The notes under the pieces: generated by a model | Databases searched by the model: none | Told to the model about the DNA's origin: nothing | Seen by the model: the letters and a program-made list of their open reading frames with translations, nothing else | Shown: piece after piece, positions 1 to 64,000 of the stretch | Layout: every line of letters begins with the position of its first letter | How positions within the stretch are numbered: the stretch's first letter is position 1 | Assembly: GCA_039589295.1 (NCBI GenBank) | Contig: JBDHHR010000005.1 | Coordinates: 4,919-68,918 of the forward strand | Source of the DNA: Gemmatimonadota bacterium | GTDB lineage: Bacteria > Gemmatimonadota > Gemmatimonadetes > Palauibacterales > Palauibacteraceae | Direction of reading: 5' to 3' | DNA: 64,000 bases | Program-made: the position numbers and the translations under genes

Positions 1-571
1 TCCGGGGACCGATGCCTTCCGCGACCCGATTCATCTCTCCTTTGAGCCACTCGGCGGCCTGCGAGAACTCTTCCGACGCGTATTGGCCGATCCAATCCGC
101 GTAGCGCTCGTCGGCTGGCAGTGGAGACGCAGCCAGAGCCCGGGCGACGTAGACGTACCCCCACGCGCACGGGAGGAGCGCTGCCAGCAGGTCTGCCAGA
201 TCGCCGTCCGAGGCCGTGCGGACCAGAAAGTCGGTGTACGCGCGGGTGGTAGGCCACATGGTCTCGTCCTCCAGCTCCTGCGCGGAGATGCCGAAGCGTT
301 GGGCGTACCGGCGATGCAGCTCCATCTCGGTATTCAGCGTGAGGTCCAGGGCGACCGCGAACCAGCTCATGGTCTCGAGTCGATCAGCCTTCGCCGCCCC
401 CCAGGCGAAGATGCGGGAGAACTCGATCAGGTACAGGTAGTCCTGCCGAACCCAGCGCTCGAAGATCGCCGGATCGAGGCTCCCGTCGGAGAGTCCCCTC
501 ACGAACGGATGTGCAAGCTGCGCGTCCCAGATATCGCGGGCCTCGCGATACAACAGGTCCGTGAACTGCAT
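1..571 (-). CDS. TenA/thiaminase-II (heme-oxygenase-like fold) family protein, 3' part cut by window edge
   Basis: The minus-strand ATG (cat at 569-571) opens a reading frame MQFTDLLYREARDIWDAQLAHPFVRGLSDGSLDPAIFERWVRQDYLYLIEFSRIF... The motif pattern HPF..G.L..G.L....F..W..QDY.YL is typical of TenA/THI-4/PqqC-like proteins. It is absent from the ORF track because the + ORF 83..940 is its antisense shadow. The frame runs off the window start. Confidence 0.7.
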   Translation of the reverse strand, partial: MQFTDLLYREARDIWDAQLAHPFVRGLSDGSLDPAIFERWVRQDYLYLIEFSRIFAWGAAKADRLETMSWFAVALDLTLNTEMELHRRYAQRFGISAQELEDETMWPTTRAYTDFLVRTASDGDLADLLAALLPCAWGYVYVARALAASPLPADERYADWIGQYASEEFSQAAEWLKGEMNRVAEGIGPR

Positions 572-572
572 C

Positions 573-1247
573 TCACTCGTCTCCGGCGGCGGATGGAATG
601 CCGGGCCAGTTGTCGCCTGTCATGGCCATCTCCCAGAAGGCGATCTCGTACCGCACGGTCGTTTCGAACGCCTCCACCATCCGGTCCAGCAACTCCGGCC
701 CCGCCTCGGCCGCCAGCCCGTCCAGCTCGGTCTCTAGGTAGGCCACGTAGGCGGAGAACTGCGGGCCGGCCCAGTTCTCGACGAACGGCCACCACGGGGA
801 TGCGCGATCCAGGCCCTGCTTCACGACCTTCCACGAATCGTGATACGCCTTCTCGGCAGCGTACAGAACGGTGTATGCCTCTTCATAGGACGCGTTCTGG
901 GCCGTGGCCAGGAGAAACTGTATGTAAGCATGCGTCGTGAAGGAGGGCTGGGTTCCCTTCAGCCACACGCCGATGGCGGCAGCGCGCTCCTCGAACAGAC
1001 GAAGCTCCCTGATCAGCGCGGCGATGGCCTGGGTCATCGGCTCCCAGTGGCTGGCCGGCCCCTTGGGTATGAGGGCCGCCAGGAACGGAATGGCCGCCTC
1101 GACGAACACGTAGTCCTGGCGCATCCAGCTGGCGAACGTCTCGTGCGGGATCGTCCCGTCGCGCGTTTGTAGCAGGAACGGGTGCTCCAGCATCCGGTCC
1201 CACAGAGGTTCCAGGCGTGCGAGCTGCGTATCGCAGAAACCCATCAT
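573..1247 (-). CDS. TenA/thiaminase-II family protein (second tandem paralog)
   Basis: The 224-aa track ORF contains LEHPFLLQTRDGTIPHETFASWMRQDYVFV, the TenA-family signature. Its stop (573-575) abuts the start of the downstream paralog at 571. Confidence 0.8.
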   Translation of the reverse strand: MMGFCDTQLARLEPLWDRMLEHPFLLQTRDGTIPHETFASWMRQDYVFVEAAIPFLAALIPKGPASHWEPMTQAIAALIRELRLFEERAAAIGVWLKGTQPSFTTHAYIQFLLATAQNASYEEAYTVLYAAEKAYHDSWKVVKQGLDRASPWWPFVENWAGPQFSAYVAYLETELDGLAAEAGPELLDRMVEAFETTVRYEIAFWEMAMTGDNWPGIPSAAGDE

Positions 1248-1295
1248 CAGGCTCCATCTCTTTGGTGTATCCGGAGCGACGAGCTCGGTCGCCTG

Positions 1296-2039
1296 CTAAC
1301 TCACCCGCCGGAAGGAGCGGATATAGTCGCGGTTCAGCATGGCGATGAAGTCCACGCTGATCTCCTTCGGGCAAGCGTTCTCGCAGGCCCCGTGGTTCGT
1401 GCAGTTGCCGAACTTCTCTTCTTCCATCGCCAGAATCATGTTCAGCACTCGATCGTGCCGCTCCGGCTGTCCCTGCGGAAGGAGGTTGAGCTGCGCCACC
1501 TTGGCTGCGGTGAACAACATGGCCGAGGCGTTCGGGCAGGCTGCCACGCAGGCTCCGCAGCCGATGCAGGCGGCGGCGTCCATGGAGCGCTCGGCGTCTT
1601 CCTGGCGTACCGGGATCGCGTTGGCATCCGGCGCGCTGCCCGTGCGAACCGAGATGTAGCCGCCGGCCGCAATGATCCGGTCGAAAGCGCTCCGGTCGAC
1701 AACGAGGTCTCGAACGATCGGGAAGCCCTCCGCCCGCCACGGCTCGATCCAGATCTCGTCGCCTTCCAGATACTCCCTCATATGGAGCTGGCAGGCGCTA
1801 GTTCTCTTCCAAGGCCCGTGGGGCCGTCCGTTTATTACCATCCCGCAGGCGCCGCAGATGCCCTCGCGGCAGTCGGAGTCGAAGGCGATGGGCTCCTCTC
1901 CCTTCTCCTCCAGACCCTCGTTTACGACGTCGAGCATCTCGAGGAAGGACATGTGCTCGTTCGCCTCCGTCTCGTACACCACGAACCGCCCCCGCTCGGA
2001 CGGAGCCGTCTGCCGCCAGACGTGAAGCTTGAGTCTCAT
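1296..2039 (-). CDS. sdhB: Succinate dehydrogenase/fumarate reductase iron-sulfur subunit
   Basis: Three Fe-S cysteine clusters are present: [11 protein letters not shown] (2Fe-2S), [12 protein letters not shown] (4Fe-4S) and [13 protein letters not shown] (3Fe-4S). Length is 247 aa. It is translationally coupled to sdhA (ATGA-type overlap at 2039/2041). Confidence 0.93.
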
Positions 2040-2040
2040 T

Positions 2041-3954
2041 CTACTTGTAGCTCCGCTGAGTCGGAGGAACGTGCTCGAACTCCAGGGGCTCCCGATGCTC
2101 CCGCGGCGTACTGTCGGGCCCCGTGTACTCCCACACCGTAGCGTGCATGAAGCCCTCGTCGTCGCGCTGCGCCTCCCCTTCCGGTGTCTGGTGTTCCTCC
2201 CGGAAGTGGCCGCCGCTCGACTCCTCGCGGATCAGCGCGTCGAGGCACATCAGCTCGCCGAGTTCCAGGAAGTCGGCCACCCGACCGGCTCGCTCGAGGT
2301 TCTGGTTGAGCGATCCGCCGTCGCCGACGACCGTGGCGTTCTCCCAGAATTCCTCCCGCAGGGGCGGGATCTCGTCCAGCGCTTGCCGCAACCCGGTCGC
2401 GTTACGGGACATGCCGCAGTGGTGCCACATGATCCGCCCCAACTCGCGGTGGATCGAATCGACAGTTCGCCCTCCATTCAAAGCAAGAAGCCTCTCGATC
2501 CGACCTTCGACGTCCTCCACGGCGCCTCTTACTTCGACGTGGTCTTCGGGGATCTCGTCCAGCTTCGCCTGGGCCAGGTAGTCGGCGATAGTGTACGGGA
2601 GGACGAAGTACCCGTCCGCGAGGCCCTGCATCAGGGCACTGGCGCCGAGGCGGTTGGCTCCGTGATCGGAGAAGTTCGCCTCGCCGATTGCGTACAGGCC
2701 CGGAACGGTGGTCATCAGATTGTAGTCCACCCACAGGCCGCCCATCGTGTAGTGAGGTGCCGGATAGATGCGCATCGGGACCCGGTAGGGATCATCCCCC
2801 GTGATCCGCTCGTACATCTCGAACAGGTTGCCGTACCGGGTTTCGATCACGTCCTTGCCCAGGCGGCGAATGGCGTCGGCGAAGTCGAGGTAGACTCCCA
2901 ATGCGGACTCGCCCACGCCTCTTCCCTCGTCGGCCATGTCCTTGGCGCGACGTGAGGCGAGGTCGCGAGGAACGAGGTTTCCGAACGCCGGGTACATGCG
3001 CTCCAGATAGTAGTCCCGCTCCTCATCAGGGATCTCCCCAGCCGGTCGCGCGTCGCCGACCTCTCTCGGCACCCAGATGCGTCCGTCGTTCCTCAGCGAC
3101 TCGCTCATCAGGGTGAGCTTCGACTGAAAGTCACCGGCCACCGGGATACAGGTGGGGTGGATCTGGGTGAAGCACGGATTGGCGAAGCCGGCGCCCCGTT
3201 TGTACGCCCTCCACACAGCGGTCACGTTGCACTTCATCGCGTTGGTGGACAGAAAGAAGACCCTCGAGTACCCTCCGGTCCCAAGGGCCACCGCATCCGC
3301 CAGGTGGGTCTCTATCTTCCCCGTCTCGAGGTCGCGCGTCACTATCCCGCGGGCCTGACCGTCCACCACCACCACATCCAGCATCTCGTGCTGGCTGTAC
3401 AGCTTCACCCCGCCCTCATGGACCTGCCGCATGAGGGCTTGGTATGCCCCCAGCAGTAGCTGCTGGCCCGTCTGTCCCCGTGCGTAGAAAGTGCGGGAGA
3501 CCTGAGCGCCACCGAACGATCGGTTGGCCAGCAGGCCTCCGTACTCGCGCGCGAACGGCACGCCCTGGGCAACGCACTGGTCGATGATCGCGAGGCTGAT
3601 CTCCGACAACCGGTACACGTTCGCCTCGCGCGCCCGAAAGTCGCCGCCCTTCACCGTGTCGTAGAACAGGCGGAAGACGCTGTCACCGTCTCCCTGGTAG
3701 TTTTTTGCGGCGTTGATCCCGCCCTGTGCGGCGATGCTGTGAGCTCTTCTCGGGCTGTCATGGTATGTGAAACAGCTCACGTCGTAGCCGAGCTCGCCCA
3801 GGGTGGCGGCCGCGGACGCTCCCGCGAGGCCCGAGCCGACCACGATGACGTTGTATTTCCTCTTGTTCGCGGGGTTCACCAGCTTCATCTCGAAGCGGTG
3901 CTGCTCCCACTTTCCCTCTATCGGGCCGGAGGGGATCTTCGAGCGCAGCTCCAT
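2041..3954 (-). CDS. sdhA: Succinate dehydrogenase flavoprotein subunit
   Basis: An N-terminal FAD-binding Rossmann motif [14 protein letters not shown] is present, along with [12 protein letters not shown] (the covalent-FAD His region) and the fumarate reductase/SDH C-terminal domain. The start was placed at the internal ATG (cat 3952-3954, [10 protein letters not shown]...). The 168-codon upstream extension in the track ORF overlaps sdhC and has Pro/Arg-rich non-protein-like composition. Confidence 0.93.
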
Positions 3955-3968
3955 GTCTCCCTCCCTTA

Positions 3969-4658
3969 TCACTGGACAATCCCGCTGAGCACCGCCACCG
4001 GGAAGGACAGATTCCCCACCAGGACCACCAGGGCGATCCCGAGCGCGATCGACCGTCGTAACCGGTCTCCCGGTGAGCCCTCCCATCCGAGCGTGTGAAA
4101 GGCGCTCCAGGTTCCGTGGTACAGGTGGAAACCGAGGGCGATCATGGCGGCCGTGTACGCGACGGATACCGGCAGTACCTGGAAACCGGCTACGAAGTTG
4201 TGATACGCGTCGCCCGGTACGAAATCGGGGTGCAGGGTGCCGGTGGTGAGGTGGAGGATGTGGTAGGTCAGGAACAGGAGCAGCACCACCCCTCCCCACC
4301 GCATCGTCCGCGAGGCATAGTGGAACTCCAGGTGCTCTCGCTTCCTGTACTTCGACCCGTACACCGAGCCTCGCGCCGTCCAGCTCATGACGCTGAGCTG
4401 GTACGCGAAGTAGACGTGGAGGACGAGGGCGAGGATAAGGACGATGCGGGCGATCCACAGGAACTGGCCGTGCCCGAGAAAGGGGGCGCCGAACTCGCGC
4501 AGACCTTCCGCGTAATGGTTAAATGTCTCGCGCCCCAGGTATACCTTCAAATTGCCCAGCATGTGGGCGATGACATACAGGACGAAGAGCGCCCCCGAGA
4601 CGGCCATCGCGACTTTCTTGCCGACCGAGGTGCTGAAGAGGGAGTAAACCCGTCTCAT
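3969..4658 (-). CDS. sdhC: Succinate dehydrogenase cytochrome b558 membrane anchor (single-subunit anchor)
   Basis: A 229-aa polytopic membrane protein with spaced His residues in TM helices (HMLGN, HVYFAY, HLYHGTW). It sits upstream of sdhA and sdhB on the same strand. A GAGGAG RBS lies upstream of the ATG at 4658. Confidence 0.85.
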
Positions 4659-4707
4659 AGGTCACTCCTCTGAATCGCGAGGTTCAGGTCAGTATAGATA
4701 ACAGCTC

Positions 4708-4736
4708 ATCATATAGCGGTATAGAAACCGGTACAA
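4708..4736 (-). promoter_or_regulatory. Sigma-70-like promoter for sdhCAB (-35 TTGTAC, 17-nt spacer, -10 TATGAT on the minus strand)
   Basis: The reverse complement of 4708-4736 reads TTGTACcggtttctataccgctaTATGAT. It lies in a locally AT-richer 150-bp intergenic stretch, about 50 nt upstream of the sdhC RBS/ATG. Confidence 0.5.
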
Positions 4737-4810
4737 GCCGTGGGAGAAGGTCCCCTGGACACCTCTGTTCGCAGCCCAGCAAGCGCCGAAAACAGGGCCG
4801 ACGCCGCGGA

Positions 4811-5194
4811 TCAGGTCTCCCAGTAGCGCGCCTTGTGCGGAAGGATTCCGCGCAGCCCTCCGGTCGGATCCGGTACGTCGCCCAGGTGACGCGGGATGAT
4901 GTGAACATGGGCATGCAGAATCGTTTGACCCGCGGCGACGCCGTCGTTGATTCCCACCGTGAAGGAGTCAGGACCGTAGCGGCGGCGAAGACGCTCCCTG
5001 ACCACCGCCACGAGCTGCCAGACGGCCTCCCGCTCCTCGCTGGAAAGGTCGAAGATGCTGGCTACGTGGCGCCGCGGCAGGACGAGCGAGTGGCCCTCCG
5101 CCGCGGGGTACATGTCGTGGGTGGCCCAGGCCAGGTCGGCGTCGATCCAGACGCGGTCGGACGGCGCTGTGCAGAATGGGCAGTCGGCGTCCAT
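4811..5194 (-). CDS. HIT-family (histidine triad) nucleotide hydrolase/transferase
   Basis: A 127-aa protein with the canonical HAHVHIIPR histidine-triad motif near the C-terminus. Confidence 0.88.
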   Translation of the reverse strand: MDADCPFCTAPSDRVWIDADLAWATHDMYPAAEGHSLVLPRRHVASIFDLSSEEREAVWQLVAVVRERLRRRYGPDSFTVGINDGVAAGQTILHAHVHIIPRHLGDVPDPTGGLRGILPHKARYWET

Positions 5195-5258
5195 CGAGCT
5201 CCTCGGGGGTTGGCTGAACGAAAGATAGCGCGAGGGATCTCACCGGGCACCCGGGAGA

Positions 5259-5305
5259 GCTTGGTCCGGTGTGGACTCTTGTCCGGTGTGGGCTCTTGTC
5301 CGGCG
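5259..5305. repeat. Imperfect tandem direct repeat (~16-nt unit CTCTTGTCCGGTGTGG, ~2.5 copies) in the HIT/LOG divergent intergenic region
   Basis: The sequence reads cttggtccggtgtggactcttgtccggtgtgggctcttgtccggcg directly. Confidence 0.5.
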
Positions 5306-5339
5306 AGCTTCTGTACGTCGCGGCCTGAGTGAGCTAGAT

Positions 5340-5369
5340 CTGTGGGTGAAGATCGGAGATGACCCACAG
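5340..5369 (+). promoter_or_regulatory. 8-bp inverted repeat CTGTGGGT-N14-ACCCACAG immediately 5' of the LOG RBS; candidate operator or 5'-UTR hairpin
   Basis: The sequence reads ctgtgggtgaagatcggagatgacccacag. The right arm overlaps the AGGAGG Shine-Dalgarno (5368-5373), which sits 13 nt upstream of the ATG at 5387. Confidence 0.4.
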
Positions 5370-5386
5370 GAGGTTTCCAGCGAAAG

Positions 5387-6163
5387 ATGGACGAGTCAGG
5401 CACGCCCCCGGACCAGACGACCAGCATAGTAAGCGGCCACGGCAAGCAGGGAGCGCTGAGAATAGCGACGCCCGCGCTCTCGCAGGAGGATTCACGCCGG
5501 ATGTACAAGGCGATGGAACGGTCACTCAGGGAGCTGTGGGGAGTCGTTGATGGACTGGCGGCGGTGATGCCCCCCCGCCCTACGTACTACCGGGTGACGG
5601 TCTTCGGCTCCTCGCGCATGCATGCCGGTGACGAGCTCTACTCGGAGGTCCGCCGGCTGGCGCAGGAGCTGGCATCCATGGGTTGTGATATCATCACCGG
5701 AGGCGGCCCGGGGCTCATGCAGGCGGCCAACGAGGGAGAGAAGGTCGGTGATGTCCAGAACCGCACGTACTCCATCGGCCTCAACGTGGATCTGCCCCAC
5801 GAACAGGGCGCGAACCCCTTTGTCGAGAAACTGTACCATCACGGGACATTCTTCTCGCGGCTCCACCACTTCGTGCAGCTCTCGAGCGCGTTCGTGGTGA
5901 TGCGAGGCGGAATCGGCACCTCGCTCGAGGCGCTCATGGTGTGGCAGCTTTGTCAGGTCGGTCACCTGCAGAGACGCCCACTCATCATGGTCGGCGGGAT
6001 GTGGCGAGAGCTGGTGGAGTGGGGCAGGCAGCACTGGATCGGCGATGGGGCGAGCCTCGCCAATCCGGAGGACCTTGACATTCCGGTGTGCGTGGACACG
6101 GTCGACCAAGCCGTCAGTGTCATTCGCCGCAACCTGGACGAGTGGGCTATCGAGGGCGCCTGA
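5387..6163 (+). CDS. LOG family protein (cytokinin riboside 5'-monophosphate phosphoribohydrolase-like / TIGR00730 Rossmann protein)
   Basis: Motifs GGGPGLMQAANEG and MRGGIGTSLEAL (the PGGxGTxxE LOG signature) are present. An AGGAGG RBS lies upstream. Length is 258 aa. Confidence 0.85.
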   Translation: MDESGTPPDQTTSIVSGHGKQGALRIATPALSQEDSRRMYKAMERSLRELWGVVDGLAAVMPPRPTYYRVTVFGSSRMHAGDELYSEVRRLAQELASMGCDIITGGGPGLMQAANEGEKVGDVQNRTYSIGLNVDLPHEQGANPFVEKLYHHGTFFSRLHHFVQLSSAFVVMRGGIGTSLEALMVWQLCQVGHLQRRPLIMVGGMWRELVEWGRQHWIGDGASLANPEDLDIPVCVDTVDQAVSVIRRNLDEWAIEGA

Positions 6164-6180
6164 TGAGCGCTGTGAGGTAG

Positions 6181-7584
6181 CTAGAGCTCGAAAGTCTGCC
6201 CCCGCTCCGGTACTACCACCTCGGCCGTTCCGCCCCGCCGGAGGCCGGCTGCGAGAGTCCGTGCGCTGCTCTCCTCGCCGTGCACTATGAAGAAGCGCTG
6301 CACCCGCCCCGCCCGGCGAGTCCGCTCCGCCCACTCCGTGAGTCCCCGGCGGTCGGCGTGGGCGCTGTAGCTGTCGGCCCGCTCGACGCGCGCCCGGACA
6401 TGTACTTCACCCCCGAGGATCGAGACGGGATTCCTCCCTTCGATGAGCCGGCGCCCCAACGTGTGCTGGGCCTGGTACCCCACGAAGAGAACGGTTGTCG
6501 ACGGTTTCCCCAAGTGGTTCCGGAGGTGATGGAGAATCCGTCCCGCCTCGCACATGCCCGAAGCGCTTACGATGACGGCCGGGCCCCGCCTGGTGTTGAG
6601 CGCCTTCGACTCCTCCACTCGTCTTACATACTTGAGGCGCGTGAACCCCAGGGGATCCCCGTCGGAATCCGTCTCCAGCGTCTCGATCATCTCCTCGTCG
6701 AAGCACTCGGGGTGTTTGCCGTACACGTCGGTGATGTTTATCGCCAGGGGGCTGTCCACGAACACGTCGATCGGCGGAAGGCTGCCTTCCTCCCAGAGCT
6801 GGTTCAGGCGGTACACTACCTCCTGCGTTCGCCCGAGCGCGAAGGCGGGGATCAGCAGTTTCCCTCCGGACTCGTAGGTGGAGATGGCACAATCCCGAAG
6901 GTACTCTCGGGCCTTGCTGGCCGGGGCATGGTCCCGGTCCCCGTACGTGCTCTCCATTATGACGAAGTCGGCGCCATCCGCTATCTCCGGATCGCGCAGG
7001 ATCGGAAGGCCCCTCCGACCGATATCTCCGCTGAACACCAGCCGACGAGTGCGGCCAGCCTCTCCGATGTCCAGCACCACCGATGCCGACCCCAGGATAT
7101 GACCGGCATCGCGAAAGTGCGCGCGAACGCCGGGTATCGGTTCGAAGGCCCGACGATAGTCCACGGCTCGGAAGCGGCGAAGCGCCTTGCGCGCATCGCC
7201 GATGAGGTACAGCGGCTCGAAAGACCGTTTCCCCTGTCTGCGGCGACGGCGGTTCACGTACCGGACGTCCGCCTTCTGGATATGAGCCGCGTCCACCAGC
7301 ATGTGCAAGCACAGATCGCGAGTCGCCGAGGTCGCGTAGATCCGTCCACGGAATCCGCTCTTCACCAGGGTGGGCAGGTTGCCGGCATGGTCGATATGAG
7401 CGTGTGAGAGGATCACCGCATCGATCCGGCCGGCGTCGAACGGAAGGGTCCGATTGCGCTCGAACGCTTGTTTGCGTCGGCCCTGATATAGGCCGCAGTC
7501 CAGCAGGAGCTGGCGGCCGCCGACCCGAAGCAGGTGCATCGAGCCCGTGACTTCGCGCGCCGCCCCCCAGAACTCCAGCTGCAT
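6181..7584 (-). CDS. MBL-fold / beta-CASP metallo-hydrolase (RNA-metabolising RNase J/CPSF-like)
   Basis: The HxHxDH motif (LSHAHIDHAGNLP) is present, and the beta-CASP C-terminal region carries conserved His. The start was placed at the internal ATG (cat 7582-7584, MQLEFWGAAREVTGSMHLL) with a GGGAGGA RBS. The overlapping 466-aa ORF 6407..7807 is an Arg/Pro-rich shadow. Confidence 0.85.
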   Translation of the reverse strand: MQLEFWGAAREVTGSMHLLRVGGRQLLLDCGLYQGRRKQAFERNRTLPFDAGRIDAVILSHAHIDHAGNLPTLVKSGFRGRIYATSATRDLCLHMLVDAAHIQKADVRYVNRRRRRQGKRSFEPLYLIGDARKALRRFRAVDYRRAFEPIPGVRAHFRDAGHILGSASVVLDIGEAGRTRRLVFSGDIGRRGLPILRDPEIADGADFVIMESTYGDRDHAPASKAREYLRDCAISTYESGGKLLIPAFALGRTQEVVYRLNQLWEEGSLPPIDVFVDSPLAINITDVYGKHPECFDEEMIETLETDSDGDPLGFTRLKYVRRVEESKALNTRRGPAVIVSASGMCEAGRILHHLRNHLGKPSTTVLFVGYQAQHTLGRRLIEGRNPVSILGGEVHVRARVERADSYSAHADRRGLTEWAERTRRAGRVQRFFIVHGEESSARTLAAGLRRGGTAEVVVPERGQTFEL

Positions 7585-7653
7585 ACGATTCCTCCCTCGG
7601 TGCCGCGGGCGGCTCTCGGCGACCACGACGGCCCGCACGTGTGCGCGTGGGTG

Positions 7654-8862
7654 CTAGCCCCGGGCGTCGCCCCCCGCGGACCACGGCTCGGCTGACACGG
7701 AACGCGCCGCCGCGTTGGCCGCCAGTTTCGCCTTGACGTCGCGCGTCTCCCGGATAACGACCGTTTCCGCCAGCTTGTCCTCCAGGCACTGACGGTTCCG
7801 GTCCCACAGAATCCGGAGGAATCCCTCGAGGCCAGTGAACAGCGAGGCCGCGTAGCCTCCGAAACGCTCGAACGCGACCCAGTAGCTGATCGGACTCCCG
7901 TCCAGGCGCAGGACGCGGATCCCCAACAGCCGCTTGCCGGGAGTCCGCCCCCGAAACAGACCGGTCAGCAACGTGAAGTAGAGTCCCGACCAGCCGATTC
8001 CGAGGCCAAGCTCGTCCAGGAAGCCCAGGATCGTCTGCAGAATCCCCTTGTTGCGCTCCTCCTCCAGTGCCTGCTCGGTACGCTGCAGCTCCGCCACCAG
8101 CCCTTCGTTGCGGGTCGTCAGCCGAATGATCCGGTCCTCCCGCTCCGCCATCTCGTCCCTTGCAAGTCGCACCCCGAGGGTCGGGCCAAGCCCCGCCTCC
8201 GCTGCGCTGTCGCCCGCTAATCGAGCGGCGTTGTAGGCCGACAGAAGAGAGTCGAGTTGCATGGGGACCGGCGCGGCGGCTGCCGTGTCGGCCGCCACGA
8301 TCGCCCGCCGGATGGCGCGGGTGACCGACTCGTCTCCGCTCTCCGTCGCGTCGTCAAGGACGGCCCTCATCTGCTCGGCCGAGATTCCCTGGTCGGCCAG
8401 GCGTCCAACCATCCGCTCGGCCGCCGCGGCCGCTTCGGCGGAATCCGCTGCTCCAAGCAACGCCGTGAAGTCGGATATGCCGCCCAGAGTGACGGCAACC
8501 CCCTGCCCTCCAGCTCCGCCGGTCTCGAAGAGCACCGTCTCCTCATTCATCACGGTCGAGGCCCAGAACACGGTGATGCTCACGAACAGGATCGTCGCGC
8601 CCAAGCAGCCCAGCGTGCCCCGGGCCAGCTTGCTGGTGACATTCGCCTTGCGTCCGCGAAAGGCGATCCAGAAAAGGAAGACGCTGGCAACGACGGCGAA
8701 AAGGATGCCGCGAGCGTTGGCCAGAAGTCCGATGGCGGCGAGGTCGATGAGCATGGCGGCGGCGCGGCGCCATGGCCTCGCCAGCGGCAGTCCGAGGAGG
8801 TCCGGAGCTACCGAGAAGGCGTCCGGTGTGATCGAGTCGCGCGGGTCGTTTCCTCTCGCCAT
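7654..8862 (-). CDS. RDD-family membrane protein with a long internal coiled-coil/Ala-rich insertion
   Basis: An N-terminal RDD-domain start (RRAAAMLIDLAAIGLL) and a C-terminal RDD end (GKRLLGIRVLRLDGSPISYWVAFERFGGYAASL...QCLEDKLAETVVIRE) are separated by ~250 aa of Ala/Glu-rich predicted helix. The start is approximate: M41 is used, but the track ORF extends to 8982. Confidence 0.6.
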   Translation of the reverse strand: MARGNDPRDSITPDAFSVAPDLLGLPLARPWRRAAAMLIDLAAIGLLANARGILFAVVASVFLFWIAFRGRKANVTSKLARGTLGCLGATILFVSITVFWASTVMNEETVLFETGGAGGQGVAVTLGGISDFTALLGAADSAEAAAAAERMVGRLADQGISAEQMRAVLDDATESGDESVTRAIRRAIVAADTAAAAPVPMQLDSLLSAYNAARLAGDSAAEAGLGPTLGVRLARDEMAEREDRIIRLTTRNEGLVAELQRTEQALEEERNKGILQTILGFLDELGLGIGWSGLYFTLLTGLFRGRTPGKRLLGIRVLRLDGSPISYWVAFERFGGYAASLFTGLEGFLRILWDRNRQCLEDKLAETVVIRETRDVKAKLAANAAARSVSAEPWSAGGDARG

Positions 8863-9000
8863 GCGGAGATACTCGGCTCCGCGGTCTGCGCTGGCAACAG
8901 CGACAGGGGCGTTAACGCCGCTGTGACACACACCCGAGCGACAGGCGGGCGGCCGGTCACTCCCGGCCGCCCGCCCCGGCATACAATGCCTGTGGCTCCG

Positions 9001-10032
9001 TCAGATCGAGACGGCGGGAACCTCCTGCACCGCCCTCAGGGTCTCCCATACCGGCTCCAGGTCCGGCATCGGGATACTCAGGTGGAAGTCCGGCAACCCT
9101 TCGATGTCCACGTCCAGGTCCGGGCCGAAGTAGAATCCCTGCACGTCCCCCTCCTCCGACCTCCAGGTGTCGAGCTTCGAGTCGGGGAGTTCCACGGTGA
9201 ACGTCCGCTCGCGCTTGTCACGTAGAACGCGGAGGGCCACGGGCCCCGCCTCTGCCCTGCGCACCAGCCGCATCAGGTCACGGGGGTCCTCGACGTCGTC
9301 GCCGTCGATCGCCAGTACTACGTCGCCGGCCTTCAAGCCCGCCTTCGCCGCGGCTGACTCCTCGGCCACCGATGTCACGAGCACTCCGGTACGGTCGCCG
9401 AGACCGAAGTACTCACCTAGCTGGTCACCGAGACTCTGGATGCTTACCCCGAGGCGGCCCCGCCCGCCGAAGGCCATGAAGGTGTGAACGTCCGGTGCGC
9501 CACGCATCCGGATCCTCATGTCCTGCATGTTGTCCCGCTGCCTCTCGAGCCGCTCGCGCAGTTCCTCGCCGAAATGCTCGCCCCGGTCGGAACGGAAGTC
9601 GTACACTCGGGCAAGGGAGCGGCGCTCACCCAGCTCGAGAGATATCGTCCGCTGGGATCCGTCACGGATGAGGTCCAGGCTCACATCGCGACCGGGCGGC
9701 GTCTCATTGAGGATCCGCCGCAGCTGGGCGGCGCTCTCGATTCTCTCCCCGTTCAAGGAGACGATAACGTCATCCTCCTGAAGGCCCGCGTCTGTGGCCG
9801 GGCCTTCTTCCGCCACGTCCTGAATCAGGACGCCGTGCTCCTCACCCAGTCCGAGCCGCTCGACCACCTCGCGGTCGACATCGGAGATGTAAACGCCCAG
9901 ATAGCCGCCGTGCCCCGAGGCAAGGGCTCGCACACGCGGCTCCGGCTTCTCCTGCGCCCGCAGAGAGCCGGCCACCCCGGCCACCAGGCCTAGCCCGACC
10001 AAGCCGAGAGTCAGTTTCAACGCGGTATTCAT
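9001..10032 (-). CDS. Secreted protein with two PDZ domains
   Basis: A signal peptide (MNTALKLTLGLVGLGLVAGVAGSLRAQ) is followed by two PDZ-like segments (GVLIQDVAEEGPATDAGLQEDDVIVSLNGERI and GVLVTSVAEESAAAKAGLKAGDVVLAIDGDDV). The start was placed at M15 with an AGGAG RBS. Confidence 0.75.
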   Translation of the reverse strand: MNTALKLTLGLVGLGLVAGVAGSLRAQEKPEPRVRALASGHGGYLGVYISDVDREVVERLGLGEEHGVLIQDVAEEGPATDAGLQEDDVIVSLNGERIESAAQLRRILNETPPGRDVSLDLIRDGSQRTISLELGERRSLARVYDFRSDRGEHFGEELRERLERQRDNMQDMRIRMRGAPDVHTFMAFGGRGRLGVSIQSLGDQLGEYFGLGDRTGVLVTSVAEESAAAKAGLKAGDVVLAIDGDDVEDPRDLMRLVRRAEAGPVALRVLRDKRERTFTVELPDSKLDTWRSEEGDVQGFYFGPDLDVDIEGLPDFHLSIPMPDLEPVWETLRAVQEVPAVSI

Positions 10033-10155
10033 TCTCCCATTGCTCCTGTTGCCATTCACTCCCAACCAAACCACACCCGAGGTGCGGCCGGCGCCGACTT
10101 TTCTCGCAGCCGTCTCGTAAGCTTGGACAGCGGAGGGCAGGCACGCGTTGCCCGC

Positions 10156-11052
10156 TCAGGAAGCTATGCACAGGAGCGCTGCGGGCTGTATCCGGAACTT
10201 CGCGGCCCCTTCATGCCACGTCTCTCCGTCCACGTTGAGCCACATTCCCGGAGTGGATTCGACGGTGACTTCCCGGGCCTGACGGTGGAGGACATGACGG
10301 GAATCGGTGTGCCGCCCCACAAGCAGGCGAGGGACGAGAGTCGCCAGATGCGGCCAGGCAACCGCGCGGATCACCACCAGATCCAGAAGACCGTCGTCCA
10401 GTCGGGCGGAGGGAGCGAAGGGAATCCGTCCACCGGCGAAACGGCCGTTGGCCACGATCACCATGTACGCGTCTTCATCCAGGGCTTCTCCCTGATCGAT
10501 CACCAGCCGGGTCCGGTAAGGGCGGATCTCCGCCAGTTCGGAGACGGCGGCACGGATGTAGGCGAGGGCGCGCCAGCGGCGGCGGAGCCCTCCATCCATT
10601 CGCTCGGAGATGCGGCCGCAGAACCCTCCAACGGCGGCGTTCGCCACGAAGGTCGCCGCGCAGCGGACGTCGCCGGCGAGCGTCGTCGCCCTAATCAGGT
10701 CCACCCTGCGAGTCAGGCCGCGGCGCACGACCTTCAGGGCTTCGGTGAGCTCCAGGGGAATCCCCACAGAGCGGGCCAGATCGTTCCCTGTGCCAATGGG
10801 CAGCAGACCGACCTCGACCGACGCCGACGAGGCCGCCAGCCCACCGACAACTTCGTTGACAGTGCCATCGCCACCCGCTACCACGATGCGTTCGTAACCC
10901 GCCTCCACCGCGTCCACCGCCAAGCGCGAGGCATGGCCAGGCGCGGCGGTCGTCTTGATCTCCGCCTGGAGAGCCTTCTCCACACGGGTGCGAAAGGCGG
11001 TCTGGTCAAGCCCGCCTCCGGCAACTGGATTAAGGATGACGAGCGTCCTCAC
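10156..11052 (-). CDS. Diacylglycerol kinase-family lipid kinase (YegS/DgkA catalytic domain family)
   Basis: Motifs VILNPVAGGG, RIVVAGGDGTVNEVV and LLPIGTGNDLARSVG are present, the classic DAGK_cat domain. It uses a GTG start. Confidence 0.85.
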   Translation of the reverse strand: MRTLVILNPVAGGGLDQTAFRTRVEKALQAEIKTTAAPGHASRLAVDAVEAGYERIVVAGGDGTVNEVVGGLAASSASVEVGLLPIGTGNDLARSVGIPLELTEALKVVRRGLTRRVDLIRATTLAGDVRCAATFVANAAVGGFCGRISERMDGGLRRRWRALAYIRAAVSELAEIRPYRTRLVIDQGEALDEDAYMVIVANGRFAGGRIPFAPSARLDDGLLDLVVIRAVAWPHLATLVPRLLVGRHTDSRHVLHRQAREVTVESTPGMWLNVDGETWHEGAAKFRIQPAALLCIAS

Positions 11053-11154
11053 CGCAGGCTACCTTGCCCGGCGGGTGTACGCGGTCGACTCCCCATGACG
11101 GGGCGCAGGCCTCCGGATAGTCCTCCCGGAAGAGGTCGTGATCGGGAGAAAGGG

Positions 11155-11928
11155 ATGCACGAGGGCAGAAGCGAGACGGCCCGGTCGGGCATCGGTCCCC
11201 TCGCCGCGGCAGCGGGCCTTGTCCGGACCGCCAGGAATATCGCCGTGCTCACGGGCGCCGGCGTGTCGGCTGAGAGCGGCGTTCCGACCTTCCGCGGCGC
11301 CGGCGGCCTGTGGCGGGGCCGGCGGGCGGAAGACTTGGCCACTCCTCTGGCGTTCCGGCGGGACCCCGAGCAGGTGTGGGATTTCTACCGCTGGCGCATG
11401 GAGAGGCTTGACGGAGTGGAGCCCAACGCCGGTCATTTCGCCCTCGCGGCGCTGGGCAGGTGGGCCGAGCGCTTCTGGCTGATCACCCAGAACGTGGACG
11501 GACTGCACACGGCGGCCGGGAGCCGTGAGGTGATCGAGCTCCATGGCAGTCTTCGTACCGCTCGCTGCCGGACCTGCCCGTACCGCTGCCCCATGCTCGA
11601 GGCGAGCACCAGCCCGCTGCCGGAATGTCCGCGCTGCGGCGATCTCCTCCGTCCGGCCGTCGTATGGTTCGGGGAGGCGCTGCCGGAAGATGCGCTGGCG
11701 GCGGCCGGGCAGGCGATCGCCGGGTGCAGCCTCATGCTGGTCGTCGGGACGTCGGGGGTGGTGGAGCCTGCCTCTTCCTTCGCTGCTCTGGCTCGCCGCC
11801 GTGGAGCGCGGATCGTAGAGATCAACCTCGAGCCCACGCCCATTTCCAGGGCGGCGAATGTTAGCATCTTCGGCAGGTCCGGCGAGATCCTCCCCGACCT
11901 GGTAGGACTGGTGACCCGCGGCTCCTGA
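11155..11928 (+). CDS. cobB: NAD-dependent protein deacylase, Sir2/CobB family
   Basis: Motifs GAGVSAESGVPTFRG and ITQNVDGLH are present, plus a Zn-ribbon (CRTCPYRC...CPRCG). Length is 257 aa. The start was calculated from the track ORF end. The 343-codon N-terminal extension of the track ORF 10123..11928 is antisense to the DagK gene. By my own nucleotide counting the ATG lands 1 nt earlier; I defer to the ORF track. Confidence 0.85.
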   Translation: MHEGRSETARSGIGPLAAAAGLVRTARNIAVLTGAGVSAESGVPTFRGAGGLWRGRRAEDLATPLAFRRDPEQVWDFYRWRMERLDGVEPNAGHFALAALGRWAERFWLITQNVDGLHTAAGSREVIELHGSLRTARCRTCPYRCPMLEASTSPLPECPRCGDLLRPAVVWFGEALPEDALAAAGQAIAGCSLMLVVGTSGVVEPASSFAALARRRGARIVEINLEPTPISRAANVSIFGRSGEILPDLVGLVTRGS

Positions 11929-11937
11929 TCCGATCGT

Positions 11938-12609
11938 TCACGGAGAGACCCGCTGCACAGACTCGAGAAAGGCGACCAGCTTCGATTTGTCCAGACGGTC
12001 GTCAGTCCGCACGCCTGTGCACGTGTCCACACCGTACGGTCTGACGAGCCTGATCGCGTCGGCCACGTTGTGCGATGTCAACCCGCCGGCGAGAAGCACG
12101 GGCCGATCGAGTTCCTCCACGATCCGCTGACTGATCGTCCAGTCGTGCGTCTGGCCGGTTCCGGAAACCCACCTGTGCGGGACTGCGGGGTTCCCGGAGT
12201 CGAGCACAACGGCGTCTACCCTCGGGGCAATCTCCCGGGCTTCTACCTCGGCCATCGAGTCCCTGACGTGAATCACCTGGACGAGCGAGACGCCCGGAAG
12301 CGCACGGCGCAAGTGATCGTAGTCGTCAGACGCCAGCCGGTCCCACAACTGGAGCGTATTCACCCCCGTGCTCCGCTGCTTCTCCACGAGCGCGGCGACC
12401 TCGGTCCCGCTCGTCAGCAGGAAGGTGCCGACCGCGCTCGGCACGGACGCCACGATTCCCGCGATGCGGTCGAGACCTATCTCGCCCGGCCCGCTGGGCA
12501 TCCCGGACACCATTCCGACCGCGGCGGCGCCGAACTGCAGCGCCAACCGGGCCTCTTCAGGTGACTGCACGCAACAGATCTTGACCTGTATCGGGGAGAT
12601 CACGCTCAT
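11938..12609 (-). CDS. trpF: Phosphoribosylanthranilate isomerase
   Basis: A 223-aa TIM-barrel protein with KICCVQSPEEARLA near the N-terminus and a conserved ...DSG.P... core. The start was placed at the internal ATG (MSVISPIQVKICC). Confidence 0.8.
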   Translation of the reverse strand: MSVISPIQVKICCVQSPEEARLALQFGAAAVGMVSGMPSGPGEIGLDRIAGIVASVPSAVGTFLLTSGTEVAALVEKQRSTGVNTLQLWDRLASDDYDHLRRALPGVSLVQVIHVRDSMAEVEAREIAPRVDAVVLDSGNPAVPHRWVSGTGQTHDWTISQRIVEELDRPVLLAGGLTSHNVADAIRLVRPYGVDTCTGVRTDDRLDKSKLVAFLESVQRVSP

Positions 12610-13040
12610 CTCGATCGCTCCCTGAGTGCTGCGGCGTGTGGCGGCCGAGCGTGGCCGACGGACCATCTCAGCAATATCTGGATACGAGGCCCCGCGGGCC
12701 AGAGTCGGTAGGCGGCCGCCGGAGCCGGGCCCTGCCGGTTCCGGAACGTCCTCGGGGTCTCCAAGAGGAGGCCGTCGAGGTAGATGTGCACTCGCTCGCG
12801 GCGGACGCGGGCCACGCCGAGTCCGACATACAACCTCTCATGGAGCAGCACCTCGTATCCATCGAGGCCCTCCGCCTCGGATCCCCGTGCCGCGCGTGCA
12901 CGTTCGATCAAGCGGTGTGCGCCGGGGTCGGCGTAGGTATCTGCCGGGATGGTGTCGGCACACGCCGACTGATTAGCGCGGACCACGGTTCCGAGCTGGA
13001 GGGCAGCGATGGCAAGGGCTGTGAGCCAGGGCAAAGGCAC
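12606..13040 (-). CDS. Hypothetical secreted protein
   Basis: The 144-aa ORF has a signal-peptide-like N-terminus (MPLPWLTALAIAALQLGTVVRA). Its stop overlaps the trpF start (ATGA-type coupling). No family recognised. Confidence 0.35.
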   Translation of the reverse strand: MPLPWLTALAIAALQLGTVVRANQSACADTIPADTYADPGAHRLIERARAARGSEAEGLDGYEVLLHERLYVGLGVARVRRERVHIYLDGLLLETPRTFRNRQGPAPAAAYRLWPAGPRIQILLRWSVGHARPPHAAALRERSR

Positions 13041-13204
13041 TGTCTCCTCGGTTGCATGGTCCTGTTATCTTTCCCCCGCTCCCGTAAGCCGCCGCCGGAT
13101 GGCTGGTTTCACGGACGAAACCCGAGCCGACGAGGCGGCACGCCGCCGACTGACCAGGAAAACCAGATCGGCCGGGAGACACCCGCCAGCGAGGGAAAGA
13201 GCCG

Positions 13205-14572
13205 ATGCCTATCGTTAGCCGCTATCCGGCCACCGGGGAGCTCATCCAGTCCTACGACGAGCATACCCCCGAGGAGGTCGAACAGGCACTGGAGAGAGCT
13301 GTGGACTCCTACCGCTCGTACCGGCTGAGCCCCGTCGACGAGCGGGCTTCAACCCTGCTGCGCGCCGCCGAGCTACTCGTCCGGAGGAGAGAGGATCTGG
13401 GCGAGCTAATGGCCCGTGAGATGGGCAAACCGATCGGTGCAGCGGTAGCCGAGGTCGAGAAGTGCGCCCTGGTATGCCGTTACTACGCGGAGCACGGACC
13501 CTCCTTTCTGGCGGACGAGCAGGTGGAGACGAGCGCCCGGCGCAGCTGGGTACGGTACGAACCTCTGGGTGTGGTATTCGCCATTATGCCGTGGAACTTC
13601 CCCTTCTGGCAGGTCTTTCGCTTCGCCGCCCCTGCCCTGATGGCCGGTAACGTCGGGCTCCTCAAGCATGCCTCCAACGTGCCGGGGTGTGCGCTCGAGA
13701 TGGAGAGGCTGCTGGCCGACGCCGGGCTCCACCGGGGCGTGTTCCAGACCCTTCTCATCAGTTCCGGGCGGGTCCAGGGTGTGCTGGAGGACCGGCGTGT
13801 GGCCGCGGTCACTCTGACGGGCAGCGAGCCGGCAGGACGCGCGGTCGCCCGCACGGCAGGAGAGAATCTGAAGAAGACGGTGCTGGAACTTGGAGGCAGC
13901 GACCCCTTCATCGTCATGCCCAGCGCCGACCTGGCCGCCGCCGCTCGAACCGCCGTCAGGGCCCGGGTCATCAACAACGGACAGTCGTGCATCGCGGCGA
14001 AGCGTTTCCTCGTCCATGAGGAGGTCGCCGACGTGTTCGAGCGGCTGTTCGTCTCCGGCATGGCGGAGCTTCGGGTGGGCGACCCCCTCGACCCGGCGAC
14101 GGATGTGGGTCCCCTGGCTACGCAGGCGATCCGCGACGAGCTGCACCGGCAGGTGCAGGAAACTGTCCGGGCCGGGGCACGCGTGCTCCTCGGAGGAGTG
14201 CTTCCGGAAGGCCCGGGGTACTTCTATCCACCCACCGTTCTCACGGAGGTGCCAGCCGGATCCCCCGCACACCGGGAGGAGCTCTTCGGTCCGGTGGCGG
14301 CCCTCTTCCGTGTGTCGTCGGCTGAGGACGCCGTACGGGTGGCCAACGACACGGACTTCGGCCTCGGTGCTGCGGCGTGGACCGCCTCGGATGCCGAGTC
14401 GCAGATGTTCGTGGCCGAACTGGAAGCCGGATCGGTCTTCGTCAACGGCATGGTGGCCTCGGATCCGCGCCTTCCGTTCGGTGGGGTGAAATCCTCCGGC
14501 CATGGGCGTGAGCTGGGCATCTTCGGCCTGCGGGAGTTCCTCAACATCAAGACCGTGTGGATCGAGAGTTGA
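13205..14572 (+). CDS. NAD(P)-dependent succinate-semialdehyde dehydrogenase (aldehyde dehydrogenase superfamily, short GabD/Sad-like)
   Basis: The ALDH signatures VLELGGSDP (Glu active site) and INNGQSCIAAKRF (Cys active site) are present. Length is 455 aa. A GAGGGAAAGAG RBS lies upstream. Confidence 0.85.
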   Translation: MPIVSRYPATGELIQSYDEHTPEEVEQALERAVDSYRSYRLSPVDERASTLLRAAELLVRRREDLGELMAREMGKPIGAAVAEVEKCALVCRYYAEHGPSFLADEQVETSARRSWVRYEPLGVVFAIMPWNFPFWQVFRFAAPALMAGNVGLLKHASNVPGCALEMERLLADAGLHRGVFQTLLISSGRVQGVLEDRRVAAVTLTGSEPAGRAVARTAGENLKKTVLELGGSDPFIVMPSADLAAAARTAVRARVINNGQSCIAAKRFLVHEEVADVFERLFVSGMAELRVGDPLDPATDVGPLATQAIRDELHRQVQETVRAGARVLLGGVLPEGPGYFYPPTVLTEVPAGSPAHREELFGPVAALFRVSSAEDAVRVANDTDFGLGAAAWTASDAESQMFVAELEAGSVFVNGMVASDPRLPFGGVKSSGHGRELGIFGLREFLNIKTVWIES

Positions 14573-14712
14573 TTCGCTCGGCCACCGACGGGCCTGGTTG
14601 CCCGACCGTCAATGAGCCTGCAGGTTGTTCAGGTGCCGCGGAAGCGGCGCAAATGGAGGCCGCGACCGCTCCCTCCTGAGCTCGAGAACGGACCACCAGA
14701 TAGCGAAACGTC

Positions 14713-15210
14713 ATGATCACCCAGCGACTTCAAGAAGAGTTCAACGAGCAGATCAAGTACGAGCTGTACTCGGCCTACATGTACATGGCCATGTCCGCCT
14801 ACTGTTCCGACCGCAACCTGTCCGGTTTCGCGCACTGGATGCGAATGCAGGCGGAGGAGGAAGTGGATCACGCCATGCGATTCTACAACTTCCTGCTCGA
14901 AAGGGGCGGCCGGGTGGAGCTGCAGGCCATCGACCGACCGCCCGTCGAGTACGGATCGCCCCTTCAGGTAATGGAGAAGTCTCTGGAACACGAGCGTTTC
15001 GTCACCTCGCGAATCAACCAGCTCTACGACGTCGCGGTGGAGGAAGCAGATCATCCGGCGGCGGTGATGCTCCAGTGGTTCATTACCGAGCAGGTCGAAG
15101 AGGAAGCCACTATCGACGAGATAGTGCAGCGCATGAAGATGTTCGGAGAGGAGGGCCCGGCTCTTCTCATGGTCGACAGCCAGCTCGGCGCCCGGACCAC
15201 TACCGAGTGA
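14713..15210 (+). CDS. ftn: Non-heme ferritin
   Basis: A 165-aa ferritin-like di-iron protein ([15 protein letters not shown]..., [10 protein letters not shown], and the E..H ferroxidase residues). Confidence 0.88.
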
Positions 15211-15220
15211 AGGTGCAACG

Positions 15221-15748
15221 GTGAAAAGGCGGATCGTGCTCATTGCCCTGCCAATGGCGATCGCGTCGTGCGGCCGGGGCGATGCCGGCCGTACGGAATC
15301 CCGCGAGTCCGAGGTTGCCGACGCGGGGGCACGGGCCGGTGTGGCGGAAGTGCACGAATCCGCTGTTCCGGAGGAGTTCGCGGAGGAGCTCGGCATCGAT
15401 TTGAGCGCCATGCGGAGCACCGCATCCGGCCTGTACATCCAGGATCTGGAGGACGGACGAGGGCTGGGGGCCCGAGCGGGGCACGTTCTGTACGTTCACT
15501 ACACCGGCTGGCTGCCCAACGGTGAGAAGTTCGACGGCAGCCTGGACCGCAACCAGCCTTTCGACTTCCAGCTGGGTGCGGAGCAGGTTATCCGTGGGTG
15601 GGAAGAAGGGATCGCGGGCATGCGCATCGGAGGCAAGAGGCGCCTGGTAATCCCGCCGCACCTCGCTTACGGGGCGCGGGGGCGAGGACCCATTCCGCCC
15701 AACGCGACGCTGATCTTCGAGATAGAGCTGCTGGACATCAAGATGTAG
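15221..15748 (+). CDS. FKBP-type peptidyl-prolyl cis-trans isomerase, lipoprotein
   Basis: The lipobox IASCG follows the signal peptide. The FKBP core is present ([63 protein letters not shown]). Confidence 0.88.
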
Positions 15749-16010
15749 GATTGGAGGCCAGAACCAGGGCAGTGGCCAACGTGCCGCCTCCGTACACCAA
15801 TGCCAGCGGCAGCCAGGTCTTCCAGACCACAAGGGCGTACCACGGTGCGGCCGCCAGAGTCAATGGCAGTACGGCCGAGGCCGCCACCACCCCCCACAGG
15901 CCGGCCGCCTGGCGGGCCAGTTCGAGGCCCACCACCAGCGCCGACAGGCCGGCCACTCCCCAGCCGGCGAATCCGGCGTAACGAGCTAGCGATCCCGGCA
16001 CCTGTCTCAT
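15738..16010 (-). CDS. Hypothetical small membrane protein (3 predicted TM helices)
   Basis: The 90-aa ORF is hydrophobic throughout and lies between FKBP and the UbiA gene. No family recognised, and it could be a GC-driven shadow. Confidence 0.3.
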
Positions 16011-16235
16011 ACGTTTCCTCCTGCACAGCGTGCGTCCGGGTCATCTTGTCCCGATGCGGGATTCAATCCGTGCGCATGAGATGGGGCAGGAACACGACCA
16101 CGGGCGCGCGTTTGCGTAAGATGAGTACCTGTCTCTAGTTACTCGGTTTTCCACATTTGCCCGGGGGAGCCCCCGGGCGTGACTCTTTGCAGGAATGCGA
16201 CTCGAATTGCCCGGCCTGAGCGAAGAGCGGGCCGA

Positions 16236-17135
16236 CTAGAGCCCCAGCCAAGCCCCCGCAGCCAGGCCCGCCGCCAGCAGGAAGCCTGTGGACAGGTTCC
16301 ATTGGACGTTGGCCGCCAGGGCCGGCACCGGAACCCGCTCTGCGGGGGATCTAAACACCCAGCCCAGAGGCCTTCGCAGCGCCATCGACGGGAGCACTCC
16401 CAGCAGCGCACTCGGGGGAAAGACCTCTACCAGAACCGCCGCTACTATCCAAACGGGCGTGGCCAGCGCCGCGACAGCGTAGAGAGATGCCGCCCGCTGT
16501 CGTCCCAACCGGATCACCAGGTGGCGCCTGCCGCCGTGTCGATCCGCCTCTTCGTCCGGAAACTCGTTGAGGAGAAGGAGGTCGAAGGTCATAAGGGTGG
16601 CGGGAACGGCGGCTGCGGCGGCCGCCAGGCCGAGCCCGCCGCCCTGCACCAGCGCCGTGCCCAGAACCGGCAGACCACCCAGACCCAGGCCGGCCGAGAC
16701 CTCACCCACGCCCAGGCGCGTGAGCACGTCAGTGTACAGCAGGACGCAGAGTGCGCCCAGCACCAGGATGGGGAGCAGTTGCAGCCCCACCGTGGCAAGG
16801 AAGTAGACCCCAATGACGGCTCCCGTCACCGCCGAACCGGCTGCGAGTCCCTTCGCGGCCCGCACCGTCAGCTCACCGCCCGGAAGCGTGCCCGAGCCTC
16901 CGCTGAAAGGAGTCCGCCGGGTCCTGAGGTCGATCCCCGTGTGCAGGTCGCTTATCTCGTTGAGCGCGTTGACCGCCACGTGCATCGCCAGCAGCCCGAT
17001 GAGCGCCAGGCCGGTTGCACGCCAGTCGAAGGATCCGTCGTACGCCGCGGCTGAGGCACCGGCCGCCACCAGGGCCACCGGGAGGGCTAGAAACGGTGCA
17101 CGCGCAACCGCGAGCACAGCGCTCAATCGACTCAT
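16236..17135 (-). CDS. UbiA-family aromatic prenyltransferase (MenA/1,4-dihydroxy-2-naphthoate prenyltransferase-like)
   Basis: A 299-aa polytopic protein with the first Asp-rich motif NEISDLHTGID and a second FPDEEADRHGG. Its size and motifs are as in MenA/UbiA. Confidence 0.8.
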   Translation of the reverse strand: MSRLSAVLAVARAPFLALPVALVAAGASAAAYDGSFDWRATGLALIGLLAMHVAVNALNEISDLHTGIDLRTRRTPFSGGSGTLPGGELTVRAAKGLAAGSAVTGAVIGVYFLATVGLQLLPILVLGALCVLLYTDVLTRLGVGEVSAGLGLGGLPVLGTALVQGGGLGLAAAAAAVPATLMTFDLLLLNEFPDEEADRHGGRRHLVIRLGRQRAASLYAVAALATPVWIVAAVLVEVFPPSALLGVLPSMALRRPLGWVFRSPAERVPVPALAANVQWNLSTGFLLAAGLAAGAWLGL

Positions 17136-17247
17136 CGATCAGCCTCCTTGAGCATACCCTCCCCTTCCCCTCACCGAACGAAGATTCTAAGGTGGCGGGG
17201 TAGGCCGGCGTCGGCCAGCGCCCCGGTACTCTGCGCGAGGACAGAAC

Positions 17248-17661
17248 ATGCATCGGACGGGCCCGAGATCTAAGAAAGCCGGCCTCTCGGACGCCTATTG
17301 GCGTGAGAGGCTGACACCTGAGCAGTACCGCATCACGCGGCGAAAGGGGACCGAGGCTCCGTTTACGGGACGCTACCTGCACGTGATGGAAGAGGGCGTG
17401 TACTGCTGCGTATGCTGCCACAGCGAGCTTTTCCACTCAGATGCCAAGTTCGATTCAAGGAGCGGATGGCCGAGCTTCTTCCGACCCGTGGAAGCCGGCA
17501 GCGTGCGCACCGAGACAGACCGGAACCTTTCCATGGTACGAACCGAGGTGCTGTGCTCCAATTGCGACGCGCACCTCGGCCACGTATTCGAGGATGGACC
17601 GAAACCCACAGGGCAGCGTTATTGCATAAACTCGGCGGCTCTCGAACTGGACGAAGGTTGA
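17248..17661 (+). CDS. msrB: Peptide-methionine (R)-S-oxide reductase
   Basis: Two CxxC Zn pairs (CCVCC...CSNC) are present, along with the catalytic RYCINSAAL C-terminus. Length is 137 aa. Confidence 0.92.
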   Translation: MHRTGPRSKKAGLSDAYWRERLTPEQYRITRRKGTEAPFTGRYLHVMEEGVYCCVCCHSELFHSDAKFDSRSGWPSFFRPVEAGSVRTETDRNLSMVRTEVLCSNCDAHLGHVFEDGPKPTGQRYCINSAALELDEG

Positions 17662-17724
17662 CGGGGCGCTGCGAGGAGCCCCGCCGGACCGGGCAGCCGG
17701 CTTACCAACTGACGAGGAGAACCG

Positions 17725-18099
17725 ATGCTATCACCTGCCGTCTACAAGGTAGTACACCTGTTCGGCGTGCTCGTCGTATTCGTCTCCCTCGGAGCTCTAA
17801 GCCTGCACGCGATGAACGGAGGCACGAAGGAAAGCAACTCGGCACGCCGCCTGGTGAGCGCTTCATACGGTATCGGGTTGCTGCTCATCATCGTTGCCGG
17901 ATTCGGCTGGCTCGCCCAATCGGAGGCCCTGGCAGGAGGGGTTCCGGGTTGGGCCTGGGCGAAACTGGGAATCTGGCTGCTGGTGGGGGCCAGCCTGGCG
18001 CTCCCGTACCGCAGACCGCATCTGGCCCGCGCGCTGTGGGTTGTCGGCCCGCTGCTGGGAGCCGCGGCCGCGCTGCTGGCCATCACCAAGCCGTTCTGA
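17725..18099 (+). CDS. Hypothetical membrane protein (4 TM)
   Basis: The 124-aa ORF has four hydrophobic helices and a GAGGAG-like RBS (cgaggagaaccg atg). Confidence 0.5.
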   Translation: MLSPAVYKVVHLFGVLVVFVSLGALSLHAMNGGTKESNSARRLVSASYGIGLLLIIVAGFGWLAQSEALAGGVPGWAWAKLGIWLLVGASLALPYRRPHLARALWVVGPLLGAAAALLAITKPF

Positions 18100-18180
18100 G
18101 GGGCAGGAAAAGCCGGATGAAGCTGTCCGCACCCCCGGACGGCCGACATCACGACGGCCGGCGGGGCACATCGCCGTACT

Positions 18181-18969
18181 CTAGATGCAGGCCTGCTCCG
18201 GAAGTTCCACCGGGCGGAGGTTGTAGTTGCGGTCCAGAAGGGTGGCGCGGGTGGCCTCGAAGTACTCGTCCCAGAATCCCTTAACGCGCTGCGAGGCGTC
18301 CGTGTCCACCCGGGCGCCAACCACTACCACACACATGCCCGTGAGATCGGGCAGCGTCCCCTTGGCGCTCTCCGCCTGCACCCACCCGGCCGGCGGCATA
18401 CGGCGAAGACCCTCCATGTCGATGGTCCGGTTCGACTGAAGCATGTCGGAGAACATGTACAGAGTGGCGTCACGGCCGGGCACCGCCCTCACGTCTGCCG
18501 CCACGTCGTGCAGTGTCGAGAGAATGTCCGTTCCGTCGATGTTCTCGCGGTCCATCGTATCGGCGAAGGAGACCAGGAAATCCTGAGCATCCTTCAGGAA
18601 TCGCGCCCTCAGGATCGAGTCGCGAGACACCGACTGGTCGGTCCACTGTCGGTTGGGTACCGTCTCTGACCACCGCAGGGGCGGTTCTTCCAGCGAGAGC
18701 TGGAGAAGCTGATGCGCCGCGATTCGATCGCCATGATTCAGCTTGCGGATCCGGTCGTTGGTGAGCTGCCGGGCGATCTCGAGCTGGTGATTGGAGATGC
18801 TGGTCGAGCGATCGTAAACGAAGACCACGAGCTGCGGACGAGACCTCTTCAGTACCCCACCCTCGCCCTCCCCTCCTGCGGCGGTTCCCTCCTGTGTATC
18901 ACAAGCCGTGGTGAGGAACAGGGGGACTGTCAGCGTCAAGGCCGCCACCCTCATCGCGAACCTCACCAT
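18181..18969 (-). CDS. vWA (von Willebrand factor A, MIDAS-containing) domain lipoprotein
   Basis: The signal peptide carries the lipobox LTTAC. A vWA beta-strand with the MIDAS D-x-S-x-S motif (LVVFVYDRSTSIS) is present, together with GTDILSTL (MIDAS Thr loop) and LYMFSDML (MIDAS Asp loop). Its start overlaps the stop of the upstream 644-aa gene by 7 nt. Confidence 0.7.
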   Translation of the reverse strand: MVRFAMRVAALTLTVPLFLTTACDTQEGTAAGGEGEGGVLKRSRPQLVVFVYDRSTSISNHQLEIARQLTNDRIRKLNHGDRIAAHQLLQLSLEEPPLRWSETVPNRQWTDQSVSRDSILRARFLKDAQDFLVSFADTMDRENIDGTDILSTLHDVAADVRAVPGRDATLYMFSDMLQSNRTIDMEGLRRMPPAGWVQAESAKGTLPDLTGMCVVVVGARVDTDASQRVKGFWDEYFEATRATLLDRNYNLRPVELPEQACI

Positions 18970-20897
18970 GCCGTGGCCTCTCCGGTGAAGTTGGCCCGTG
19001 TGTCCTCGAATCTCTCCGCCAGGCGCTGCCGTTCAGCCTCGTAGTCTCCTGGTGCCCGCATCAGCAGCTCTCGCGTTTCCTCTTCCGCCACCTCGAGCGT
19101 CAGCGACACCGGCTCGCGGAACGCCGCTATCTGCCTTGGATCCAGCTCGCGCAGACGGCCGTTCTCCGCCCGGTAAGCGGCGAGGGTGGCTTCCAGTTGG
19201 TGTGCCAAGGCGGGCGCCTCCTTGAGGGGACGCTCTCCAAGCAGGCTTTTCAGATCCCTGACATGGCGAACGACCGAACCCATCGCGTCGGTCACCCTCT
19301 CCTGCGCAGCGTCGCCCATCTCCACCAGGGTTCTTCGCTGCGCCTCATAGGGTCTCTCGTTGAACCTGTCACGCCTTCGATCCCGCTGGTGGAAGTAGGC
19401 CGCAGTGAGCGCCACCAGCACCAGCGTGGTGTTGAGCAGGAGGATAGGGAAGCTCAGGCCGCTCATCGAGGCGGCATACTCGCGCTGTTCCGTGGCCAGG
19501 GCTTCCATGTCATCCGCCCGGTTGGCCTGCTCGTTGGCGGCCACGAGATTTCCGTCCACCCGGAGCCAGCTCGCCGTGCGCCGCAGTTCCTCGATCTTAA
19601 CACTGTCCTGCGCGAACCGCTGGGACGAGACCTCTCCAAGCGTAACGCGCGCCTCGAACAGGACCCCGAGAACCAGGGCCAGACCTATCCCGGAAAGGAT
19701 CATCGGCACAACGAACTCCAGCGGCGATCGCTGGCCGACGGTCTCGCCGGCCCGGCTCGTCGAATTGGTCACCAGCAGGGAACGGAGCGAATGCCCGAAG
19801 AAGTGGGCCAGCACGCAGAGGAAGGTCACAACGCCCGCCGCCAGCAGGGCGGCGTCCGGCCGCAGTATGAACTGCGACACCACCCTCATCCCTCCGGCCA
19901 GCCAGCCCTCGCTCGTCTCGGAGACGAAACGCAGCTGCTGCTCGGTAAGCGGATCGCGGGGAAGGAGCGCGCCGAACACCGGGGCGTTGGCCAGAAACTC
20001 CACCAGTCCGAGGAATCCGATGGCCAGAGCGTACCACCGGGTCTTGAACGATCGTGACCCGTCCTGCTCCTCCTCCTCCTCTTCCTTCGACTGCTCATCC
20101 AGCGCCGCCTGGACCATGCTGCGGCTGGCTTCCCATCGCTTCTTCAGGCGATACAGCTCGCTGGTGATCCGCTCGAACCTATCCACATCCAGGGCGATGC
20201 CGCCGAGCGTACGCGTTACCTTACTCTCGGTCTCCGAAACGAGGTCGTTCAGCCGGCTCCTTTCCCGGCCCTGCCAGTTCCCGAATAGCGCCGCGCAGCG
20301 ATCGCGCAACTCCCGTTCGGACTCCGAGAGGCCCTCTGCATCCTGCACCGGGAGGCCTGCCTGCGCGTCACGTCGAGCCATCTGCAGGGCGGCTGCTCGG
20401 AGCTGTTCGACCGAGAGGCCCACGTTCTCCTCCAGACCCCTTCCCTCGGCCTCCGGAAGTCGGGCTGGATGGGGAGCATCTGCGGCCAAGTGCTTTTCCC
20501 CGGCGATCGGCGCCATGGTCGGTCCGGCGTCCGCCTGTCCATCGAGATCGAAGGTGGCGAACGGGCTGTCCATTCCCTCGCCGTCCCACCCCCGGGGCCG
20601 AGAAGTACGTTCCGGTTCCCAGACCGGCTCCGCCTGCTGCGCCCGTTCCGTCTCAGCCTGTTCCTTGACTCTGTCGAGCCAGGTCGGCTGGCCTTTCGAC
20701 TCCTCCTGCATGCGAGGCTCCGTCGGGATTAGTGAACTGCCGTTCCCGGAAAACGGGATCCGCTTCTCCGCCTGCGGCGCGCCGCCTCCACCCACCTTGC
20801 TGCCTTGCCGCCCGCGCCGGGCGGTCTCGTCTTCCTCCTGCATACAACCACTGTGCCCAGAGTGTAGCCTGACGCCGGACCGGAGAATCGCGTCCAC
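18963..20897 (-). CDS. Large coiled-coil polytopic membrane protein, no recognised family
   Basis: An acidic/low-complexity N-terminus is followed by coiled-coil heptads, 3-4 TM helices (YALAIGFLGLVEFLANAPVFGALL, ALLAAGVVTFLCVLAHFFGHSL, VVPMILSGIGLALVLGVLF, FPILLLNTTLVLVALTAAYF) and a C-terminal coiled coil. The opposite-strand ORF 19405..21003 is a Ser/Arg/Cys-rich shadow. The true start is uncertain; internal candidates are MQEESKGQ and MDSPFATF. Confidence 0.65.
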   Translation of the reverse strand: MDAILRSGVRLHSGHSGCMQEEDETARRGRQGSKVGGGGAPQAEKRIPFSGNGSSLIPTEPRMQEESKGQPTWLDRVKEQAETERAQQAEPVWEPERTSRPRGWDGEGMDSPFATFDLDGQADAGPTMAPIAGEKHLAADAPHPARLPEAEGRGLEENVGLSVEQLRAAALQMARRDAQAGLPVQDAEGLSESERELRDRCAALFGNWQGRERSRLNDLVSETESKVTRTLGGIALDVDRFERITSELYRLKKRWEASRSMVQAALDEQSKEEEEEEQDGSRSFKTRWYALAIGFLGLVEFLANAPVFGALLPRDPLTEQQLRFVSETSEGWLAGGMRVVSQFILRPDAALLAAGVVTFLCVLAHFFGHSLRSLLVTNSTSRAGETVGQRSPLEFVVPMILSGIGLALVLGVLFEARVTLGEVSSQRFAQDSVKIEELRRTASWLRVDGNLVAANEQANRADDMEALATEQREYAASMSGLSFPILLLNTTLVLVALTAAYFHQRDRRRDRFNERPYEAQRRTLVEMGDAAQERVTDAMGSVVRHVRDLKSLLGERPLKEAPALAHQLEATLAAYRAENGRLRELDPRQIAAFREPVSLTLEVAEEETRELLMRAPGDYEAERQRLAERFEDTRANFTGEATAW

Positions 20898-21164
20898 CGA
20901 CCCGTCCGTCCCGCGCCGGTCAGACGCCCTCGATGGTCTATGCAGGAAGGCAAAATCGCTGCCACACCCAAGTAATCTGCCGAATCGTGCGCAAGTCCAT
21001 TAGTGATAATATGTTGACTCCGTCGGAATCGTCGTGACGGGCGCGCGAACTCGAAAAACATTTCGCTCTTGGAGAAATGCTTCGTTTCGAGCCACCGCCG
21101 CGGACGGAGCGACACCGACGTAAGATCATCGATAACACCGGCGGACAACAAGATCAATGCGCGC

Positions 21165-21389
21165 CTAAGCCGTTCGCTCCCGGTGAATCTCCCGTGCCAT
21201 GGCACGCGCCGCCTCGGTCAAGGTCTCCTCCACCCTGAGCAGAGCCTGTTCGAGGACCTGATCGACTTCGGCCTCGGAAGACAGCATCGTTACGGCCCGC
21301 TCCGCGTAGTCGACGATCGCGTCAACCCGCTTGCGCACGTCGCTCTTTATGGCTTGCAGCAGGGCTTCGGTTGTGGCGCTGTACTGCAT
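21165..21389 (-). CDS. Hypothetical 74-aa helical protein
   Basis: The ATG (cat 21387-21389) is preceded by AGGAG at 9-nt spacing. The protein is MQYSATTEALLQAIKSDVRKRVDAIVDYAERAVTMLSSEAEVDQVLEQALLRVEETLTEAARAMAREIHRERTA, with sensible composition. The longer track ORF extension is Arg/Ser/Cys-rich and discarded. Confidence 0.55.
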   Translation of the reverse strand: MQYSATTEALLQAIKSDVRKRVDAIVDYAERAVTMLSSEAEVDQVLEQALLRVEETLTEAARAMAREIHRERTA

Positions 21390-21733
21390 CGGCCCCCAGC
21401 TCCTTTCCAGCCGCGCCTCCTCGGCAACGGACGACCTCCCGACTCTTCCTCTCCCCCGGCCGTAAAGGGCAAGGCGGCTGCCAGCAACCGCAGCGACGCC
21501 GTCGTTGATAGTGTATTTTCTGTTGTGACAGGCAGTTAACTCGTCGGTACTGCATCGGACAGGTTCAGGCGTGAGCGTTGTCCGGCCGGAACTCGCGTCG
21601 CAAATATCCCAGCCGGCTGGCAAAAGGTCTGCGGCGGCAGTTGAGGCCTCGATGAGCGGCCTGGGCGAGCATTCGACCGGTGACCGACGGGCGTCACAGG
21701 AGGCGGCCGGCAGCCGGTTCAAGGAGGAGAGTC

Positions 21734-22186
21734 GTGAGCGCAAGCCGCCAGGGTGCGGGGCGGGAGGTGGACTCGGGATTCGCGCTGCTCGCCAGCCTGG
21801 TGGTTCTGGCCGCCCTCTTCCTTCTGGCTACGGGTACCTTTCTCGCCGCCCGCTTCGAGCTGGCCGTAGGACGGAGCCACCTGACCTCCGTGCGGGCCCT
21901 GTATCTGGCGGAGGCCGGTCTGGCGACTCTCCTCGCCGACACGGGAGGAGCTTCGCCGCCCACGAGCCGCATCTACAGCCTGGAAGCCGGCGCTGCGGTC
22001 GTTACCGTGGATCTCCTGCTGCGTGTCGACAGCCTGACCGACCTCTTCCGGGTCGAGGTCGAAGGGCGTCCCACCAGGCCGTCGGGACGGGGGAGGGCCA
22101 GGCGCACCGTCGGAATCCTGGTCGTTCGCCGTGACGACGGCCGCCTTGTCGCGCGCAGCGGAAGCTGGCAGGAAGCGTTCCGGTAG
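21734..22186 (+). CDS. PilX N-terminal domain protein (type IV pilus minor-pilin-associated family, PF14341-like), orphan
   Basis: The GTG start has AAGGAGGA just upstream. An N-terminal hydrophobic helix (FALLASLVVLAALFLLATGTFLAA) is followed by RFELAVGRSHLTSVRALYLAEAGLATLL, matching the PilX_N pattern (...leermagn.rd.qqAfqaAEAGl...). No other pilus genes are nearby. Confidence 0.6.
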   Translation: MSASRQGAGREVDSGFALLASLVVLAALFLLATGTFLAARFELAVGRSHLTSVRALYLAEAGLATLLADTGGASPPTSRIYSLEAGAAVVTVDLLLRVDSLTDLFRVEVEGRPTRPSGRGRARRTVGILVVRRDDGRLVARSGSWQEAFR

Positions 22187-22219
22187 GGACGCTGCCGCCC
22201 TGTTCGCTGGAGGTACGGG

Positions 22220-23053
22220 TCACATGCGCGGAAGTCCGGTGCGCAGGAGATCCAGGAGCCCCTTCGGATTATCCATGTTCAGCCAGTGGCCTCCGGGCAG
22301 GGTTACCAGGCGAACGCGGCGGTCGGAGCGTTGCATCCGCGCGAGGCGGGATGCCGATCGGTCGTCGAGAATCGAGTCGCGTCCCGCACGGATGAAGATG
22401 AGCTCCAGACCGGGTGGGGGGGCCTCCACGACCGGCCATTCGTCATCACGAAAGTAATCGGCCAGCAACTCCTCCATGTCGGTTATGGAGAACCGCCACC
22501 CATAGCCATCCGGCGTGCGCGTGAGATTGGTGGCCATCCACTCGGCGACTGTCCGGTCGAAGCCACCTTCCTGAAGCCGGTGTACGGCTGCACGCCGATC
22601 ACGAAACTGGCGCGGCAACCGCCGCAGGAGCGCAAGAATATCGCTGGCACCGGCGGCTGTGCGCCCGGGTGCGGGAGTGCTGTCGATCGCCCAGACCTGT
22701 CGGAGCCCGGCCGGCGAGATACGGGCCGACGACAGGGCTACCTTTCCGCCGAAGGAATGACCCAGGATGACGTGCCGGGCGGGATCCATGGCCCGGACGA
22801 GAGCGGAGACGTCGCGGCCGCAGTTGGCTACCGTGTGAGGCCTCCGAAAGCCCTCCGAGAGTCCGTGAAGCCTCAGATCCACCAGCACGGCTCCCCAGTC
22901 GGAACGACTTCGAACCATGCCCCGAGCGACCGACGCCCAGTTCCGGCCGGCTCCCAGAAACCCGTGCAGGAAGAACACCCAGCCGGTCGGCTCGGTCTCC
23001 GCGCCGGACACCGTCCGGTGACTCAGTAGCTGGGCCGGTGGCGCCTCATCCAT
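22220..23053 (-). CDS. Alpha/beta-fold hydrolase
   Basis: The nucleophile elbow GHSFGG is present, along with an N-terminal FLHGFLGAG oxyanion region and a C-terminal His. Start at M14. Confidence 0.8.
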   Translation of the reverse strand: MDEAPPAQLLSHRTVSGAETEPTGWVFFLHGFLGAGRNWASVARGMVRSRSDWGAVLVDLRLHGLSEGFRRPHTVANCGRDVSALVRAMDPARHVILGHSFGGKVALSSARISPAGLRQVWAIDSTPAPGRTAAGASDILALLRRLPRQFRDRRAAVHRLQEGGFDRTVAEWMATNLTRTPDGYGWRFSITDMEELLADYFRDDEWPVVEAPPPGLELIFIRAGRDSILDDRSASRLARMQRSDRRVRLVTLPGGHWLNMDNPKGLLDLLRTGLPRM

Positions 23054-23144
23054 GTCCAGGGAATCCTCTCTCCTTGCCCGTCGTACCCTCATGGCAGCAG
23101 CTTCCGCCGCTCGTAGTCCCGGTCACGGCACGTTGAGGCAACGG

Positions 23145-24266
23145 ATGAGAGCACGCAACACATCCGCACGACCTGGGGGATTCCCGGCGGAGGTGGGGGG
23201 ATTCAGCCCTCCGTGGTGGCTTCGCGGAGCGAACGTCCAGACGATCGCGGGACGTCTGCTGCGCAGCCGAGCGACTTGCCCGTACCGGCGAGAGCGGATC
23301 GAGTTGCCTGACGGCGACTTTCTCGACCTGGATTTCGCTCTGCCGGCCGCGAATGAGACCGAGGCCAGGCACGACTCGACGACCGGCATCCTGCCGGCCA
23401 GACCGTTCGTGCTGCTCCTGCACGGCCTGGAGGGTAGCTCGTCTTCTGGGTACATGCTGCAAGCCGCCCGCTCACTGGCCGCCCGTGATGTAGTGGCGGT
23501 GGCCCTCAACTTCCGCTCCTGCAGCGGCGAGCTCAACCGCCTACCCCGATCATACCACTCGGGCGAGACCGGCGACCTGGCCTTCGTCCTCCGGAAGCTG
23601 GAGGGGCGATTCCCGGACGCCCCGTACGGAATCATCGGCTTCTCGATCGGGGGGAACGTGTTGCTGAAGTTTCTCGGAGAGCGGGCGGCTGACCCGCCCG
23701 TCCGGCTGGAGGCGGCCGCGGCGGTGTCCGTACCTTTCGACCTTTCGGCCAGCGCCCGCCGACTGGAGGCAGGGCTGGGACGGCTGTATGGCCTCTACTT
23801 CCTGCGCTCGTTGCGGGCCAAGGCACAGGCCAAGGCACGGCTGTTCCCCGAAGACATCGAGGTCTCTGCGGTGCGGCGGTCAACCACCCTCCGCGAATTT
23901 GACGAGGCTGTGACGGCTCCCCTCCATGGCTTCGACGGCGCCGATGACTACTACCGCCGATGCAGCTCGGCCGGTTTTCTGAGGGACGTGGGAGTGCCCA
24001 CCCTTCTGGTGCAGTCGGCGGACGATCCCTTCCTGCCGGAGGGCTCGCTCCCCAGCAGGGATGTGGCGCAGAACCAGCACCTCGTCCCGGCGTTCACCTC
24101 CCGGGGCGGGCACGTGGGCTACGTTGCGGGGAAACCGCCGCTCAGGCACCTGTTCTGGGCCGAGTCCGAGGCTGTCCGATTCGTGGTGAGCGCACTGCGC
24201 AAATCGAGGGGGCGGCGCTCGGGCACACCGGGGACCGCGGGGAGTAATTCGGTGGGGATTCAGTGA
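23145..24266 (+). CDS. Alpha/beta hydrolase, YheT/ABHD1-3-like
   Basis: An N-terminal F.PPWWLRGANVQTI is present, then LLLHGLEGSSSSGYM, the GFSIGGN nucleophile elbow, and a C-terminal SADDPFLP...GGHVGY. The start is approximate (M32 of the track ORF 23052..24266). Confidence 0.8.
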   Translation: MRARNTSARPGGFPAEVGGFSPPWWLRGANVQTIAGRLLRSRATCPYRRERIELPDGDFLDLDFALPAANETEARHDSTTGILPARPFVLLLHGLEGSSSSGYMLQAARSLAARDVVAVALNFRSCSGELNRLPRSYHSGETGDLAFVLRKLEGRFPDAPYGIIGFSIGGNVLLKFLGERAADPPVRLEAAAAVSVPFDLSASARRLEAGLGRLYGLYFLRSLRAKAQAKARLFPEDIEVSAVRRSTTLREFDEAVTAPLHGFDGADDYYRRCSSAGFLRDVGVPTLLVQSADDPFLPEGSLPSRDVAQNQHLVPAFTSRGGHVGYVAGKPPLRHLFWAESEAVRFVVSALRKSRGRRSGTPGTAGSNSVGIQ

Positions 24267-24273
24267 CGGGCAC

Positions 24274-24750
24274 ATGGCCGTAAGAGCATATCGCATGAAC
24301 GAACGAGAAACGAGCTCGGAAGACAGGTTCATTACGCTTCGCTGTGCTTTCTGCCTCACTCTCAACAGGCTGGGCGCCAGCCGGGCGGCGGATCGGCCGA
24401 AGTGTGGTGAATGCGGCCGGCCTTTCCTCCTGGACAGACCGGTGAAGATCACGGGCGAGGACCTGGATCGGATCGTGACGGATGCGGAAGTTCAGGTGCT
24501 GGTGGATTTCTACGCCGACTGGTGCGGCCCGTGCAAGATCATGGCACCGCTCCTGGACGAGTTCGCGAGCGACCATGTCGGGGAGGCCCTGGTGGCGAAA
24601 CTGGATACGGATGCGCATCCGGGCGTTTCGGCACGTCTCGGAATCCGGGGGATTCCAACGCTGATAGTCTTCCGAGGCGGTGAGGAGGTCGCGCGGCAGA
24701 CTGGTGCGGTACCCAGGGACCGGCTCGAGACGCTCCTGGCCGGGCCGTGA
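24274..24750 (+). CDS. trxC: Thioredoxin 2-type (N-terminal Zn-finger + thioredoxin fold)
   Basis: Two CxxC pairs (CAFC...CGEC) lie ahead of the thioredoxin domain, which has the WCGPC active site. Confidence 0.9.
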   Translation: MAVRAYRMNERETSSEDRFITLRCAFCLTLNRLGASRAADRPKCGECGRPFLLDRPVKITGEDLDRIVTDAEVQVLVDFYADWCGPCKIMAPLLDEFASDHVGEALVAKLDTDAHPGVSARLGIRGIPTLIVFRGGEEVARQTGAVPRDRLETLLAGP

Positions 24751-25928
24751 GACAAGGTAGGGGAGGTGACGTGGACGTCGTTGCACTCGTGCTGGCACTG
24801 GTGGTGTGGGCCTGCGGCGGTTCTCCCGAATCGGCCAGCGGCCCGGGGACGCAACCCGATGAGGGATCGGAACCCGTAGCGTTACAGCTCACGCTGGTGG
24901 CCAGCGGGCTCGAGAGTCCCGTGCACGCTACTTCGCCGGTCGGCGACCCGCGCCTGTTCGTGGCGGAGCAGGCAGGGGTCATCCGCATCGTCCGGGCGGG
25001 GAACGTCCTCGGCGTGCCATTCCTCGATATCCGCGACCGAGTTCGGACCGGCAGCGAGAGAGGTCTGCTGAGCCTCGCATTTCACCCCGGATACGCCTCG
25101 AACGGAACCTTCTTCGTCAACTACACCGCGGCGAACGGTGCGACCCGGGTCGAGCGCTACTCGATCATGGCCGACGGCGACGTAGCGGATCCGGGATCGG
25201 GCCACCTCATCCTCGAGGTGCAGCAGCCGTTCTCCAACCACAATGGCGGTCACATCCTCTTCGGCGCCGACGGAATGCTGTACGTCGCCATGGGAGACGG
25301 CGGAAGCGGAGGCGATCCGCAGGGCCACGGTCAGAACCGCGAAACCATGCTGGGCGCGTTGCTGCGGCTGGACGTGGACGGCGGGGACCCCTACGCCATC
25401 CCCCCGGACAATCCATACGCCGGGAGCGCTTCGTTCAGGCCGGAGATCTGGGCCTGGGGCTTACGTAATCCCTGGCGCATCGCTTTCGACCGGACCCGGG
25501 GACTGCTCTACGTGGCCGATGTGGGCCAGGATCGGATCGAGGAGGTGGATGTCGTGCCCGCCGGCGAGGGGGGCCTCAACTTCGGGTGGGCCATCATGGA
25601 GGGCTCGGAGTGCTTCGGCGGCGGCGCCTGCGAAGGGCAAGATCTGGTTCTCCCTGTGCTGGAGTACGACCACTCCGAGGGCTGCTCGGTGACCGGGGGC
25701 CTGGTATACCGGGGAAGCGCGATTCCGGAGGTCCGCGGGCACTATTTCTATTCGGACCATTGCCAGGGGTGGCTGCGGAGCTTCCTGTACGAGAACGGGG
25801 CGGCCACCGCCCGGCGGCAGTGGAACGTCCGCGCCATCGGGGACGTGACCTCGTTCGGCGAGGATTCCGACGGAGAGCTGTACGTCCTTTCCGCCGACGG
25901 GCGCCTCTACCGCCTGCAGGCATCCTGA
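24747..25928 (+). CDS. PQQ-dependent soluble aldose sugar dehydrogenase (YliI/GSDH beta-propeller family), lipoprotein
   Basis: The lipobox VVWACGG is present. Motifs SGLESPV, GLLSLAFHPGY, HNGGHILFGADGMLYVAMGDGG, GLRNPWRIAFD and GGLVYRG are as in sorbosone/glucose dehydrogenases. The GTG start is GTGA-coupled to the trxC stop; an alternative GTG lies at 24771. Confidence 0.82.
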   Translation: MRQGRGGDVDVVALVLALVVWACGGSPESASGPGTQPDEGSEPVALQLTLVASGLESPVHATSPVGDPRLFVAEQAGVIRIVRAGNVLGVPFLDIRDRVRTGSERGLLSLAFHPGYASNGTFFVNYTAANGATRVERYSIMADGDVADPGSGHLILEVQQPFSNHNGGHILFGADGMLYVAMGDGGSGGDPQGHGQNRETMLGALLRLDVDGGDPYAIPPDNPYAGSASFRPEIWAWGLRNPWRIAFDRTRGLLYVADVGQDRIEEVDVVPAGEGGLNFGWAIMEGSECFGGGACEGQDLVLPVLEYDHSEGCSVTGGLVYRGSAIPEVRGHYFYSDHCQGWLRSFLYENGAATARRQWNVRAIGDVTSFGEDSDGELYVLSADGRLYRLQAS

Positions 25929-25949
25929 GCGGACGCAGGAGATCGACTC

Positions 25950-26372
25950 TTGAGCGATTCCGTCCTCGCGCCTGTCCGCGCTCCCTTCCGGGCGCTCACC
26001 GTGACCTTCGTTCCGGAAGCGAAGGAACTGGACGAAGGATCGTGGGCTGAAGTCGAGAGTCTGGTGGAGGGTATGCTCGACCATCGGCCGAGGGCGGTCC
26101 GACGACAGGTACGGCTTCTCCTGCGAGCGCTGGACCTTTTCAGCCTTCTCCGCTTCGGCCGCCGTCTATCTGCCCTGGAGGCGGACGCCCGCCATCGTAT
26201 CGTGTCGCGACTGCAGGACTCCCCGATCCTCATCCTGCGCCGCGGCGTCTGGGGTCTGCGCACTCTGGCCTTCCTCGGCATCTACGGGCGGGCGACCGCC
26301 TCCCGGGAGATAGGCTATCGGGCTGACCGGCGCGGTTGGGAGGCTCGCCGGACAGGGCGGAAACTGTCGTGA
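25950..26372 (+). CDS. Small subunit-like protein paired with GMC oxidoreductase (gluconate 2-dehydrogenase subunit 3-like)
   Basis: The 140-aa protein sits directly upstream of, and is translationally coupled (GTGA-type overlap) to, a GMC oxidoreductase. This is the arrangement typical of the gluconate 2-dehydrogenase subunit 3 family (PF13618). It is Arg/Leu-rich and helical. Family assignment is by context only. Confidence 0.5.
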   Translation: MSDSVLAPVRAPFRALTVTFVPEAKELDEGSWAEVESLVEGMLDHRPRAVRRQVRLLLRALDLFSLLRFGRRLSALEADARHRIVSRLQDSPILILRRGVWGLRTLAFLGIYGRATASREIGYRADRRGWEARRTGRKLS

Positions 26373-27898
26373 TCGAAACGCGCTGCGACGTGGCCATCGT
26401 GGGCTCCGGGGCCGGTGGAGGGACCGCGGCTCGCGAACTGGCGCCGCTGGCAGCCCAGGGTCGGCGGGTGGTCGTGCTCGAGCAGGGAGCTCGCCTGAGC
26501 GATGACGAGTTCACGGGGCGCGAGGTGGAGATGGCGGAGGCGCTGTATGAGAGCGGTGGCGGCTTCCTCACGGAGGAGGGCACGCTGACCCTGGCTCTCG
26601 GCCGTGCCTACGGCGGCTCCACCGCCGTGTATACGGGCACGTCTCTGATTGCCCCCGCGCGCATCATCGAGAGGTGGAGCGTTCCGGGACTGGAGCATGC
26701 CGACATCGAGCGACGGAGTCGGAAGTACGCCGGCCAGAACAATGTCCACCTCCTGGATCCAGACGAGATCAACGACAACAACCGGCTCTTCGTCGAGGGC
26801 TGTGAGCGGTCGGGGCTCTGCGCACGACAGTTCCCGGTGAACGTCCGGGGCTGCCGTGGATCGAGCCTGTGCAACCTGGGTTGCCCGAACCAGGCCAAAC
26901 AGGGAACGGACAGGGTGCAGCTCCCGGAGGCGGAACGGCTCGGCGTCGAGGTGGTCACCCGGGCTGAGGTGCTGCGGGTAGAGAACAGAGCTCTGGTGGT
27001 GCGCGTCACCGAGCCGGAGCCTGGCGAGAAGGGCGCGAGCGGTCCATGGCCGCCAGGCGAGTACCGATTGAGCGCGGGGATCGTCGTCGCGGCGGGCGGC
27101 GCCATTGGCAGCCCGGCGCTTCTCCTCCGATCGGGTTACGGGCGCACTCTTCCCAGGCTGGGGGAAGCCTTCACGTGTCACCCCGCCCTCATCCTGGTGG
27201 CCGAGCACGAGCGGGAGATCAGCAACGACGTAGGCCACCCGAAGAGCTTCTACTGCGACCGGGCCTCCGAGGAGGGCTTCGTCCTGGAAACCTGCATGTA
27301 CTTCCCGTTCGTGACGGCGAAGAGCTTGACGGGCTTCGGCGCGGACCACAGCCGATTCATGCGGGCTTTCACCCGCCTCCAGATGATACTGGTCCTCGCC
27401 TGCGACAGGGCGGTACCGGGAAACCGGATTACCGTCGACCGCGGTGGACGGCCGCGGGTCCATTACCGGTTCACCGAAGAGGTCCGCGGCTCCCTGGCGG
27501 CGGCGACCCGTGCGGCCGCCCGCGTCTTCTTCGCCGCGGGAGCGGTCCGCGTCCACGCGCCACTGGCCGATCCACCTCTTCTGAACCGAGATGAGGCTCA
27601 CCTCCTCGACCAACGGGTCGGCCCGGGCCATTTCAAGCCGGGCAAGACCTCCATATCAGCGGCGCACCTCATGGGAGGCTGCGCGATGGGATCAGCGCCC
27701 GCAAACTCCGTAACGGACGCCTGGGGGCGGGTGCACGGCGTCCCGTGGCTCCGGGTGGCCGACTCCAGCCTGTTCCCGGACAGTCTGGAGATCAATCCAT
27801 ACCTGACGGTCATGGCGCTCTCCGGCCGGGCCGCTGAAGCCGTCCTTCACGATGCAGGGGAGCTGCTGGAGACAGCGGCAGGATCGAGCTCCGCATGA
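26369..27898 (+). CDS. GMC-family FAD-dependent oxidoreductase
   Basis: The N-terminal DVAIVGSGAGGGTAARELA Rossmann motif is present, and the C-terminal GMC region (HLMGGCAMG...VHGVPWLRVADSSLFP) carries the catalytic His. The GTG start is at 26369. Confidence 0.85.
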   Translation: MIETRCDVAIVGSGAGGGTAARELAPLAAQGRRVVVLEQGARLSDDEFTGREVEMAEALYESGGGFLTEEGTLTLALGRAYGGSTAVYTGTSLIAPARIIERWSVPGLEHADIERRSRKYAGQNNVHLLDPDEINDNNRLFVEGCERSGLCARQFPVNVRGCRGSSLCNLGCPNQAKQGTDRVQLPEAERLGVEVVTRAEVLRVENRALVVRVTEPEPGEKGASGPWPPGEYRLSAGIVVAAGGAIGSPALLLRSGYGRTLPRLGEAFTCHPALILVAEHEREISNDVGHPKSFYCDRASEEGFVLETCMYFPFVTAKSLTGFGADHSRFMRAFTRLQMILVLACDRAVPGNRITVDRGGRPRVHYRFTEEVRGSLAAATRAAARVFFAAGAVRVHAPLADPPLLNRDEAHLLDQRVGPGHFKPGKTSISAAHLMGGCAMGSAPANSVTDAWGRVHGVPWLRVADSSLFPDSLEINPYLTVMALSGRAAEAVLHDAGELLETAAGSSSA

Positions 27899-29658
27899 GC
27901 CCGGCGGGCGACTTCACAGGAGCGGATGCGGTTGTCCGCGCCCTGGAAGACGAAGCCATTCCGTATGCCTTCGGAATCCCCGGCACTCACAACATCGAGT
28001 TGTACGACCGCCTCGCGTCGGCGGAGGAGGTCGAGCCGGTGCTCGTCACTGACGAGCAGAGCGCGTCGTTCATGGCGGACGGCCTGTGGAGGGCGTCGGG
28101 AAGGCTCGGATGTGTCAATGTCGTTCCCGGGGCGGGCCTGACCCACGCGATGTCGGGCATCGCCGAGGCGTTCATGGACAACGTGCCGATGCTGGTACTC
28201 GGGTGCGGGATCCGGCGGGACATCGGGATGGGCTACCAGCTTCACGACGTGGACCAGCTGGCCATGGCACGGCCGATCACCAAGGGAACATTCCGGCCGA
28301 CCCGCGGGGAGGACATCTATCCGCTCATCCGACGGGCCTGTGCGCTGGCGCGCTCCGGTGCCCCGGGCCCGGTGATGGTCGAGATCCCCGCCAACCTTTA
28401 CCTGCGACCGCGCCACGATCCGGGGGAGGCGCCAGCCGCAGGTCCAACGGGCGTTCCAGGTCCTCCGCCACCGGCCACCTGGGAGCCCGACCTCGAGCGA
28501 GCGGTGGCCCTCCTCCTGCGAACCCCGCGCCCTCTGCTCTACCTCGGCTTCGGAGCGGCCGGCGCCGGCCCGGACCTGGTGAGGCTCGCGGAGCTGCTGG
28601 AGTCGCCCGTTACGACGACGCTTCAAGGCAAGGGCGTGTTTCCCGAATCACATCCTCTGGCCCTGTGGCCGGGATTCGGCGAAGCCGCGCCACGGTTCGC
28701 GCGACGGATCGCGAACGAATGCGGGGCCACTCTGGCCATTGGCTGCCGCTTCAGCGAGGTCGGCACCGGAAGTTACGGCGCCCGACCGCCGGACCCTCTG
28801 GTGCACGTCGATATCGATCCGGCTGTCGTCGGGCGGAACTATCCGGCGGTGGTGGGAGTCGTCGCCGATGCCAGCGCTCTGGTGGCCAAGCTCGTGGAGC
28901 AGCTAGAGGTCGCCGGAAGGGACGCCGGATCGCCGGACCTGGAGCTACGCCGAGCCATTTGTGAGGGACGGGAGCGCGTTCGGGCGGAGGCGCTCCAGCC
29001 GACGGGCGCCGGCGGGGTCACTCCGGCGCGACTGCTGGAGGCGCTGCAGGAGCGACTGGGTCCCGAGGCCGTGTTCGCGACGGACAGCGGCAACGGGACG
29101 TTTCTGGCCGCCGAGTCGCTTCGACTCGAGAGGCCGAACCGTTTCCTGGCTCCGGTCGATTTCTCTTGCATGGGCTACGCGGTGCCGGCCGGTATCGGAG
29201 CTGCCCTCGGGTGCCCGGAAGCGCCGGTGGCCGCCCTGGTGGGCGACGGAGCCTTTCTCATGACGGGCTTGGAGATGCTGACGGCGCGCCAGCTGGGCCT
29301 GCGGGTGGCTTTCCTTGTTCTGCGGGATCGCGAGCTGGCTCAGATCTCGCAGTTCCAGGACACCGTGTTCGCCCGCAGGGTGTGCAGCATGCTGCCCGAC
29401 TACGAGCTGGAGGCGCTGTGTCGGGGGATGGGGCTCGAGTGTCTCGAGCTCGGCGCTGACGAGCACATCGAGAGGGTGGTGGAGACGGTCGGCTGCCGAC
29501 TTGAGGAGGGAACGCCGGTAGCCGTCGACGTGACCATCGACTACTCCCGCAAGACTCACTTCACGAGGGGCGTAGTGCGTACGAACCTCGGCCGCCTCCC
29601 GTGGTCCGACAGGCTCCGGGTAATCGCCCGGGCGGTGGGACGTCGACTCACCGGTTGA
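27895..29658 (+). CDS. Thiamine-pyrophosphate-dependent enzyme (acetolactate synthase / sulfoacetaldehyde acetyltransferase-like)
   Basis: Three-domain TPP enzyme layout: an N-terminal Pyr domain (GIPGTHNIELYD...VTDEQSASFMADG), a middle domain, and a C-terminal PP domain with the LVGDGAFLMTGLE TPP-binding motif. ATGA overlap with the GMC gene. Confidence 0.82.
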   Translation: MSPAGDFTGADAVVRALEDEAIPYAFGIPGTHNIELYDRLASAEEVEPVLVTDEQSASFMADGLWRASGRLGCVNVVPGAGLTHAMSGIAEAFMDNVPMLVLGCGIRRDIGMGYQLHDVDQLAMARPITKGTFRPTRGEDIYPLIRRACALARSGAPGPVMVEIPANLYLRPRHDPGEAPAAGPTGVPGPPPPATWEPDLERAVALLLRTPRPLLYLGFGAAGAGPDLVRLAELLESPVTTTLQGKGVFPESHPLALWPGFGEAAPRFARRIANECGATLAIGCRFSEVGTGSYGARPPDPLVHVDIDPAVVGRNYPAVVGVVADASALVAKLVEQLEVAGRDAGSPDLELRRAICEGRERVRAEALQPTGAGGVTPARLLEALQERLGPEAVFATDSGNGTFLAAESLRLERPNRFLAPVDFSCMGYAVPAGIGAALGCPEAPVAALVGDGAFLMTGLEMLTARQLGLRVAFLVLRDRELAQISQFQDTVFARRVCSMLPDYELEALCRGMGLECLELGADEHIERVVETVGCRLEEGTPVAVDVTIDYSRKTHFTRGVVRTNLGRLPWSDRLRVIARAVGRRLTG

Positions 29659-29744
29659 CGGCTTCGGCGACCCGCTTTACACCGGTCGGAGGCACGTCTA
29701 TTCTGCGACGGTGAAGCTGCACAGACCCTTTCCGGGAGGGTGCC

Positions 29745-30305
29745 TTGAGCTGGTTCCTCATCATCCTGATCGTCCTGGCCGTCGGCGCCATCGTCATGTA
29801 CAACTCGCTGGTCAAGCTGCGGGTGCGGGCCGAGGGCGCGTGGGCGGACGTCGATGTCCAGTTGAAACGGCGCTACGACCTCATTCCCAACATAGTGGAG
29901 ACGGTAAAGGGTTACGCCGGCCACGAAAGGGAAACCCTGGAGGCCGTCGTCGAGGCGAGAAACCGGGCCATGTCGGCATCGGGCCCGGTAGAGAAGGCAC
30001 AGGCCGAAGGCATCCTGACGGGGGCGTTGAAATCCCTCTTCGCTCTGTCCGAGGCTTACCCGCAGCTGCGGGCGGTGGAGAGCTTCACGCAGCTGCAGGG
30101 TACCCTCAACGAGATCGAAACGGCCATTCAGAACGCCCGCCGCTACTACAATGCGGTCGTGCGGGATTACAACACCAAGGTCGACCAGTTCCCATCCAAC
30201 CTCGTCGCCAACGCCTTCCGCTTCCAGAAGGAAGAGTTCTTCGAGCTGGTCGAGGAGGCGGAGCGGGAGGCGCCGAAGGTCAGCTTCGGCGACGAGGCCA
30301 CCTGA
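29745..30305 (+). CDS. lemA: LemA-family protein
   Basis: An N-terminal TM (MSWFLIILIVLAVGAIVMY) is followed by NSLVKLR...VDVQLKRRYDLIPN...EAYPQLRA, the LemA signature. Length is 186 aa. Confidence 0.88.
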   Translation: MSWFLIILIVLAVGAIVMYNSLVKLRVRAEGAWADVDVQLKRRYDLIPNIVETVKGYAGHERETLEAVVEARNRAMSASGPVEKAQAEGILTGALKSLFALSEAYPQLRAVESFTQLQGTLNEIETAIQNARRYYNAVVRDYNTKVDQFPSNLVANAFRFQKEEFFELVEEAEREAPKVSFGDEAT

Positions 30306-32083
30306 AGAAGGGGGCCCTCGCAGCTGTTGCCTCGCTTGGCCTCGCCGGCCTTCTTCCGGCAGCCGCGGGTGGGGCTTACCCAGCGCGCTCCTGGGTGATA
30401 GAGAGCTTTCACAGCGACATCCGGGTGTACCGAAGCGGAACCGTCGACGTAGCCGAGACGATCAGGGTGCGGTTCACCGGGTCTTACAACGGGATCTTCC
30501 GCGAGATACCGGTCCAGTACCGCACCCGAGCCGACCTCAACTACACGCTGCGGCTAGAGGTGCAGGGCGTCGAGGACGGGAGCGGGAGGCCGCTTCGTCA
30601 CGAGGTGAGCCGGTCGGGTCATTACCGGAAGATCAAGATCTGGGTGCCCGGCGCCAGCGATACCACGCGTACCGTCGTGATCCGGTACCGTGCGCGCAAC
30701 GCCCTGCGCTTCTTCGAGGAAGACGACGTCGAGTGGGATGAGCTGTACTGGAATGTGACCGGAGACGAGTGGCCGGTAAGCATCGAGGCGAGCGGCGCCC
30801 GCGTCCGGCTTCCGGCGATCGTGACCGGCGTACGTGCCAGGGCCTTCACAGGCGCGTACGGCTCGGCTGAGGAAGCAGTCGAGGTTACCGCTCGCGACCA
30901 CGTAGTCGAAGTGCGATCGCGCCGTGGGCTGGGGATCCACGAGGGACTGACCATCGCCGTGGCCTGGGACTCGTGGACGAGCGGCGCGGAACCCGAACAT
31001 GTGATCCGCAGGCCCTCCATGGCCAGGAAGATCGGCTGGTTCCTGGGCGCCAACTGGCCCCTGTTGCTGCCGGTCCTGGCCTTCCTGGTGATGTACCGGG
31101 TGTGGTCAGCCAGCGGACGTGACCCCGAGCGGCGGCCTGTCGCGGCCCGGTACGAGCCGCCGGATGGCATGACGCCTTCCGAAGTCGGGGTTCTCGTGGA
31201 CAACCGGCCCGATATGCGCGATGTCACGGCGATGATCGTCGACCTGGCGGTCCGAGGCTATCTGATCATCGAGGAAACGGAGGAGGAGAAGCTCTTCGGG
31301 TTGATCAAGGAGAAGGACTACGTGTTCGAGCTCCAGCGGGATCGCTCTCAGTGGCAGGATCTCAAGCGCCACGAGGTCCGGTTGCTCGACGGCATGTTCT
31401 CGGGCTTCAAGGGTGAGCGAGTCCCGACCTCGGACCTGGAGAACAGCTTCTACAAGGAGCTCCCAGGAATCAAGAAAGGGATCTTTCAGGAGCTGATGGG
31501 AAGTCGCCACTACCGCAAGCGACCGGACAAGGTGATGCAGCGGTGGATAGGGTTCGGTGTAGTCCTGGCGCCGATCATCATCGTTCCCGGAACCTTCATG
31601 GCCGCCGGGGCAGGCACATCTCAGGTACCCGTGGTCCTCGCGGGGATTCTGAGCGCTGCCGTGGTCATCGGCTTCGGGATAGTGATGCCGGCACGGACCA
31701 TCTCGGGCACGCGTGTCCTGGAGGAGGTGCTGGGTTTCGAAGAGTTCCTGCAACGTGTGGAATCCGACCGTTACAGGCGAATGGTCACCGGACCGGAGAT
31801 GTTCGAGCGCTTCCTACCGTACGCCATGGCCCTCGGGGTCGAGAAGACATGGGCCGACGCTTTCGCGGGCGTCTACACGGAAGCGCCCGCCTGGTACCGG
31901 GGCACGACCTACCACGGTTTCCACCCGACCAGCTTCGTAGGCGACCTGTCCGGGATGACCGGCAGGGCGACGGCCGCGATGTCATCCTCTCCGAGGAGCT
32001 CGGGAGGATCCGGGTTCGGCGGCGGAGGGGGCGGAGGCTTCTCCGGCGGTGGTTTCGGCGGGGGCGGGGGCGGGGCGTTCTGA
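30302..32083 (+). CDS. DUF2207-domain membrane protein with Gly-rich C-terminus (LemA partner)
   Basis: A signal-peptide-like N-terminus (KKGALAAVASLGLAGLLPAAAGG) is followed by a large extracytoplasmic domain, TM helices (WPLLLPVLAFLVMY, GFGVVLAPIIIVPGTFMAAG, AGILSAAVVIGFGIVM) and a C-terminal GGSGFGGGGGGGFSGGGFGGGGGGAF tail. LemA/DUF2207 gene pairs are a well-known conserved duo. The start codon is uncertain: the only in-frame candidate immediately after the lemA stop is CTG at 30302. The track ORF begins at 29711 but overlaps lemA. Confidence 0.75.
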   Translation: MKKGALAAVASLGLAGLLPAAAGGAYPARSWVIESFHSDIRVYRSGTVDVAETIRVRFTGSYNGIFREIPVQYRTRADLNYTLRLEVQGVEDGSGRPLRHEVSRSGHYRKIKIWVPGASDTTRTVVIRYRARNALRFFEEDDVEWDELYWNVTGDEWPVSIEASGARVRLPAIVTGVRARAFTGAYGSAEEAVEVTARDHVVEVRSRRGLGIHEGLTIAVAWDSWTSGAEPEHVIRRPSMARKIGWFLGANWPLLLPVLAFLVMYRVWSASGRDPERRPVAARYEPPDGMTPSEVGVLVDNRPDMRDVTAMIVDLAVRGYLIIEETEEEKLFGLIKEKDYVFELQRDRSQWQDLKRHEVRLLDGMFSGFKGERVPTSDLENSFYKELPGIKKGIFQELMGSRHYRKRPDKVMQRWIGFGVVLAPIIIVPGTFMAAGAGTSQVPVVLAGILSAAVVIGFGIVMPARTISGTRVLEEVLGFEEFLQRVESDRYRRMVTGPEMFERFLPYAMALGVEKTWADAFAGVYTEAPAWYRGTTYHGFHPTSFVGDLSGMTGRATAAMSSSPRSSGGSGFGGGGGGGFSGGGFGGGGGGAF

Positions 32084-32144
32084 GAACGCGAGCCGGACGC
32101 GCCGTTGACGGTCAAGTGTCTTCAACCGCTCAACAAGCGGAGGA

Positions 32145-32618
32145 ATGAGCATGTCACTCATGGTTGGCGATAGGGCGCCGGGGTTCACGCTGCCCAGCGA
32201 ACCCGGCAATCAAGTCGATGTCGGAGCGCTGATCGGCAAGGAGAAAGTAGTGCTTCTCTTCTTCCCCCTCGCATTCAGCCCGGTGTGCACAACGGAGATG
32301 TGCACGATCGGCGGCGCCTGGGGGGAGTGGAGCGAGCTGCAGGCGAACGTGTTCGCGATCTCGGTCGACAGCCCGTTCGTCACCGAAAAGTTCCGAACGG
32401 AGGAGAACATCCCCTTCCTCATTCTCTCGGATTTCAACCGACGGGTGGCCAGTCAGTACGACGTCCTCTGCCGGAGCCTATCCGGCCTGGAGGGCGTCGC
32501 CAAGCGCTCGGTCTTCGTTATCGACGAAACAGGCACGATCGTGTACAGCTGGGTTACCGAGGATCCGGGTGTCGAGCCGGATTATGAGGCGGTCAAGGCA
32601 GCGGTGAGGTCTTCATGA
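32145..32618 (+). CDS. Peroxiredoxin (AhpC/TSA / redoxin family)
   Basis: Contains VLLFFPLAFSPVCTTE with the peroxidatic Cys in a PVCT context. Length is 157 aa. A GGAGGA RBS lies upstream. Confidence 0.85.
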   Translation: MSMSLMVGDRAPGFTLPSEPGNQVDVGALIGKEKVVLLFFPLAFSPVCTTEMCTIGGAWGEWSELQANVFAISVDSPFVTEKFRTEENIPFLILSDFNRRVASQYDVLCRSLSGLEGVAKRSVFVIDETGTIVYSWVTEDPGVEPDYEAVKAAVRSS

Positions 32619-33970
32619 GGCGAGTGACATGGGAGTCGGACGGGCGTGGCACACTCCGGGGGCTGACCTTGTCGGTCGCGGGCCTGGCGCTGGGACTACT
32701 GCTCGCCTCGGAAGCGCGAGCCCAGCGCGCCGATGAAGGCGGGTCCATCGCCGGCACGGTCGCCGTGGCGGCGGAACGATACCGGCAAGACGTCGGGTGG
32801 CTGGCAGCGGACGAACGGGAGGGCCGCGGCCTTGGTTCCGATGGTCTCGCGCAGGCCGGAGCCTGGCTCGAGGCCCGTTTCGAGGCCATCGGTCTGGAGC
32901 CTGCGGGCCGGGACGGCGGCTACCGGTACGTATTCGCCGTGCCGGTCAGCGGATCGAAGGACAATCCGCATGCGGAGCCAAGGTGGCACTACGCCTTCAA
33001 CGTGGTGGGCAGGGTGTCGGGGGAAGCGCCCGACAGGCTTCCGGGAGCGGTCGTCATCGGGGCCCACTACGATCATCTGGGGTACGGCGGCGAGGGCTCA
33101 CTGGAACCGGACGTCAGAGCGATCCACAACGGAGCCGATGACAACGGGTCGGGAACTGCGGCCCTGCTGGAAGTAAGTCGTGTTCTGGAAGCACGACGAC
33201 ACGAACTCCGGAGAGACGTTTATCTCATAGCGTTCTCGGCCGAGGAGAGGGGACTGATAGGCTCGCGGGCCTTCGTGCGCTCTCCGTCCGGAGTCGGATC
33301 GATCGAGGATGTGGTGGCCATGCTGAACATGGACATGGTGGGGAGGCTGCGCGACGAACGGCTGCAGGTGCTCGGCGGTGACTCCGCGGAAGAATGGAAG
33401 GACCTGGTCGCGCCCTTGTGCGGGCGCTACGGGCTCGAGTGCGTAATCGGCGGGGACGGCTTCGGATCGTCGGACCAGAGCGCCTTCTTCGAGGTAGACA
33501 TCCCGGTTCTGCACTTCTTCACGGGCGCCCACGAGGACTACCATCGCCCGGGCGACGACGCCCGCTCGATCGATGCCGAGGGAGCGGTGCGCATCGCCTG
33601 GCTGGTCTCGGATGCGGCGACCGAGCTCGCCTCACGTGAAGCGGGTCTGACTCTGGTGAAGACCGCCGAGGCTCCGCCGCCACGTCGCATGGGAGGACGC
33701 GCCCGGCTCGGGACCATTCCCGACTACGCGGGCTCGCCGGAGGGGAAGCCGGGCCTGCTTCTCTCTGCCGTGCGGCCGGGCAGCCCGGCCGAGCAGGGCG
33801 GGCTGCGGAGGGGAGACCTCATAGTCCAGATCGACGACATGGAAATCCGCGACATCAACGACTTCATGACCGTTCTGCAGGAAGCGGAGCCGGGCCAGAC
33901 GGCCGCGGTCGTCGTCGTGCGCGACGAGGAGCGGGTGGAGCTACAGGTAACCTATGGGTCCCGGGAGTAG
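32615..33970 (+). CDS. M28-family aminopeptidase with C-terminal PDZ domain, secreted
   Basis: A signal peptide is followed by the M28 metal ligands (HYDHLGYG, NGADDNGSGTAALLE, FSAEERGLIGS, NMDMVG, HEDYHRPGDD) and a C-terminal PDZ (GLLLSAVRPGSPAEQGGLRRGDLIVQIDD). ATGA-coupled to the upstream peroxiredoxin. Confidence 0.82.
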   Translation: MRRVTWESDGRGTLRGLTLSVAGLALGLLLASEARAQRADEGGSIAGTVAVAAERYRQDVGWLAADEREGRGLGSDGLAQAGAWLEARFEAIGLEPAGRDGGYRYVFAVPVSGSKDNPHAEPRWHYAFNVVGRVSGEAPDRLPGAVVIGAHYDHLGYGGEGSLEPDVRAIHNGADDNGSGTAALLEVSRVLEARRHELRRDVYLIAFSAEERGLIGSRAFVRSPSGVGSIEDVVAMLNMDMVGRLRDERLQVLGGDSAEEWKDLVAPLCGRYGLECVIGGDGFGSSDQSAFFEVDIPVLHFFTGAHEDYHRPGDDARSIDAEGAVRIAWLVSDAATELASREAGLTLVKTAEAPPPRRMGGRARLGTIPDYAGSPEGKPGLLLSAVRPGSPAEQGGLRRGDLIVQIDDMEIRDINDFMTVLQEAEPGQTAAVVVVRDEERVELQVTYGSRE

Positions 33971-33974
33971 TACC

Positions 33975-34898
33975 ATGCTCCAACTGCAGAGGATCCTGCT
34001 CCCGACCGACTTCTCCCCGTTGGCCGACGTGGCGCTGGACACGGCCCTCAAGGTGGCGGAGAAGCACCGGGCGACTCTGCACATGCTCCACGCGGTGGTG
34101 TTGCACGCCGATGATCCGAACGACCCGGCGCACCATTTCCCAGACGCCGAGGAGGTGCGGCAGCGGCTCGAGGAAATAGCGGAGAGCCGCATGTCTAGCC
34201 GACTGGAGGAGCGAGAGGCGACAGACATCGAGGTAGTGCGGGCGCAGCGCAGGGGCATATCGGCGGCACCGACGATCCTGGAGTACGCGGAGGAAGTGGA
34301 CGCCGACCTCGTCGTCATGAGCACTCACGGACGGCGAGGTCTCGGGCACGCACTCCTTGGAAGCGTGACCGAGGAGGTCGTACGCCTTTCCCGGGCCCCC
34401 GTTCTCACGATTCGAGGCCACTCGGGAGACGTGCCGGTGCCTCCGCTCACGGACGTACTGGTTCCGGTGGACTTCTCCGCGCATGCCCGGCAGGCAGTCT
34501 CGCATGCCAAAGAGATCTGCGCCGCCTACGGAGCCCGGCTGAACGTGCTGCACGTCTTCGAGCGTCCGATCCACCCGGAGATCTACATCGGTGACGCGAC
34601 CCTGGACTTCCCCGGTTTCAAGGCGGTGGAGGGAAACGTCAGGGAGGCGCTCGACGCCTTCGCCAGCGAGGCGCCCGGTCCCGAAGCGGAGCTCACGGTG
34701 CACCTGCGGGAGGGTCACGCGGTGACTGGCATACTCGAGCTCGCGAGCGAACTCGAGTGCGGCCTTCTGGTCATCGCTACGCATGGCCTGACAGGGGTAG
34801 CGCACATGCTTCTGGGCAGCGTTACGGAGAAGGTGGTCAGAAGGGCGACCTGCCCCGTACTCACGGTCAAGGCGTTCGGCAAGTCGTTGGTAGCATGA
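33975..34898 (+). CDS. Universal stress protein with tandem UspA domains
   Basis: Two Usp repeats each end in a ...LLGSVTE.VVR....PVLTV motif (HALLGSVTEEVVRLSRAPVLTIR and HMLLGSVTEKVVRRATCPVLTVK). Confidence 0.85.
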   Translation: MLQLQRILLPTDFSPLADVALDTALKVAEKHRATLHMLHAVVLHADDPNDPAHHFPDAEEVRQRLEEIAESRMSSRLEEREATDIEVVRAQRRGISAAPTILEYAEEVDADLVVMSTHGRRGLGHALLGSVTEEVVRLSRAPVLTIRGHSGDVPVPPLTDVLVPVDFSAHARQAVSHAKEICAAYGARLNVLHVFERPIHPEIYIGDATLDFPGFKAVEGNVREALDAFASEAPGPEAELTVHLREGHAVTGILELASELECGLLVIATHGLTGVAHMLLGSVTEKVVRRATCPVLTVKAFGKSLVA

Positions 34899-36487
34899 AC
34901 GATGACAAGCCTGGTCAGGTGAGCGGTCTGGGGTACCTGTACGAAGGCACCCGGGCCATCGGGCTGCAGGGAAGCCTCACCGAACTCCTGCGGGAGGTGG
35001 TGAACCGGGCACAGCGGCTGATCGGGTTCGAGCATTGCGCCCTTATGCTCCTGGACGAGCGGACGGAGCGACTCACGATAGAGTACCTGAAGGGCTACGG
35101 AGACCGGGCGGATGCGATGCGCGGGATCTCCCTGGGACTGGGAGAGGGAATCTCGGGCTGGGCGGCGCTGCACCGGCAGTCGGTCCGGGTCGGTGACGTC
35201 TCCCTTGACCCGCGCTACCGGGAAGGGCTGGCCGAGGCGCGATCGAACCTGGCTGTGCCGCTCATAGTCGGCAACCAGGTGGCCGGTGTCATCAACGTCG
35301 AATCCGAGCGGCCGGACGCCTTCACCGCCGAGCACGAGATGTTCCTGACCGTCCTGGGCGCTCAGGCCGCCTTGGCGATCCTGGCCTTTCGCACCCGCGT
35401 GGCGCTGAAGCAGCGACTCGACCAGCTGGGCGCTCTGTACAGGATCAGCAGCCTTGCCAGCGAGGGTGGCAACCTAGGCGTCACGCTCAATTCCATGCTC
35501 GAGATAGCCGGCGAGGTCATCCCGCAGGGTCAGTCGGCAGTTCTACTGATCGACGAGGAGAGAGGGGTTCTTCGGGTGGAAGCGGGGCAGGGCTACGGGG
35601 TCGCCGCGCGGTATCTGGAGATCCCGCTGGGGCACGGGGTGACCGGACGGTGTGCCCAGACCGGCGAGACTCAGGTGGTAAGCGATATTCGTGAGCTCGC
35701 GGAGGATGAGTACATCCCTGGAGTCCCCGGCGCCAGAAGCGAGGTCGCCGTCCCGCTGATCGCCGACGGCGGCATCATCGGCGTGCTGAACGCGGAGGCG
35801 GTGGAACCCGATGCCTTCGGCCGGGAGGACATCCAGACGCTGACGGTGATCGCACGTCAGGCCGCCCAGGTCATACGAAGCGAGCAGCTTCTGCAGGAGA
35901 CCCGACGGCTGGCCATCATGGACTCGCTCACCGGCCTCCACAACAGGCGGCACTTCACGCAGCAGCTGGACGAAGCTGTGGTCCGGGCCCGGCGATACGG
36001 CGAGCGTCTGGCGTTGTTCTTACTGGACCTGGACCACTTCAAGTCCGTGAACGACCGGTTCGGGCACCAGGTGGGCGACCGCTGCCTCCAGCTCGTCGCC
36101 GACGTTCTGCAAGAGGCGGTGCGGGAGAGTGATCACACGGCGCGAATCGGAGGGGAGGAGTTCGCGATCCTGCTGCTCAAGCCGGGCCGTGAGCTGGCTC
36201 TCACCATCGCCGAGCGACTGCGGGATCGCATTCAGGGCCTGGTCCTCAGCGAAGACCCGACTCTGCCCTTCGGTCTGACCGCGTCCATTGGAATCGCCTT
36301 CTTCCCCGACGAGGGTGAAGACCCCAAGTCGCTCATGCGGCTGGCGGACCTGGCGCTCTACGCGGCCAAACAAATGGGGCGCAACCAGGTGGCGCTTGTT
36401 CCCGGCGGGGGAAAGGAGCGAACGATGGTGGCCGGCGATCAGCGCGACGACGACCCGGGCGCCGGAACGACGCCTGCGGACTCGTGA
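34895..36487 (+). CDS. GAF-GAF-GGDEF diguanylate cyclase
   Basis: Two GAF-like sensor domains are followed by a canonical GGDEF domain (LTGLHNRRHF, LFLLDLDHFKSVNDRFGHQVGD, RIGGEEFAILL). The ATG at 34895 overlaps the Usp stop (ATGA). Confidence 0.88.
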   Translation: MNDDKPGQVSGLGYLYEGTRAIGLQGSLTELLREVVNRAQRLIGFEHCALMLLDERTERLTIEYLKGYGDRADAMRGISLGLGEGISGWAALHRQSVRVGDVSLDPRYREGLAEARSNLAVPLIVGNQVAGVINVESERPDAFTAEHEMFLTVLGAQAALAILAFRTRVALKQRLDQLGALYRISSLASEGGNLGVTLNSMLEIAGEVIPQGQSAVLLIDEERGVLRVEAGQGYGVAARYLEIPLGHGVTGRCAQTGETQVVSDIRELAEDEYIPGVPGARSEVAVPLIADGGIIGVLNAEAVEPDAFGREDIQTLTVIARQAAQVIRSEQLLQETRRLAIMDSLTGLHNRRHFTQQLDEAVVRARRYGERLALFLLDLDHFKSVNDRFGHQVGDRCLQLVADVLQEAVRESDHTARIGGEEFAILLLKPGRELALTIAERLRDRIQGLVLSEDPTLPFGLTASIGIAFFPDEGEDPKSLMRLADLALYAAKQMGRNQVALVPGGGKERTMVAGDQRDDDPGAGTTPADS

Positions 36488-36554
36488 GCGAGAGTGAGGT
36501 CGAGAAGTCAGGCAGCGGCACGCCGGGCTTCCGGCAGCGCGGAAGGAGGAAGTC

Positions 36555-36887
36555 TTGAGCGAGGGAAGACTGGCGGACGGACACTGCGTACCGTGCCGCG
36601 GCGGCGTCCCTCCGCTGCACGGGTCGGAGCTCGCTGAGCTCCACGACGAGCTCGGGGGTGGCTGGGACGTCGTTGACGGGCACCACCTCGTGAAGAGTTT
36701 CGACTTCCGCGACTTCCGCGCCGCGCTCGACTTCACGAACCGGGTGGGCGAACTGGCGGAGCAGGAAGGACACCACCCGGACATTGCACTCACCTGGGGG
36801 AAGGTCCGCATCGAGATCTGGACGCACAAGATAGACGGCCTCACCGAGAGCGATTTCATCCTCGCTGCGAAGATCGACAGGCTGTAG
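36555..36887 (+). CDS. phhB: 4a-hydroxytetrahydrobiopterin (pterin-4a-carbinolamine) dehydratase
   Basis: The 110-aa protein carries the PCD motif EGHHPDIALTWGKVRIEIWTHKIDGLTESDFILAAKID. Confidence 0.88.
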   Translation: MSEGRLADGHCVPCRGGVPPLHGSELAELHDELGGGWDVVDGHHLVKSFDFRDFRAALDFTNRVGELAEQEGHHPDIALTWGKVRIEIWTHKIDGLTESDFILAAKIDRL

Positions 36888-36893
36888 AGGTCG

Positions 36894-38018
36894 TTGACAG
36901 GACTGCAGGGGCCGTTGAATCAGCGCAGTGCTCAGAGCCCGGGGGGCCTGGAGATCCTGTTTCTCGACTCCTGGCTCACCGACCGGCCCCGGGGTAGTGG
37001 ATCGGCGGTGGCCATCGCCGGCCTGGTCACAGGTCTGGCGGCGCTGGGACACCAGGTGAGAACCGTCCGCCCCCGCTGGACGACGCCGTTCCTCGACCTT
37101 ACCCGCGTGCTCTTCAACCTCGGCCTCGGCCGGCGCCTCGACGGGCGTCACGCCGACCTGCTGGTGGGATTCGACTACGATGGGTGCTTTCTCGGCCGCT
37201 CCCCGGACCGTCGATATGTGGTTGCGCTCAAGGGCGTCATGGCCGACGAGCTGAGCGTTGAGGCCGGCTGGAACAAGGCGCGCTTCGCTTTTCTCTCCCG
37301 GCTGGAGCAGCGCAATGCCAGGCGGGCCGATCGGGTGCTGGTAACCAGCGAGCACAGTCGACGGGCCGCCGTTCGCCGGTACGACCTTCAGGCCGAGAAG
37401 GTCCGCATCGTTCCCGAGGGCATAGACGTAGATGCCTGGGAACGGCTGCCGCAACCGCGTCCGAAGGCCGGACCGGTCATCCTCAGCGTCGCTCGTCAGT
37501 ACCGGCGGAAGAACACCCGCGCCCTTCTTCGAGCCGTGGCCCTCGTACGGTCAGAGATTCCCGGGGTGACCCTGAGGGTGGTTGGAGATGGCCCCGAGCT
37601 TCCAACCCTCAGGCGGCTGGCCTCCAGCCTCGGCCTGAAAGGCAACGGCGCCGTGTTCCTGGGGTCTCTGGAGAGCCGCGAGGAGTTGCAGCGGGAGTAC
37701 TCCTCGGCGGACCTGTTCTGCCTTCCGTCACGCCAGGAGGGATTCGGCATCGTGTTACTCGAGGCGATGGCGGCGGGACTGCCGATCGTCGCAGCCGACG
37801 CGGCCGCCGTCCCGGAAGTTGCACCGCACGGGGAGGTGGCACTGCTGGTTTCCCCGGATGATCCGGAGGCGCTGGCGTCAGCCATCCTGAGCGTCCTGCG
37901 CGACGAGGTCCTTCGGGAGAGGCTGTCGCTGGGCGGGCGGCGACGCTGGCGCCGGTACGACTGGCCGTCTGTGGCGGAGCGCTTTCTCGAAGCCGCCGAG
38001 GTGCCCTCACCGCCGTAG
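36894..38018 (+). CDS. Glycosyltransferase family 4 (GT-B fold, retaining)
   Basis: The C-terminal GT4 motif region is present (LFCLPSRQEGFGIVLLEAMAAGLPIVAAD, the E-x7-E motif). It uses a TTG start; the true start is uncertain. Confidence 0.8.
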   Translation: MTGLQGPLNQRSAQSPGGLEILFLDSWLTDRPRGSGSAVAIAGLVTGLAALGHQVRTVRPRWTTPFLDLTRVLFNLGLGRRLDGRHADLLVGFDYDGCFLGRSPDRRYVVALKGVMADELSVEAGWNKARFAFLSRLEQRNARRADRVLVTSEHSRRAAVRRYDLQAEKVRIVPEGIDVDAWERLPQPRPKAGPVILSVARQYRRKNTRALLRAVALVRSEIPGVTLRVVGDGPELPTLRRLASSLGLKGNGAVFLGSLESREELQREYSSADLFCLPSRQEGFGIVLLEAMAAGLPIVAADAAAVPEVAPHGEVALLVSPDDPEALASAILSVLRDEVLRERLSLGGRRRWRRYDWPSVAERFLEAAEVPSPP

Positions 38019-38169
38019 ACGACGGCCGGCCCCGAGAACTGCCGAGAACTGCCGCCTTGCTCGGGTGTGCCGCGGCGGCCGATATTGTGAGCTTCGTTTC
38101 GCGGGGCCCGGCGGGTGAGGTCTGCTCCCGTCGTGGGCCGCTCCGACCCGACAGCAAGGCTGAGACCAA

Positions 38170-39684
38170 ATGAGCGACTCGTCAGGGACTCCTCCACCCT
38201 CACCGGCCTCCATCCAACCGAGCGACAAGAGCTTCTTCGGCCATCCGCGGGGTCTGGCCACCCTCTTCTTCACCGAGATGTGGGAACGGTTCAGCTTCTA
38301 CGGCGGTCGGGGAATCCTCATCCTCTTCATGACCGCGGCCGTCGCGACCGGCGGGCTCGGCATGACGACCGCCACCGCGGCGGCCATATACGGACTGTAC
38401 ACGGCATCTGTGTACCTCTTCGCTCTCCCGGGTGGCTGGGTAGCCGACCGGCTGATGGGTCAGCGGAATTCGGTCGTCGCCGGCGGCGTCCTCATAGCGG
38501 CGGGGAACTTCAGCATCGCCACGCCGGGGATGGCGACCTTTTACCTCGGTCTCATCCTGATCGTGCTCGGCACCGGGTTGCTCAAGCCCAACGTGAGCAC
38601 CATCGTCGGCGAGTTATATCCCGAGGGTGGCGCGCGGCGTGATGCCGGTTTCTCGATCTTCTATATGGGGATCAACGTCGGCGCCTTAGTCGCGCCTCTC
38701 ATCTGCGGCTACCTGGGCGAGAACATTAACTGGCACCTCGGGTTCGCGGCGGCGGGCGTGGGCATGGTACTGGGGCTGATCCAGTACAGGCTCGGCTGGG
38801 GCTTCCTGGGAGAGGCCGGCAAATTCCGGGAGGAGGCCCGGGCTACCCGCGGACAGGCGGTCCGCCAGGCCATGCTGGGGGTCCTGCTGGCAGTGATCAT
38901 CGCCCTCGTCCTGTACCTGCTCGGCAGCCGCGGCGTGCTCAACATCACCCTAGAAGGCGCGGCGCAGGCAACCGGCGTGATCATTCTGGCCATAGCCGTG
39001 CTGTTCTTTGCCTCGGTCCTGGCCTTCGGTCACATGGTGTCCGTGGAGAAGCGGCGGGTCGTGTTGATCTTCCTGCTGTTCCTCGGTGCGGCCATATTCT
39101 GGGCCGGTTTCGAGCAGGCCGCGTCGTCACTGAACCTGTTCGCCGAACGGCTGACGGACCGGACGGTGCTCGGGTGGGAGGCGCCGGCGAGTTGGCTTCA
39201 GGCGATCAACCCCCTGTTCATCATCGCCCTCGCGCCGGTGTTCGGCTGGTTGTGGGTCGCCACGAACAACATCGGGCGGGAGCCGTCATTGCCGGTGAAG
39301 TTCGGGCTGGGTCTGGTTCTTCTGGGCGTGGGCTTCCTGGTTATCGCGTGGGGCGCCACGTACGCGACCGACGGCAACTTGGTGAGCCCGGGTTGGTTGG
39401 TTTCCACCTACTTCCTGCATACCTGCGGCGAGCTGTGCCTCAGCCCCGTAGGCCTGAGCAGCATCACCAAGCTCTCGCCGCCGCGGTTCGTCGGACAGAT
39501 GATGGGCACCTGGTTCATGGGTACCGCCCTGGGCAACCTGGTGGCGGGCCTGGTGGCCGGACAGTTCGAGCGCATGCCGCTGCCGCAGCTCTTCTTCACC
39601 GTCGCCATCACGGTGGGTGTGGCCGGAGTGCTGTTCTTCCTGGCCGCGCGGTGGATCAGGAAGATGATGGGGGGCGTGCACTGA
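38170..39684 (+). CDS. Proton-dependent oligopeptide transporter (POT/PTR2 family, DtpT-like)
   Basis: The PTR2 signature FTEMWERFSFYGGRGILILFM is present, followed by 12-14 TM helices. Length is 504 aa. Confidence 0.88.
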   Translation: MSDSSGTPPPSPASIQPSDKSFFGHPRGLATLFFTEMWERFSFYGGRGILILFMTAAVATGGLGMTTATAAAIYGLYTASVYLFALPGGWVADRLMGQRNSVVAGGVLIAAGNFSIATPGMATFYLGLILIVLGTGLLKPNVSTIVGELYPEGGARRDAGFSIFYMGINVGALVAPLICGYLGENINWHLGFAAAGVGMVLGLIQYRLGWGFLGEAGKFREEARATRGQAVRQAMLGVLLAVIIALVLYLLGSRGVLNITLEGAAQATGVIILAIAVLFFASVLAFGHMVSVEKRRVVLIFLLFLGAAIFWAGFEQAASSLNLFAERLTDRTVLGWEAPASWLQAINPLFIIALAPVFGWLWVATNNIGREPSLPVKFGLGLVLLGVGFLVIAWGATYATDGNLVSPGWLVSTYFLHTCGELCLSPVGLSSITKLSPPRFVGQMMGTWFMGTALGNLVAGLVAGQFERMPLPQLFFTVAITVGVAGVLFFLAARWIRKMMGGVH

Positions 39685-39746
39685 GCCGCGTTCCGGAGGA
39701 CGGGCCGGCCTGGTGTTCGTTGGCTGCGGCCGTGTAGATAAGCCAC

Positions 39747-39782
39747 GACGACACGGCCGTCCCGCGGGCCGGCCGGGTCGTC
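39747..39782 (+). terminator. GC-rich stem-loop (13-bp stem with 1 mismatch, 10-nt palindromic loop); candidate intrinsic terminator without U-tract, or regulatory hairpin
   Basis: The sequence reads gacgacacggccg-tcccgcgggc-cggccgggtcgtc, about 60 nt downstream of the POT transporter stop and about 70 nt upstream of the KaiC-like gene start. Confidence 0.35.
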
Positions 39783-39851
39783 TGTAGTGGCACGTCGATT
39801 GCCCCATCGGGGTAACGGTAAGCTACGTCTACTGCGGAGCGGGATCGGCAA

Positions 39852-41315
39852 GTGAGTACATGCACCGGAATCGGCCCGTTCGACGAGCGCCTGGGCGACC
39901 TTCGCTCAGGCGGAGTGTATCTCCTCGCGGGAATGCCCGGCTCGGGCAAGCTCGCCTTCATTCTGCAGTACCTCGCCGAGGGAGTGGGGCACGGCGAACG
40001 GGTGGCCCTGCTCAGCGGCTACGAGCCGGCGGAGGTCTTCGAGCAGGCCGACCACTGGGGACTGGAACTCGAGAAGGCCTGGAAGAGCGACGCGCTGGTA
40101 CTGGCCGGGTTCCGCGGCGAGTATCCGCGGCGGATCCTGCACGCCCCGGATCCCGGAGAGGCGTTCGCCGAGCTCGATCGACTGCTGGACGGGGAGGTGA
40201 CGCGCCTCGGCGTCGATCCGGGCATGCTGCTGTGGGAAACGCGGGCGGGTACGGCCATGGCGCACCAGTTTCTCCAGTGGGCCGACGGTCTGGGCGCCAC
40301 CACCATGGCCACGCTGGTTGGCGACCTGAAGGAGTCCCCCGGACCCTCTACCGAGTGGGTGCTGCAGCGCGCGACAGGCGTGTTTCACTTGGCTCGACTG
40401 GCGGGCGGGCTGCACGAGCTGGCTATCTACCGGATTCACCCGCCGTTGGAGAGCACCGGGCCCATTACGCTGGAGCTGATGCCGGGCGCCGGCTTCGTAG
40501 CTCCTACGGGCCGGATCGGCCGGCGCCGTGGCGACACGGCGGCGGCAGCCGAGGACAGGCTCCTGCTGATGCGGCTGGCAGCCGGACCACCACCCGACGT
40601 CGAGGGCTGGCTCCGCCGGACGTATACGGTGACGGAGGCAAAGGACCCTCTGGAGATGGTCTCTCGCCTGCAGGGTGAGCCGTTCGGCATGCTATGCATT
40701 TCCATCGATCGCGCCCGAACGGAAGAAGCTCTGCAGATCTGCCAAACCGTCCGTCCCATGACCAGCGCGGCTCTCGTCCTGGTGTCCGGCGAACGATTGC
40801 GCTCGGTCGATCGGGCCCGCGCCATAGAAGCCGGCGCCGACGACGTCCTGACGAACGAAGTGAACATCCGGGAGATGGAGTCGAGAATCCGGCGGGCGGC
40901 GACGTGCGCAGGTGAGCGACCGCGGGCCGTTGATCAAGACGGGGGGAGTATCCGGACGCCGGATCCCGTCGATGAGCTCCTGTCGCGAAAAGCCTTCGCG
41001 GCGATCGTGAACGAACGGCTGGCATCGAAGGAGTTCGGTTTCTTCACGTTTGTCGGGCTGGCCGGCGCTCTTCCGCAGGGGACGAGCGAGGCCCTGCGCG
41101 AGAGCATCCGGGTGGAGGCGGGCGATGTGGTCGGGGCGCTGGACGATGGATTCGGAATCGTGCTCCAGGAGGCCCGAGCCGGGCACGCTGAAGGGTTCCT
41201 CGGACGGGTGCGTGCGGCTCTGGCCGAACAACTGGGCGAGGGCGTGGAGCTCGAGACCGAGATCCTGGCCAGCCCAGACGACGCAGAGCGGATTCGGGCG
41301 CTCCTCCCCGGGTAG
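39852..41315 (+). CDS. KaiC/RecA-like ATPase fused to a receiver-like domain and a degenerate GGDEF-like domain
   Basis: The N-terminus (GIGPFDERLGDLRSGGVYLLAGMPGSGKLAFILQYL, Walker A) has the KaiC/RadA-type P-loop. A mid region resembles a CheY-like receiver (MLCISIDRARTEEALQICQTVRPMTSAALVLVSGE...AIEAGADDVLTNEVNIREMESRIRRA). The C-terminus aligns to GGDEF topology but with GGDEF replaced (RKAFAAIVNERL...FGFFTFVGLAG...DVVGALDDGFGIVLQE). It is the first gene of the polysaccharide locus. Confidence 0.7.
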   Translation: MSTCTGIGPFDERLGDLRSGGVYLLAGMPGSGKLAFILQYLAEGVGHGERVALLSGYEPAEVFEQADHWGLELEKAWKSDALVLAGFRGEYPRRILHAPDPGEAFAELDRLLDGEVTRLGVDPGMLLWETRAGTAMAHQFLQWADGLGATTMATLVGDLKESPGPSTEWVLQRATGVFHLARLAGGLHELAIYRIHPPLESTGPITLELMPGAGFVAPTGRIGRRRGDTAAAAEDRLLLMRLAAGPPPDVEGWLRRTYTVTEAKDPLEMVSRLQGEPFGMLCISIDRARTEEALQICQTVRPMTSAALVLVSGERLRSVDRARAIEAGADDVLTNEVNIREMESRIRRAATCAGERPRAVDQDGGSIRTPDPVDELLSRKAFAAIVNERLASKEFGFFTFVGLAGALPQGTSEALRESIRVEAGDVVGALDDGFGIVLQEARAGHAEGFLGRVRAALAEQLGEGVELETEILASPDDAERIRALLPG

Positions 41316-41354
41316 GCGGGCCGGGGACCGCGCAGCGTAGAGGGCACGCCCCGC

Positions 41355-43574
41355 ATGGAGAGATCGACGGTCAGGAGGCGAAGGAGATTCCCCTACTGGG
41401 TCGTGTACACCGGCATCACGACCCTGCTCCTGGCTCTGACGGGGTTTCTGGTTCTCATCGTCCTGCCGGAGCGCTTCGTCCTCCAGGCCGGCCTTCGCGA
41501 ATCCGGTATCTCCTTCCCGGCGTCCACCCTCGGGTTCGGGCCTCCGGCGCGCTCGCCGGTGGTGGAGCCTCCTCCTCCGCCGCCGCGTCCCGTCGCGCCA
41601 GCGATCGGCCCGGCCGAAGCGTTATGGAGTGAACTCACGCCCCTTCTGCGTGTCGGCCGCTATCACGAGGCACTGGCCCGCATGGAGGATTACCTGGCCG
41701 TCCACCCGGGAGACCTCGGAGTCCGGCGGGAACGAGCCAGGACCCTGGCCGGGACCGGCGACCGGCAGCGGGCGAGCGAGGCCCTCGGGCGGCTGGCCGA
41801 CGAACCTGGCGAGCTCCAGGACGGCCTGGCTCTCGCCCGCTTCATTCGTGATGCGGGCGAGTTGAGCGAGGCGGTCGAGATCTACCGGACGCTTGTCGAC
41901 AGGTACCCGGACGATGCGGATCTCAGGTACGAGTTGGCGCAGGCGCTCATGTGGTCGGAGCGCTACCGGGAGGCGGAGGCCGAGTTCCGCGCGCTAATCC
42001 GGCTGCGGCCGACGGAGGATGTGTACCGCCTCGAGCTGGCGCGGGTCCTGTACTGGACCGACAGGCTCGAGGAAGCGCGATCCGTTCTGGCTGCTATCTC
42101 CCCCGAGGCCGAGAGCCGGATGGAAGCCGACGCGCTCGACGCCGAGCTGGTGACTCTGCTTGCTCCTGTCGAGCCGGAACCCGAGCCGGTGGACCAATCA
42201 CCGCTGGCTCGAGCGAGGCGTGCGGCGGCAGCCGGCGAGCTGCAGTTGGCCGCCGAGCTCTACCGGGAAGCCCTGCAGGCGGATTCAGGAGACGCCGTAC
42301 TGTGGCTGGAATGGATAGACTTTCAGCAGCGGCGGCTCGGGGACCTGGAGGGCGCCAGGGACGAGCTCATCGCGTACGATGGGCGCTTCGGTCTTTCCCC
42401 CGAGCTGGAGTACCGGCTGGCGCTGCTGCACACGTGGACCGAGCGGAACGAGGAGGCCCGGCTCATCCTCCTCAGGCTCCTGGAGACCAGTCCGAACCGG
42501 GCAGAGGCCTGGAGCCTGCTCGGCGATGTTTATCGCTGGAGCGGGGAAAGACCCGCCGCGGCCGGTGCCTACCGCCGGGCCCTCGTCCTGGATCCGGCAG
42601 ACCCGCGGGCGCTGGCGGGTGCCGCGGACCTCGGATTGCAGCGGGAGCGCATCGTCGCGGCTCGCGAGCGGCGGGGCTACGGGCCACGGGCGAGCGCCTA
42701 CGGCGACTCGGATGAGTATCGGAGATTCGAGCTGGAGGCGGACGCGAGGTTAGCCTTCCCACGCAGCAGTTCGGCTCTCCGGGTGGCAACCGGCTACCGG
42801 TGGCTGGAGGGACTGGATGTTTCCGGCGTCGAGACCACCGACGATGGCCCTTACACAGAGGCCGAGCTCATCCACTGGTGGCGTGAGGCGACCATCCGCA
42901 CGGCCCTTCGAGCCGGAGTACAGTACCTGCGAGGATTCGGCCTCGAGCCGAGTTTCGGCCTGGACGTCGAAGTGCCCGATGCGGGGGGATTCGGCCTCCT
43001 CGGAACGCTGGAGCACGCACCCGCGTACCCGCTCACGGCCACCCTGGAGAGCGTGCAGCAGCCGGTACGAGCCGACCGACTCTTCGTGTCCCTGTTCCGC
43101 TCGCTGGGCGAGCGATGGAGCGTGGGCGGTACCGCGGATGTGGCCGTTCTGACCCATACGGAGGCGAACAACATACGGTGGGGCGGGCGGCTCACGCTGG
43201 GATGGAATGTCTCGCGCCGGGTCGTCGGAGAGCTGAGCTCAAGCTACCTGTCATACACCGACGCGGCCCCTCGCAGCGCGCTGCGAGGGATCTACTGGGA
43301 CCCGGCTTCCTTCTGGGCGACGACGTTGTCGCTGGGCCTGCGGGAACGGCCCGAACTGGGCTGGGGGTACGGCGTCATGCTGACGGGAGGCGCTGCCCTG
43401 ATGGACGAACGCAGCGCGACCGGTACGGTGTGGCTGCCACAGTTTGCGGTCGAGGGGAAGCTGTCGCAAACTGGCCGGAGGCAGGACTTCGAGCTGAGAG
43501 CCTTCTACCGCCGGGGACGGGAGAGGGATTACAGCTCGCTCGGGCTCGACCTGAAGCTGCTCGTGAGGCCGTAG
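41355..43574 (+). CDS. TPR-repeat protein with beta-rich C-terminal domain, PgaA/BcsC-like polysaccharide export candidate
   Basis: An N-terminal TM/signal anchor is followed by a Pro-rich linker, ~8 TPR-like repeats (many W..LG/A..Y...G motifs), and a ~280-aa C-terminal region with alternating hydrophobic patterns ending LGLDLKLLVRP, which is beta-barrel-like. It sits immediately upstream of the PgaC-like synthase. Confidence 0.65.
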   Translation: MERSTVRRRRRFPYWVVYTGITTLLLALTGFLVLIVLPERFVLQAGLRESGISFPASTLGFGPPARSPVVEPPPPPPRPVAPAIGPAEALWSELTPLLRVGRYHEALARMEDYLAVHPGDLGVRRERARTLAGTGDRQRASEALGRLADEPGELQDGLALARFIRDAGELSEAVEIYRTLVDRYPDDADLRYELAQALMWSERYREAEAEFRALIRLRPTEDVYRLELARVLYWTDRLEEARSVLAAISPEAESRMEADALDAELVTLLAPVEPEPEPVDQSPLARARRAAAAGELQLAAELYREALQADSGDAVLWLEWIDFQQRRLGDLEGARDELIAYDGRFGLSPELEYRLALLHTWTERNEEARLILLRLLETSPNRAEAWSLLGDVYRWSGERPAAAGAYRRALVLDPADPRALAGAADLGLQRERIVAARERRGYGPRASAYGDSDEYRRFELEADARLAFPRSSSALRVATGYRWLEGLDVSGVETTDDGPYTEAELIHWWREATIRTALRAGVQYLRGFGLEPSFGLDVEVPDAGGFGLLGTLEHAPAYPLTATLESVQQPVRADRLFVSLFRSLGERWSVGGTADVAVLTHTEANNIRWGGRLTLGWNVSRRVVGELSSSYLSYTDAAPRSALRGIYWDPASFWATTLSLGLRERPELGWGYGVMLTGGAALMDERSATGTVWLPQFAVEGKLSQTGRRQDFELRAFYRRGRERDYSSLGLDLKLLVRP

Positions 43575-43577
43575 AAG

Positions 43578-44918
43578 ATGGCGAGCCGACTGAGGCACCT
43601 GGGCCCCCTGCTGGTGATCGCAACCGCGATCGCGCTCACATCTCTGTTCTTCATTTGGCTGGTGCGTTCGCCGGACCGGCTACGGGTGTTCGTCATCCAG
43701 CTTCTCCTGATTTCCCTGGTGATCTTCCTCGGGATCCTGCTGATCCGTTACTTCACCCTCCTGTGGTTCGGATACCTGCAGCACCAGGAGAGGGGGATCC
43801 GGGGAGATGTGTCTGATGTCGAGCTGCCGCCGGTCTCGGTGGTAGTACCGGCTTACAACGAGGCCACGGTCATCGGCCGCGCCATCGACAGCCTTCTGCG
43901 GCTGGACTACCCGCTGTACGAGGTGATCGTGGTGGACGACGGTTCGGGCGACGGGACGCTCGCGATAGCGGGCGCCAAGGAGGGCCTCCACGAGGGAGTG
44001 GAGGTGCGGGTCTTCTCCAAGCCCAACGGGGGAAAGGCGACTGCCCTGAACCTGGGCATCCACAACGCCCGTTACCCGTTCATCCTGTGCATGGATGCCG
44101 ATTCGATAGTAGAACCGCAGCTTCTGCGAACGTCCGTTCCACACTTCCGCGATCCGTCGGTCGGCGCCGTGGCGGGAAACGTCAAGGTGGAGAACCGCCA
44201 CGGGCTGCTGACCCGACTGCAGGCGCTGGAGTACATCGAGGGACTCAACATGCCGCGCCGCGCCCAGGGCTTCATAGCCGCGGTGAACATAGTGCCGGGA
44301 CCGGTGGGCGTTTTCCGTCGCGAGGCGCTGACCGACGTCGGCGACTACGATACCGACACCTTTGCGGAGGACGCGGACCTGACGCTGAAGCTGATCACCG
44401 AAGGGTGGAAGATAGTCTACGAGGATCAGGCGATCGCCTGGACGCAGGCGCCCGAACGTTTCATCGACCTGGTTCAGCAACGCTACCGCTGGACCCGAGG
44501 TATCCTGCAGGCTGTCCGGAAGCGCAAAGGGCTCCTGTGGCGCCCTGTCCCCGACTTCCCGCTGTGGCTGTCGGGCACGGAGATGGTGTTCGAGGCAATC
44601 ATCTGGCCGATAATGAACGTCTACGCTCACCTGTTCTTCGCCTTAGTCGCGCTTCTGTTCGGCCGCGGGGAGCTCCTGTTGTACTGGTGGATCCTCCTCA
44701 CCCTGCTGGACCTGGTGGCGGCGCTGGTGACCGTCTCGATGGAGGAGGAGTCTCTGTCGCTCGTTCCGCTGGCCATCGTTTACCGCTTCTTTTTCATTCT
44801 GTTTCTGGACGTGACCAAGGCGTTCGCCTCGGTCGAGGAGTTCTTCCGCTTCGGCATGGAGTGGGACAAGCTGCGGCGCGTCCCCGTGGGGAGCGGCGTT
44901 GAGGAGAGTGCCATATGA
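43578..44918 (+). CDS. pgaC: GT2 processive beta-glycan synthase, PgaC/IcaA-like (poly-beta-1,6-GlcNAc synthase family)
   Basis: Motifs VIVVDDGSGDGT, CMDADS and QQRYRWTRG (QxxRW) are present, plus two N-terminal and three C-terminal TM helices. Length is 446 aa, as in PgaC. Confidence 0.85.
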   Translation: MASRLRHLGPLLVIATAIALTSLFFIWLVRSPDRLRVFVIQLLLISLVIFLGILLIRYFTLLWFGYLQHQERGIRGDVSDVELPPVSVVVPAYNEATVIGRAIDSLLRLDYPLYEVIVVDDGSGDGTLAIAGAKEGLHEGVEVRVFSKPNGGKATALNLGIHNARYPFILCMDADSIVEPQLLRTSVPHFRDPSVGAVAGNVKVENRHGLLTRLQALEYIEGLNMPRRAQGFIAAVNIVPGPVGVFRREALTDVGDYDTDTFAEDADLTLKLITEGWKIVYEDQAIAWTQAPERFIDLVQQRYRWTRGILQAVRKRKGLLWRPVPDFPLWLSGTEMVFEAIIWPIMNVYAHLFFALVALLFGRGELLLYWWILLTLLDLVAALVTVSMEEESLSLVPLAIVYRFFFILFLDVTKAFASVEEFFRFGMEWDKLRRVPVGSGVEESAI

Positions 44919-45106
44919 GCATCGTCGACCTGTTGATCATGATCATCGTGGTGACGATCCTGGTTACCATCGTGCTGGGTGTCATCACCTATCTGGCGTA
45001 CAAGCTGCGGAGGTCGCGGCGGCCGGAATCAGAGGTGGAGGAGGCGTTCGGAACGTGGTACTTCGTGCGGCATCTGCCCGAGCGGGGGCGGGCTGAGGAG
45101 GTCTGA
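44915..45106 (+). CDS. Small single-TM membrane protein, candidate PgaD/IcaD-like synthase partner
   Basis: The 63-aa protein is MSIVDLLIMIIVVTILVTIVLGVITYLAYKLRRSRR... It is ATGA-coupled to the pgaC-like stop and precedes the deacetylase. Assigned by position only. Confidence 0.45.
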   Translation: MSIVDLLIMIIVVTILVTIVLGVITYLAYKLRRSRRPESEVEEAFGTWYFVRHLPERGRAEEV

Positions 45107-45111
45107 CCGTA

Positions 45112-47052
45112 ATGCCGCCGAGATCGGAGCCGGTACCGCGCGCCCGCGCTGCAGTTCACTGGCTGAGCGGCCTGGCGCTGCTGGGTATCCTGGCAGGCGG
45201 CGTGATAGCCGCCGCGGTGGCCCTGTGGGAGAACGTCGACGTCCGCAGTCTAGCGCGGCAGGCGGCCGGCGTGACCGAGTCGCCGCCGCTTCCGGGGGAG
45301 CAGACCGGTCCGATGGCAGTGAGTCCCGCAGGCACGGTTTCCGCGCTCCTCGTCTCCCGGGCAAGCGCCGGCTTCTTCCCGGATAGTTCATTCTACCCGG
45401 CGACAATCCGGAGGTGGGAGACCATGCTGGAGGAACTTGGCAGCGTGCGACGCATAGCGTCAGCCGCGGAAATGGCGGAGCTGCCCCCAGGCGCTCTTCT
45501 GGTCGCCCCCGACGCGATCTGCCTGGCTCAGATGGAGGTCGACGCTCTGAGCAGCCATGTCGAAGCGGGGGGCAGCCTGGTGATCGACCGGGCGACGGGC
45601 GCCCGCGACGAGAAGTGTGAGTGGCGGGGCTGGAACGTAGTTCAATCGCTTACCGGGTCCATCGATGTGCTGGAGCGGCCGGCGGAGCAGTCCCTGTTCT
45701 TCACACTCCCCGCGGGGCTGCCGCTATCGGCCGGACTGGCGCCCGGTACCCGGGTGGAGCTGCACCCGGACGCCCGCCTGGGCTTGCTGACGACAGGGCC
45801 GCGCGCCTACTGGTCGGATTGGGCCCTGAATCCAGTCTCGCCCGAGGGGAAGCCCTCGCCTGACGCGGCTGCGGTGCTGCGAAAGGCCGACGGTGAAGGC
45901 CGAGGCCGGGTGGCGTGGTTCGGCTTCCGCACGGGACAGGGCGCAGGCGATCGCAACGAAGCTCTCCTCAGTCAGGTTCTGCGCAACGGCACGCGATGGG
46001 CCGCCGGCGTGCTCATGGCCGAGGTGTCCCCGTGGCCGGCGGGAAGACAGGCCGCGCTGCTCATAGGCCAGGACGTCGAGTCCGGATTCGCCAACGCGGC
46101 TTACCTCGCCGCTTTGCTGCGAGAGAAGGCCGCTCGGGCCTCGTTCTTTGTCGTATCAGAGCTAGCTCAGGAGAATCCCGACGTTGCGGACTCTCTGCTC
46201 GGAGCCGGGGAGATCGGCAGCCAGACCGCGGATCACTATCCCACCGCGGGGCTCCCTCTGGGCGAGCAGACGCTGAGGCTGCGCCGGAGCTGGAGCCAGC
46301 TGCGCCGCTGGTCCGGCCGGCCGCCGGTAGGACTGCGCCCGCCGGAGGAACGGTTCGATGAGAACACGCTTCGGGCATGGCGCGAGGTGGGTGGCGAGTA
46401 CATCGCCGCGGTCAACGACGCTCGCTCCGCGGCTCCGGAGGTTTACACGACGCCGGCCGGGCCCGTGGTTCTCCTCCCGCGTCTTGTCGATGACGATTAC
46501 AACGTCCTGGTGCAGGAAGGAGCCCGCCGCACCCGCCGACTCCGGGACGCGTACCTGCAGGGGATGCGTAAGCTAGGTCCCCTCGGAGGAATAGCTTACC
46601 TCGCCCTGCACACGCAGATCGGCGGAACACCGGATCGGGTGGGCGTCGTCGGGGAGGTAATCGACAGCGCGCGCAGCCAGCCGGGGAACTGGTGGCTGGC
46701 CACGGGCGAGGAAATCGCGCGATGGTGGCTGGCCCGTGACGGGGTCGTGCTGAACCTGCCGGAGTCGGATCCCGACTCGTTGCAGGTTCGGGTGCTGAGC
46801 GGAGACGGGTTGGCCGGGGGCTGGATCGAAGTGTACGGCGACGCCCTGGCGTCGCTCGTGCCGTTCGACAGCGAGCGGCAGCTGCCCTATGCCCGAACCG
46901 AATGGGGACTGCGATTCGCCATGCCCGAGCTTCCCGGCGGCGAAACCAGGACGTTCATCCTGAGACCAGAGCCGGAGGTATCCGGGGAAACCCACGAACC
47001 GGACCGAGACGCTTCGGCAGAGGATACGGCACTTGTCCCCTCCCCCTCGTGA
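45112..47052 (+). CDS. Polysaccharide deacetylase-family protein (PgaB-like, membrane-anchored)
   Basis: An N-terminal TM anchor and a central NodB-like region (ALLIGQDVESGFANAAYLAALLREKAARASFFVVSE...) are present, plus C-terminal extra domains. Length is 646 aa and it sits immediately after the synthase genes. Confidence 0.7.
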   Translation: MPPRSEPVPRARAAVHWLSGLALLGILAGGVIAAAVALWENVDVRSLARQAAGVTESPPLPGEQTGPMAVSPAGTVSALLVSRASAGFFPDSSFYPATIRRWETMLEELGSVRRIASAAEMAELPPGALLVAPDAICLAQMEVDALSSHVEAGGSLVIDRATGARDEKCEWRGWNVVQSLTGSIDVLERPAEQSLFFTLPAGLPLSAGLAPGTRVELHPDARLGLLTTGPRAYWSDWALNPVSPEGKPSPDAAAVLRKADGEGRGRVAWFGFRTGQGAGDRNEALLSQVLRNGTRWAAGVLMAEVSPWPAGRQAALLIGQDVESGFANAAYLAALLREKAARASFFVVSELAQENPDVADSLLGAGEIGSQTADHYPTAGLPLGEQTLRLRRSWSQLRRWSGRPPVGLRPPEERFDENTLRAWREVGGEYIAAVNDARSAAPEVYTTPAGPVVLLPRLVDDDYNVLVQEGARRTRRLRDAYLQGMRKLGPLGGIAYLALHTQIGGTPDRVGVVGEVIDSARSQPGNWWLATGEEIARWWLARDGVVLNLPESDPDSLQVRVLSGDGLAGGWIEVYGDALASLVPFDSERQLPYARTEWGLRFAMPELPGGETRTFILRPEPEVSGETHEPDRDASAEDTALVPSPS

Positions 47053-47129
47053 GGCAACCTTATTCCCTTATTCATTTGGATTCCCTCCGGCGCGGCCGAT
47101 TAGAGTGAGATCACCTTCCGGGAGGCATC

Positions 47130-49043
47130 TTGGGTGAGAAGGAAGTACGCCTGGAAGTGGACGGGGCGGGACTCCGCCTCTTCACGCAGGCTCTCCTTCG
47201 CGACGTGCGCGCTCTGGAGCAGTTGCTGGCCACAGGCGCCATCGAGTCCGGGGTGCGGCGCGTAGGTCTCGAGCAGGAACTCTTCCTGGTAGACGACATG
47301 TGGCGGGCGGCCCCTGTGGCGGTCGAGGCGCTCGAGCTCGTCGACGATCCTCGCGTCACCAGTGAGATCGGCCGGTTCAACCTCGAGTGCAACCTCGATC
47401 CGCTCATCTTCGGCGGTGACTGCCTCCGGCGCATGGAGCAGGATGTGGACGCTCTGCTGGAGACTGTGCGCGAGGCGGTGGCTCAGCTCGGGGCGAACAT
47501 CGTCCTGATCGGTATCCTCCCGACGTTGCGGAAATCAGACCTGAGTATAGACAACATCTTCCCGGCGAACAGGTATTACGCGCTGAACGACGCGCTGACC
47601 CGTTTGCGGGGAGGTCCGTACGATCTCCGCATCAAGGGGACCGACGATCTGCGCGTCACGCACGATTCGGTTATGCTTGAGGCAGCTAACGCCAGCTTCC
47701 AGGCTCATTTCCAGGTCGGCCCCGAAGAGTTCGCCAATCTTTACAACATCGCGATGACGGCCAGCGCGCCGGTCCTCGCCGCAGCCGTCAACTCACCGCT
47801 CATGCTGGGACGCCGCCTGTGGCACGAGACCCGGATCGCTGTGTTCCAGCAATCCATCGACACGCGAGCCGCCATGCCGGAGGTGCGTGACCTGTCGCCG
47901 CGGGTGAGCTTCGGGCGGGAGTGGGTCGACGAATCGGTTCTGGAGGTGTTCAAGGCCGACATCTCGCGTTTCAAGGTGTTGCTGGGACGGGAGATCGACG
48001 AGGATCCCTTCGAGGCCATGGAGGAGGGACGGGTCCCGACCCTGCAGGCTCTTCAGCTCTTCAACAGCACTGTCTACCGCTGGAATCGAGCGTGTTACGG
48101 TGTTGCGGACGGAGTAGCGCACCTGCGAATCGAGAACCGGGTGCTGCCATCGGGACCTACGGTACTGGACGAGATCTCGAACGCGGCCTTCTGGTTCGGT
48201 GTGGTGGCCGGGCTGGCGAACGAAGTGGACGACGTGCGGGAGACGATAGCCTTCCACACGGTGCGCACCAACTTCGTCGCGGCCGCGCGCCACGGCCTGG
48301 ACGCCCAGATGACGTGGCTGGACGGCGAGACTCTCACTGCGCAGGAATTGATTTGCCGGCGGCTCTTGCCGTTCGCCCGGAGAGGTCTGGAAGCGAGCGC
48401 CATAGACGGCCAGGATATCGACCGCTATCTGGGGACCATCGAGGCGCGGGTCGGCTCGCGTCGCACCGGTGCTCACTGGCAGCTGGGCTCGCTCGCTTCG
48501 ATGGGGGAGGATGGGACGCTGGAGGAGCGGATGGCGGCGCTGGTAGCCGCCACCGTCAGCCGCCAGGCCGAGGGTCAGCCCGTGCACCATTGGAGCGAGG
48601 CCGGGTTGGACGAGTCCGGGGGCTGGAAGCCCAGCTTTCAGCGCGTCGAGCAGTACATGTGTACCGACCTGGTCACGGTGAACGAGGAGGAGCCCATCGA
48701 TCTGGTCGCCAACTTGATGGACTGGCATAGGATTCACCATGTGCCTGTCGAAGACCACGAGCACCGGCTCGTGGGGCTGATGTCCCAGAGGCCTCTCATG
48801 CGCTTCCTGGCCAGCGACGAGGCGCGCCGGGCGGAGGGCCCGATCCCGGTGAGCGATCTCATGCAGCGTGAGCTCATAACCGCCTCACCAGAGACGTCGA
48901 CCATCGAAGCCATCGAGAAGATGAGACAGCACGGCATTAGCTGCCTGCCGGTGGTGCGGGAGGGAAGGCTGGTCGGAATCGTGACCGAGCATGACTTCAT
49001 GCGCATCGCGGGCCAACTGCTGGAGGAGAAGCTTCGGGAGTGA
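47130..49043 (+). CDS. GCS2-family carboxylate-amine ligase (YbdK/EgtA-like glutamate-cysteine ligase family 2) fused to a C-terminal CBS-domain pair
   Basis: The N-terminal ~370 aa carry GCS2 hallmarks (VGLEQELFLVD, GTDDLRVTHDSVMLEAANASFQAHFQV, STVYRWNR). The C-terminal ~130 aa have two CBS motifs (VTVNEEEPIDLVANLMDWHRIHHVPVEDHEHRLVGLMS and ITASPETSTIEAIEKMRQHGISCLPVVREGRLVGIVTEHD). TTG start. Confidence 0.75.
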   Translation: MGEKEVRLEVDGAGLRLFTQALLRDVRALEQLLATGAIESGVRRVGLEQELFLVDDMWRAAPVAVEALELVDDPRVTSEIGRFNLECNLDPLIFGGDCLRRMEQDVDALLETVREAVAQLGANIVLIGILPTLRKSDLSIDNIFPANRYYALNDALTRLRGGPYDLRIKGTDDLRVTHDSVMLEAANASFQAHFQVGPEEFANLYNIAMTASAPVLAAAVNSPLMLGRRLWHETRIAVFQQSIDTRAAMPEVRDLSPRVSFGREWVDESVLEVFKADISRFKVLLGREIDEDPFEAMEEGRVPTLQALQLFNSTVYRWNRACYGVADGVAHLRIENRVLPSGPTVLDEISNAAFWFGVVAGLANEVDDVRETIAFHTVRTNFVAAARHGLDAQMTWLDGETLTAQELICRRLLPFARRGLEASAIDGQDIDRYLGTIEARVGSRRTGAHWQLGSLASMGEDGTLEERMAALVAATVSRQAEGQPVHHWSEAGLDESGGWKPSFQRVEQYMCTDLVTVNEEEPIDLVANLMDWHRIHHVPVEDHEHRLVGLMSQRPLMRFLASDEARRAEGPIPVSDLMQRELITASPETSTIEAIEKMRQHGISCLPVVREGRLVGIVTEHDFMRIAGQLLEEKLRE

Positions 49044-50248
49044 GCCACAGCGTCCGTGCCGTCGCCGATGCGCAGGCGCCCCTGAGAGGCGCCCGGGAGG
49101 GGCCCAAACGCCTGATCGGGCTCTTCGGCGGGTACGCGCCGGGCCCGACGCTGGTGTGTGTGGGCGGACTTCACGGCAACGAGCCGGCCGGCGTTCTGGC
49201 CCTGCGCCGCCTGCTGGCCAGGCTCGAAGACTCCCACCCGCCATTCCGGGGGGAGTTGCTGGCCCTGGCGGGGAATCTCGAAGCGCTGAGGCTCGGCCGG
49301 CGCTTCGTCGACCGCGACCTCAACCGCGCGTGGACCCGGCGACAGATAGCGCGCGCGAGATCCGCCTCGAGACCGGGGACCGAGGACCGCGAGCAGCTGG
49401 AGTTGATGGCGGTCATGGCAGATACTCTCGATCGGAATGGCGACGAGATCTACGTAGTGGATCTGCACACCACCTCTGCCGACAGCGCCCCGTTTGTCAC
49501 CCTGGGAGACACCCTGCACAACAGAGCCTTCGCCCGGCGCATAGGCCTCCCGCTCGTCCTGGGGATCGAGGAGCAGATAGAAGGAGCGCTCCTGGAGTTC
49601 GTCAACGAGAGAGGTCCGGTCACCCTGGGAATCGAGGCCGGACAGCACGAGGATCCGGCCTCCATCGATAACCATGAGCGGGCGCTGTGGATGGCCCTGA
49701 TGGCGTCCGGCAACGTGCGGGAGCGGGATGTCCCCTGGGTGCGAGCCATGCGGAGGGAGCTCAGGCAAGCGTACGGAGCGTTGCCAGGCGTCTTCGAGGT
49801 GCGTTATCGCAGGGGAGTCAACGAAACGGACGGATTCCGCATGCGCCCGGGTTACCGGAATCTTCAACCCGTGCTCGAGGGCGAGATCCTGGCCACCGAC
49901 AGGGATGGGCCGGTGAGGGCCCCGGAGGCGGGACGCGTCTTCTTGCCGTTGTACCAGGAACTGGGAGACGACGGCTTCTTCATCGTGCGAGAGATAAGCG
50001 CGGCTTGGCTGCGCGTCTCGTCGGTCCTGCGACGCCTGCGCATGGACGCCATCGCCCACTGGCTCCCCGGTATTCATCGCGCCCGCCGGCGTCCGGAAAC
50101 CCTCATCGTCGACCGCCGCGTGGCCCGCTGGCTGGCTATCGAGTTGTTGCACCTCCTGGGGTTCCGCAAGAAGAGAGTTGCCCGTGGCGCGTTCGTCTTC
50201 AGCCGTCGCCCGCACGATCGACTGCCGCGACGCGGCCATCGCCGGTAG
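49040..50248 (+). CDS. Succinylglutamate desuccinylase/aspartoacylase (AstE/AspA) family Zn-dependent deacylase
   Basis: Motifs VCVGGLHGNEPAG, VDLHT and GIEAGQHEDPASIDNHE are the Zn-ligand and catalytic Glu pattern of this M14-like family. ATGA-coupled to the GCS2 gene. Confidence 0.78.
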   Translation: MSHSVRAVADAQAPLRGAREGPKRLIGLFGGYAPGPTLVCVGGLHGNEPAGVLALRRLLARLEDSHPPFRGELLALAGNLEALRLGRRFVDRDLNRAWTRRQIARARSASRPGTEDREQLELMAVMADTLDRNGDEIYVVDLHTTSADSAPFVTLGDTLHNRAFARRIGLPLVLGIEEQIEGALLEFVNERGPVTLGIEAGQHEDPASIDNHERALWMALMASGNVRERDVPWVRAMRRELRQAYGALPGVFEVRYRRGVNETDGFRMRPGYRNLQPVLEGEILATDRDGPVRAPEAGRVFLPLYQELGDDGFFIVREISAAWLRVSSVLRRLRMDAIAHWLPGIHRARRRPETLIVDRRVARWLAIELLHLLGFRKKRVARGAFVFSRRPHDRLPRRGHRR

Positions 50249-51857
50249 CATCAGGCCCGCGCAGCCCGGCGGTTAATATGGCTGCTGCAGCGGACAGCGC
50301 GCTGAGCCAACCGACCACGTCACCCAGGCGCGTGAACAGTGTGAGGCGGTCCGTCGTCTGCACCCTTACCGGGACGGCCGTGGCCTCGAAGAGTCGCGTC
50401 GATCGCTGCCAACGCCCGAGAGGATCTATGACGCCTGAGATGCCGGTATTCGCCGCGCGGGCTATGCCCACCCGATTCTCGATAGCCCGCATAACCAGGT
50501 GTGAGGGATGCTGGACCAGACCGGCTGTCCGACTCCACCACGGCTCCGCCCGCCCGAACCATGCATCGTTGCTTATATTGACGAGGAAGTCCGCCCCCGC
50601 CGCCCGGTGGCGACGGGAGAGCTGCTGATAGATGGCCTCGTAGCAGATCAGAACTCCGAACCGCGCCTCCGCCAGCTCGAACGGCTCCGTCCAGACGCCG
50701 ACCGCGAATCCCCCCGAAGAACCCGGCTGCCGCATCCAGCCGGGCATGGTAAGCGGTGCCCTCTCGACCCCGGGCACGAGGCGGCGCTTGTCGTACCGTC
50801 CGAGGCCAGCTCCCGCGGGCGAGAAGAACAGCGCCGAGTTGAACGTGCGGGGCGTCCCGTCGCCGCGGTCCTCCAATCCCCAAGCCCCTATCAGCAGGGC
50901 GGCCCCCAGGCGCCGAGCAAGCGACTCGACCCAGGGACCGTACGTAGGGTGGCCAGGCCATCCCAGCGAGGGGACGGGCTCGATCCAGGCCTGCAGCGTC
51001 GTTTCGGGAAGCAGGATCAGGTCGGCGGTCGCGTCTCCGGCGGCACCCGGGCGCAGAAGCAGCTCCACCCTCGTCACGACGCGACGGTTTGCCTCGTCGA
51101 CCTGCAGCTTGAGGTCCTCCGGGATGTTGGGCTGTACGAGGATCACCTCGGCCGCGCTCCGGATATCCAGGGCGCGCCACCGGTATAGCGAGTATGCCGG
51201 TGGAAGAAGAAGGACCACCGCCCCGGTGGCAGTCCACTTACATGCCAGCCGGCCGATCCGGCGCCTGGCGGTGCGTGCGGACAGGAGCGCGAGAGTCCCC
51301 GCCGCCAGGAGGCCGTTGGACAATGCCAGCCAGAAGGTCAGACCGCGGGAGCCGACTATATCCGCGGCACCGACAAGCCAGGGAAAGGAGGTCAGAGTGT
51401 TTCCCAGGCCCATCCACGGAAACGACAACGGACCGAGGTGGGCCGGCACCCACTCGGCCGCCGTCCAGAAGACGGGAAGCGCCAGCCACAGTGGCCACCG
51501 GAGCCGGATGCGAGCCTGGTGCATCGCGACTGTTCCCAACGCGACAAGTACGGCCAGACTCAGCACTGGTACGAGAAACGCGAAGATCGCCCACCACGTG
51601 TAGAAAAGCAGGCTCACCAAGAGCCAGTGGAGGACCAGGGACTGGTATATCAATCCCAGAAGGAACCCGCCGCGCAGGGCTTCGGCCTGCCCTCCCGCGT
51701 CGGGCGGGAGCCTCCCGAGCCACACGCCGAACGGAACGAGAGCGGTGAAGGAAGGAAAGAGGAGATGAAACGGTGGGTGGGCGAGTCCGAGGAGAAGAGC
51801 GCTGGCCAGGATCCAGCCTCGTCCGCGCCGGACCCCGACGACCTGCGGAAGGCTCAC
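50199..51857 (-). CDS. lnt: Apolipoprotein N-acyltransferase
   Basis: An N-terminal polytopic region is followed by a CN-hydrolase domain with catalytic E/K/C context (LLPETT, YDKRRLVPGVE, VLICYEAIY). The start was placed at the GTG that forms a GTGA overlap with the upstream Gfo/Idh/MocA stop. The track ORF extends to 51896. Confidence 0.85.
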   Translation of the reverse strand: MSLPQVVGVRRGRGWILASALLLGLAHPPFHLLFPSFTALVPFGVWLGRLPPDAGGQAEALRGGFLLGLIYQSLVLHWLLVSLLFYTWWAIFAFLVPVLSLAVLVALGTVAMHQARIRLRWPLWLALPVFWTAAEWVPAHLGPLSFPWMGLGNTLTSFPWLVGAADIVGSRGLTFWLALSNGLLAAGTLALLSARTARRRIGRLACKWTATGAVVLLLPPAYSLYRWRALDIRSAAEVILVQPNIPEDLKLQVDEANRRVVTRVELLLRPGAAGDATADLILLPETTLQAWIEPVPSLGWPGHPTYGPWVESLARRLGAALLIGAWGLEDRGDGTPRTFNSALFFSPAGAGLGRYDKRRLVPGVERAPLTMPGWMRQPGSSGGFAVGVWTEPFELAEARFGVLICYEAIYQQLSRRHRAAGADFLVNISNDAWFGRAEPWWSRTAGLVQHPSHLVMRAIENRVGIARAANTGISGVIDPLGRWQRSTRLFEATAVPVRVQTTDRLTLFTRLGDVVGWLSALSAAAAILTAGLRGPDATGDGRVAAVDRAGDG

Positions 51858-52864
51858 GTCTCCATTTCGCGCCCTTCGGAAGCCGAGCGGTAGCACGCTT
51901 CGACTACCCGAATCAGCCGGACCTGATCATCCGGCACCTCCGGTGGCTTCTCGCCGCGTGCGTGGCGGAGGAATTCGGCCCATTCCTGCCGGTACGAGTC
52001 CGCATACAGCTCTGCCGGCGGCCAGTCCATGTCAGGGGTAACGTCCACGATCCCCGATTCCGTGGTCCGCTGCACCTGGAACGGGGTCGAGCGAGCGGAC
52101 CCTTCCGTGCCCAGGGCGTAAAGCACGTGACGATCCCGCTCGTGGACGAGCTCCCAGGTAACTTCGACTGTGGCCGTCGCACCGGTCGCCAGGGCAAGCT
52201 GGACCGCCGCGGATGCCTCCACGTCCCCGGCACCGTGAAGGCGGGCACTGACCCTCTCCACCTCCGGATAGTCGAGGATCCACAGAGCCGTGTCTATCGC
52301 CTGCGCTCCCAGGTCCATCAGAACCCCCCCACCCGACAGTTGCGCGTCACGTCGCCACCCGCGGCGCGGCCGGCGCGCCCGCCTGTTCAGCCACGTGCTC
52401 CGCACGTAGAAGACGTCACCCAGCTCCCCGCTGGCTACGAAATGCTTTATGGCGCGCAGGTCATAGCGGAATCGCTGGTTCATGGCGACCATGAGGTGGC
52501 GCTGGGCCCGGCGGGCGGCTTCGACAACGCGAGCGGCCGAATCGCTGGACGTGGTGAGCGGCCTCTCACACAGAACGTGGCAGCCGTGCTCCAGCGCCCC
52601 CAGCACGCCCTCCTCGTGTGCGTGGTTCGGTGAACAGACGAGCACGGCCTCCAGGTCTGTCTCAGCCGCCAGCTCGTCCAGCGAACCGGCCACCCTGGGA
52701 ACGCCGAAGCGCTCGGCGATGGTCTGAGCCTTCTCCCGTTGTGGATCGACCAGCCCTACCACTTCGACGTCTGACAGGCGGTTCAGGATGGGGAGGTGTA
52801 TGACCTGGCCTACGCTTCCGACGCCCAGCACCGCTATGCGAACGGTCCTCGCCATCCGGCTCAC
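51854..52864 (-). CDS. Gfo/Idh/MocA-family NAD(P)-dependent oxidoreductase
   Basis: An N-terminal Rossmann fold (IAVLGVGSVGQVIHLPIL) is present, with a C-terminal alpha/beta domain. Length is 336 aa. Confidence 0.85.
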   Translation of the reverse strand: MSRMARTVRIAVLGVGSVGQVIHLPILNRLSDVEVVGLVDPQREKAQTIAERFGVPRVAGSLDELAAETDLEAVLVCSPNHAHEEGVLGALEHGCHVLCERPLTTSSDSAARVVEAARRAQRHLMVAMNQRFRYDLRAIKHFVASGELGDVFYVRSTWLNRRARRPRRGWRRDAQLSGGGVLMDLGAQAIDTALWILDYPEVERVSARLHGAGDVEASAAVQLALATGATATVEVTWELVHERDRHVLYALGTEGSARSTPFQVQRTTESGIVDVTPDMDWPPAELYADSYRQEWAEFLRHARGEKPPEVPDDQVRLIRVVEACYRSASEGREMET

Positions 52865-53484
52865 AGGCGACCACCCAGCCGGTAGGCGACGCCGAGAGAG
52901 AACGCCAGGTTGCTGGCATCGGTGACCAGCGCGCCCCGCACATCGCCGTAGACCCGCCAGACGCTGCTGAAATCGATCTCCAGGCCCGCCACGCCGGAAA
53001 GACCGGCGGTGATCACCGCATCATCGAGAAACGTCCCCTGGGTAGCCGTGCCGGAGTCGTCCAGTATGTAGACGTCCACCCCCAGCCCGATGTAGGGCCT
53101 TATGTACGAGTCCGGCAGGGTCCACTGGAGGTCCGTCGCGAGCACCCAGTAATCGCGCTCGATGCTCCCCAAGTTCACGGATCCTTCCGCGAGGCCCGAG
53201 ACCGTTTCGATCTGGCGCTCGAGCTCGTCCACTGCGTTCTCATCGACGTCGGCGTTCCAGAAGGCGAAACGGGGAACGACCCTGATATACGGCCCCAGAA
53301 ACCCCAGGTCGATGCGGGCGCCGATGCCTACCGCTCCCTCGCCCTGCGATGCATCCGCGTACAACACGTCTACGCCGATGGCCCTGAAGCCGAGGTTGGC
53401 GTAGTCGTACTCCTCCAGGCCCTGGGCGGCCGCGCCACGAGTGCCGGTGGTCAGCACGGCCAGCGCGGCCAGCAGCGACAGCAT
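52861..53484 (-). CDS. Outer-membrane beta-barrel protein (OmpA-like/OmpW-like beta-barrel domain)
   Basis: A signal peptide (MLSLLAALAVLTTGTRGAAAQG) is followed by alternating-hydrophobic beta-strand patterns and a C-terminal aromatic-terminal motif (SLGVAYRLGGRL). ATGA-coupled to the Gfo gene. Confidence 0.7.
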   Translation of the reverse strand: MLSLLAALAVLTTGTRGAAAQGLEEYDYANLGFRAIGVDVLYADASQGEGAVGIGARIDLGFLGPYIRVVPRFAFWNADVDENAVDELERQIETVSGLAEGSVNLGSIERDYWVLATDLQWTLPDSYIRPYIGLGVDVYILDDSGTATQGTFLDDAVITAGLSGVAGLEIDFSSVWRVYGDVRGALVTDASNLAFSLGVAYRLGGRL

Positions 53485-53575
53485 CCAGCGTGACGCGTCT
53501 CGTCCGCAGGCAAAACGGCGGTTGCTGGTTCCCCTGTCGAGCATCCTCATCCCACTGCCTCCCTATAGAGTATCC

Positions 53576-54901
53576 CTAGTACACGCGGACCAGCTCGGTT
53601 CCCGGATAGTAGACTTGCAGGATCCGATCGTAACTGTGGCCGGCCCGGGCCCTTCCGATGGCGCCCCACTGACACATCCCGGCCCCGTGACCATAGCCTC
53701 GCCCCACGAGCTCGACCAGACCGTCGGGGGACCTGGTCACCTCGAATCGCGTCGAGTTCAGGATGCGACCGTCGGCGTCCCGCAGCGCGAGCCTGATGTC
53801 CAGCCGCGACAGGACGAGCTCGAAGCTGGATCCGTGGAAGGCGAGCTCCCGCACGCGACCGCTCTCCGTGCGTTCCACGACCTCCAGGTCCTCCAGTTCT
53901 CCCAGCTCCGACCCTTGAACCCCGAACTTGCGTCCCAGCTCCTCCCGCACCCGTCCGTTCAGCTCCTCGGGTCCGAACGTGGCCGTCCAGCGGTAGCGCG
54001 GCGACGTCGAGCAGAAGTCAGTGCCGTCAGGCGCACGGTCGGAAACCGAGCGGAGATACGGAGCTGGCTGGCGATCCAGCACTTCATCCACGGCGGCCGT
54101 TCGTCCGCCACACGTCGAGTGGTAGAAGGCTCGGATCGGTCTCCCTTCATGGACCAGGATGTGCCCCGCCGTCTCACGGATAGCCCTCGTCGCCTGATCC
54201 CTCTCGGCCAGCATGCCCCCGTATACCTGATCTTCCACGCTGCCGTACAGATCGAAGCCCATCTCCCGATGGCCTCCCAGGTGAGCGATGGTATACGTGC
54301 GGGCGGCGACCGCCTGGGCCTTGACGGCCGCCAACTCCGCCGGATCGCGCGGACCTATTTCCAGCGGCACGACGCCCAGCAGGTATTCTTCCAGCGGGAG
54401 CGCGTTGATGGCGGTCACGCCCGAACTCTCGACGGCCCGGACCTCCACTGAACCCCGGTATGGCCTCCCGTCGATGAACACCGGTGCCTCCTCCCGCGCC
54501 TCGAAGCGCACCCCGGCAGCGGGCGGCACCGTGTCGTCGGCGCCCCCTACTTTCACCGACCAACCGTGTCGTCCCACCGGGAGCACCCGCGGTCCATCGG
54601 CAACGCCAAGGAGTCCTCCAGTTACTGCATCCCTGATCCGCAGGCCCGCCGGTGAGGAGACGGTTACCGTGTCAACGCCCACCAGGATACCGACGAGTAT
54701 CTCCGGCTCCCTAAAGCGATCGGGTAGCGCCCGCTCCTCAGAATCCTCTCCGGAGAAAGGCGGAAGCCGACCCTCGGAAGAGGCAGCCGGTCGGGCAGGT
54801 GTCCTGCTGGTGGAAACCGCGTGGCATGCGCTGAAGGCCACCGCCACCGTCAACAAGAGCCCGGGGCAGGGTCTCGGGAGGCGGACGATCATGGCAGGCA
54901 T
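53576..54901 (-). CDS. SpoIID/LytB-domain protein (lytic transglycosylase/amidase-enhancer family)
   Basis: A signal peptide is present, and the central and C-terminal region matches the SpoIID pattern (AVKAQAVAARTY...FDLYGSVEDQVYGG...HSTCGGRTA...YLRSV, C-terminal GRGYGHGAGMCQWGA). Confidence 0.75.
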   Translation of the reverse strand: MPAMIVRLPRPCPGLLLTVAVAFSACHAVSTSRTPARPAASSEGRLPPFSGEDSEERALPDRFREPEILVGILVGVDTVTVSSPAGLRIRDAVTGGLLGVADGPRVLPVGRHGWSVKVGGADDTVPPAAGVRFEAREEAPVFIDGRPYRGSVEVRAVESSGVTAINALPLEEYLLGVVPLEIGPRDPAELAAVKAQAVAARTYTIAHLGGHREMGFDLYGSVEDQVYGGMLAERDQATRAIRETAGHILVHEGRPIRAFYHSTCGGRTAAVDEVLDRQPAPYLRSVSDRAPDGTDFCSTSPRYRWTATFGPEELNGRVREELGRKFGVQGSELGELEDLEVVERTESGRVRELAFHGSSFELVLSRLDIRLALRDADGRILNSTRFEVTRSPDGLVELVGRGYGHGAGMCQWGAIGRARAGHSYDRILQVYYPGTELVRVY

Positions 54902-54905
54902 TCGA

Positions 54906-56363
54906 TCACCGGCCCCAGCCCGTGTCGAGACCGAGCGGAGCCACGGGCAGCGAGCGACGCATACGAGATGGGGTCGGAACCTGGGCTGCAGTCGCTCGGG
55001 GAGGCGCCCGCAGCTCGCGCAGCACGGTCGCCTCCAGGTCGTAGTCGTGCGAGGTCGTTATCTCGGCCTCCACGAGCATGCCCGGGGCAAGAGGCAGGCT
55101 CGAACCAAGTTGCGTCTCTCCGTCGACGTCGTCGGCCTGACCGCGGGTGCGGCCGCTGGGATGGCTTCCGATCCGCTCGACGAGTATATCGTGCCGACGG
55201 CCCACCTCTCGCCCCAGCCGCTCGGCGCTGATGGCCCGCTGCACCTCGATAAGCTCTTCCAGGCGCTCCTCGGCCAAACCCGCCGGAAGCCTGCCATGCT
55301 CCATGGCGGCCGCAGGCGTACCCTCCTGCGGCGAGAAGGCGAAGGCGCCCAACCGATCGAAGGTCACCTCCTCGAGGAAGTCTAGCAGGGCGCGGTAATC
55401 CTCCTCCGTCTCACCGGGGAAGCCCACCAGAACAGTCGTGCGCAAGGTGAGATCCGGAATCGACTCGCGAAGCCCGCGGATCCTGGCCCGGAGCGTGTGC
55501 TGTCTCTCCGGACGCCTCATGAGCTCCAGCACCGGATCGGCGGCGTGCTGGATGGGCATGTCGATGTAAGGGACTATGCGGGGCTCACTGGCCATGAGCG
55601 CCACCAGCGGTTGCCGGAGGCCGGCGGAATAAATGTACAGAAGTCGGAACCACGGAATGTCCGTTTCCTGCAGGAGGCGCCCGAGCAGGGTCACCAGATC
55701 GGTGCCGTCTCTGAACTCGCGGCCGTAATGGGCCAGGTCCTGGGCGACGAGGTTCAGTTCGACGACCCCCTGGGCCTCCAGCCGCTGCGCCTCCGCAACG
55801 AGGGGGTCAACCTCGAATGAGCGGTGCCGGCCCCGCCACAGGGGGATCGCACAGAACGCGCAGCCGTGATCGCAACCCTCGCTGACCTTCAGGTACCTGA
55901 CGTGACGCCGATCGGACAGGGGCAGCCGGACCCCGGGGTGCTCCCGCATACCGCTCCCGATCAGGCCGCGCCTCTCCAGCTCGGGCAGCAGGCGGTGAAC
56001 GTCCCGAAGTCCCACGAACAGATCCACTTCGGGTAGCGCGGGCTCGAGCTCGGCGCGGTACTGCTCGACCAGGCAACCCAGCGCTACCACGGCCCGGCAG
56101 TGACCTTCCTTCTTGAGACGGGCCACCTGCAGGAGCGTCTCGATGGACTCCTCCTTGGCGGCGTCGATGAACCCGCAGGTATTGACGATGATGACATCGG
56201 CCGCCGCCAGATCGCCGGTACGCGCGGCGCCGCGGGCGGCGAGCGTGGCCAGAAGACGTTCCGAGTCGACCGTGTTCTTATCGCAGCCAAGGCTGACGAG
56301 TCCGAGCCTCACCTCGCCCGGTTCGTCAGGGATGGGTGTGGCAGGCTTAGCCCTCGAAGACAT
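54906..56363 (-). CDS. rimO: Ribosomal protein S12 methylthiotransferase (radical-SAM MTTase)
   Basis: An N-terminal MTTase domain (LVSLGCDKNTVDSE...NTCGFI), a radical-SAM CDHGCAFC box and a C-terminal TRAM-like domain are present. The start is uncertain; it overlaps the lolA-like stop by 17 nt if the first ATG is used. Confidence 0.82.
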   Translation of the reverse strand: MSSRAKPATPIPDEPGEVRLGLVSLGCDKNTVDSERLLATLAARGAARTGDLAAADVIIVNTCGFIDAAKEESIETLLQVARLKKEGHCRAVVALGCLVEQYRAELEPALPEVDLFVGLRDVHRLLPELERRGLIGSGMREHPGVRLPLSDRRHVRYLKVSEGCDHGCAFCAIPLWRGRHRSFEVDPLVAEAQRLEAQGVVELNLVAQDLAHYGREFRDGTDLVTLLGRLLQETDIPWFRLLYIYSAGLRQPLVALMASEPRIVPYIDMPIQHAADPVLELMRRPERQHTLRARIRGLRESIPDLTLRTTVLVGFPGETEEDYRALLDFLEEVTFDRLGAFAFSPQEGTPAAAMEHGRLPAGLAEERLEELIEVQRAISAERLGREVGRRHDILVERIGSHPSGRTRGQADDVDGETQLGSSLPLAPGMLVEAEITTSHDYDLEATVLRELRAPPRATAAQVPTPSRMRRSLPVAPLGLDTGWGR

Positions 56364-57093
56364 CTGCGCCGGGCGGTGGGACGAATCGGAATACGGAATC
56401 GGCTATCGATCCGTTCGGTACCAGGTTCCACAGCACGACGGTCCGCACCGTCTCGTTGTCCTCTACGATCTCGAACTTCCTGACCAGGTAACTCTCGGCG
56501 TCGATCCAAACACGCACCTGTCGGTAGGGCGAGTCCCCGATAGGGGTCAGCGAGACCAGCCACGCGGACTGTCCCTTGACCTCCTCGGAGCCTTCGAGCT
56601 GCGACGCGTATCCCTCGCTGGCCTCCTCGAAGATGCGTCCCTGCAAGTCCACCATGCCGGACCCGGTGACGCTGGCCTCGATCGCCGATCGTATGACCTG
56701 GCCGGGGTGCGTGCTGGGATAGTACAGCCACAGGTGCGTTCCGTCCGCCACGATCACGTCGCCGGCGGGATCGGCGAAGTCCATCTTGAAACGCCCTCGG
56801 CCCTTGTGGTACCAGGCGCCCGTGCCGGTGCGGCTGCGAGCCAGCAGCGGCACCTCGATGGTCTGCTCGAACTCCGCCCGCAGCGAGCCCAGGCCGCTAT
56901 ATACCTGCCGCGCCCTGCTCAAAAGTTCCTCTACATCCGGCGGGCTCGCGGGGTTCTCCTGCGCAGCGACCGGCGGCGGGAGGGCGAGGATGCAAGGGAC
57001 GAGGGCCCGAAGGGCCAGGCTGCAGACGTGTCTCAAATGCACCCCGATCTTGTTACAGAGGACGCGGGAAGCCGGTCTAGCCTGCCAATACAC
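56347..57093 (-). CDS. lolA: LolA-like outer-membrane lipoprotein carrier protein
   Basis: A signal peptide is present, then the LolA-type unclosed beta-barrel pattern (FEQTIEVP...GTGAWYHKGRGRFKMDFADPAGDVIVADGTHLWLYYP...WLVSLTP). Confidence 0.7.
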   Translation of the reverse strand: MYWQARPASRVLCNKIGVHLRHVCSLALRALVPCILALPPPVAAQENPASPPDVEELLSRARQVYSGLGSLRAEFEQTIEVPLLARSRTGTGAWYHKGRGRFKMDFADPAGDVIVADGTHLWLYYPSTHPGQVIRSAIEASVTGSGMVDLQGRIFEEASEGYASQLEGSEEVKGQSAWLVSLTPIGDSPYRQVRVWIDAESYLVRKFEIVEDNETVRTVVLWNLVPNGSIADSVFRFVPPPGADVFEG

Positions 57094-57153
57094 GCCTTGC
57101 CTGGGCTCGTTCCTGATCGGCCGCGCGGCGCGGCTGGCTGGATTCAGGCTCGC

Positions 57154-59388
57154 CTAGAGCTCCTCACCGTGCAGGAGGCCGTCGACCTGCTCGTGCGTCA
57201 TCAGCACTTCGCGCGGACGTGACCCGTCCGGCGGACCCAGGACTCCGGCCGTGTGCAGCTGGTCTATTATGCGGGCCGCGCGGCCGTATCCGATCTTGAG
57301 CCGGCGCTGGAGAAGGCTGGTCGAGCCCGAGCTGTTATTGATCACTATCTCGGCCGCCTTCAGGAAGTAGGGATCCCAGTCGGCAAGCGCCTGATCGACC
57401 AGGTCGACCTGGGTATCCTCCAGCTCCAGCGCGCGGACTTCATCCAGGATATCCGCTTCCCGCGCCGCCTCCGTCTCCCTACGCCTCTCCGCCTGTTCCC
57501 GGTACCACTCGATCAGGCGCTCGGTCTCCGCGGTGGCGATGAACGCGCCCTGTACTCGGTGCGGATCCGACTCGGCGGGCGGCAGGAACAGCATGTCGCC
57601 GTTACCCAGCAGGCTCTCGGCCCCGTTCTGGTCCAGGATTGTGCGGCTGTCGATCTTGGAGGCGACGCGAAACGCCATCCGGCTCGGGAAGTTGGCCTTG
57701 ATGAGGCCGGTTACGACGTTGACCGAGGGCCTCTGGGTGGCCACCACCATGTGCATGCCTACCGCCCGGGCCTTCTGAGCCAGGAGAGCCAAAGGTGTCT
57801 CCACCTCCGATTGCACCGTCATAATCAGGTCGGCCAGCTCGTCGATCACCAGTACGATGAACGGGATCCGCCCCTGCGTGTATTCCCCACCGCCGCGGGC
57901 CGCAGGCATCACCACCCCGTCGCTGCGGTCGATCCGTGCGTTGAGCTCGTGGAGGTTACGGCAGGAGTTGGCTGACAGGAGACTGTAGCGCCGGCTCATC
58001 TCGAACACGGCCCAGCGTAGTACGGCTGCCGCGTCTTGGTTGTCGGTCACCACCGGGTGCCGCAGGTGAGGCAGGTCGTTATACACCACCAGCTCCACCA
58101 TCTTGGGATCCACCATCAACAGACGCAGGTCCCGCGGCGGGTAACGGTAGATGAGGCTGGTGACGATCGTGTTGATACAGACCGACTTCCCAGAGCCGGT
58201 GGCACCGGCGATCAGCAGGTGGGGCATGCTGGCCAGATCCGCGCAGTACGGATTGCCGTCCAGGTCTCTTCCGAGGGCCAGCGGCAGGACCGCGCGTGAC
58301 CGCTCGTATTCCGGCGCTTCCAGGATCTCCCGGAGATGGACGATCTCGGGCTCAGGGTTTGGCACTTCCACACCCACCGCTCCCTTGCCCGGGAGGGGAG
58401 CCACGATCCGCACCGAGGGCGCTTTGAGGGCCAGTGCCAGATCGTCCGCGAGGGCCGCTATCTGGCCTACTTTTACCCCCTCGGCGGGGATGACCTCGAA
58501 TTGGGTGACTACGGGCCCGGTGGTCCATCCTCCGATGCGACCCTCCACCCTGAAGGTGCGCAGCTTGTCGACCACGATCTGACCAAGGCGCTCCAGCTCC
58601 CGGCTGCCGAGGCCCGGTCCGGTATGAGCGGGAAGCGTGAGCAGCTGCAGCGGAGGGAGAGCGTCCTGCGATGTGTCACCGCTGTCGGGGAGGTCGTCCG
58701 GCGATCTGTCCTCAGCCTTCGCCGTCTCCTTCTCTGCGAAGTCGTCCAGCTTGGCTTCCCGTTCCTCGATCGTCTCTGCCCTAGGCTCCTGCTCGTCGGC
58801 CTTTCGCTCCCACAGAGAGAGTTCCGATTCCTCGCCGACGGCCCGGCCGTTAGGCAGAACCGACCGAACCCGCTCGAAGGCGGGGCGAAGCCACCTGCTC
58901 AAGGCTGAGAAGGCCCGGCCCAGTCCCATGAGCGCGCCCCCGGCCGTGCGAGCCGGTGACCAGCCGAGCGTCAGCACAGCCAGACTCAGTACGAGCGCAA
59001 CCACTATCAGCTGCGACCCCAAGGAACCGAAGGCTGAGTGCAGGAGGCCTCCCGCGGACCTGCCCAGCCAACCCGCGGCGCTTCTGCCTCCGGACACCGA
59101 GGTGCTCAGAAGCCACCATGCTGCAGGAACCAGCAGGAGAGCCCCGCCGGAGAGGATCGACCAGCGAATTGCTGTCTGCCGGTCCACCATTCCGAAACAT
59201 CGGACTCCCCAGACAAAGGCCGGCACTCCTACCAGCACAGCGGTCACCCCGAAGATGGTCGAGAGACCGAGGTGGAGAACTTCGCCCGCCGGCCCGATGA
59301 GATTGCCAGCCGCGCCGGCGCCCTGAATGGTCGGCGGAATGACCGCCAGCGAGATCAGGGTTCCGAGGGCGATGAGCCCGACGCCCAT
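57154..59388 (-). CDS. ftsK: DNA translocase FtsK/SpoIIIE
   Basis: N-terminal TM helices and a Pro/Glu-rich linker are followed by the motor domain with Walker A (GATGSGKSVCINT) and Walker B (LLMVDPKMVEL), then a C-terminal winged-helix gamma domain (IVINNSSGSTSLLQRRLKIGYGRAARIIDQL). Start at ATG (cat 59386-59388); approximate. Confidence 0.88.
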   Translation of the reverse strand: MGVGLIALGTLISLAVIPPTIQGAGAAGNLIGPAGEVLHLGLSTIFGVTAVLVGVPAFVWGVRCFGMVDRQTAIRWSILSGGALLLVPAAWWLLSTSVSGGRSAAGWLGRSAGGLLHSAFGSLGSQLIVVALVLSLAVLTLGWSPARTAGGALMGLGRAFSALSRWLRPAFERVRSVLPNGRAVGEESELSLWERKADEQEPRAETIEEREAKLDDFAEKETAKAEDRSPDDLPDSGDTSQDALPPLQLLTLPAHTGPGLGSRELERLGQIVVDKLRTFRVEGRIGGWTTGPVVTQFEVIPAEGVKVGQIAALADDLALALKAPSVRIVAPLPGKGAVGVEVPNPEPEIVHLREILEAPEYERSRAVLPLALGRDLDGNPYCADLASMPHLLIAGATGSGKSVCINTIVTSLIYRYPPRDLRLLMVDPKMVELVVYNDLPHLRHPVVTDNQDAAAVLRWAVFEMSRRYSLLSANSCRNLHELNARIDRSDGVVMPAARGGGEYTQGRIPFIVLVIDELADLIMTVQSEVETPLALLAQKARAVGMHMVVATQRPSVNVVTGLIKANFPSRMAFRVASKIDSRTILDQNGAESLLGNGDMLFLPPAESDPHRVQGAFIATAETERLIEWYREQAERRRETEAAREADILDEVRALELEDTQVDLVDQALADWDPYFLKAAEIVINNSSGSTSLLQRRLKIGYGRAARIIDQLHTAGVLGPPDGSRPREVLMTHEQVDGLLHGEEL

Positions 59389-59446
59389 GGCCTCGACCCG
59401 CTGCCGCTCTTTCAAAACGCGCTCCGTCCGACGGCCGAAGCCATGA

Positions 59447-60787
59447 TCACTCGCCCCGCAGCCGTTCCAGAAATTGGGTGTCGAACTCCCCTGCCACGAA
59501 GTCCGGATGGTGTAACACCTGCCGCAGGAACGGGATGGTGGTGTGTACACCCTCGATGATGAACTCCTCCAGCCCCTGGTATGCTCTCCCCAGCGCCTCC
59601 TCTCGCGTGTTCCCGTGCGCCACCAGCTTGCCGAGCAGCGAATCGTAGTGGGGGGGGACCGTGTACCCGGCGTACACGTGCGTGTCTATGCGTATCCCGG
59701 GCCCGCCGGGAGCGTGGAAGGCGGTGATGGTGCCCGGAGACGGCCGGAAATCGTGCTCCGGATCCTCGGCGTTCACCCGACACTCGATGGCGTGACCCAA
59801 CAGCTCCGGCGGCCCGTTGATCCTGAGCCGCTCCCCGGCTGCGGAACGGATCTGTTCCTTCACCAGGTCCATGTGCGTCACGGCCTCGGTGACGGGATGC
59901 TCCACCTGGATCCGGGTGTTCATTTCCATGAAGTAGAAACTGTGATCATCCGCCAGCAGGAACTCCACGGTGCCCGCGTTCGAGTACCCGATAGCCTTTC
60001 CCGCCTTGATGGCGGCTGCCCCCATGGCGGCCCTCGTCCCGGCGTCGATTGCCGGGCTCGGCGCCTCCTCGATCAACTTCTGGTGCCGTCGCTGGATGGA
60101 GCAGTCGCGTTCGCCCAGATGGCTCAGGTTACCGTGCTGGTCGCCCAGTACCTGAACCTCCACGTGCCGCGGCCGCTGCACGTATCGCTCCAGATACACG
60201 CGGGGGTCGTTGAACGCGGCGGCCGCTTCGTTGCGGGCCATGGTGAAAGTGGAGGCCAGCTCGTCCTCCGAGCCGGCCACACGCATGCCCTTCCCCCCGC
60301 CGCCGGCGGCGGCCTTGATCATCACCGGGTAGCCGATCCGTGCAGCCTCGGAGCGCGCCTCCTCCTCGGACTCCACGGCGCCCGCCGATCCCGGCACAAC
60401 GGGCACCCCGGCCTCGATCATCGTCCGGCGAGCTTCCGCTTTGTCGCCCATGCGGCGGATCTGCTCCGCCGTCGGGCCGATGAAGACGATGCCCGACCGC
60501 TCGCAGATCTCCGCGAAATCGGCGTTCTCAGCCAGAAACCCGTAACCTGGATGGATGGCCGTGGCCCCCGTGATTTCGGCGGCGGCGATGATGCGCGGGA
60601 TGTTCAGGTAGCTCTCGCGGCTGGGAGCGGCACCGACGCAGATGTCCTCGTCCGAGAAGCGAACGTGAAGGGAGTCCCTGTCCGCCTGGGAGTAAACGGC
60701 CACAGTGCGGATACCCAGTTCGCGGCACGCGCGAATGACCCGCAGCGCTATCTCGCCGCGGTTGGCGATGAGGATCTTCTCGAACAC
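59447..60787 (-). CDS. accC: Acetyl-CoA carboxylase biotin carboxylase subunit
   Basis: The 446-aa protein starts [26 protein letters not shown]. An ATP-grasp fold is present, with the C-terminal [14 protein letters not shown] motif. Confidence 0.95.
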
Positions 60788-60799
60788 AGTCGCGCGAGG

Positions 60800-61282
60800 T
60801 CAGTCGGGTTCGACGCGGTAGAGTACCTGTCCGTACTCCACCGGCTCGGCGTTCTCCACGCAGATCTCGCGGATCTTACCCGACACTTCGGACTCCAACT
60901 CGTTCATGAGCTTCATTGCCTCGAGAATGCACACGGTCTGGCCCTTCTGCACCTGATCGCCGATTTCCACGTAGGGTGGAGCATCCGGCGCCGGCGCCCG
61001 ATAGAATGTGCCGACCATGGGAGAGGTGATCAGAGAGAGCCCTGCTGCGTGTTCGGGCTCCTCCACAACCCCTGCTTCCGACGGGACCGCCATCGGATTA
61101 TCCGGCACCAGGCCCAGCGAGGCGGTCGTGCCGGACGCCGCCGGAGCGGCTCCCTGCACGATGTTGACTATGGGAGACTTCGAAACTCGAACCCGGGTAC
61201 CTAACCGCGAGATCTCCAGCGAGTCGATCTCCGACTCGTTAACCATGTCTATGAGACGCCGTACCCACTCGAGATCGATCAT
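60800..61282 (-). CDS. accB: Acetyl-CoA carboxylase biotin carboxyl carrier protein
   Basis: The biotinyl-lysine motif EAMKLMNEL is present in a C-terminal lipoyl-like domain. Length is 160 aa. It sits directly upstream of accC. Confidence 0.92.
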   Translation of the reverse strand: MIDLEWVRRLIDMVNESEIDSLEISRLGTRVRVSKSPIVNIVQGAAPAASGTTASLGLVPDNPMAVPSEAGVVEEPEHAAGLSLITSPMVGTFYRAPAPDAPPYVEIGDQVQKGQTVCILEAMKLMNELESEVSGKIREICVENAEPVEYGQVLYRVEPD

Positions 61283-61845
61283 CTGTTCACTCGCTCGAGG
61301 TATTTGTCGATCGTCCTGTCCACCTTGATTACTTCACCTGTCTCGATGAACAGGGGAACTTGGACGACCGCTCCGGGGGCAAGTTTCGCGGGCTTGGTGC
61401 CGCCCTGTGCCGTGTCGCCCCGGACTCCCGGATCCGTTTCAACAACCTCCAGCTCTACAAACTGCGGCAGTTCCACCGCCAGCACTTCTCCCTCACGGGT
61501 GAGGCCTTCGCACTCCAGGTTCTCCTGCAGATATGCGAGCTGATCCGCGCCCACCACCTGCGCGGAGAGCGGGATCATCTCGTACGACTCCATGTCCATG
61601 AAATAGTACAGGTGGCCGTCCGTGTAGGAATACTGGATCGGCCGCCGGACCACGCGGACCTCCGTGACCTTCTCGCCGGCCCGGAACGTCTTGTCGATCA
61701 CGGCCCCGCCGAGGACGGACTTGAGCTTGGTACGTACGAAGGCGCCGCCCTTCCCGGGCTTGACGTGCTGGAAATAGGTGATCGCGTACAGGGTCCGATT
61801 GATCTCGATCACCATTCCGTTGCGAAAATCAGAGGTGTCTGCCAT
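61279..61845 (-). CDS. efp: Elongation factor P
   Basis: The 188-aa protein carries the KPGKGGAFVRTKLK motif (the conserved modifiable Lys loop) and three OB/KOW domains. Confidence 0.93.
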   Translation of the reverse strand: MADTSDFRNGMVIEINRTLYAITYFQHVKPGKGGAFVRTKLKSVLGGAVIDKTFRAGEKVTEVRVVRRPIQYSYTDGHLYYFMDMESYEMIPLSAQVVGADQLAYLQENLECEGLTREGEVLAVELPQFVELEVVETDPGVRGDTAQGGTKPAKLAPGAVVQVPLFIETGEVIKVDRTIDKYLERVNR

Positions 61846-61896
61846 CGCTCCTCGGGTACAAGGGGGCTGCCGGATACGGGTAACGCCACCCGCCGC

Positions 61897-63003
61897 TTAC
61901 AGCGGTGCCAGCTCTCGGGAAAAGCTCGAGAGGACTCGATGGCCACCGTTCTCCACGAGAACGACCTCCTCCAGCCGAACTCCACCCCGGCCGGGAAGAT
62001 ACACACCGGGCTCTATCGTGACCACGTTTCCGACCTTCAGCTCCTCCCGCGACCTGCGGTTGATGCGCGGCATCTCATGCACCTCGAGGCCCACGCCGTG
62101 ACCCGTTCCGTGTCCGAAACAGGCGCCGAAACCGGCCTCTTCGAGAACGTCCCGGGCAGCACGGTCGACTTCGCGCGCCGGAACGCCCGGCCCCACGGCC
62201 CGGATCGCCAGCTCCGCCGCCTCTCTTACTGCCGCGTGCATGTCCCGCTGCCACGGGGCTGCCCGGCCCACCGTGAACGTACGTGTGATATCCGAGCAGT
62301 AGCCATCGACCGTGGCACCGAAGTCGAACAGCACGAGGTCACCGCCCTCGAGCTGGTGCTCCCCGGGACGGGCGTGTGGCAGCGCGCTTCGCGGTCCTGA
62401 AGCCACTATCGTATCGAAGGGAGACGACTCCGAGCCCGCCAGGCGCAGGTGGTAGTCCAGTTCGGCCGCGAGAACGAGCTCGGTGATCCCTGTCCGGACG
62501 TTTGGCAGAACCCGGGATAGGGCCTCCTCCGCCACCCCGACCGCCCACTCGATGCAGCCGGCCTCGACCGGATCCTTTTCCGCCCGCAAGGAATCCACTA
62601 GACCGCCTGCCGGTTCCCAGACCACTCCACCACACGCTTCGCCGAGCTCTCGCCGCTCACGGACGGTGAGGTTGCCCTCCTCGAAGCCCAACCGCCGCCC
62701 GCCTCCCGTTTCCCTGAGGAGAACCGCCAGCTCCGCGAACAGGTCCTCGGCGGCTATGGAGACGGAGATCCCTTCCCTCACCTCCATCGCCACCTGAGTC
62801 TGGTAGCGAAAATCCGTGATGAGGGTGGCCGCTCCCGGCTCGACGAGAAGCAGGCCGCTGGAGCCGCTGAAGCCGCACAGGTACCTGAGGTTGGCCAGAT
62901 TACTCACCAGGAGGCCGTCCAGGCGATCGTCGTGCAGACGGTCCCTGACCCGGCGGAGCCGTGATACGTGGAACTCCCCTGTGCCGCCCGCGGGCTCGGT
63001 CAC
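61897..63003 (-). CDS. pepP: Xaa-Pro aminopeptidase (M24B family)
   Basis: An N-terminal creatinase-like domain and a C-terminal pita-bread domain with metal ligands ([38 protein letters not shown]) are present. Confidence 0.85.
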
Positions 63004-63488
63004 CGGCTGGGGCGGAGGTGCTCGACGAGAGCGTGAAGGCCCAGAAGGTAGCTGCTGCTCCCGAAGCCCGAGATGACCCCGATCGCGACGTCAGCCAGCA
63101 GGGATCGGCGCCGGAAAGGCTCCCGGGCATGCACGTTCGTCAGGTGGATTTCCACGAAGGGAAGGCCGCTACCGGTGAGTGCGTCCCGCAGCGCCACGCT
63201 GGTGTGCGTGTAGGCGCCCGCGTTCACTACCCATCCGTCGACCGAAGAGGTGGTGCCCTGGATCCAATCGACGAGTTCCCCTTCGCGATTGGACTGGAAG
63301 CTCAGGGTGTCCGCCCCGAGGTCGGCGGCCGCCTCCGAGACCATCAGATCGATCTCCGGCAGGGAGGCACGGCCGTACAGCTCGGGCTCGCGCTCCCCCA
63401 ACCGGTTGAGATTCGGCCCGTGCAATACCCCTATTCTCAGGGCCGGCTCCGATGCTCGCTTATTCACTTCTTGAGCCGCCTGAGCCAT
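63000..63488 (-). CDS. aroQ: 3-dehydroquinate dehydratase type II
   Basis: Motifs [23 protein letters not shown] and [15 protein letters not shown] are present (type II DHQase). Start placed at the internal ATG (cat 63486-63488). Confidence 0.88.
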
Positions 63489-63985
63489 GTTTCCAGGACA
63501 TTTCCGGTCTCCGCAGGACCGGCTGTGCCCTCCGGCGCCGCCGCGGCGAGTTCCTCTCCCGCACGGAGGATCTGGCGGAGCTCTTCCACCATGGCCGTCT
63601 CGGGCTCGTCCGGCTCGATGTCGCGCTCGATCGTCTCGTCCCACTCGAGCTCGGCCTCAGCCGCAGCCGGCGCTGCTCGGCGCTCGGACACCTCTTCCCT
63701 GAGGGCCCGCAGGCCTGCGAGAAGTTGGCTGTCATCGGGGCGATCCGTGAGCAACTCCTCGTATATCGCCACAGCCTGGTCGTAAAGCCCCTGTCGCGCG
63801 TACAGATCCGCCATGGTACGGGTCATCAGATCGGCGTCCTCGTTTCCGTCGTCCGCGCCGGCCGTCGGTCGCTCTTCGTGCCACCGGAAGCGGTCCTCCG
63901 GTCCGGCCTCGCCAGCCTGCTCTCGATCTGGCTCGGCTCCGGCTGCCGATGACGGCTCGCTGGCTACCGATTCCTCGGCAGCCAC
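63464..63985 (-). CDS. Hypothetical acidic protein with TPR-like helix pair
   Basis: The 173-aa ORF contains [38 protein letters not shown] (TPR-like) in a Glu/Asp/Ala-rich context. Its stop overlaps the aroQ start. The start lies close to the window edge. Confidence 0.4.
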
Positions 63986-64000
63986 GGACTCCGTTTCGAC

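Follow-up and report, generated by a model that had tools for sequence, protein, structure and literature searches.

Two overlapping minus-strand genes, here called A and B, are probably an uncharacterised cell-surface module, located in the 64-kb stretch of Gemmatimonadota DNA that we analysed (the window). This assignment follows from the togetherness of the two genes across Gemmatimonadota, the apparent sigma-54 promoter that precedes them in this organism, and their place at the end of a Tad operon in a sister clade. A belongs to a previously undescribed family, and B, judged from its structural model, is a very divergent vWA branch that is recognisable by fold and motif only.

The coupled genes and their products

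The genes, with the predicted features of their products, are the following:

18963..20843, minus strand: gene A, inner-membrane protein of 626 aa that founds an undescribed family
19389..20039, minus strand: A membrane core, from hydropathy and positive-inside analysis
19971-20039, minus strand: A TM1
19854-19970, minus strand: A periplasmic loop after TM1
19788-19853, minus strand: A TM2, followed by a cytoplasmic loop and TM3
19650-19715, minus strand: A TM3
19455-19649, minus strand: A periplasmic helical hairpin
19389-19454, minus strand: A TM4
19134..19175, minus strand: cytoplasmic C-terminal motif of A, YRAENGRLRELDPR
18963..18969, minus strand: 7-nt A/B overlap ATGGTGA, stop codon of A and start codon of B (translational coupling)
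18181..18969, minus strand: gene B, 262-aa periplasmic vWA/MIDAS lipoprotein
18901-18915, minus strand: B lipobox LTTAC
18799-18813, minus strand: B DRSTS
within 18517-18537, minus strand: B T147 (GTDILS)
within 18436-18459, minus strand: B D175 (FSDML)
18331-18333, minus strand: B C213
18187-18189, minus strand: B C261

The open reading frame of A reaches a GTG at 20897 (18963-20897, 644 aa), while the database copy P0001 (626 aa) starts at the ATG at 20843; another candidate start, the ATG at 20711, has GGAG 7 nt upstream and agrees with the start of the homolog P0002. GC3 is 0.79 in A and 0.81 in B, equal to that of the flanking housekeeping genes, which marks both as coding and native in composition. 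The ATG of B lies inside the TGG-TGA of A (GCATGGTGAGG), with GGAGAGG 10 nt upstream, and overlaps of -1, -4, -7 or -8 nt are present in most relatives. Down to about 29% identity, B lies immediately 3' of A in 76 of the 79 related loci, the other three being truncated; these 79 comprise 75 related loci (72 with B directly downstream) and four outgroup loci (4/4, 29-31% identity), whose pairs sit in unrelated contexts. The named sources of A-B relatives are Gemmatimonadota without exception. Almost all carriers are uncultured MAGs.

Every one of the 316 homologs of A is annotated as hypothetical, none has a Pfam domain, and a set of 1.84 billion proteins contains just 168 representatives of the family. 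Apart from RPAP2, its single PDB profile match, which is spurious and of low complexity, A matched no entry of Pfam, NCBIfam, PADLOC, PHROGs or the PDB. Foldseek of its model returned only generic coiled coils (E above 0.01, TM below 0.2), and no likeness in sequence or fold to the stator-like proteins MotA, ExbB, TolQ or ZorA was found (Pfam, PADLOC, NCBIfam, Foldseek). The protein is made of a variable N-terminus, a long helical domain, four TM helices corresponding to its four hydrophobic segments, and a helical C-terminal domain. Its AF2 model is all-helical (pLDDT 72), with low confidence in the TM region (pLDDT 44-75). From the six K/R immediately past TM4 and the net-basic loop 2-3, both large helical domains are predicted to be cytoplasmic, and only a 39-aa loop and the 65-aa helical hairpin to face the periplasm.

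Conservation in A is highest in the TM helices (column identity 0.82-0.97 across the membrane core), which hold a polar tetrad (E282, N286, H347 and N471) that is kept family-wide, with D or E at 282. Among the soluble parts, the periplasmic loops are the most conserved: both are acidic and near-invariant, and their acids D297, E301 and D330 are also kept throughout the family. The cytoplasmic C-terminal motif has the family consensus [FY]-R-x-E-N-[AG]-R-x-R-G-[LI]-D, in which R558, N561, R565 and D568 do not vary among 28 sequences of 23-70% identity.

B is predicted to be a bacterial lipoprotein by its signal peptide and lipobox Cys. Its AF2 model (pLDDT 77, pTM 0.75) gave vWA domains for all of the top 50 Foldseek matches in the PDB (E 4e-6 to 8e-5, probability 1.0), with modest TM-scores of 0.36-0.62, the best being those of CLCA1 vWA (TMt 0.62). 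In sequence searches, no match at threshold was obtained in Pfam, NCBIfam, PADLOC or PHROGs; Pfam PF00092 VWA reached 14 bits over residues 48-89 only, below the 23.8 gathering cut-off, and the best PDB profile match was a non-significant one to the alpha2delta-like CACHD1 (E 0.12). The MIDAS residues D53, S55, S57, T147 and D175 are invariant among 35 close and 9 deep homologs down to 28% identity, as are the lipobox Cys23, C213 and C261. The window lipobox is LTTAC and that of homologs L[AV][AG]C, and the residue after the lipid Cys (+2) is Asp in the window and Gly in most homologs. In E. coli, Asp at +2 is an inner-membrane retention signal.

Much of what an earlier note had read from this DNA is borne out by these data. 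The two minus-strand frames with their 7-nt overlap are confirmed, A is coding (GC3 and its 316 homologs) and has no relative in Pfam, NCBIfam, PADLOC, PHROGs, PDB or Foldseek, and the expected membrane core of three to four helices contains four hydrophobic segments. In B, the LTTAC, DRSTS, GTDILS and FSDML motifs lie at the predicted codons, and the proposed vWA fold is supported by the structural matches and the invariant MIDAS. A check for co-occurrence, which the note had suggested, found the pair in all related loci that had space for both genes. The coiled coils placed on either side of the membrane core hold in part: helical domains do flank it, but both are predicted to be cytoplasmic and only the loops periplasmic.

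Inheritance, genomic context and regulatory DNA

In a gene tree the clades match genomic context, and the window clade and the Tad-linked clade are sisters. Synteny of the locus is stable across about 40 species-level genomes and, together with codon usage, indicates vertical inheritance of the pair. In the sister clade, A-B are the last two genes of a Tad (type IVc) pilus operon, right after a Vps4-like AAA+ ATPase, in the co-directional and closely spaced order TadG-like/CpaE/CpaF/TadB/TadC/DUF192/AAA+/A/B, with at least three different contexts downstream. The AAA+ gene precedes the pair in 26 of 33 sister-clade loci, most of these 26 also having Tad genes, and in its Walker regions the protein resembles Vps4/spastin/CdvC and not MoxR. 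PF13400 (TadE/G pilin-like) is carried there by a separate protein (fam12), and no vWA domain was detected on the TadG-like protein. B did not match PF13400 and has a lipoprotein signal, and is thus not a TadG/CpaL-type pseudopilin.

The features upstream of the pair in the window are:

20950..20964, minus strand: P(AB), sigma-54-type -24/-12 element TGGCAGCGATTTTGC
21128..21137, minus strand: TGTTATCGAT, a conserved element that contains a palindrome, about 170 nt 5' of P(AB)
21165..21389, minus strand: gene S, conserved 74-aa acidic protein without hydrophobic segment
21469..21483, minus strand: P(S), second sigma-54-type element TGGCAGCCGCCTTGC
21597..21626, minus strand: tandem element TTTTGCC...TTTGCGAC, about 115-145 nt 5' of P(S)
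21680..22186, plus strand: PilX-like type IV minor pilin, 168-aa ORF divergent from the A-B/S genes

No Tad genes are present within the window. The PilX-like gene is syntenic in 28 close-clade loci; Pfam PF14341 PilX_N is matched by 14 of 19 homologs (best E 4e-6), although the window copy alone gives no score, and the top PDB match of the family profile is the pilus-tip protein ComZ (E 0.0033). The PilX_N motif (class III signal G/F-A-L, hydrophobic helix, AEAGL) is visible by eye, and the true start is probably internal, before G/FALLASL. The gene stands alone, and plain synteny could account for its conservation. Since outgroup pairs have no pilus, pilin-like or S-like neighbours, the pilus link of the pair may be secondary or merely positional. 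Genes for redox or stress functions (msrB, ferritin, thioredoxin) also lie in the neighbourhood, as part of the clade synteny, and the relative L004 adjoins T1RH-like and FRG-domain genes.

S lies upstream of A in the same direction of transcription. It was found by tblastn in 38 close-clade loci (59-79% identity over about 72 aa), giving 39 S-bearing sequences with the window, and is called as a 74-aa gene in loci L002 and L003. It matched no family in Pfam, NCBIfam, PADLOC or PHROGs, and has no similarity to the sister-clade AAA+ protein or to the N-terminus of A, of which it might have been a remnant.

Elements were scored as sigma-54-type when a -24 GG and a -12 GC (TGGC-N7-TTGC) occurred at the right spacing upstream of a gene, as is the case for P(AB) and P(S), the latter beginning 95 nt and ending 80 nt before the start codon of S. 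Exact elements are rare, with only three matches in the window, two of them at this locus, and a background of 0.046 per kb. One is present between S and A in 39/39 S-bearing loci, and in 36/39 the S ATG is preceded by one at a distance of 55-126 nt. They are absent before the pair in the Tad-linked and outgroup clades. From these motifs, the pair appears to use a sigma-54 promoter in the window organism. Searches of the window and of about 1 Mb from related loci for GAFTGA and RpoN-box motifs, and Pfam on 10 window ORFs, found neither rpoN nor a GAFTGA activator. Two further elements may be sites for regulators: TGTTATCGAT is a candidate regulator or activator site, with ATCGATAA/GTTATCGA at the corresponding place in 25-26/39 loci, and the tandem TTTTGCC...TTTGCGAC is a candidate upstream activator site, with TGGCAAA/TTTGCCA-type heptamers at the equivalent position in 27/36 loci. 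In the S-A spacer, Rfam gave a chance CcsR1 match alone (E 0.57, far under the gathering score), a repeat search returned nothing besides the two sigma-54 elements, and a scan for sigma-70 promoters and terminators was uninformative.

The spacer 20898-21164 has a GC of 0.569 against 0.663 for the window. The earlier note had called it the lowest-GC DNA of the window; it is among the three lowest 267-nt regions, but positions about 4451-4800 are lower (0.543). The associated hint of horizontal acquisition is contradicted by native codon usage and conserved synteny, and the low GC is explained by promoter and regulatory elements; as read from its motifs, this border of A is a promoter and regulatory region and not foreign DNA. 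The remark that no MoxR ATPase, kinase or phosphatase is nearby holds in the window, while the sister clade does have an AAA+ protein, of Vps4/spastin type and not MoxR. The pilus connections, namely the sister-clade Tad operon and the PilX-like neighbour here, had been missed.

Proposed mechanism and competing readings

We tentatively favour, as a real possibility short of a probable one, that A and B together form a two-subunit complex, specific to Gemmatimonadota, that spans the inner membrane and is an accessory of pilus or surface adhesion or sensing. B would dock on the periplasmic face of A, the strict A-B coupling and the periplasmic loops as the most conserved soluble parts of A arguing for direct contact. 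Coordination of the metal at the B MIDAS would be completed by one of the conserved acids of A (D297, E301 or D330) or else by a ligand that is external or belongs to the pilus, and occupancy or tension would be passed via the polar TM core (D/E282, N286, H347, N471) to the cytoplasmic domains. Those domains would make contact with S in the window organism and with the AAA+ ATPase in the sister clade. Any coupling between periplasmic B and the cytoplasmic ATPase must pass through A. The module would be turned on by a sigma-54 activator. A bolder version seems quite improbable: a new trans-envelope transducer in which the MIDAS clamps an ion-binding four-helix core coupled to coiled coils and the Vps4-like AAA+, acting as a type IVc accessory motor or mechanosensor, with a stand-alone sigma-54 version here.

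In the alpha2delta subunit of CaV channels, which is membrane-tethered, and in CLCA1 with TMEM16A, an extracytoplasmic vWA MIDAS binds an acidic loop residue of a polytopic membrane protein. The proposed B-A contact would parallel these as a mechanistic analogy only, homology being limited to the vWA fold and A not being a known channel. In mechanism the module would further resemble PilY1 and CpaL, the vWA mechanosensors of type IV pili. B recalls the PilY1/PilC tip adhesins that work with PilVWX in type IVa pili, by its vWA/MIDAS, its link to a PilX-type minor pilin gene and the proposed role in adhesion and mechanosensing. PilY1, however, is about 1000 aa or more, has a C-terminal beta-propeller, is not a lipoprotein and has no A-like partner, whereas B has 262 aa and no pilVW or pilE operon is present here.

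vWA/MIDAS domains take part in adhesion and sensing by Tad and type IV pili (PMC12607857, PMC12428579), and pili and the cell exterior are commonly under sigma-54 regulons (PMC3162934). In CpaL/TadG of Caulobacter crescentus a Tad minor pilin and a vWA domain are fused (PMC12607857); B shares the canonical DxS/TxS/T, T, D MIDAS, and the sister-clade pair closes a Tad operon. Unlike B, a small lipoprotein without pilin module, CpaL is pilin-like, its N-terminus being of prepilin type, and contains a beta-rich insert; moreover, sister-clade operons have a separate TadG-like gene and the window has no Tad genes.

That A is an ion channel, transporter or ion-coupled protein unrelated to pili, with B as a periplasmic auxiliary or gating subunit, is unlikely but has several points in its favour: the acidic residue, two Asn and His kept family-wide within TM helices that are the most conserved part of A, the bare pair without pilus genes as the ancestral or outgroup state, and the CLCA1 and, non-significantly, CACHD1 matches of B. 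Yet A resembles no transporter or channel family or fold and has just four TM helices, modelled with low confidence, and this reading leaves the large cytoplasmic coiled coils and the Tad and AAA+ linkage unaccounted for.

We consider rather unlikely a psp-like sigma-54 envelope-stress response, in which S and the helical domains of A would act on the membrane or an activator while B senses periplasmic damage or metal. The classical psp operon is also sigma-54 dependent, two adjacent sigma-54-type promoters precede a small soluble protein and a membrane protein here, and redox and stress genes abound nearby, though by clade synteny. Nevertheless, no PspA/IM30 (ESCRT-III-like) domain was matched in A or S (Pfam, NCBIfam), nor is there PspB/C or PspF similarity, the sigma-54 promoters are confined to one clade while the pair is phylum-wide, and in the sister clade the pair is embedded in a pilus operon.

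B could instead be an exported outer-membrane or surface adhesin, with A as a mere anchoring, sorting or regulatory partner and no transmembrane signalling, which is also a rather improbable arrangement. CglB of Myxococcus (PMC9946355) and the Bd0875-type proteins of Bdellovibrio (PMC12428579), to which B can be likened by architecture, are lipoproteins that comprise little more than a vWA domain with functional MIDAS, and Gly, not Asp, follows the lipid Cys in most B homologs. These adhesins are outer-membrane or surface proteins that work with the Glt or predation machinery, but translational coupling to a 4-TM inner-membrane protein is not described for any of them; the window B has the retention-type Asp at +2, and the strict coupling to A with its conserved periplasmic loops argues for direct contact.

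The MoxR-vWA systems (RavA-ViaA; Bat/BB0172-BB0173; PMC3893208, PMC5700661) resemble the pair in their membrane-associated vWA and, in the sister clade, in the AAA+ immediately upstream. A MoxR-vWA or Bat-type operon was rejected, no MoxR AAA+ being adjacent in the window and the sister-clade AAA+ being of Vps4/spastin/CdvC type; unlike Bat operons, the pair has no DUF58 or TPR Bat component. Ternary vWA conflict systems and TerY-P triads were likewise rejected, as neither MoxR/STAND NTPase with effector nor kinase with phosphatase was found in the window or related loci, and a defence system was ruled out by the lack of PADLOC and PHROGs matches. It is very improbable that the pair is an anti-phage or conflict system or an island acquired horizontally: vWA proteins do occur in conflict systems (PMC7159879), low-GC DNA flanks A, and L004 adjoins T1RH-like and FRG-domain genes, but the window has no NTPase, effector or MoxR partner, codon usage is native, synteny is stable over the roughly 40 genomes, gene-tree clades correspond to context, and promoter and regulatory elements explain the low GC.

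Significance for Gemmatimonadota

The designation of the pair by the earlier note as a candidate uncharacterised envelope module is correct, given the new A family, the vWA support and invariant MIDAS of B, the conserved overlap and the co-occurrence. If the complex favoured here is real, A would define a new membrane-protein family marked by its four TM helices, the D/E-N-H-N tetrad within the membrane and the RxENxRxRGxD motif on the cytoplasmic side, and the pair would be a new bacterial vWA/MIDAS arrangement, with a periplasmic lipoprotein obligatorily coupled to a membrane protein. In the sister clade, the position of the Vps4-like AAA+ gene, with the Tad platform genes on one side and the pair on the other, hints at an undescribed type IVc accessory activity. 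For the Gemmatimonadota, which are abundant in soils and marine sediments and genetically almost unexplored, the pair would provide a first handle on pilus and surface biology and on sigma-54 regulation.

The gene pair and its two proteins

The two minus-strand open reading frames reported in the earlier note were recovered in the window. They overlap by 7 nt, the ATG of B lying within the last codons of A (GCATGGTGAGG), with GGAGAGG 10 nt upstream of the B start.

18963-20897, minus strand: gene A, longest ORF, from GTG (644 aa)
18181-18969, minus strand: gene B (262 aa)

An identical database protein to A (P0001) starts at ATG 20843, and residues of A are numbered here on this 626-aa form. 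Another candidate start is ATG 20711, which has GGAG 7 nt upstream and agrees with the start of the homolog P0002. The third-position GC content of A (0.79) and B (0.81) is like that of the neighbouring aldehyde dehydrogenase, ferritin and FKBP genes, indicating that both are coding and compositionally native.

B is a predicted periplasmic MIDAS lipoprotein. The LTTAC lipobox and the DRSTS, GTDILS and FSDML motifs described earlier are all present at the codons assigned to them. No curated family threshold is reached (Pfam VWA 14 bits versus a cut-off of 23.8), and the proposed vWA fold is borne out by an AlphaFold model (pTM 0.75, built from 35 sequences) whose top 50 PDB matches are all vWA domains (E ~4e-6, probability 1.0), including those of vWF-A1, collagen VI, BatB, CLCA1, integrin beta and ITIH, with modest TM-scores of 0.36-0.62. 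The MIDAS set noted earlier (D53-x-S55-x-S57, T147, D175) is invariant in close homologs and down to 28-33% identity, as are the lipobox Cys, C213 and C261; invariance of the latter two would fit an extracytoplasmic protein. The scores below profile thresholds, the exclusively vWA fold matches and the invariant MIDAS and lipobox Cys thus identify B as a very divergent vWA/MIDAS lipoprotein, belonging to the superfamily by fold and MIDAS, not by profile score.

A is without known relative: no match was found in Pfam, NCBIfam, PADLOC or PHROGs, nor against PDB sequences, in agreement with the earlier note, which recognised no family, and Foldseek with its model returned generic coiled coils only. 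This model is all helical (pLDDT 72, pTM 0.47), confident for the soluble helices and uncertain in the membrane region. In the alignment, a variable, low-complexity N-terminus of ~140 aa precedes strongly conserved sequence, in which the following features were identified.

Residues 269-291, 331-352, 377-398 and 464-485 of A: TM helices 1 to 4, by hydropathy
D/E282 and N286 (TM1), H347 (TM2), N471 (TM4): intramembrane polar tetrad, invariant family-wide
D297, E301, D330: periplasmic acids, invariant family-wide
[FY]-R-x-E-N-[AG]-R-x-R-G-[LI]-D: cytoplasmic motif near the C-terminus, invariant family-wide

Six Lys/Arg directly after TM4 and a net-basic loop 2-3 indicate that both termini are cytoplasmic. 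The topology suggested earlier, with coiled coils on both sides of the membrane core, is therefore revised, hydropathy and the positive charges after TM4 placing both large helical domains on the cytoplasmic side. Only a 39-aa loop and a 65-aa helical hairpin are periplasmic, and these are acidic and nearly invariant (column identity 0.89). A spans the inner membrane, carries its helical domains in the cytoplasm and exposes conserved acidic loops to the periplasm.

Distribution and two pilus-gene contexts

Homologs in a collection of 5.8 billion proteins (316 of A, 402 of B) are all unnamed or “hypothetical”, none has a Pfam domain, and the named sources are all Gemmatimonadota MAGs (marine benthic group, Palauibacterales). 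When 1.84 billion cluster representatives were searched exhaustively with a profile, only 168 relatives of A emerged, the distant full-length tier being assigned, where named, to Gemmatimonadota or Longimicrobiales and likewise lacking Pfam domains. The 71 loci from a scan of species-representative genomes are essentially all from Gemmatimonadota. Two contigs, L006 (CAXMRU010000320.1, labelled Akkermansiaceae) and L075 (JBOGJI010000049.1, labelled Thermoanaerobaculia), carry a typical Gemmatimonadota pair and synteny (A identity 67% and 48%) and are probably mis-binned.

The co-occurrence of A and B, for which the earlier note proposed a search, is conserved, B directly following A in 72 of 75 loci (the remaining three are truncated). 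The same order is found in four outgroup loci with just 29-31% identity in A and unrelated surrounding genes, and A/B overlaps of 1-8 nt recur among relatives. The two genes therefore form a conserved autonomous unit, an obligate gene pair.

A neighbour-joining tree resolves the closer relatives as two sister clades and places Longimicrobiales-type pairs as the outgroup; the two clades show independent associations with pilus genes. The window clade (38 loci and the window) has a conserved gene, S, upstream of A.

21165-21389, minus strand: gene S, conserved 74-aa acidic protein with no family match

A 192-aa ORF at 21165-21743 (minus strand) was rejected as an over-extension of S. A 168-aa gene transcribed divergently belongs to a family of which 14 of 19 members match PilX_N (best E 4e-6) and whose profile has the pilus-tip protein ComZ as top PDB match; the window copy gives no PilX_N score alone. 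Synteny in this clade extends to a hydrolase, msrB and a small membrane-protein gene, and none of the Tad genes of the sister clade is present in the window.

In the sister clade (31 further species-level loci and L001), A and B come last, at the 3' side, in a row of genes that all run in one direction: TadG/TadE-like pseudopilin (PF13400, E 2e-9), CpaE/TadZ, CpaF/TadA (T2SSE, E 4e-61), TadB, TadC (T2SSF), DUF192, a 486-aa AAA+ ATPase, A and B. Only short gaps separate A from the ATPase gene, and the downstream context is of at least three kinds.

L052:6495-7955, with equivalents in 26 sister-clade loci: 486-aa AAA+ ATPase, between DUF192 and A

No Pfam model matches this ATPase at threshold. 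Its Walker A and sensor regions resemble Vps4, spastin and CdvC, it is not MoxR, and its N-terminal domain may, as judged by eye, be winged-helix-like. It may represent an undescribed accessory ATPase of Tad operons. Six Gemmatimonadota genomes harbor two copies, as paralogous arrays of Tad genes, AAA+ ATPase, A and B (L048/L052 on CP070670.1 at ~2.05-2.08 Mb, L046/L059, L049/L051, L050/L063, L055/L061 and L058/L060); on the closed bin741 chromosome two such copies lie ~17 kb apart.

Sigma-54-type elements of the window clade

Alignment of the spacer between S and A revealed a conserved block, TGGC-N7-TTGC, which is the -24/-12 consensus of sigma-54 promoters at the right spacing. The window contains three exact matches versus 1.8 expected by chance, two of them at the A/S locus.

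20950-20964, minus strand: sigma-54-type element P(AB), TGGCAGCGATTTTGC, upstream of A
21469-21483, minus strand: sigma-54-type element P(S), TGGCAGCCGCCTTGC, starting 95 nt and ending 80 nt before the S start codon
21128-21137, minus strand: palindrome-containing TGTTATCGAT, conserved, non-coding, ~170 nt upstream of P(AB)
21597-21626, minus strand: tandem TTTTGCC...TTTGCGAC, conserved, non-coding, ~115-145 nt upstream of P(S)
39788-39802, plus strand: third sigma-54-type element, TGGCACGTCGATTGC, ~50 nt upstream of a KaiC-like ATPase gene
39852-41315, 41355-43574 and 43578-44918: ORFs after TGGCACGTCGATTGC, for the KaiC-like ATPase, a TPR protein and a family-2 glycosyltransferase

Each of the 39 S-bearing sequences (38 loci and the window) has an exact element between S and A, and 36 of them have one 55-126 nt upstream of the S start, the background being 0.046 per kb, with most background matches the P(AB) and P(S) sites themselves; none is present in the Tad-linked and outgroup clades. 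P(AB) and P(S) are predicted to be sigma-54-type promoters from their motif, its spacing, their position and their conservation, a feature of the window clade, and TGTTATCGAT and the TTTTGCC/TTTGCGAC tandem are candidate activator or regulator binding sites. Neither the window nor ~1 Mb of related loci was found to contain rpoN or a gene for an enhancer-binding protein. Rfam found nothing on the spacer, and a CcsR1 sRNA candidate at 21399-21513 (plus strand; 16 bits versus a gathering score of 65, E 0.57) was taken as a chance match. The position of TGGCACGTCGATTGC and the TPR and family-2 glycosyltransferase genes following the KaiC-like ATPase suggest that these three genes may form a sigma-54-driven exopolysaccharide-type operon.

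The earlier note took 20898-21164 for the lowest-GC DNA of the window; it ranks in the bottom three regions (56.9% versus 66.3% for the window) but is not the lowest. As a predicted sigma-54 regulatory region, this spacer would account for the low-GC border without horizontal transfer, and codon usage and synteny argue against the acquisition hinted at earlier. The lowest stretch, at ~4451-4800 (0.543 over 267 nt), is below the spacer.

Proposed role and its alternatives

Very likely, A and B are the two subunits of a genuine envelope module that represents a new family; a full pilus-associated transducer is a tentative reading, plausible but somewhat doubtful. In such a transducer, B would be seated on the periplasmic face of A, the sixth ligand of its metal ion being supplied either by D297, E301 or D330 of A or by an external or pilus ligand. 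A would relay the state of B via its polar TM core to the cytoplasmic domains, where S (window clade) or the AAA+ ATPase (sister clade) would act, and the outcome may be an accessory for adhesion or sensing, associated with the surface or with pili. Such a role would fit sigma-54, which often governs pili and the cell exterior (PMC3162934), and the vWA/MIDAS domains of Tad and type IV pilus adhesion and mechanosensing proteins such as CpaL (PMC12607857), PilY1, PilC1 and Bd0875 (PMC12428579) and CglB (PMC9946355).

The pair is not a MoxR-vWA/Bat system, a ternary/TerY system, a TadG/CpaL pseudopilin or a PilY1; for each of these a defining feature was looked for and not found. By analogy, its role appears closest to that of pilus adhesins and mechanosensors of the vWA type, and its proposed mechanism to that of the lipid-anchored vWA auxiliary subunits that serve polytopic membrane proteins. 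The intramembrane tetrad of A, and an ancestral pair that is bare, could also suggest an ion channel or transporter with B as its vWA auxiliary subunit, which we consider unlikely. Slightly less probable still, and comparable to each other, are a sigma-54-controlled, psp-like envelope-stress module and an exported adhesin B for which A is a mere anchor. A defence system or foreign island is very improbable.

The designation as a candidate uncharacterised envelope module proposed earlier is upheld; the topology, the reading of the low-GC flank and the context have been corrected. The module is clear in anatomy, signature motifs and predicted regulation, and nearly all its carriers are uncultured. 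It is restricted to one phylum and couples a new membrane-protein family to a divergent vWA lipoprotein, and it would be best placed among vWA-based surface or pilus accessory systems.

Follow-up and report, generated by a model that had tools for sequence, protein, structure and literature searches.

The 64,000-nucleotide stretch of a Gemmatimonadota metagenome contig analyzed here (the window) carries a five-gene operon, g1–g5, which is a variant synthase-dependent exopolysaccharide secretion locus mixing pga-like and Bcs type II-like parts. Its products very probably make, deacetylate and export an N-acetyl-sugar polymer. The computed gene content, folds, motif states and synteny are best explained by a self-contained exopolysaccharide cassette of Gemmatimonadota in which g1 acts as a BcsE-like c-di-GMP regulator, a reading that we consider reasonably probable. 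None of the five products passed the threshold of the pga or bcs family to which it corresponds.

A five-gene operon conserved across Gemmatimonadota

Five co-directional, tightly spaced genes had been predicted, and all five open reading frames were found at the expected positions on the plus strand (Table 1). The intergenic gaps g1/g2, g2/g3, g3/g4 and g4/g5 are 39, 3, –4 and 5 nt, and the ATGA overlap joining g3 and g4 was seen in the sequence. The order g1-g2-g3-g4-g5 was kept in every related locus with sufficient flank, namely ~25 of the 79 from metagenomes and two on MAG chromosomes, and also in the distant lineage L088/L089. Since this order recurs while the genes flanking the cassette differ among those ~25 loci, the arrangement is more than chance, and we conclude that g1–g5 is a real operon. 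No BcsQ- or BcsR-like partner and no PilZ domain is encoded in the cassette. Elsewhere in the window, Lnt and OMP_b-brl genes were found, as was an upstream GAF-GAF-GGDEF diguanylate cyclase gene whose synteny is restricted to the closest 4–5 loci; lying outside the conserved cassette, it is a possible local source of c-di-GMP.

Table 1. Features of the g1–g5 cassette and its upstream region (window coordinates; "degenerate" marks domains with decayed motifs).
Feature	Coordinates	Strand	Length and basis
GAF-GAF-GGDEF diguanylate cyclase, upstream of cassette	34757..36487	+	PF00990, 167 bits
g1, cytosolic pseudo-enzyme with degenerate NTPase, REC and GGDEF domains, BcsE-like architecture	39852..41315	+	487 aa; AF2 model and Foldseek
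g1 residues 1–215, degenerate KaiC/RecA-like NTPase	39852..40496	+	PF06745, degenerate catalytic motifs
g1 residues 224–228 (RRRGD), R-R-x-x-D motif in flexible linker	40521..40535	+	clade-conserved
g1 residues 236–352, degenerate receiver (REC)	40557..40907	+	weak PF00072 and response-regulator matches
g1 residues 377–487, degenerate GGDEF without GG[DE]EF	40980..41312	+	secondary structure; within full-length BcsE match
g2, TPR and 16-strand beta-barrel outer-membrane export protein, BcsC/PgaA-type architecture	41355..43574	+	739 aa; AF2, Foldseek
g2 residues 14–84, hydrophobic helix, conserved post-TM segment, Pro-rich linker	41394..41606	+	AF2, conservation
g3, processive family-2 glycosyltransferase (GT2), synthase and translocon	43578..44918	+	446 aa; PF13641, TIGR03937, motifs
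g4, single-pass membrane protein with conserved cytosolic tail	44915..45106	+	63 aa; ATGA overlap, homologues
g5, N-terminally anchored periplasmic protein with DUF4350/GH42M-like, CE4 (NodB-fold) and C-terminal domains	45112..47052	+	646 aa; PF01522, 3rxz

Synthase, exporter and CE4-fold protein

The g3 product matched Glyco_tranf_2_3 (PF13641, 132 bits) and contains all the processive-synthase motifs (DDG, DAD, FRR, ED and QRYRW), in agreement with the processive GT2 that had been predicted from DDG, DAD and QxxRW. PgaC/IcaA was the top-scoring curated family, two-fold above NodC (100 bits), and a weaker match was obtained to Chitin_synth_2 (30 bits); the PgaC family test (TIGR03937) nevertheless failed, at 202 bits against a cutoff of 422. 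Identity to E. coli PgaC was 33% (E = 2e-42), and the nearest annotated relatives were 'bifunctional polysaccharide deacetylase/GT2' genes at 42–50% identity, the type of Streptomyces MatB, which is reported to make PNAG. Judged from these sequence comparisons, g3 is a processive GT2 that is PgaC/IcaA/MatB-like and falls outside the PgaC equivalog.

A TPR and beta-barrel exporter with 16 strands had been anticipated for g2, and the AF2 model (pLDDT 87.2) gave exactly this number, with helices at residues 86–437 and the strands at 441–737. Many TPR families were matched in the profile search, and the top Foldseek matches in the PDB were BcsC structures (9b8a, E = 1.9e-14, 556 columns; 9b8h_A, E = 4.3e-13, 607 columns); the PgaA family test failed (38 bits, cutoff 367). 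At the N-terminus the model shows a helix (14–36) followed by disorder (37–79), and the best-conserved part of the protein is residues 37–56 (0.76, versus 0.57 for the TPR region and 0.53 for the barrel). No signal-peptidase-like site was seen in the g2 N-terminus when the consensus was read by eye.

PF01522 matched g5 residues 329–430 (42 bits), the best PDB profile match was 3rxz (E = 1.7e-11, residues 333–541), and more than 220 homologues were found. The N-terminal TM helix is conserved to the same degree as the CE4 domain. The predicted PgaB-like deacetylase was thus borne out as a membrane-anchored CE4 fold, but the GHL13/GH153 hydrolase domain of PgaB is absent from g5 and the NodB Asp/His set is non-canonical. 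Among 120 homologues, E323, D374, H375, P411-E412-E413, D462-Y463-N464 and Q502 are invariant or nearly so. Gln stands in for the first metal-site His in 82 of the 120 and Arg for the motif-5 His in 37, the usual metal Asp is Glu, and nine homologues have no His at either residue 409 or 500, so that deacetylase chemistry is not assured. A strict swap between R409/H500 and H409/R500 in the family suggests that the active site is maintained, and we propose that g5 is a polymer de-N-acetylase.

A GH18 gene found directly after g5 in a sister clade (ten loci, all in one clade of the GT2 tree) bears on the linkage of the polymer. Its offset was measured in six of these loci, where it starts between 50 nt ahead of the g5 stop codon and 13 nt past it; in the other four it lies directly 3' of g5. 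Another GH18 gene adjoins a distant g1 relative in locus L090. Each of the nine GH18 sequences that were aligned retains the catalytic D-x-E. The GH18 enzymes characterised so far cleave beta-1,4 linkages adjoining GlcNAc, and the presence of such a gene in the sister-clade operon means that the polymer could be beta-1,4-linked (chitin/chitosan-like) instead of beta-1,6 PNAG, which may be just one among several possible products. The same machinery would then secrete a beta-1,4 GlcNAc/GlcN polymer, with GH18, where present, as a dedicated periplasmic hydrolase in the role of BcsZ, PgaB-GH153, PelA or AlgL, and the weak matches of g3 to Chitin_synth_2 and NodC point in the same direction. We entertain this product tentatively: the window itself contains no GH18, g3 scores higher with PgaC/IcaA than with NodC, its closest annotated relatives are of the reportedly PNAG-making type, and GH18 could target peptidoglycan or exogenous chitin instead.

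g1, g4 and the proposed mechanism

In the profile search, KaiC (PF06745) matched g1 residues 5–85 (34.7 bits), REC matches (PF00072 and response-regulator profiles) were weak, and no GGDEF domain was matched at the sequence level; 57 homologues share 44–54% identity. When the AF2 model (pLDDT 85.5) was compared with the PDB by Foldseek, the top five matches were all BcsE chains (E = 3e-17 to 7e-15, 512–536 aligned columns), ranking above KaiC, and the match to E. coli BcsE spans all three domains. BcsE consists of degenerate RecA/KaiC-like NTPase, REC and GGDEF domains with two RxxD I-sites (PMC7439463; PMC11470070). No sequence-level similarity between g1 and BcsE was found, and the N-terminal domain of g1, a well-preserved KaiC-like fold, is far closer to true KaiC-like ATPases than that of BcsE is. 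The link to BcsE is one of fold and architecture only, and it could be convergence.

The Walker A motif of g1 reads GxxGxGK-L, with an invariant Leu where Ser/Thr is expected, and the catalytic Glu pair of KaiC is not kept across the g1 family. Similarly, the REC phospho-acceptor site holds D, E, G or A, the beta5 Lys is missing, and the GGDEF-like domain (element order alpha-beta-alpha-beta-beta-alpha-beta-alpha) has 'DDGFG' at its hairpin. We conclude that g1 shares the three-domain build of BcsE and is catalytically dead. The original prediction was right about its domain content (KaiC-like, REC and degenerate GGDEF), but a signalling ATPase replacing c-di-GMP control was rejected on the decayed Walker A, catalytic Glu, REC phospho-Asp and GGDEF motifs and the BcsE fold. 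R420...G424-D425 in the GGDEF-like domain is conserved family-wide with R-x-x-x-x-D spacing, versus the canonical R-x-x-D, and distant relatives have a canonical RxxD five residues ahead of the degenerate GGDEF motif. The RRRGD linker is a candidate second c-di-GMP I-site by its sequence; R224 and R225 are invariant (33 sequences), the R-R-x-x-D motif is confined to the degenerate clade of the family, and the surrounding linker has pLDDT < 50. Because RxxD-like motifs are kept and the fold matches BcsE, c-di-GMP control has more likely been kept than supplanted, and we propose that g1 is a c-di-GMP sensor and synthase regulator.

The g4 product has one hydrophobic helix and a conserved tail, [RW][YF]F[VI]x[HY]xP. 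Its 46 distinct homologues, 50–75% identical and in the same operon position, indicate that it is a real gene. A small PgaD had been predicted; g4 is indeed single-pass, ATGA-coupled and synthase-adjacent, but the PgaD family profile gave no match, and E. coli PgaD has two TM helices and 137 aa, compared with 63 aa for g4. The CBP_BcsF Pfam profile matched 8 of 23 g4 members below threshold (best E = 0.013), hhalign against BcsF was weak, and the 5.7-bit alignment score was equalled by 78 of 3000 segment-shuffled decoys (p about 0.03); the sequence similarity of g4 to BcsF is weak and not significant. Length (63 aa) and topology (one TM helix) are those of BcsF, and the tail 'RYFV..P' is similar to 'P43-RYVKP' of BcsF, a tail that contributes a beta-strand to the degenerate NTPase domain of BcsE (PMC11470070). 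Thus g4 fits BcsF at least as well as PgaD. We propose that it is a small synthase-complex subunit, and it is possibly a BcsF-like tether for g1.

We infer substrate and linkage, deacetylase activity, c-di-GMP binding and the contacts of g1 with g3 and g4 as parts of one pathway. In the inner membrane, g3 would build the polymer from a UDP-activated N-acetyl-hexosamine, which is most likely UDP-GlcNAc, and pass it through a channel of its own in the membrane, with g4, translated in tandem, as the small subunit of the complex. Held at the complex by its conserved TM helix, g5 would modify the chain as it enters the periplasm, where the CE4-fold domain would most likely remove part of the N-acetyl groups. 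The TPR superhelix of g2 would take the chain, and its outer-membrane barrel would pass it out. As a cytosolic regulator of BcsE architecture with all three catalytic or phospho-acceptor motifs decayed, g1 would bind c-di-GMP, most likely via its RxxD-like motifs, and then join the synthase, perhaps drawn there by the g4 cytosolic tail as BcsF recruits BcsE, stabilising the active state of the synthase.

Spelled out as a rival model, the original prediction is a pga/ica system in altered gene order whose product is beta-1,6 PNAG, with g4 as a mini-PgaD, g5 and g2 as counterparts of PgaB and PgaA, and g1 as an active KaiC-type ATPase or phospho-relay. Its pga/ica logic stands insofar as a synthase, a small TM partner, a CE4-fold protein and a TPR/barrel exporter are all there; the PgaC/IcaA score and PgaC identity of g3, the position of g4, directly after the synthase as for pgaD and icaD, and the preserved KaiC-like fold of g1 speak for it. 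However, none of the four pga family tests is passed, g4 spans the membrane once where E. coli PgaD does so twice, GH153 is missing from g5, g1 has lost its catalytic residues and kept RxxD-like motifs, the best solved match of g2 is BcsC, and the sister-clade GH18 misfits a beta-1,6 polymer; this model is unlikely. That g3 is not an exopolysaccharide synthase but yields a glycan or glycolipid bound to the cell, or short oligosaccharides like NodC/NodB, which likewise pair a GT2 with a CE4 protein, with g2 being a TPR outer-membrane protein of general function and g1 an unrelated neighbouring regulator, would suit family assignments that are all below equivalog cutoffs but is very improbable against the strict co-linearity that includes g1 and the barrel protein in ~25 loci and a distant lineage, the BcsC-like TPR and 16-strand barrel that is the hallmark of synthase-dependent export, and the anchored, periplasmic location of g5 (NodB is cytosolic).

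Comparison with known systems

The cassette with a BcsE-like regulator, which we favour, shares with E. coli PgaABCD and staphylococcal IcaADBC a processive GT2, a small membrane partner just 3' of it and a CE4 de-N-acetylase, with Pga of diderms the TPR and 16-strand barrel porin, and with both an expected c-di-GMP control. It differs from them in gene order, in a synthase at half the PgaC cutoff, in the single-helix g4 without a PgaD match, in a g5 that is anchored by an N-terminal TM helix, has a DUF4350-like domain in addition but no GH153, and carries non-canonical CE4 motifs, and in the separate three-domain cytosolic regulator g1, absent from pga and ica.

With the E. coli type II cellulose system (BcsRQABEFG and BcsC) it has in common the BcsE architecture and RxxD-type motifs of g1, the BcsF-like length, single TM helix and conserved cytosolic tail of g4, the BcsC-like structure of g2, and, in g5, a membrane-anchored periplasmic polymer-modifying enzyme with the role of BcsG. 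Unlike that system, its synthase is PgaC-like and without PilZ, BcsB, BcsQ and BcsR are missing, g1 and g4 are below the CBP_BcsE and CBP_BcsF thresholds, modification is CE4-type rather than pEtN transfer, and the host belongs to Gemmatimonadota rather than Proteobacteria.

The Streptomyces MatAB type has a similar catalytic core (42–50% identical to g3) and likewise associates a GT2 with CE4 deacetylation; there, however, the deacetylase is fused to the GT2, whereas here CE4 is on a separate anchored protein, and the MatAB hosts are monoderm, without a TPR/barrel exporter or g1- and g4-like proteins. Pel (PelA-G) has a GT4 (PelF) instead of a membrane GT2 synthase, its PelD is a membrane-bound protein with GAF and degenerate GGDEF domains, and PelC, PelE and PelG have no equivalents here; yet, much as is proposed for g1–g5, it handles a HexNAc-rich cationic polymer and combines CE4 deacetylase activity (PelA) with PelB, a TPR and barrel exporter, and PelD, which acts as c-di-GMP receptor through a degenerate GGDEF domain.

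Layout and conservation of the five-gene cassette

Five tightly packed open reading frames (g1–g5) were found on the + strand exactly where the original prediction had placed them (see table), with an ATGA overlap between g3 and g4 that can be read in the sequence. Pfam and NCBIfam searches bore out the domain content proposed for g1 (KaiC-like N-terminus, with weak receiver matches), g2 (TPR) and g3 (GT2); g4 was likewise confirmed as a 63-aa single-helix peptide and g5 as an N-terminal TM helix followed by a PF01522 domain. No internal promoter-like sites were detected within the g1–g5 block, and terminator-like sites were fewer than expected from shuffled sequence. Public JGI gene calls begin g1 27 codons and g2 16 codons later; the longer forms are preferred here because the N-termini of homologues align to them.

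Conservation of the cassette was surveyed by tblastn in two MAG chromosomes (L005, 5.5 Mb; L006, 4.05 Mb) and in 79 metagenome loci that a search with the g5 alignment had retrieved. The order g1-g2-g3-g4-g5 was seen in every locus with enough upstream sequence (~25 loci), at the identities listed in the table, and the flanking genes varied from clade to clade. Since the order is constant while the flanks differ, we consider the five genes a functional unit. All source-named homologues of g1, g2 and g5 are labelled Gemmatimonadota, and an identical g3 protein is present on a 97-kb JGI metagenome contig. The g1 homologue of L005 is called as two ORFs (287 and 225 aa); the regulator may be truly split there, or a frameshift or assembly error may have divided it.

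The upstream block, which includes a diguanylate cyclase, is syntenic in only the 4–5 closest loci. On the downstream side, 33 loci extend far enough to be scored: 14 have the GCS2-CBS gene and 13 the AstE-like gene, and the loci with these two genes all belong to the window's own clade. With synteny thus limited to the window's sub-clade, neither flank was accepted as a core part of the system; the upstream cyclase could serve g1 as a dedicated supplier of c-di-GMP. A defence-system reading was dismissed, as PADLOC gave no meaningful matches.

Features of the cassette, its surroundings and related loci. Identities are to the window protein (tblastn, cassette loci).
Feature	Sequence	Position	Strand	Remarks
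GAF-GAF-GGDEF diguanylate cyclase, pterin-4a-carbinolamine dehydratase, GT4 glycosyltransferase, POT-family peptide transporter	window	34757-39684	+	upstream block
g1, proposed regulator	window	39852-41315	+	ORF; identity 33–50%
g1 segment before the JGI start	window	39852-39932		27 codons
g2, exporter	window	41355-43574	+	ORF; identity 32–50%
g2 segment before the JGI start	window	41355-41402		16 codons
g2 N-terminus, residues 14–84	window	41394-41606
g3, GT2 synthase	window	43578-44918	+	ORF; identity 61–85%
g3/g4 ATGA overlap	window	44915-44918
g4, small peptide	window	44915-45106	+	ORF; identity 50–75%
g5, CE4-fold protein	window	45112-47052	+	ORF; identity 41–56%
g5 residue 409	window	46336-46338		swapped with 500
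g5 residue 500	window	46609-46611		swapped with 409
GCS2-type carboxylate-amine ligase fused to two CBS domains	window	47130-49043	+	downstream of g5
Succinylglutamate-desuccinylase/aspartoacylase-like (AstE-like) gene	window	49040-50248	+	overlaps GCS2-CBS gene
GH18 gene	L006	11929-13044		directly after g5 homologue
GH18 gene	L090	260-1252	-	adjoins distant g1 relative
g1 homologue, two ORFs	L005 (MAG CP070666.1)	4694-6170
KaiC-REC protein (P0364)	L088			533 aa
TPR protein	L088	4638-5879		413 aa
GT2	L088			436 aa
Small peptide	L088			59 aa
CE4 protein	L088			582 aa
Distant KaiC-like g1 relative with a PAS-GGDEF diguanylate cyclase after it	L093	1187-3670
Distant KaiC-like g1 relative with a stand-alone 277-aa polysaccharide deacetylase divergently upstream	L091	514-2963

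Proposed synthesis, export and modification of the polymer

The synthase g3 had been read as PgaC/IcaA-like, and this stood in its motifs and family but not at the level of curated family membership. PgaC/IcaA is the best-scoring curated family for g3 (TIGR03937, 202.4 bits over model positions 10–320 of 407), at about half of the equivalog cutoff (422.3) and without a match to the model's C-terminal membrane portion; NodC, MftF and CelA models gave about 85–100 bits. Aligned with E. coli PgaC, to which it is 33% identical over 248 residues, g3 carries all motifs of processive membrane GT2 enzymes (DDG, DAD, FRR, AEDAD and QRYRW), and hydrophobic segments are read at both of its ends, in agreement with the motif and 2 + 3 TM layout of PgaC/IcaA. 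Its closest annotated relatives in a plasmid collection are Kocuria and Streptomyces genes named 'bifunctional polysaccharide deacetylase/GT2' (42–50% identity in the catalytic core). The GT2 family and the recurrent partnership with CE4 proteins make an N-acetyl-hexosamine the likely class of substrate.

Similarly, g2 shares the architecture of known exporters without reaching their family cutoffs. Its scores against TIGR03939 (PgaA; 37.6 bits, cutoff 366.65) and NF008520 (BcsC; 25.9 bits, cutoff 858) come from the TPR region alone. An AlphaFold (AF2) model built from 30 homologues (pLDDT 87.2) contains a hydrophobic helix (residues 14–36), a disordered Pro-rich linker, ~20 TPR helices (86–437) and exactly 16 beta-strands (441–737), the succession of TPR superhelix and 16-strand barrel typical of PgaA and BcsC. 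The barrel anticipated in the original prediction is thus seen in a confident model, and the two best Foldseek PDB matches are both E. coli BcsC, solved by cryo-EM (9b8a, E = 1.9e-14, 556 columns; 9b8h_A, E = 4.3e-13, 607 columns). The N-terminus consists of an Arg-rich tail, a 23-residue hydrophobic helix and the Pro-rich linker. No obvious signal-peptidase or cleavage site was found at this helix, and the 20 residues following it are the most conserved part of g2 (0.76, versus 0.53–0.57 elsewhere). One may speculate that the N-terminus is kept at the inner-membrane complex, anchoring g2 in both membranes.

The g5 protein had been proposed as a PgaB-like deacetylase. Its CE4 domain is clear, with 42.2 bits against PF01522 (gathering cutoff 23.1) and a family-profile match over residues 333–541 to the PDB deacetylase 3rxz (E = 1.7e-11) and to PuuE/HpPgdA-type structures; the NodB Asp/His set, however, is non-canonical, and the C-terminal GHL13/GH153 domain of PgaB, on which E. 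coli PgaB scores 482 bits on GHL13, is missing. Besides PF01522, g5 gives weak DUF4350/GH42M matches, and in the corresponding region of 120 homologues Cys137, Cys169 and Arg165 are invariant, with His149 in 112 and Asp166 in 117. Canonical CE4 enzymes carry D-D, H-x-x-x-H (the two completing an Asp-His-His metal triad), R-x-P-Y, D-x-x-D-W/Y and L-x-H. Among the same 120 homologues, the five g5 motifs read D321-V-E323 (Glu in 119), Q/H371-T-x-D374-H375 (Gln in 82, His in 37), R/H409-P-P-E-E (P411-E412-E413 invariant), D461-D462-Y-N (D462-Y463-N464 invariant) and H/R500-T/S-Q502 (His in 83, Arg in 37; Q502 invariant). The set, conserved yet non-canonical, resembles the PuuE/HpPgdA/3rxz branch. 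Positions 409 and 500 vary jointly: the pairs are R/H in 81 sequences, H/R in 28, R/R in nine and K/H in two, so that all 28 sequences with His409 carry Arg500. The swap points to a catalytic arrangement of two residues that has been maintained; given the nine R/R sequences, g5 probably has enzyme activity, though this is not assured. Conservation of the TM anchor matches that of the catalytic domain (0.69 versus 0.67), which suggests that the anchor may pack specifically against a helix of the synthase complex.

A further gene bears on whether the product is PNAG, as originally proposed. In 10 loci forming one monophyletic sister clade (L006, L036, L039, L042, L044, L045, L047, L049, L050 and L051), the g5 homologue is immediately followed by a GH18 gene, its ORF starting from 50 nt before to 13 nt after the g5 stop in the six loci measured; no GH18 gene is present in the window. 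The catalytic D-x-E is kept in 9/9 aligned sequences (HLD[FIL]E or IDFE), and the N-terminus of the L006 protein is lipoprotein-like. Characterised GH18 enzymes cleave beta-1,4 bonds next to GlcNAc, and the known PNAG hydrolases belong to GH20 and GH153. A beta-1,6 PNAG and a beta-1,4 chitin/chitosan-like polymer have roughly equal odds. Because the sister-clade GH18 counsels caution, we describe the product as a HexNAc polymer and assign no linkage.

The proposed regulator and the small membrane peptide

The view of g1 as an active signalling ATPase is contradicted by its motifs. In an alignment of 33 homologues, the Walker A motif is GxxGxGK followed by an invariant Leu in place of Ser/Thr (sub-clades read TAKL or SGRL), the pair of catalytic Glu residues known from KaiC lacks conservation, the phospho-acceptor position of the receiver is D/E/G/A with the beta5 Lys absent, and the GGDEF hairpin reads DDGFG. 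The protein reaches the gathering score and has the fold of PF06745 (KaiC/RecA superfamily) but lacks a functional Walker A and the catalytic glutamates. The five best Foldseek PDB matches of its AlphaFold model (pLDDT 85.5) are BcsE chains of the Bcs macrocomplex from E. coli (9fnn_U, 9fnn_E, 9fo7_E, 9fp0_E and 9fp2_D; E = 3e-17 to 7e-15, 512–536 aligned columns, TM-scores up to 0.53), and KaiC comes next. BcsE combines a RecA/KaiC-like domain whose Walker A is ruined, a REC-like domain incapable of phosphorylation and a degenerate GGDEF domain, and binds dimeric c-di-GMP via R415TGD on the GGDEF-like and R306ATD on the REC-like domain (PMC7439463; PMC11470070). Foldseek and the decayed motifs place the same three degenerate domains in identical order in g1. 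In contrast to E. coli BcsE (757 bits), neither g1 nor 10 distant relatives matched PF10995 (CBP_BcsE), and hhalign with the g1 family alignment gave no match to E. coli BcsE, nor to a genuine GGDEF domain taken from the window. Since these sequence-level links fail, the relationship is one of fold and architecture only: g1 is BcsE-like in architecture and not a CBP_BcsE member. In its GGDEF-like domain R420 and G424-D425 are invariant (R-x-x-x-x-D spacing), forming a candidate I-site; a candidate second motif, R225-x-x-D228, lies in a flexible linker before the REC-like domain (pLDDT <50).

A g1 profile run against 1.84 billion representatives returned 403 clusters below 1e-10 and ~90 below 1e-30, many of the latter being full-length matches. 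When 49 full-length relatives were aligned, intermediate members were found to keep GK[ST], and the most distant ones (P0364, P0317, P0310 and P0324) have in addition retained a canonical receiver (DD...D...KP) and, at the position of the R420/D425 motif, a canonical RxxD that precedes a degenerate GGDEF by five residues ('RPED-AVALL-GEHEL'). The window clade has two extra residues between R420 and D425, and R225-x-x-D228 is newly present. From this pattern we infer that I-site-like c-di-GMP sensing would be the retained function of g1, with ATP and phosphoryl inputs lost in the window lineage. P0364 itself is located in a five-gene cassette of the same type (L088), whose CE4 protein has an intact H-x-x-x-H; its TPR protein has ~100 aa of TPR and, by inspection, a beta-rich C-terminal part ending in '...RP' as in g2, with an N-terminus that is more signal-peptide-like. 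A family in which the same operon type still encodes an intact Walker A, a phosphorylatable REC and a canonical RxxD offers a natural decay series for studying how an ATPase/response-regulator protein becomes a pure c-di-GMP sensor. Other distant relatives occur beside a diguanylate cyclase (L093), a stand-alone deacetylase (L091) or a GH18 gene (L090).

The g4 family comprises 46 distinct sequences of 59–83 aa that share a nearly invariant TM helix, a juxtamembrane stretch (AYKLR[LR][AS]R[RE]P) and a tail motif ([RW][YF]F[VI]x[HY]xP), so we regard g4 as a real gene under selection. The suggestion that it is the PgaD/IcaD counterpart found no support at family level: none of 23 members matched PF13994 (E. 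coli PgaD scores 58.5 bits), and the single TM helix differs from the two N-terminal helices and about 100–140 aa of PgaD/IcaD. E. coli BcsF, with 63 aa and one TM helix, equals g4 of the window in size and topology. By cryo-EM, the part of the BcsF tail that follows P43 ('PRYVKP...') extends the sheet of the degenerate NTPase domain of BcsE by a strand (PMC11470070). The two peptides share the N-terminal pattern I-x-D-[IL][IL]-x-II-VV...LG...YLA..LRR.R, and g4 has a conserved RYFV..P tail. Homology to BcsF was not accepted: PF11120 (CBP_BcsF) matched eight of 23 members below its 23-bit cutoff (best E = 0.013), a level similar to that of other TM families, BLASTP of g4 against BcsF returned nothing, hhalign gave 11% probability, and 78 of 3000 segment-shuffled BcsF decoys scored as well against g4 as BcsF itself (p about 0.026). 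We hypothesize g4 to be a candidate BcsF-like tether, PgaD-like co-subunit, or both.

Comparison with known secretion systems

We found no published description of the g1–g5 cassette, of BcsE-like proteins outside cellulose systems, or of Gemmatimonadota biofilm or matrix systems. Gemmatimonadota abound in soils and sediments, and we regard the cassette as a strong candidate for the chief polysaccharide secretion system of the phylum. In a systematic survey of operons, the only mention is of rearranged pga operons of environmental bacteria without detectable pgaB and pgaD (PMC7112194). The g1 result suggests that a triple pseudo-enzyme regulator of the BcsE type can be joined to another class of synthase, and in a distant phylum, in which case it is no enterobacterial cellulose oddity. 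The association with GH18 makes a chitosan-like polymer secreted by bacteria conceivable, which would be of biotechnological interest. A joint reading would make the cassette an undescribed synthase-dependent family in which a diderm exports a chitin/chitosan-like (beta-1,4 GlcNAc/GlcN) polymer, subject to non-canonical CE4 modification, through g2 anchored in both membranes as a continuous trans-envelope conduit, under a BcsE/BcsF-type c-di-GMP sensor and tether that evolved via visible intermediates from an active KaiC-REC-GGDEF protein. All of these parts holding together seems improbable; were they to do so, the evolution of the sensor and tether would account for how enterobacterial BcsE arose as well.

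The cassette works like the synthase-dependent systems (pga, bcs, pel, alg) yet is a member of none. It is placed outside the pga and bcs families because every curated test of a component fails, whereas the architectural tests succeed. Its chemistry, a GT2 with a CE4 protein, is pga-like; its BcsE-like sensor, BcsF-sized peptide, BcsC-like porin and anchored periplasmic modifier are those of a Bcs type II-like system; and GH18 is a clade-specific extra beyond both sets of parts.

Follow-up and report, generated by a model that had tools for sequence, protein, structure and literature searches.

Type II cellulose secretion in Escherichia coli and Salmonella has BcsE as its c-di-GMP sensor and BcsF as the anchor of this sensor, and PgaCD of E. 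coli is a c-di-GMP-responsive PNAG synthase. The Pel system has a degenerate-GGDEF c-di-GMP receptor, PelD, which resides in the membrane and contains a GAF domain and a canonical RxxD I-site, and KaiC-like proteins of a single domain (archaeal FlaH/ArlH, PH0284 and SSO2452) occur stand-alone, with a full Walker A motif. The regulator described here differs from both: PelD has no RecA-like or receiver domain, and, unlike the single-domain KaiC-like proteins, the regulator has its KaiC-like part fused to a degenerate receiver and a degenerate GGDEF domain (REC*-GGDEF*), without the P-loop Ser/Thr and the catalytic Glu. BcsE itself is built as NTPase*-REC*-GGDEF*, has two I-sites and is recruited through BcsF (PMC7439463, PMC11470070, PMC8892547); the role of R306ATD in its REC* domain has been described (PMC11470070), and the literature regards the protein as a hallmark of the E. 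coli-like (type II) cellulose systems of beta-/gamma-Proteobacteria (PMC8892547). Structures 6YBB and 9FNN show BcsE with c-di-GMP, and in 9FO7 BcsF contributes a strand to the beta-sheet of the BcsE N-terminal domain.

The regulator is encoded at 39852..41315 of the window, the whole 64,000-nucleotide stretch of Gemmatimonadota DNA that was analysed, on the plus strand, as are its domains and the downstream operon genes below. The ORF of 487 aa starts with GTG, has GGAG 12 nt 5' of this start and is a real gene, with 57 full-length homologues at 44-54% identity, of which those with a named source are Gemmatimonadota MAGs; an exhaustive profile search retrieved 91 cluster representatives at E < 1e-30. 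Because the homologues align from residue 1, the GTG start is correct; the public JGI gene call P0001 (460 aa) begins at M28 and truncates the protein into its P-loop. The strings quoted in the preliminary description of this DNA are all found in the protein (GIGPFDERLGDLRSGG, residues 6-21; GMPGSGKLAFILQYL, residues 27-41; DDGFG, residues 431-435). Among the matches listed, a scan of genome contigs with the family alignment yielded two unrelated receiver loci, the patterns being generic receiver motifs, and a scan of metagenome contigs with the single regulator protein yielded one unrelated locus. Rfam and tRNA scans of the 64-kb window gave no match, and nothing in a promoter and terminator scan of 39500-47300 exceeded the shuffled expectation.

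As the preliminary description had read it, the regulator consists of three domains, namely a KaiC/FlaH-like RecA fold (~residues 1-222; 39852..40517), a receiver fold (~residues 234-353; 40551..40910) and a GGDEF fold (~residues 378-487; 40983..41312). When its AlphaFold model (pLDDT 86.7) was searched against the PDB with Foldseek, the top five matches were E. coli BcsE chains (516-528 columns, E-values of 1.8e-16 to 1.2e-14, TM <=0.52), and BcsE was the sole solved protein with all three domains in this order. The architecture is not unprecedented: E. coli BcsE also joins a degenerate RecA/KaiC-like NTPase domain to a degenerate REC and a degenerate GGDEF domain (PMC7439463, PMC11470070). 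What is new is the setting, with a BcsE-like architecture accompanying a PgaC-type synthase in Gemmatimonadota; no description of such a protein came up in full-text literature searches.

Five residues of the family are invariant (R317, R420, G424, D425 and R452, each in 87/87 sequences, down to 21% identity). R317 opens an RxxD motif, R317-S-V-D320 (40800..40811), on helix 4 of REC*, where D320 is kept in 80 of the 87 sequences; hhalign pairs LRSVDRARAIEAGADD with LRATDERLLLACGAN and thereby lays R317SVD320 onto the REC* I-site R306ATD of BcsE (LRSVD vs LRATD), so that this second RxxD has its counterpart in the regulator. R420, G424 and D425 belong to an I-site-like motif, R420-V-E-A-G424-D425 (41109..41126), five residues before the hairpin of GGDEF*. 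Here hhalign places G424-D425 on G417-D418 of R415TGD in BcsE and the variable, acidic E422 on R415, with the invariant R420 two residues upstream; the site reads RxxxGD, as against the canonical RxxD and the RxGD of BcsE. The canonical RxxD I-site does not occur as such in the GGDEF-like domain (EAGD, with the invariant Arg displaced). An RxxD with an invariant Arg, missed by the preliminary description, is present on the receiver.

The regulator heads a tightly packed operon, in which successive genes are separated by 39, 3 and 5 nt or, in one case, overlap by 4 nt. It is followed by a TPR protein (41355..43574; multiple Pfam TPR families), whose C-terminal region presumably forms a porin of the outer membrane (PgaA/BcsC-like in domain type), the NCBIfam PgaA and BcsC matches being confined to the TPR part. 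Next comes a membrane-embedded processive GT2 synthase with a QQRYRW motif (43578..44918), which is PgaC-like: PgaC_IcaA is its best NCBIfam match (1.1e-59), at 202 bits and so below the equivalog cutoff of 422, and E. coli PgaC aligns to it by tblastn with 33% identity over 248 aa (E = 2e-39). E. coli BcsA gave only a weak tblastn match in the window, to this same GT2, which has no PilZ domain of its own. A small membrane protein (44915..45106), whose start overlaps the GT2 stop, precedes a membrane-anchored CE4 polysaccharide deacetylase (45112..47052; Pfam Polysacc_deac_1, 9.2e-11), for which the best PDB sequence matches are fungal chitin deacetylases.

This five-gene cassette of regulator, TPR porin, PgaC-like GT2, single-pass protein of 61-77 aa and CE4 deacetylase was found in the window and, between unrelated flanks, in L004, L006, L008, L009, L010 and L014, with the deacetylase present in all these loci except L009; in L005 the contig ends within the TPR gene that comes after the regulator. 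The proposed linkage of the regulator to polysaccharide genes has thus withstood the comparison, as even relatives at ~25-32% identity, in unrelated surroundings, still precede a TPR porin, a GT2, a small ORF and a deacetylase. The operon logic is that of pgaABCD of E. coli, with a PgaC-like GT2 that is followed by a small membrane protein and accompanied by a porin and a deacetylase, but pgaABCD has no counterpart of the three-domain cytosolic regulator, and its deacetylase also differs in domain make-up.

The 63-aa product of the small gene is conserved and crosses the membrane once; it has a basic juxtamembrane stretch and, on the cytosolic side, a WYFVRH motif. Its homologues occupy the same cassette position in all six further loci, where the sequence covers the region, and in L003, L011 and L012 they immediately follow the regulator. 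The dN/dS of the small ORF is 0.1-0.6, with purifying selection in the clade to which the latter three genomes belong. This protein, overlooked in the preliminary description, looks like the real partner of the regulator. It was rejected as a PgaD, which has 137 aa and two helices as against 63 aa and one transmembrane helix, there being no similarity and a different topology. Nor do we claim sequence homology to BcsF: Pfam BcsF was the top match for 4/10 members, below threshold (E 0.003-5.9), and in a control with ~3000 segment-shuffled BcsF sequences the real BcsF ranked 254th.

We propose, with confidence evenly poised between acceptance and doubt, that the regulator is a BcsE-like cytosolic regulatory subunit of a synthase-dependent exopolysaccharide machine and forms with the small protein a sensor-anchor pair resembling BcsE/BcsF. 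The PgaC-type synthase would make a GlcNAc-based polymer, and the REC*-GGDEF* tandem would bind c-di-GMP via R317xxD320 and R420xxxG424D425, as BcsE does via R306ATD and R415TGD; it is from this analogy that we infer c-di-GMP binding by the regulator. The decayed NTPase domain would serve as a dimerisation and docking module and not as an enzyme, binding nucleotide at most. Through a conserved cytosolic [WYF][YF]F[VE]R motif, the small protein would tether the regulator to the inner membrane beside the synthase, like BcsF with BcsE, and the bound regulator would raise synthase output when c-di-GMP is present. The BcsE-like explanation is favoured also because the window offers no competing sensor: BcsQ, BcsR, BcsG and PgaD are undetectable there. 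For the type II bcs cluster, E. coli BcsQ, BcsR, BcsF and BcsG had no tblastn match at E < 0.1 anywhere in the 64 kb, and E. coli PgaD gave no match in the same window.

The N-terminal domain could be read differently, as part of a nucleotide-driven switch of the KaiC/FlaH type, in which it would bind ATP (with hydrolysis or autophosphorylation in relatives), oligomerise and gate the assembly or activity of the synthase, while REC* and GGDEF* would be protein-protein adaptors only and c-di-GMP no ligand. The domain matches the KaiC-like family model (PF06745) and has a RecA-like fold; its P-loop, GMPGSGKL (residues 27-34; 39930..39953), keeps the glycines and Lys33, and the Walker B-like strand RLGVDPG (40203..40223) keeps Asp122. 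Both are widely retained (K33 in 80/87 and D122 in 81/87 family members), and nucleotide binding by this domain therefore remains conceivable. Moreover, GK[ST] occurs in 39 of the 87 sequences, and distant relatives keep GxPGxGK[ST], the [DE][DE]P catalytic pair and a KaiC-like Walker B of the form hhhDS, which suggests that the ancestral protein was probably an active NTPase. The departure of the GGDEF* site from a canonical RxxD is likewise compatible with a switch that ignores c-di-GMP. Within the window's subfamily, however, GK[ST] is found in none of the members, and the window protein has no canonical Walker A (GxxxxGK[ST]), since Leu34 replaces the Mg-binding Ser/Thr; the catalytic Glu pair that follows beta2 in KaiC is represented by a single E58, unconserved in the subfamily, and in the sister clade the P-loop reads GGADTAKL.

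Judged from these motifs, the ATPase is decaying in the window's subfamily, the P-loop Ser/Thr being gone and the catalytic Glu pair no longer conserved, which would be unexpected if catalysis were the function. Furthermore, the strictly invariant residues (R317, R420, G424, D425 and R452) lie in REC* and GGDEF* and not in the P-loop, and in BcsE the same architecture works without ATP (PMC7439463). We therefore regard the KaiC/FlaH-like switch as unlikely. Of the KaiC-type Walker A announced in the preliminary description, the fold stands but the motif is noncanonical, GSGKL ending in Leu; of Walker B and the catalytic Glu pair, the former is kept as Asp122 and the latter is reduced to the single E58. 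The "ATP-dependent switch" proposed there is accordingly weak for the window protein.

Alternatively, the regulator and the small protein could be an autonomous adaptor of envelope machines, acting on other targets such as a synthase encoded elsewhere or pili, and their leading place in the operon would then stem from co-regulation more than from direct control of the GT2. Indeed, L003, L011 and L012, which belong to a single clade, lack the porin, GT2 and deacetylase at the locus and retain, as an orphan pair, an intact regulator next to an intact small ORF. Similarly, the most distant subfamily, with an RxxT variant, adjoins Tad pilus genes in two loci, with no polysaccharide genes nearby. 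These two groups indicate that the regulator family is not bound exclusively to the PgaC-like synthase. Yet the orphan genomes were seen over only ~10 kb to either side of the gene, so that a relocated synthase is possible, and where the flanks are unrelated the TPR porin, GT2 and small ORF come right after the regulator, with very short gaps or overlaps. A general adaptor is, in our judgement, improbable.

The middle and C-terminal domains have the folds of signalling enzymes but not their active residues. REC* has the fold of a response regulator receiver (the PF00072 type), as recognised by NCBIfam OmpR-type REC (1.9e-8) and by the family profile against the PDB (2e-12), and of the phosphorylation residues only Ser/Thr312 is kept: the acidic pair after beta1 is replaced (LLLMRLAAG), and the beta5 Lys is Asn335 in the window protein and G/Q/A/D in other members. 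The window protein happens to have an Asp, D286, at the acceptor position, which varies across the family (D/E/P/R/T/N). GGDEF* has a GGDEF fold in a minimal form, ~110 aa as against ~160 for a GGDEF diguanylate cyclase, and a search of the regulator with PF00990 gave no match. The loss of the cyclase signature, noted in the preliminary description, is evident, with DDGFG (41142..41156) in place of the catalytic GG[DE]EF at a position that is variable across the family. A conventional signalling enzyme, either an active diguanylate cyclase or a phosphorylatable response regulator or both, is consequently very improbable and was rejected as contradicted by the motifs, the presence of both folds and of D286 at the acceptor position notwithstanding, given the missing acidic pair and beta5 Lys, the variable acceptor and hairpin, and the short GGDEF-like domain.

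The kinship of the BcsE-like subunit proposed here with BcsE was assessed at several levels. The two proteins are alike in domain order (RecA/KaiC-like NTPase-type domain, phosphorylation-incompetent receiver, catalytically dead GGDEF) and similar in size (487 aa vs 523 aa for BcsE), in both, RxxD occupies the same place on receiver helix 4 and a conserved xGD lies five residues ahead of the degenerate hairpin, and both are encoded beside a synthase-dependent polysaccharide system, with a single-pass membrane companion of ~63 aa (BcsF in the case of BcsE) whose juxtamembrane segment is basic and whose tail is cytosolic. They differ in the synthase, which is BcsA for BcsE and PgaC-like for the regulator, and in the host, beta-/gamma-Proteobacteria as opposed to Gemmatimonadota. 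In addition, the N-terminal domain of the regulator is far less decayed than that of BcsE, keeping the P-loop Lys and having relatives with fully canonical Walker motifs; its GGDEF* is shorter, lacks the BcsQ-binding C-terminal tail and has the Arg displaced (RxxxGD); and in the window cassette the small protein comes after the GT2, not after the regulator as BcsF does with BcsE, the orphan-pair clade being the exception.

At the sequence level, membership of the BcsE family is not established. With the threshold relaxed to E <= 5, Pfam PF10995 (BcsE) still matched neither the regulator nor a single one of 35 family members, and BLASTP of the regulator against E. coli BcsE was not significant. 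In a HMMER comparison of the family profile with the PDB, BcsE was absent from the best 60 matches listed, which included OmpR-type receivers at 2e-12 and PleD at 4e-10. With hhalign, a profile of 35 regulator sequences matched BcsE with a probability of 0.3%, whereas a profile of 87 sequences, aligned to enterobacterial BcsE under the greedy setting, matched over REC*-GGDEF* with 84.5% (P = 6.9e-6; a comparison with no ordinary REC-GGDEF control) and collinearly over the full length with 73.7%, the N-terminal domain alone giving 0.2%, which is not significant. The 87-sequence match is suggestive only. Because the sequence tests are weak and REC* is nearer to ordinary receivers, the likeness to BcsE may represent convergent assembly of three common domains.

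If the BcsE-like reading holds, BcsE-style control may extend beyond cellulose and beyond Proteobacteria, since the three-domain design of BcsE heads, in another phylum, a PgaC-type operon lacking both PilZ and PgaD; its presence there suggests a missing c-di-GMP input of such systems. More tentatively, and with doubt prevailing, the regulator and the 63-aa protein could constitute an ancient, portable c-di-GMP sensor-anchor module of Gemmatimonadota, a counterpart and possibly an evolutionary relative of BcsE/BcsF, which plugs into PgaC-type synthases and, in the variant subfamily, Tad pili, and of which ATPase-competent forms survive. Were this true, the activation of polysaccharide synthases 'by proxy', through a secondary c-di-GMP sensor tethered to the membrane, would hold as a general principle instead of being peculiar to enterobacteria, and the family would record the stepwise decay of a KaiC-like ATPase into the inert docking domain of BcsE. 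The series of intact to decayed Walker motifs within the family offers a way to probe the role of the NTPase-like domain, and the small membrane protein, as the likely partner, makes the model directly testable.

The preliminary description also pointed to a canonical GAF-GAF-GGDEF cyclase about 3.4 kb upstream, and rightly so: the gene at 34895..36487, 3365 bp from the regulator, encodes a GGDEF domain (E = 3e-49) with an intact RESD...GGEEF. As a dedicated partner of the regulator it was rejected, being syntenic in close relatives only; because it is missing from the distant cassettes, it is a neighbour and not a conserved partner. Finally, GH18 genes adjoin two related cassettes, raising the possibility of a chitin-like linkage in the polymer.

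The open reading frame at 39852..41315 (+) comprises 487 codons from a GTG start, with GGAG located 12 nt 5' of it, and the strings quoted in the preliminary description are all present in its translation (GIGPFDERLGDLRSGG at residues 6-21, GMPGSGKLAFILQYL at 27-41 and DDGFG at 431-435). A word-indexed search returned 57 full-length relatives of this protein, hereafter the regulator, with 44-54% identity, those named by source being Gemmatimonadota MAGs, and an exhaustive profile search with the regulator family recovered 91 cluster representatives (E < 1e-30), among them numerous full-length proteins (about 490-540 aa) with identity down to 21%. The predicted ORF is a real gene. Alignments of the homologues begin at residue 1, and therefore the GTG start is correct and the public call of 460 aa is too short; that record (P0001, named 'CheY-like chemotaxis protein' at its source) starts at Met28, cutting into the P-loop (window 39852-39932), and is otherwise identical.

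Profiles and an AlphaFold model of the regulator (35-sequence input, mean pLDDT 86.7) agree with the proposed succession of KaiC-like, receiver and GGDEF-like folds. The Pfam KaiC model (PF06745) scored above its cutoff, but on residues 5-85 only, and the regulator family profile matched KaiC in the PDB at 2e-20. The middle domain is a receiver, matched by NCBIfam OmpR-type models at 1.9e-8 and, using a profile of the receiver-GGDEF part, by RegX3, PmrA, PrrA and similar receivers at about 1e-12. The C-terminal domain has a weak sequence signal (GGDEF_2 in 10 of 35 members, GGDEF in two); its 122 residues modelled alone reached a pLDDT of 94.5. Judging by their motifs, all three domains are degenerate, to differing extents. 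The Walker A motif, GMPGSGKL, retains Lys33 and has Leu in place of the Mg-binding Ser/Thr, a sister clade has GGADTAKL at this position, and GK[ST] occurs in 39 of the 87 sequences of the family alignment. Walker B Asp122 is retained; of the KaiC-type catalytic Glu pair that follows strand 2, the window regulator has a single Glu, and the pair is unconserved in the subfamily. More distant full-length relatives carry textbook GxPGxGK[ST], [DE][DE]P and hhhDS motifs, and this mixture of states, intact in distant relatives, points to a decaying ATPase. Phosphorylation motifs are lost from the receiver, which has no acidic pair after strand 1, a substituted strand-5 Lys and D, E, P, R, T or N at the acceptor position across the family. 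The GGDEF-like domain is only about 110 residues long and has DDGFG at its hairpin, a position variable within the family, bearing out the loss of the catalytic motif described previously. R317, G328, R420, G424, D425 and R452 are invariant in all 87 sequences, E341 and R345 are found in 86, and D320 in 80, with Thr in the remaining seven.

Four tightly packed genes follow 3' of the regulator, encoding a TPR protein, a putative porin (41355-43574, after a 39-nt gap), a PgaC-like GT2 (43578-44918, after 3 nt; 33% identity to E. coli PgaC, E = 2e-39, with a QQRYRW motif), a 63-aa single-pass membrane protein (44915-45106, +, its start overlapping the GT2 stop by 4 nt) and a CE4 deacetylase (45112-47052, after 5 nt). 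BcsQ, BcsR, BcsG and PgaD were not detectable within the 64-kb window. The cassette is present in close relatives sharing the flanks of the window (loci L004 and L006), and in L005 the regulator and the start of the TPR gene extend up to the contig end. It also occurs, with only about 25-32% identity and completely different flanks, in L008, L009, L010 and L014, in L009 without the deacetylase. Such recurrence at this divergence amid different flanks strongly supports a functional role for the regulator in the polysaccharide system, and the refuting condition named in the preliminary description, homologues never linked to glycosyltransferase loci, was not borne out. The GAF-GAF-GGDEF cyclase singled out in the preliminary description (34895-36487) is real, intact and upstream, but it is syntenic in close relatives only, so by this measure it is not a conserved partner of the regulator. 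It lies 3.4 kb upstream of the regulator in the window, and L014 has a HAMP plus class III nucleotidyl cyclase (Guanylate_cyc) gene directly 5' of the regulator (5906-8869); thus, the nucleotide cyclase neighbouring the regulator differs between lineages. Closer relatives share a fixed syntenic block, corresponding to window 32615-39684 (M28 peptidase-PDZ, Usp, GAF-GAF-GGDEF, pterin-4a dehydratase, GT4 glycosyltransferase and POT transporter genes) and 47130-50248 (a glutamate-cysteine-ligase-2 gene fused to a CBS pair, and an AstE/AspA-like gene), a frame in which some relatives carry the polysaccharide genes and others lack them. The M28 peptidase, GT2, deacetylase and GCS2-CBS genes of L004 are split into fragments (2776-4127 and 13679-19140), which looks like frameshift errors of a long-read assembly rather than pseudogenisation.

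The best five Foldseek PDB matches to the regulator model were E. coli BcsE chains from the Bcs macrocomplex (516-528 columns, essentially full length; E 1.8e-16 to 1.2e-14; TM up to 0.52), followed by KaiC at about 1e-13. BcsE, described as characteristic of the type II cellulose systems found in beta- and gamma-Proteobacteria (PMC8892547), consists of a catalytically incompetent RecA/KaiC-like NTPase domain, a degenerate receiver and a degenerate GGDEF domain, and holds an intercalated c-di-GMP dimer via R415TGD of the latter and R306ATD of the receiver (PMC7439463; PMC11470070; PMC8892547). The three-part architecture, initially considered unusual, is therefore a known one. R317SVD320 of the regulator lies within LRSVDRARAIEAGADD, the BcsE counterpart being LRATDERLLLACGAN, and G424-D425 stands five residues ahead of the degenerate hairpin, exactly like G417-D418 of BcsE, whereas the key R415 aligns with a variable acidic residue and the invariant Arg is two positions upstream (RxxxGD). 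Pfam BcsE matched no member of the regulator family, and BLASTP of the regulator against E. coli BcsE was not significant. With hhalign, the 35-sequence alignment gave a probability of 0.3%, and the 87-sequence profile under the greedy setting gave 84.5% (P = 6.9e-6) for the receiver-GGDEF part and 73.7% for a full-length collinear alignment of 416 columns, pairing the RxxD and xGD motifs of the two proteins; the N-terminal domain alone was insignificant. In HMMER, ordinary OmpR-type receivers and PleD were much closer to the regulator than BcsE. Given the insignificant Pfam and BLASTP results, the split hhalign outcome, the closer receivers and the displaced Arg, we file the regulator as BcsE-like in its working only. 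Membership in the BcsE family is not demonstrated by sequence: a shared origin is possible though unproven, and a live alternative is that three common domains were joined independently.

BcsF, a 63-aa single-pass protein, recruits BcsE to the membrane, its cytosolic tail supplying the N-terminal domain of BcsE with an additional beta-strand (PMC7439463; PMC11470070; PMC8892547). Homologues of the small cassette protein in ten loci open with a transmembrane helix, followed by a juxtamembrane YKLRRxRxP segment and, about ten residues further, [WYFIL][YF]F[VE]R[HYFI]; the window protein has the basic stretch and the conserved cytosolic motif as WYFVRH. Over 39 gap-free codons, dN/dS was 0.1-0.6. 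The gene usually stands between those for the GT2 and the deacetylase. In one clade (L003, L011 and L012) with window-like flanking synteny, the porin, GT2 and deacetylase genes are all absent, and the regulator and small ORF are adjacent and intact (10001-11658, 8001-9665 and 8001-9734, respectively). Retention of the small ORF despite loss of both usual neighbours points to selection on the pair, and it is mainly for this reason that we propose that the small protein may be the regulator's partner, in the manner of BcsF and BcsE, rather than simply a PgaD-like synthase subunit. The likeness to BcsF is one of size and topology, that of sequence being insignificant: Pfam BcsF was the top match for four of the ten members, below threshold, and real BcsF ranked 254th against about 3000 segment-shuffled controls, so no sequence homology is claimed.

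It is quite likely that the protein works within the polysaccharide system, as a subunit of it or as its regulator, and a BcsE-like mechanism in its entirety has roughly even chances. Under this mechanism, the receiver-GGDEF part would bind c-di-GMP, the decayed NTPase domain would serve in docking or dimerisation, the small protein would tether the regulator, and the PgaC-like synthase, which has neither a PilZ domain nor PgaD, would be stimulated by it. A nucleotide-driven, KaiC/FlaH-like switch operating without c-di-GMP would suit the retained Lys33 and Asp122 and sits poorly with the substituted Walker A and unconserved Glu pair; we consider it unlikely. A role as a broader adaptor, without specificity for this synthase, is likewise improbable. 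In the remotest subfamily (about 21-25% identity), RxxT replaces RxxD on the receiver. Its members adjoin Tad/Flp pilus genes in two loci, with no polysaccharide genes nearby: secretin, TadZ-like ATPase, T2SSE, two T2SSF and Tad protein genes in L013 (1-10509), and a TadG-like gene in L016 (171-3024), with two GGDEF genes in the vicinity. Thus, the architecture may serve more than one envelope machine. An active cyclase or phosphorylatable regulator is contradicted by the lost motifs and hardly credible. Apart from the papers on BcsE itself, full-text literature searches turned up nothing that described a c-di-GMP protein of BcsE-like or KaiC-like type. By comparison with BcsE, whose design is itself known, what appears new is its combination with a less decayed ATPase domain and a PgaC-type operon in Gemmatimonadota; the conserved small membrane protein accompanying the BcsE-like regulator was previously overlooked. 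The system should be of interest to those who study c-di-GMP signalling and the secretion of polysaccharides, with c-di-GMP binding and BcsE homology both putative.

The polymer produced by the cassette is probably GlcNAc-based, and the best PDB matches of the CE4 deacetylase are chitin deacetylases. GH18 (chitinase-family) genes at L014 16309-17418 and L010 15979-16998 follow closely after two related cassettes, a hint that the polymer may resemble chitin or chitosan rather than beta-1,6 PNAG. In L008 and L010, Big_2 and Tricorn/PD40-like genes are also found downstream of the cassette.
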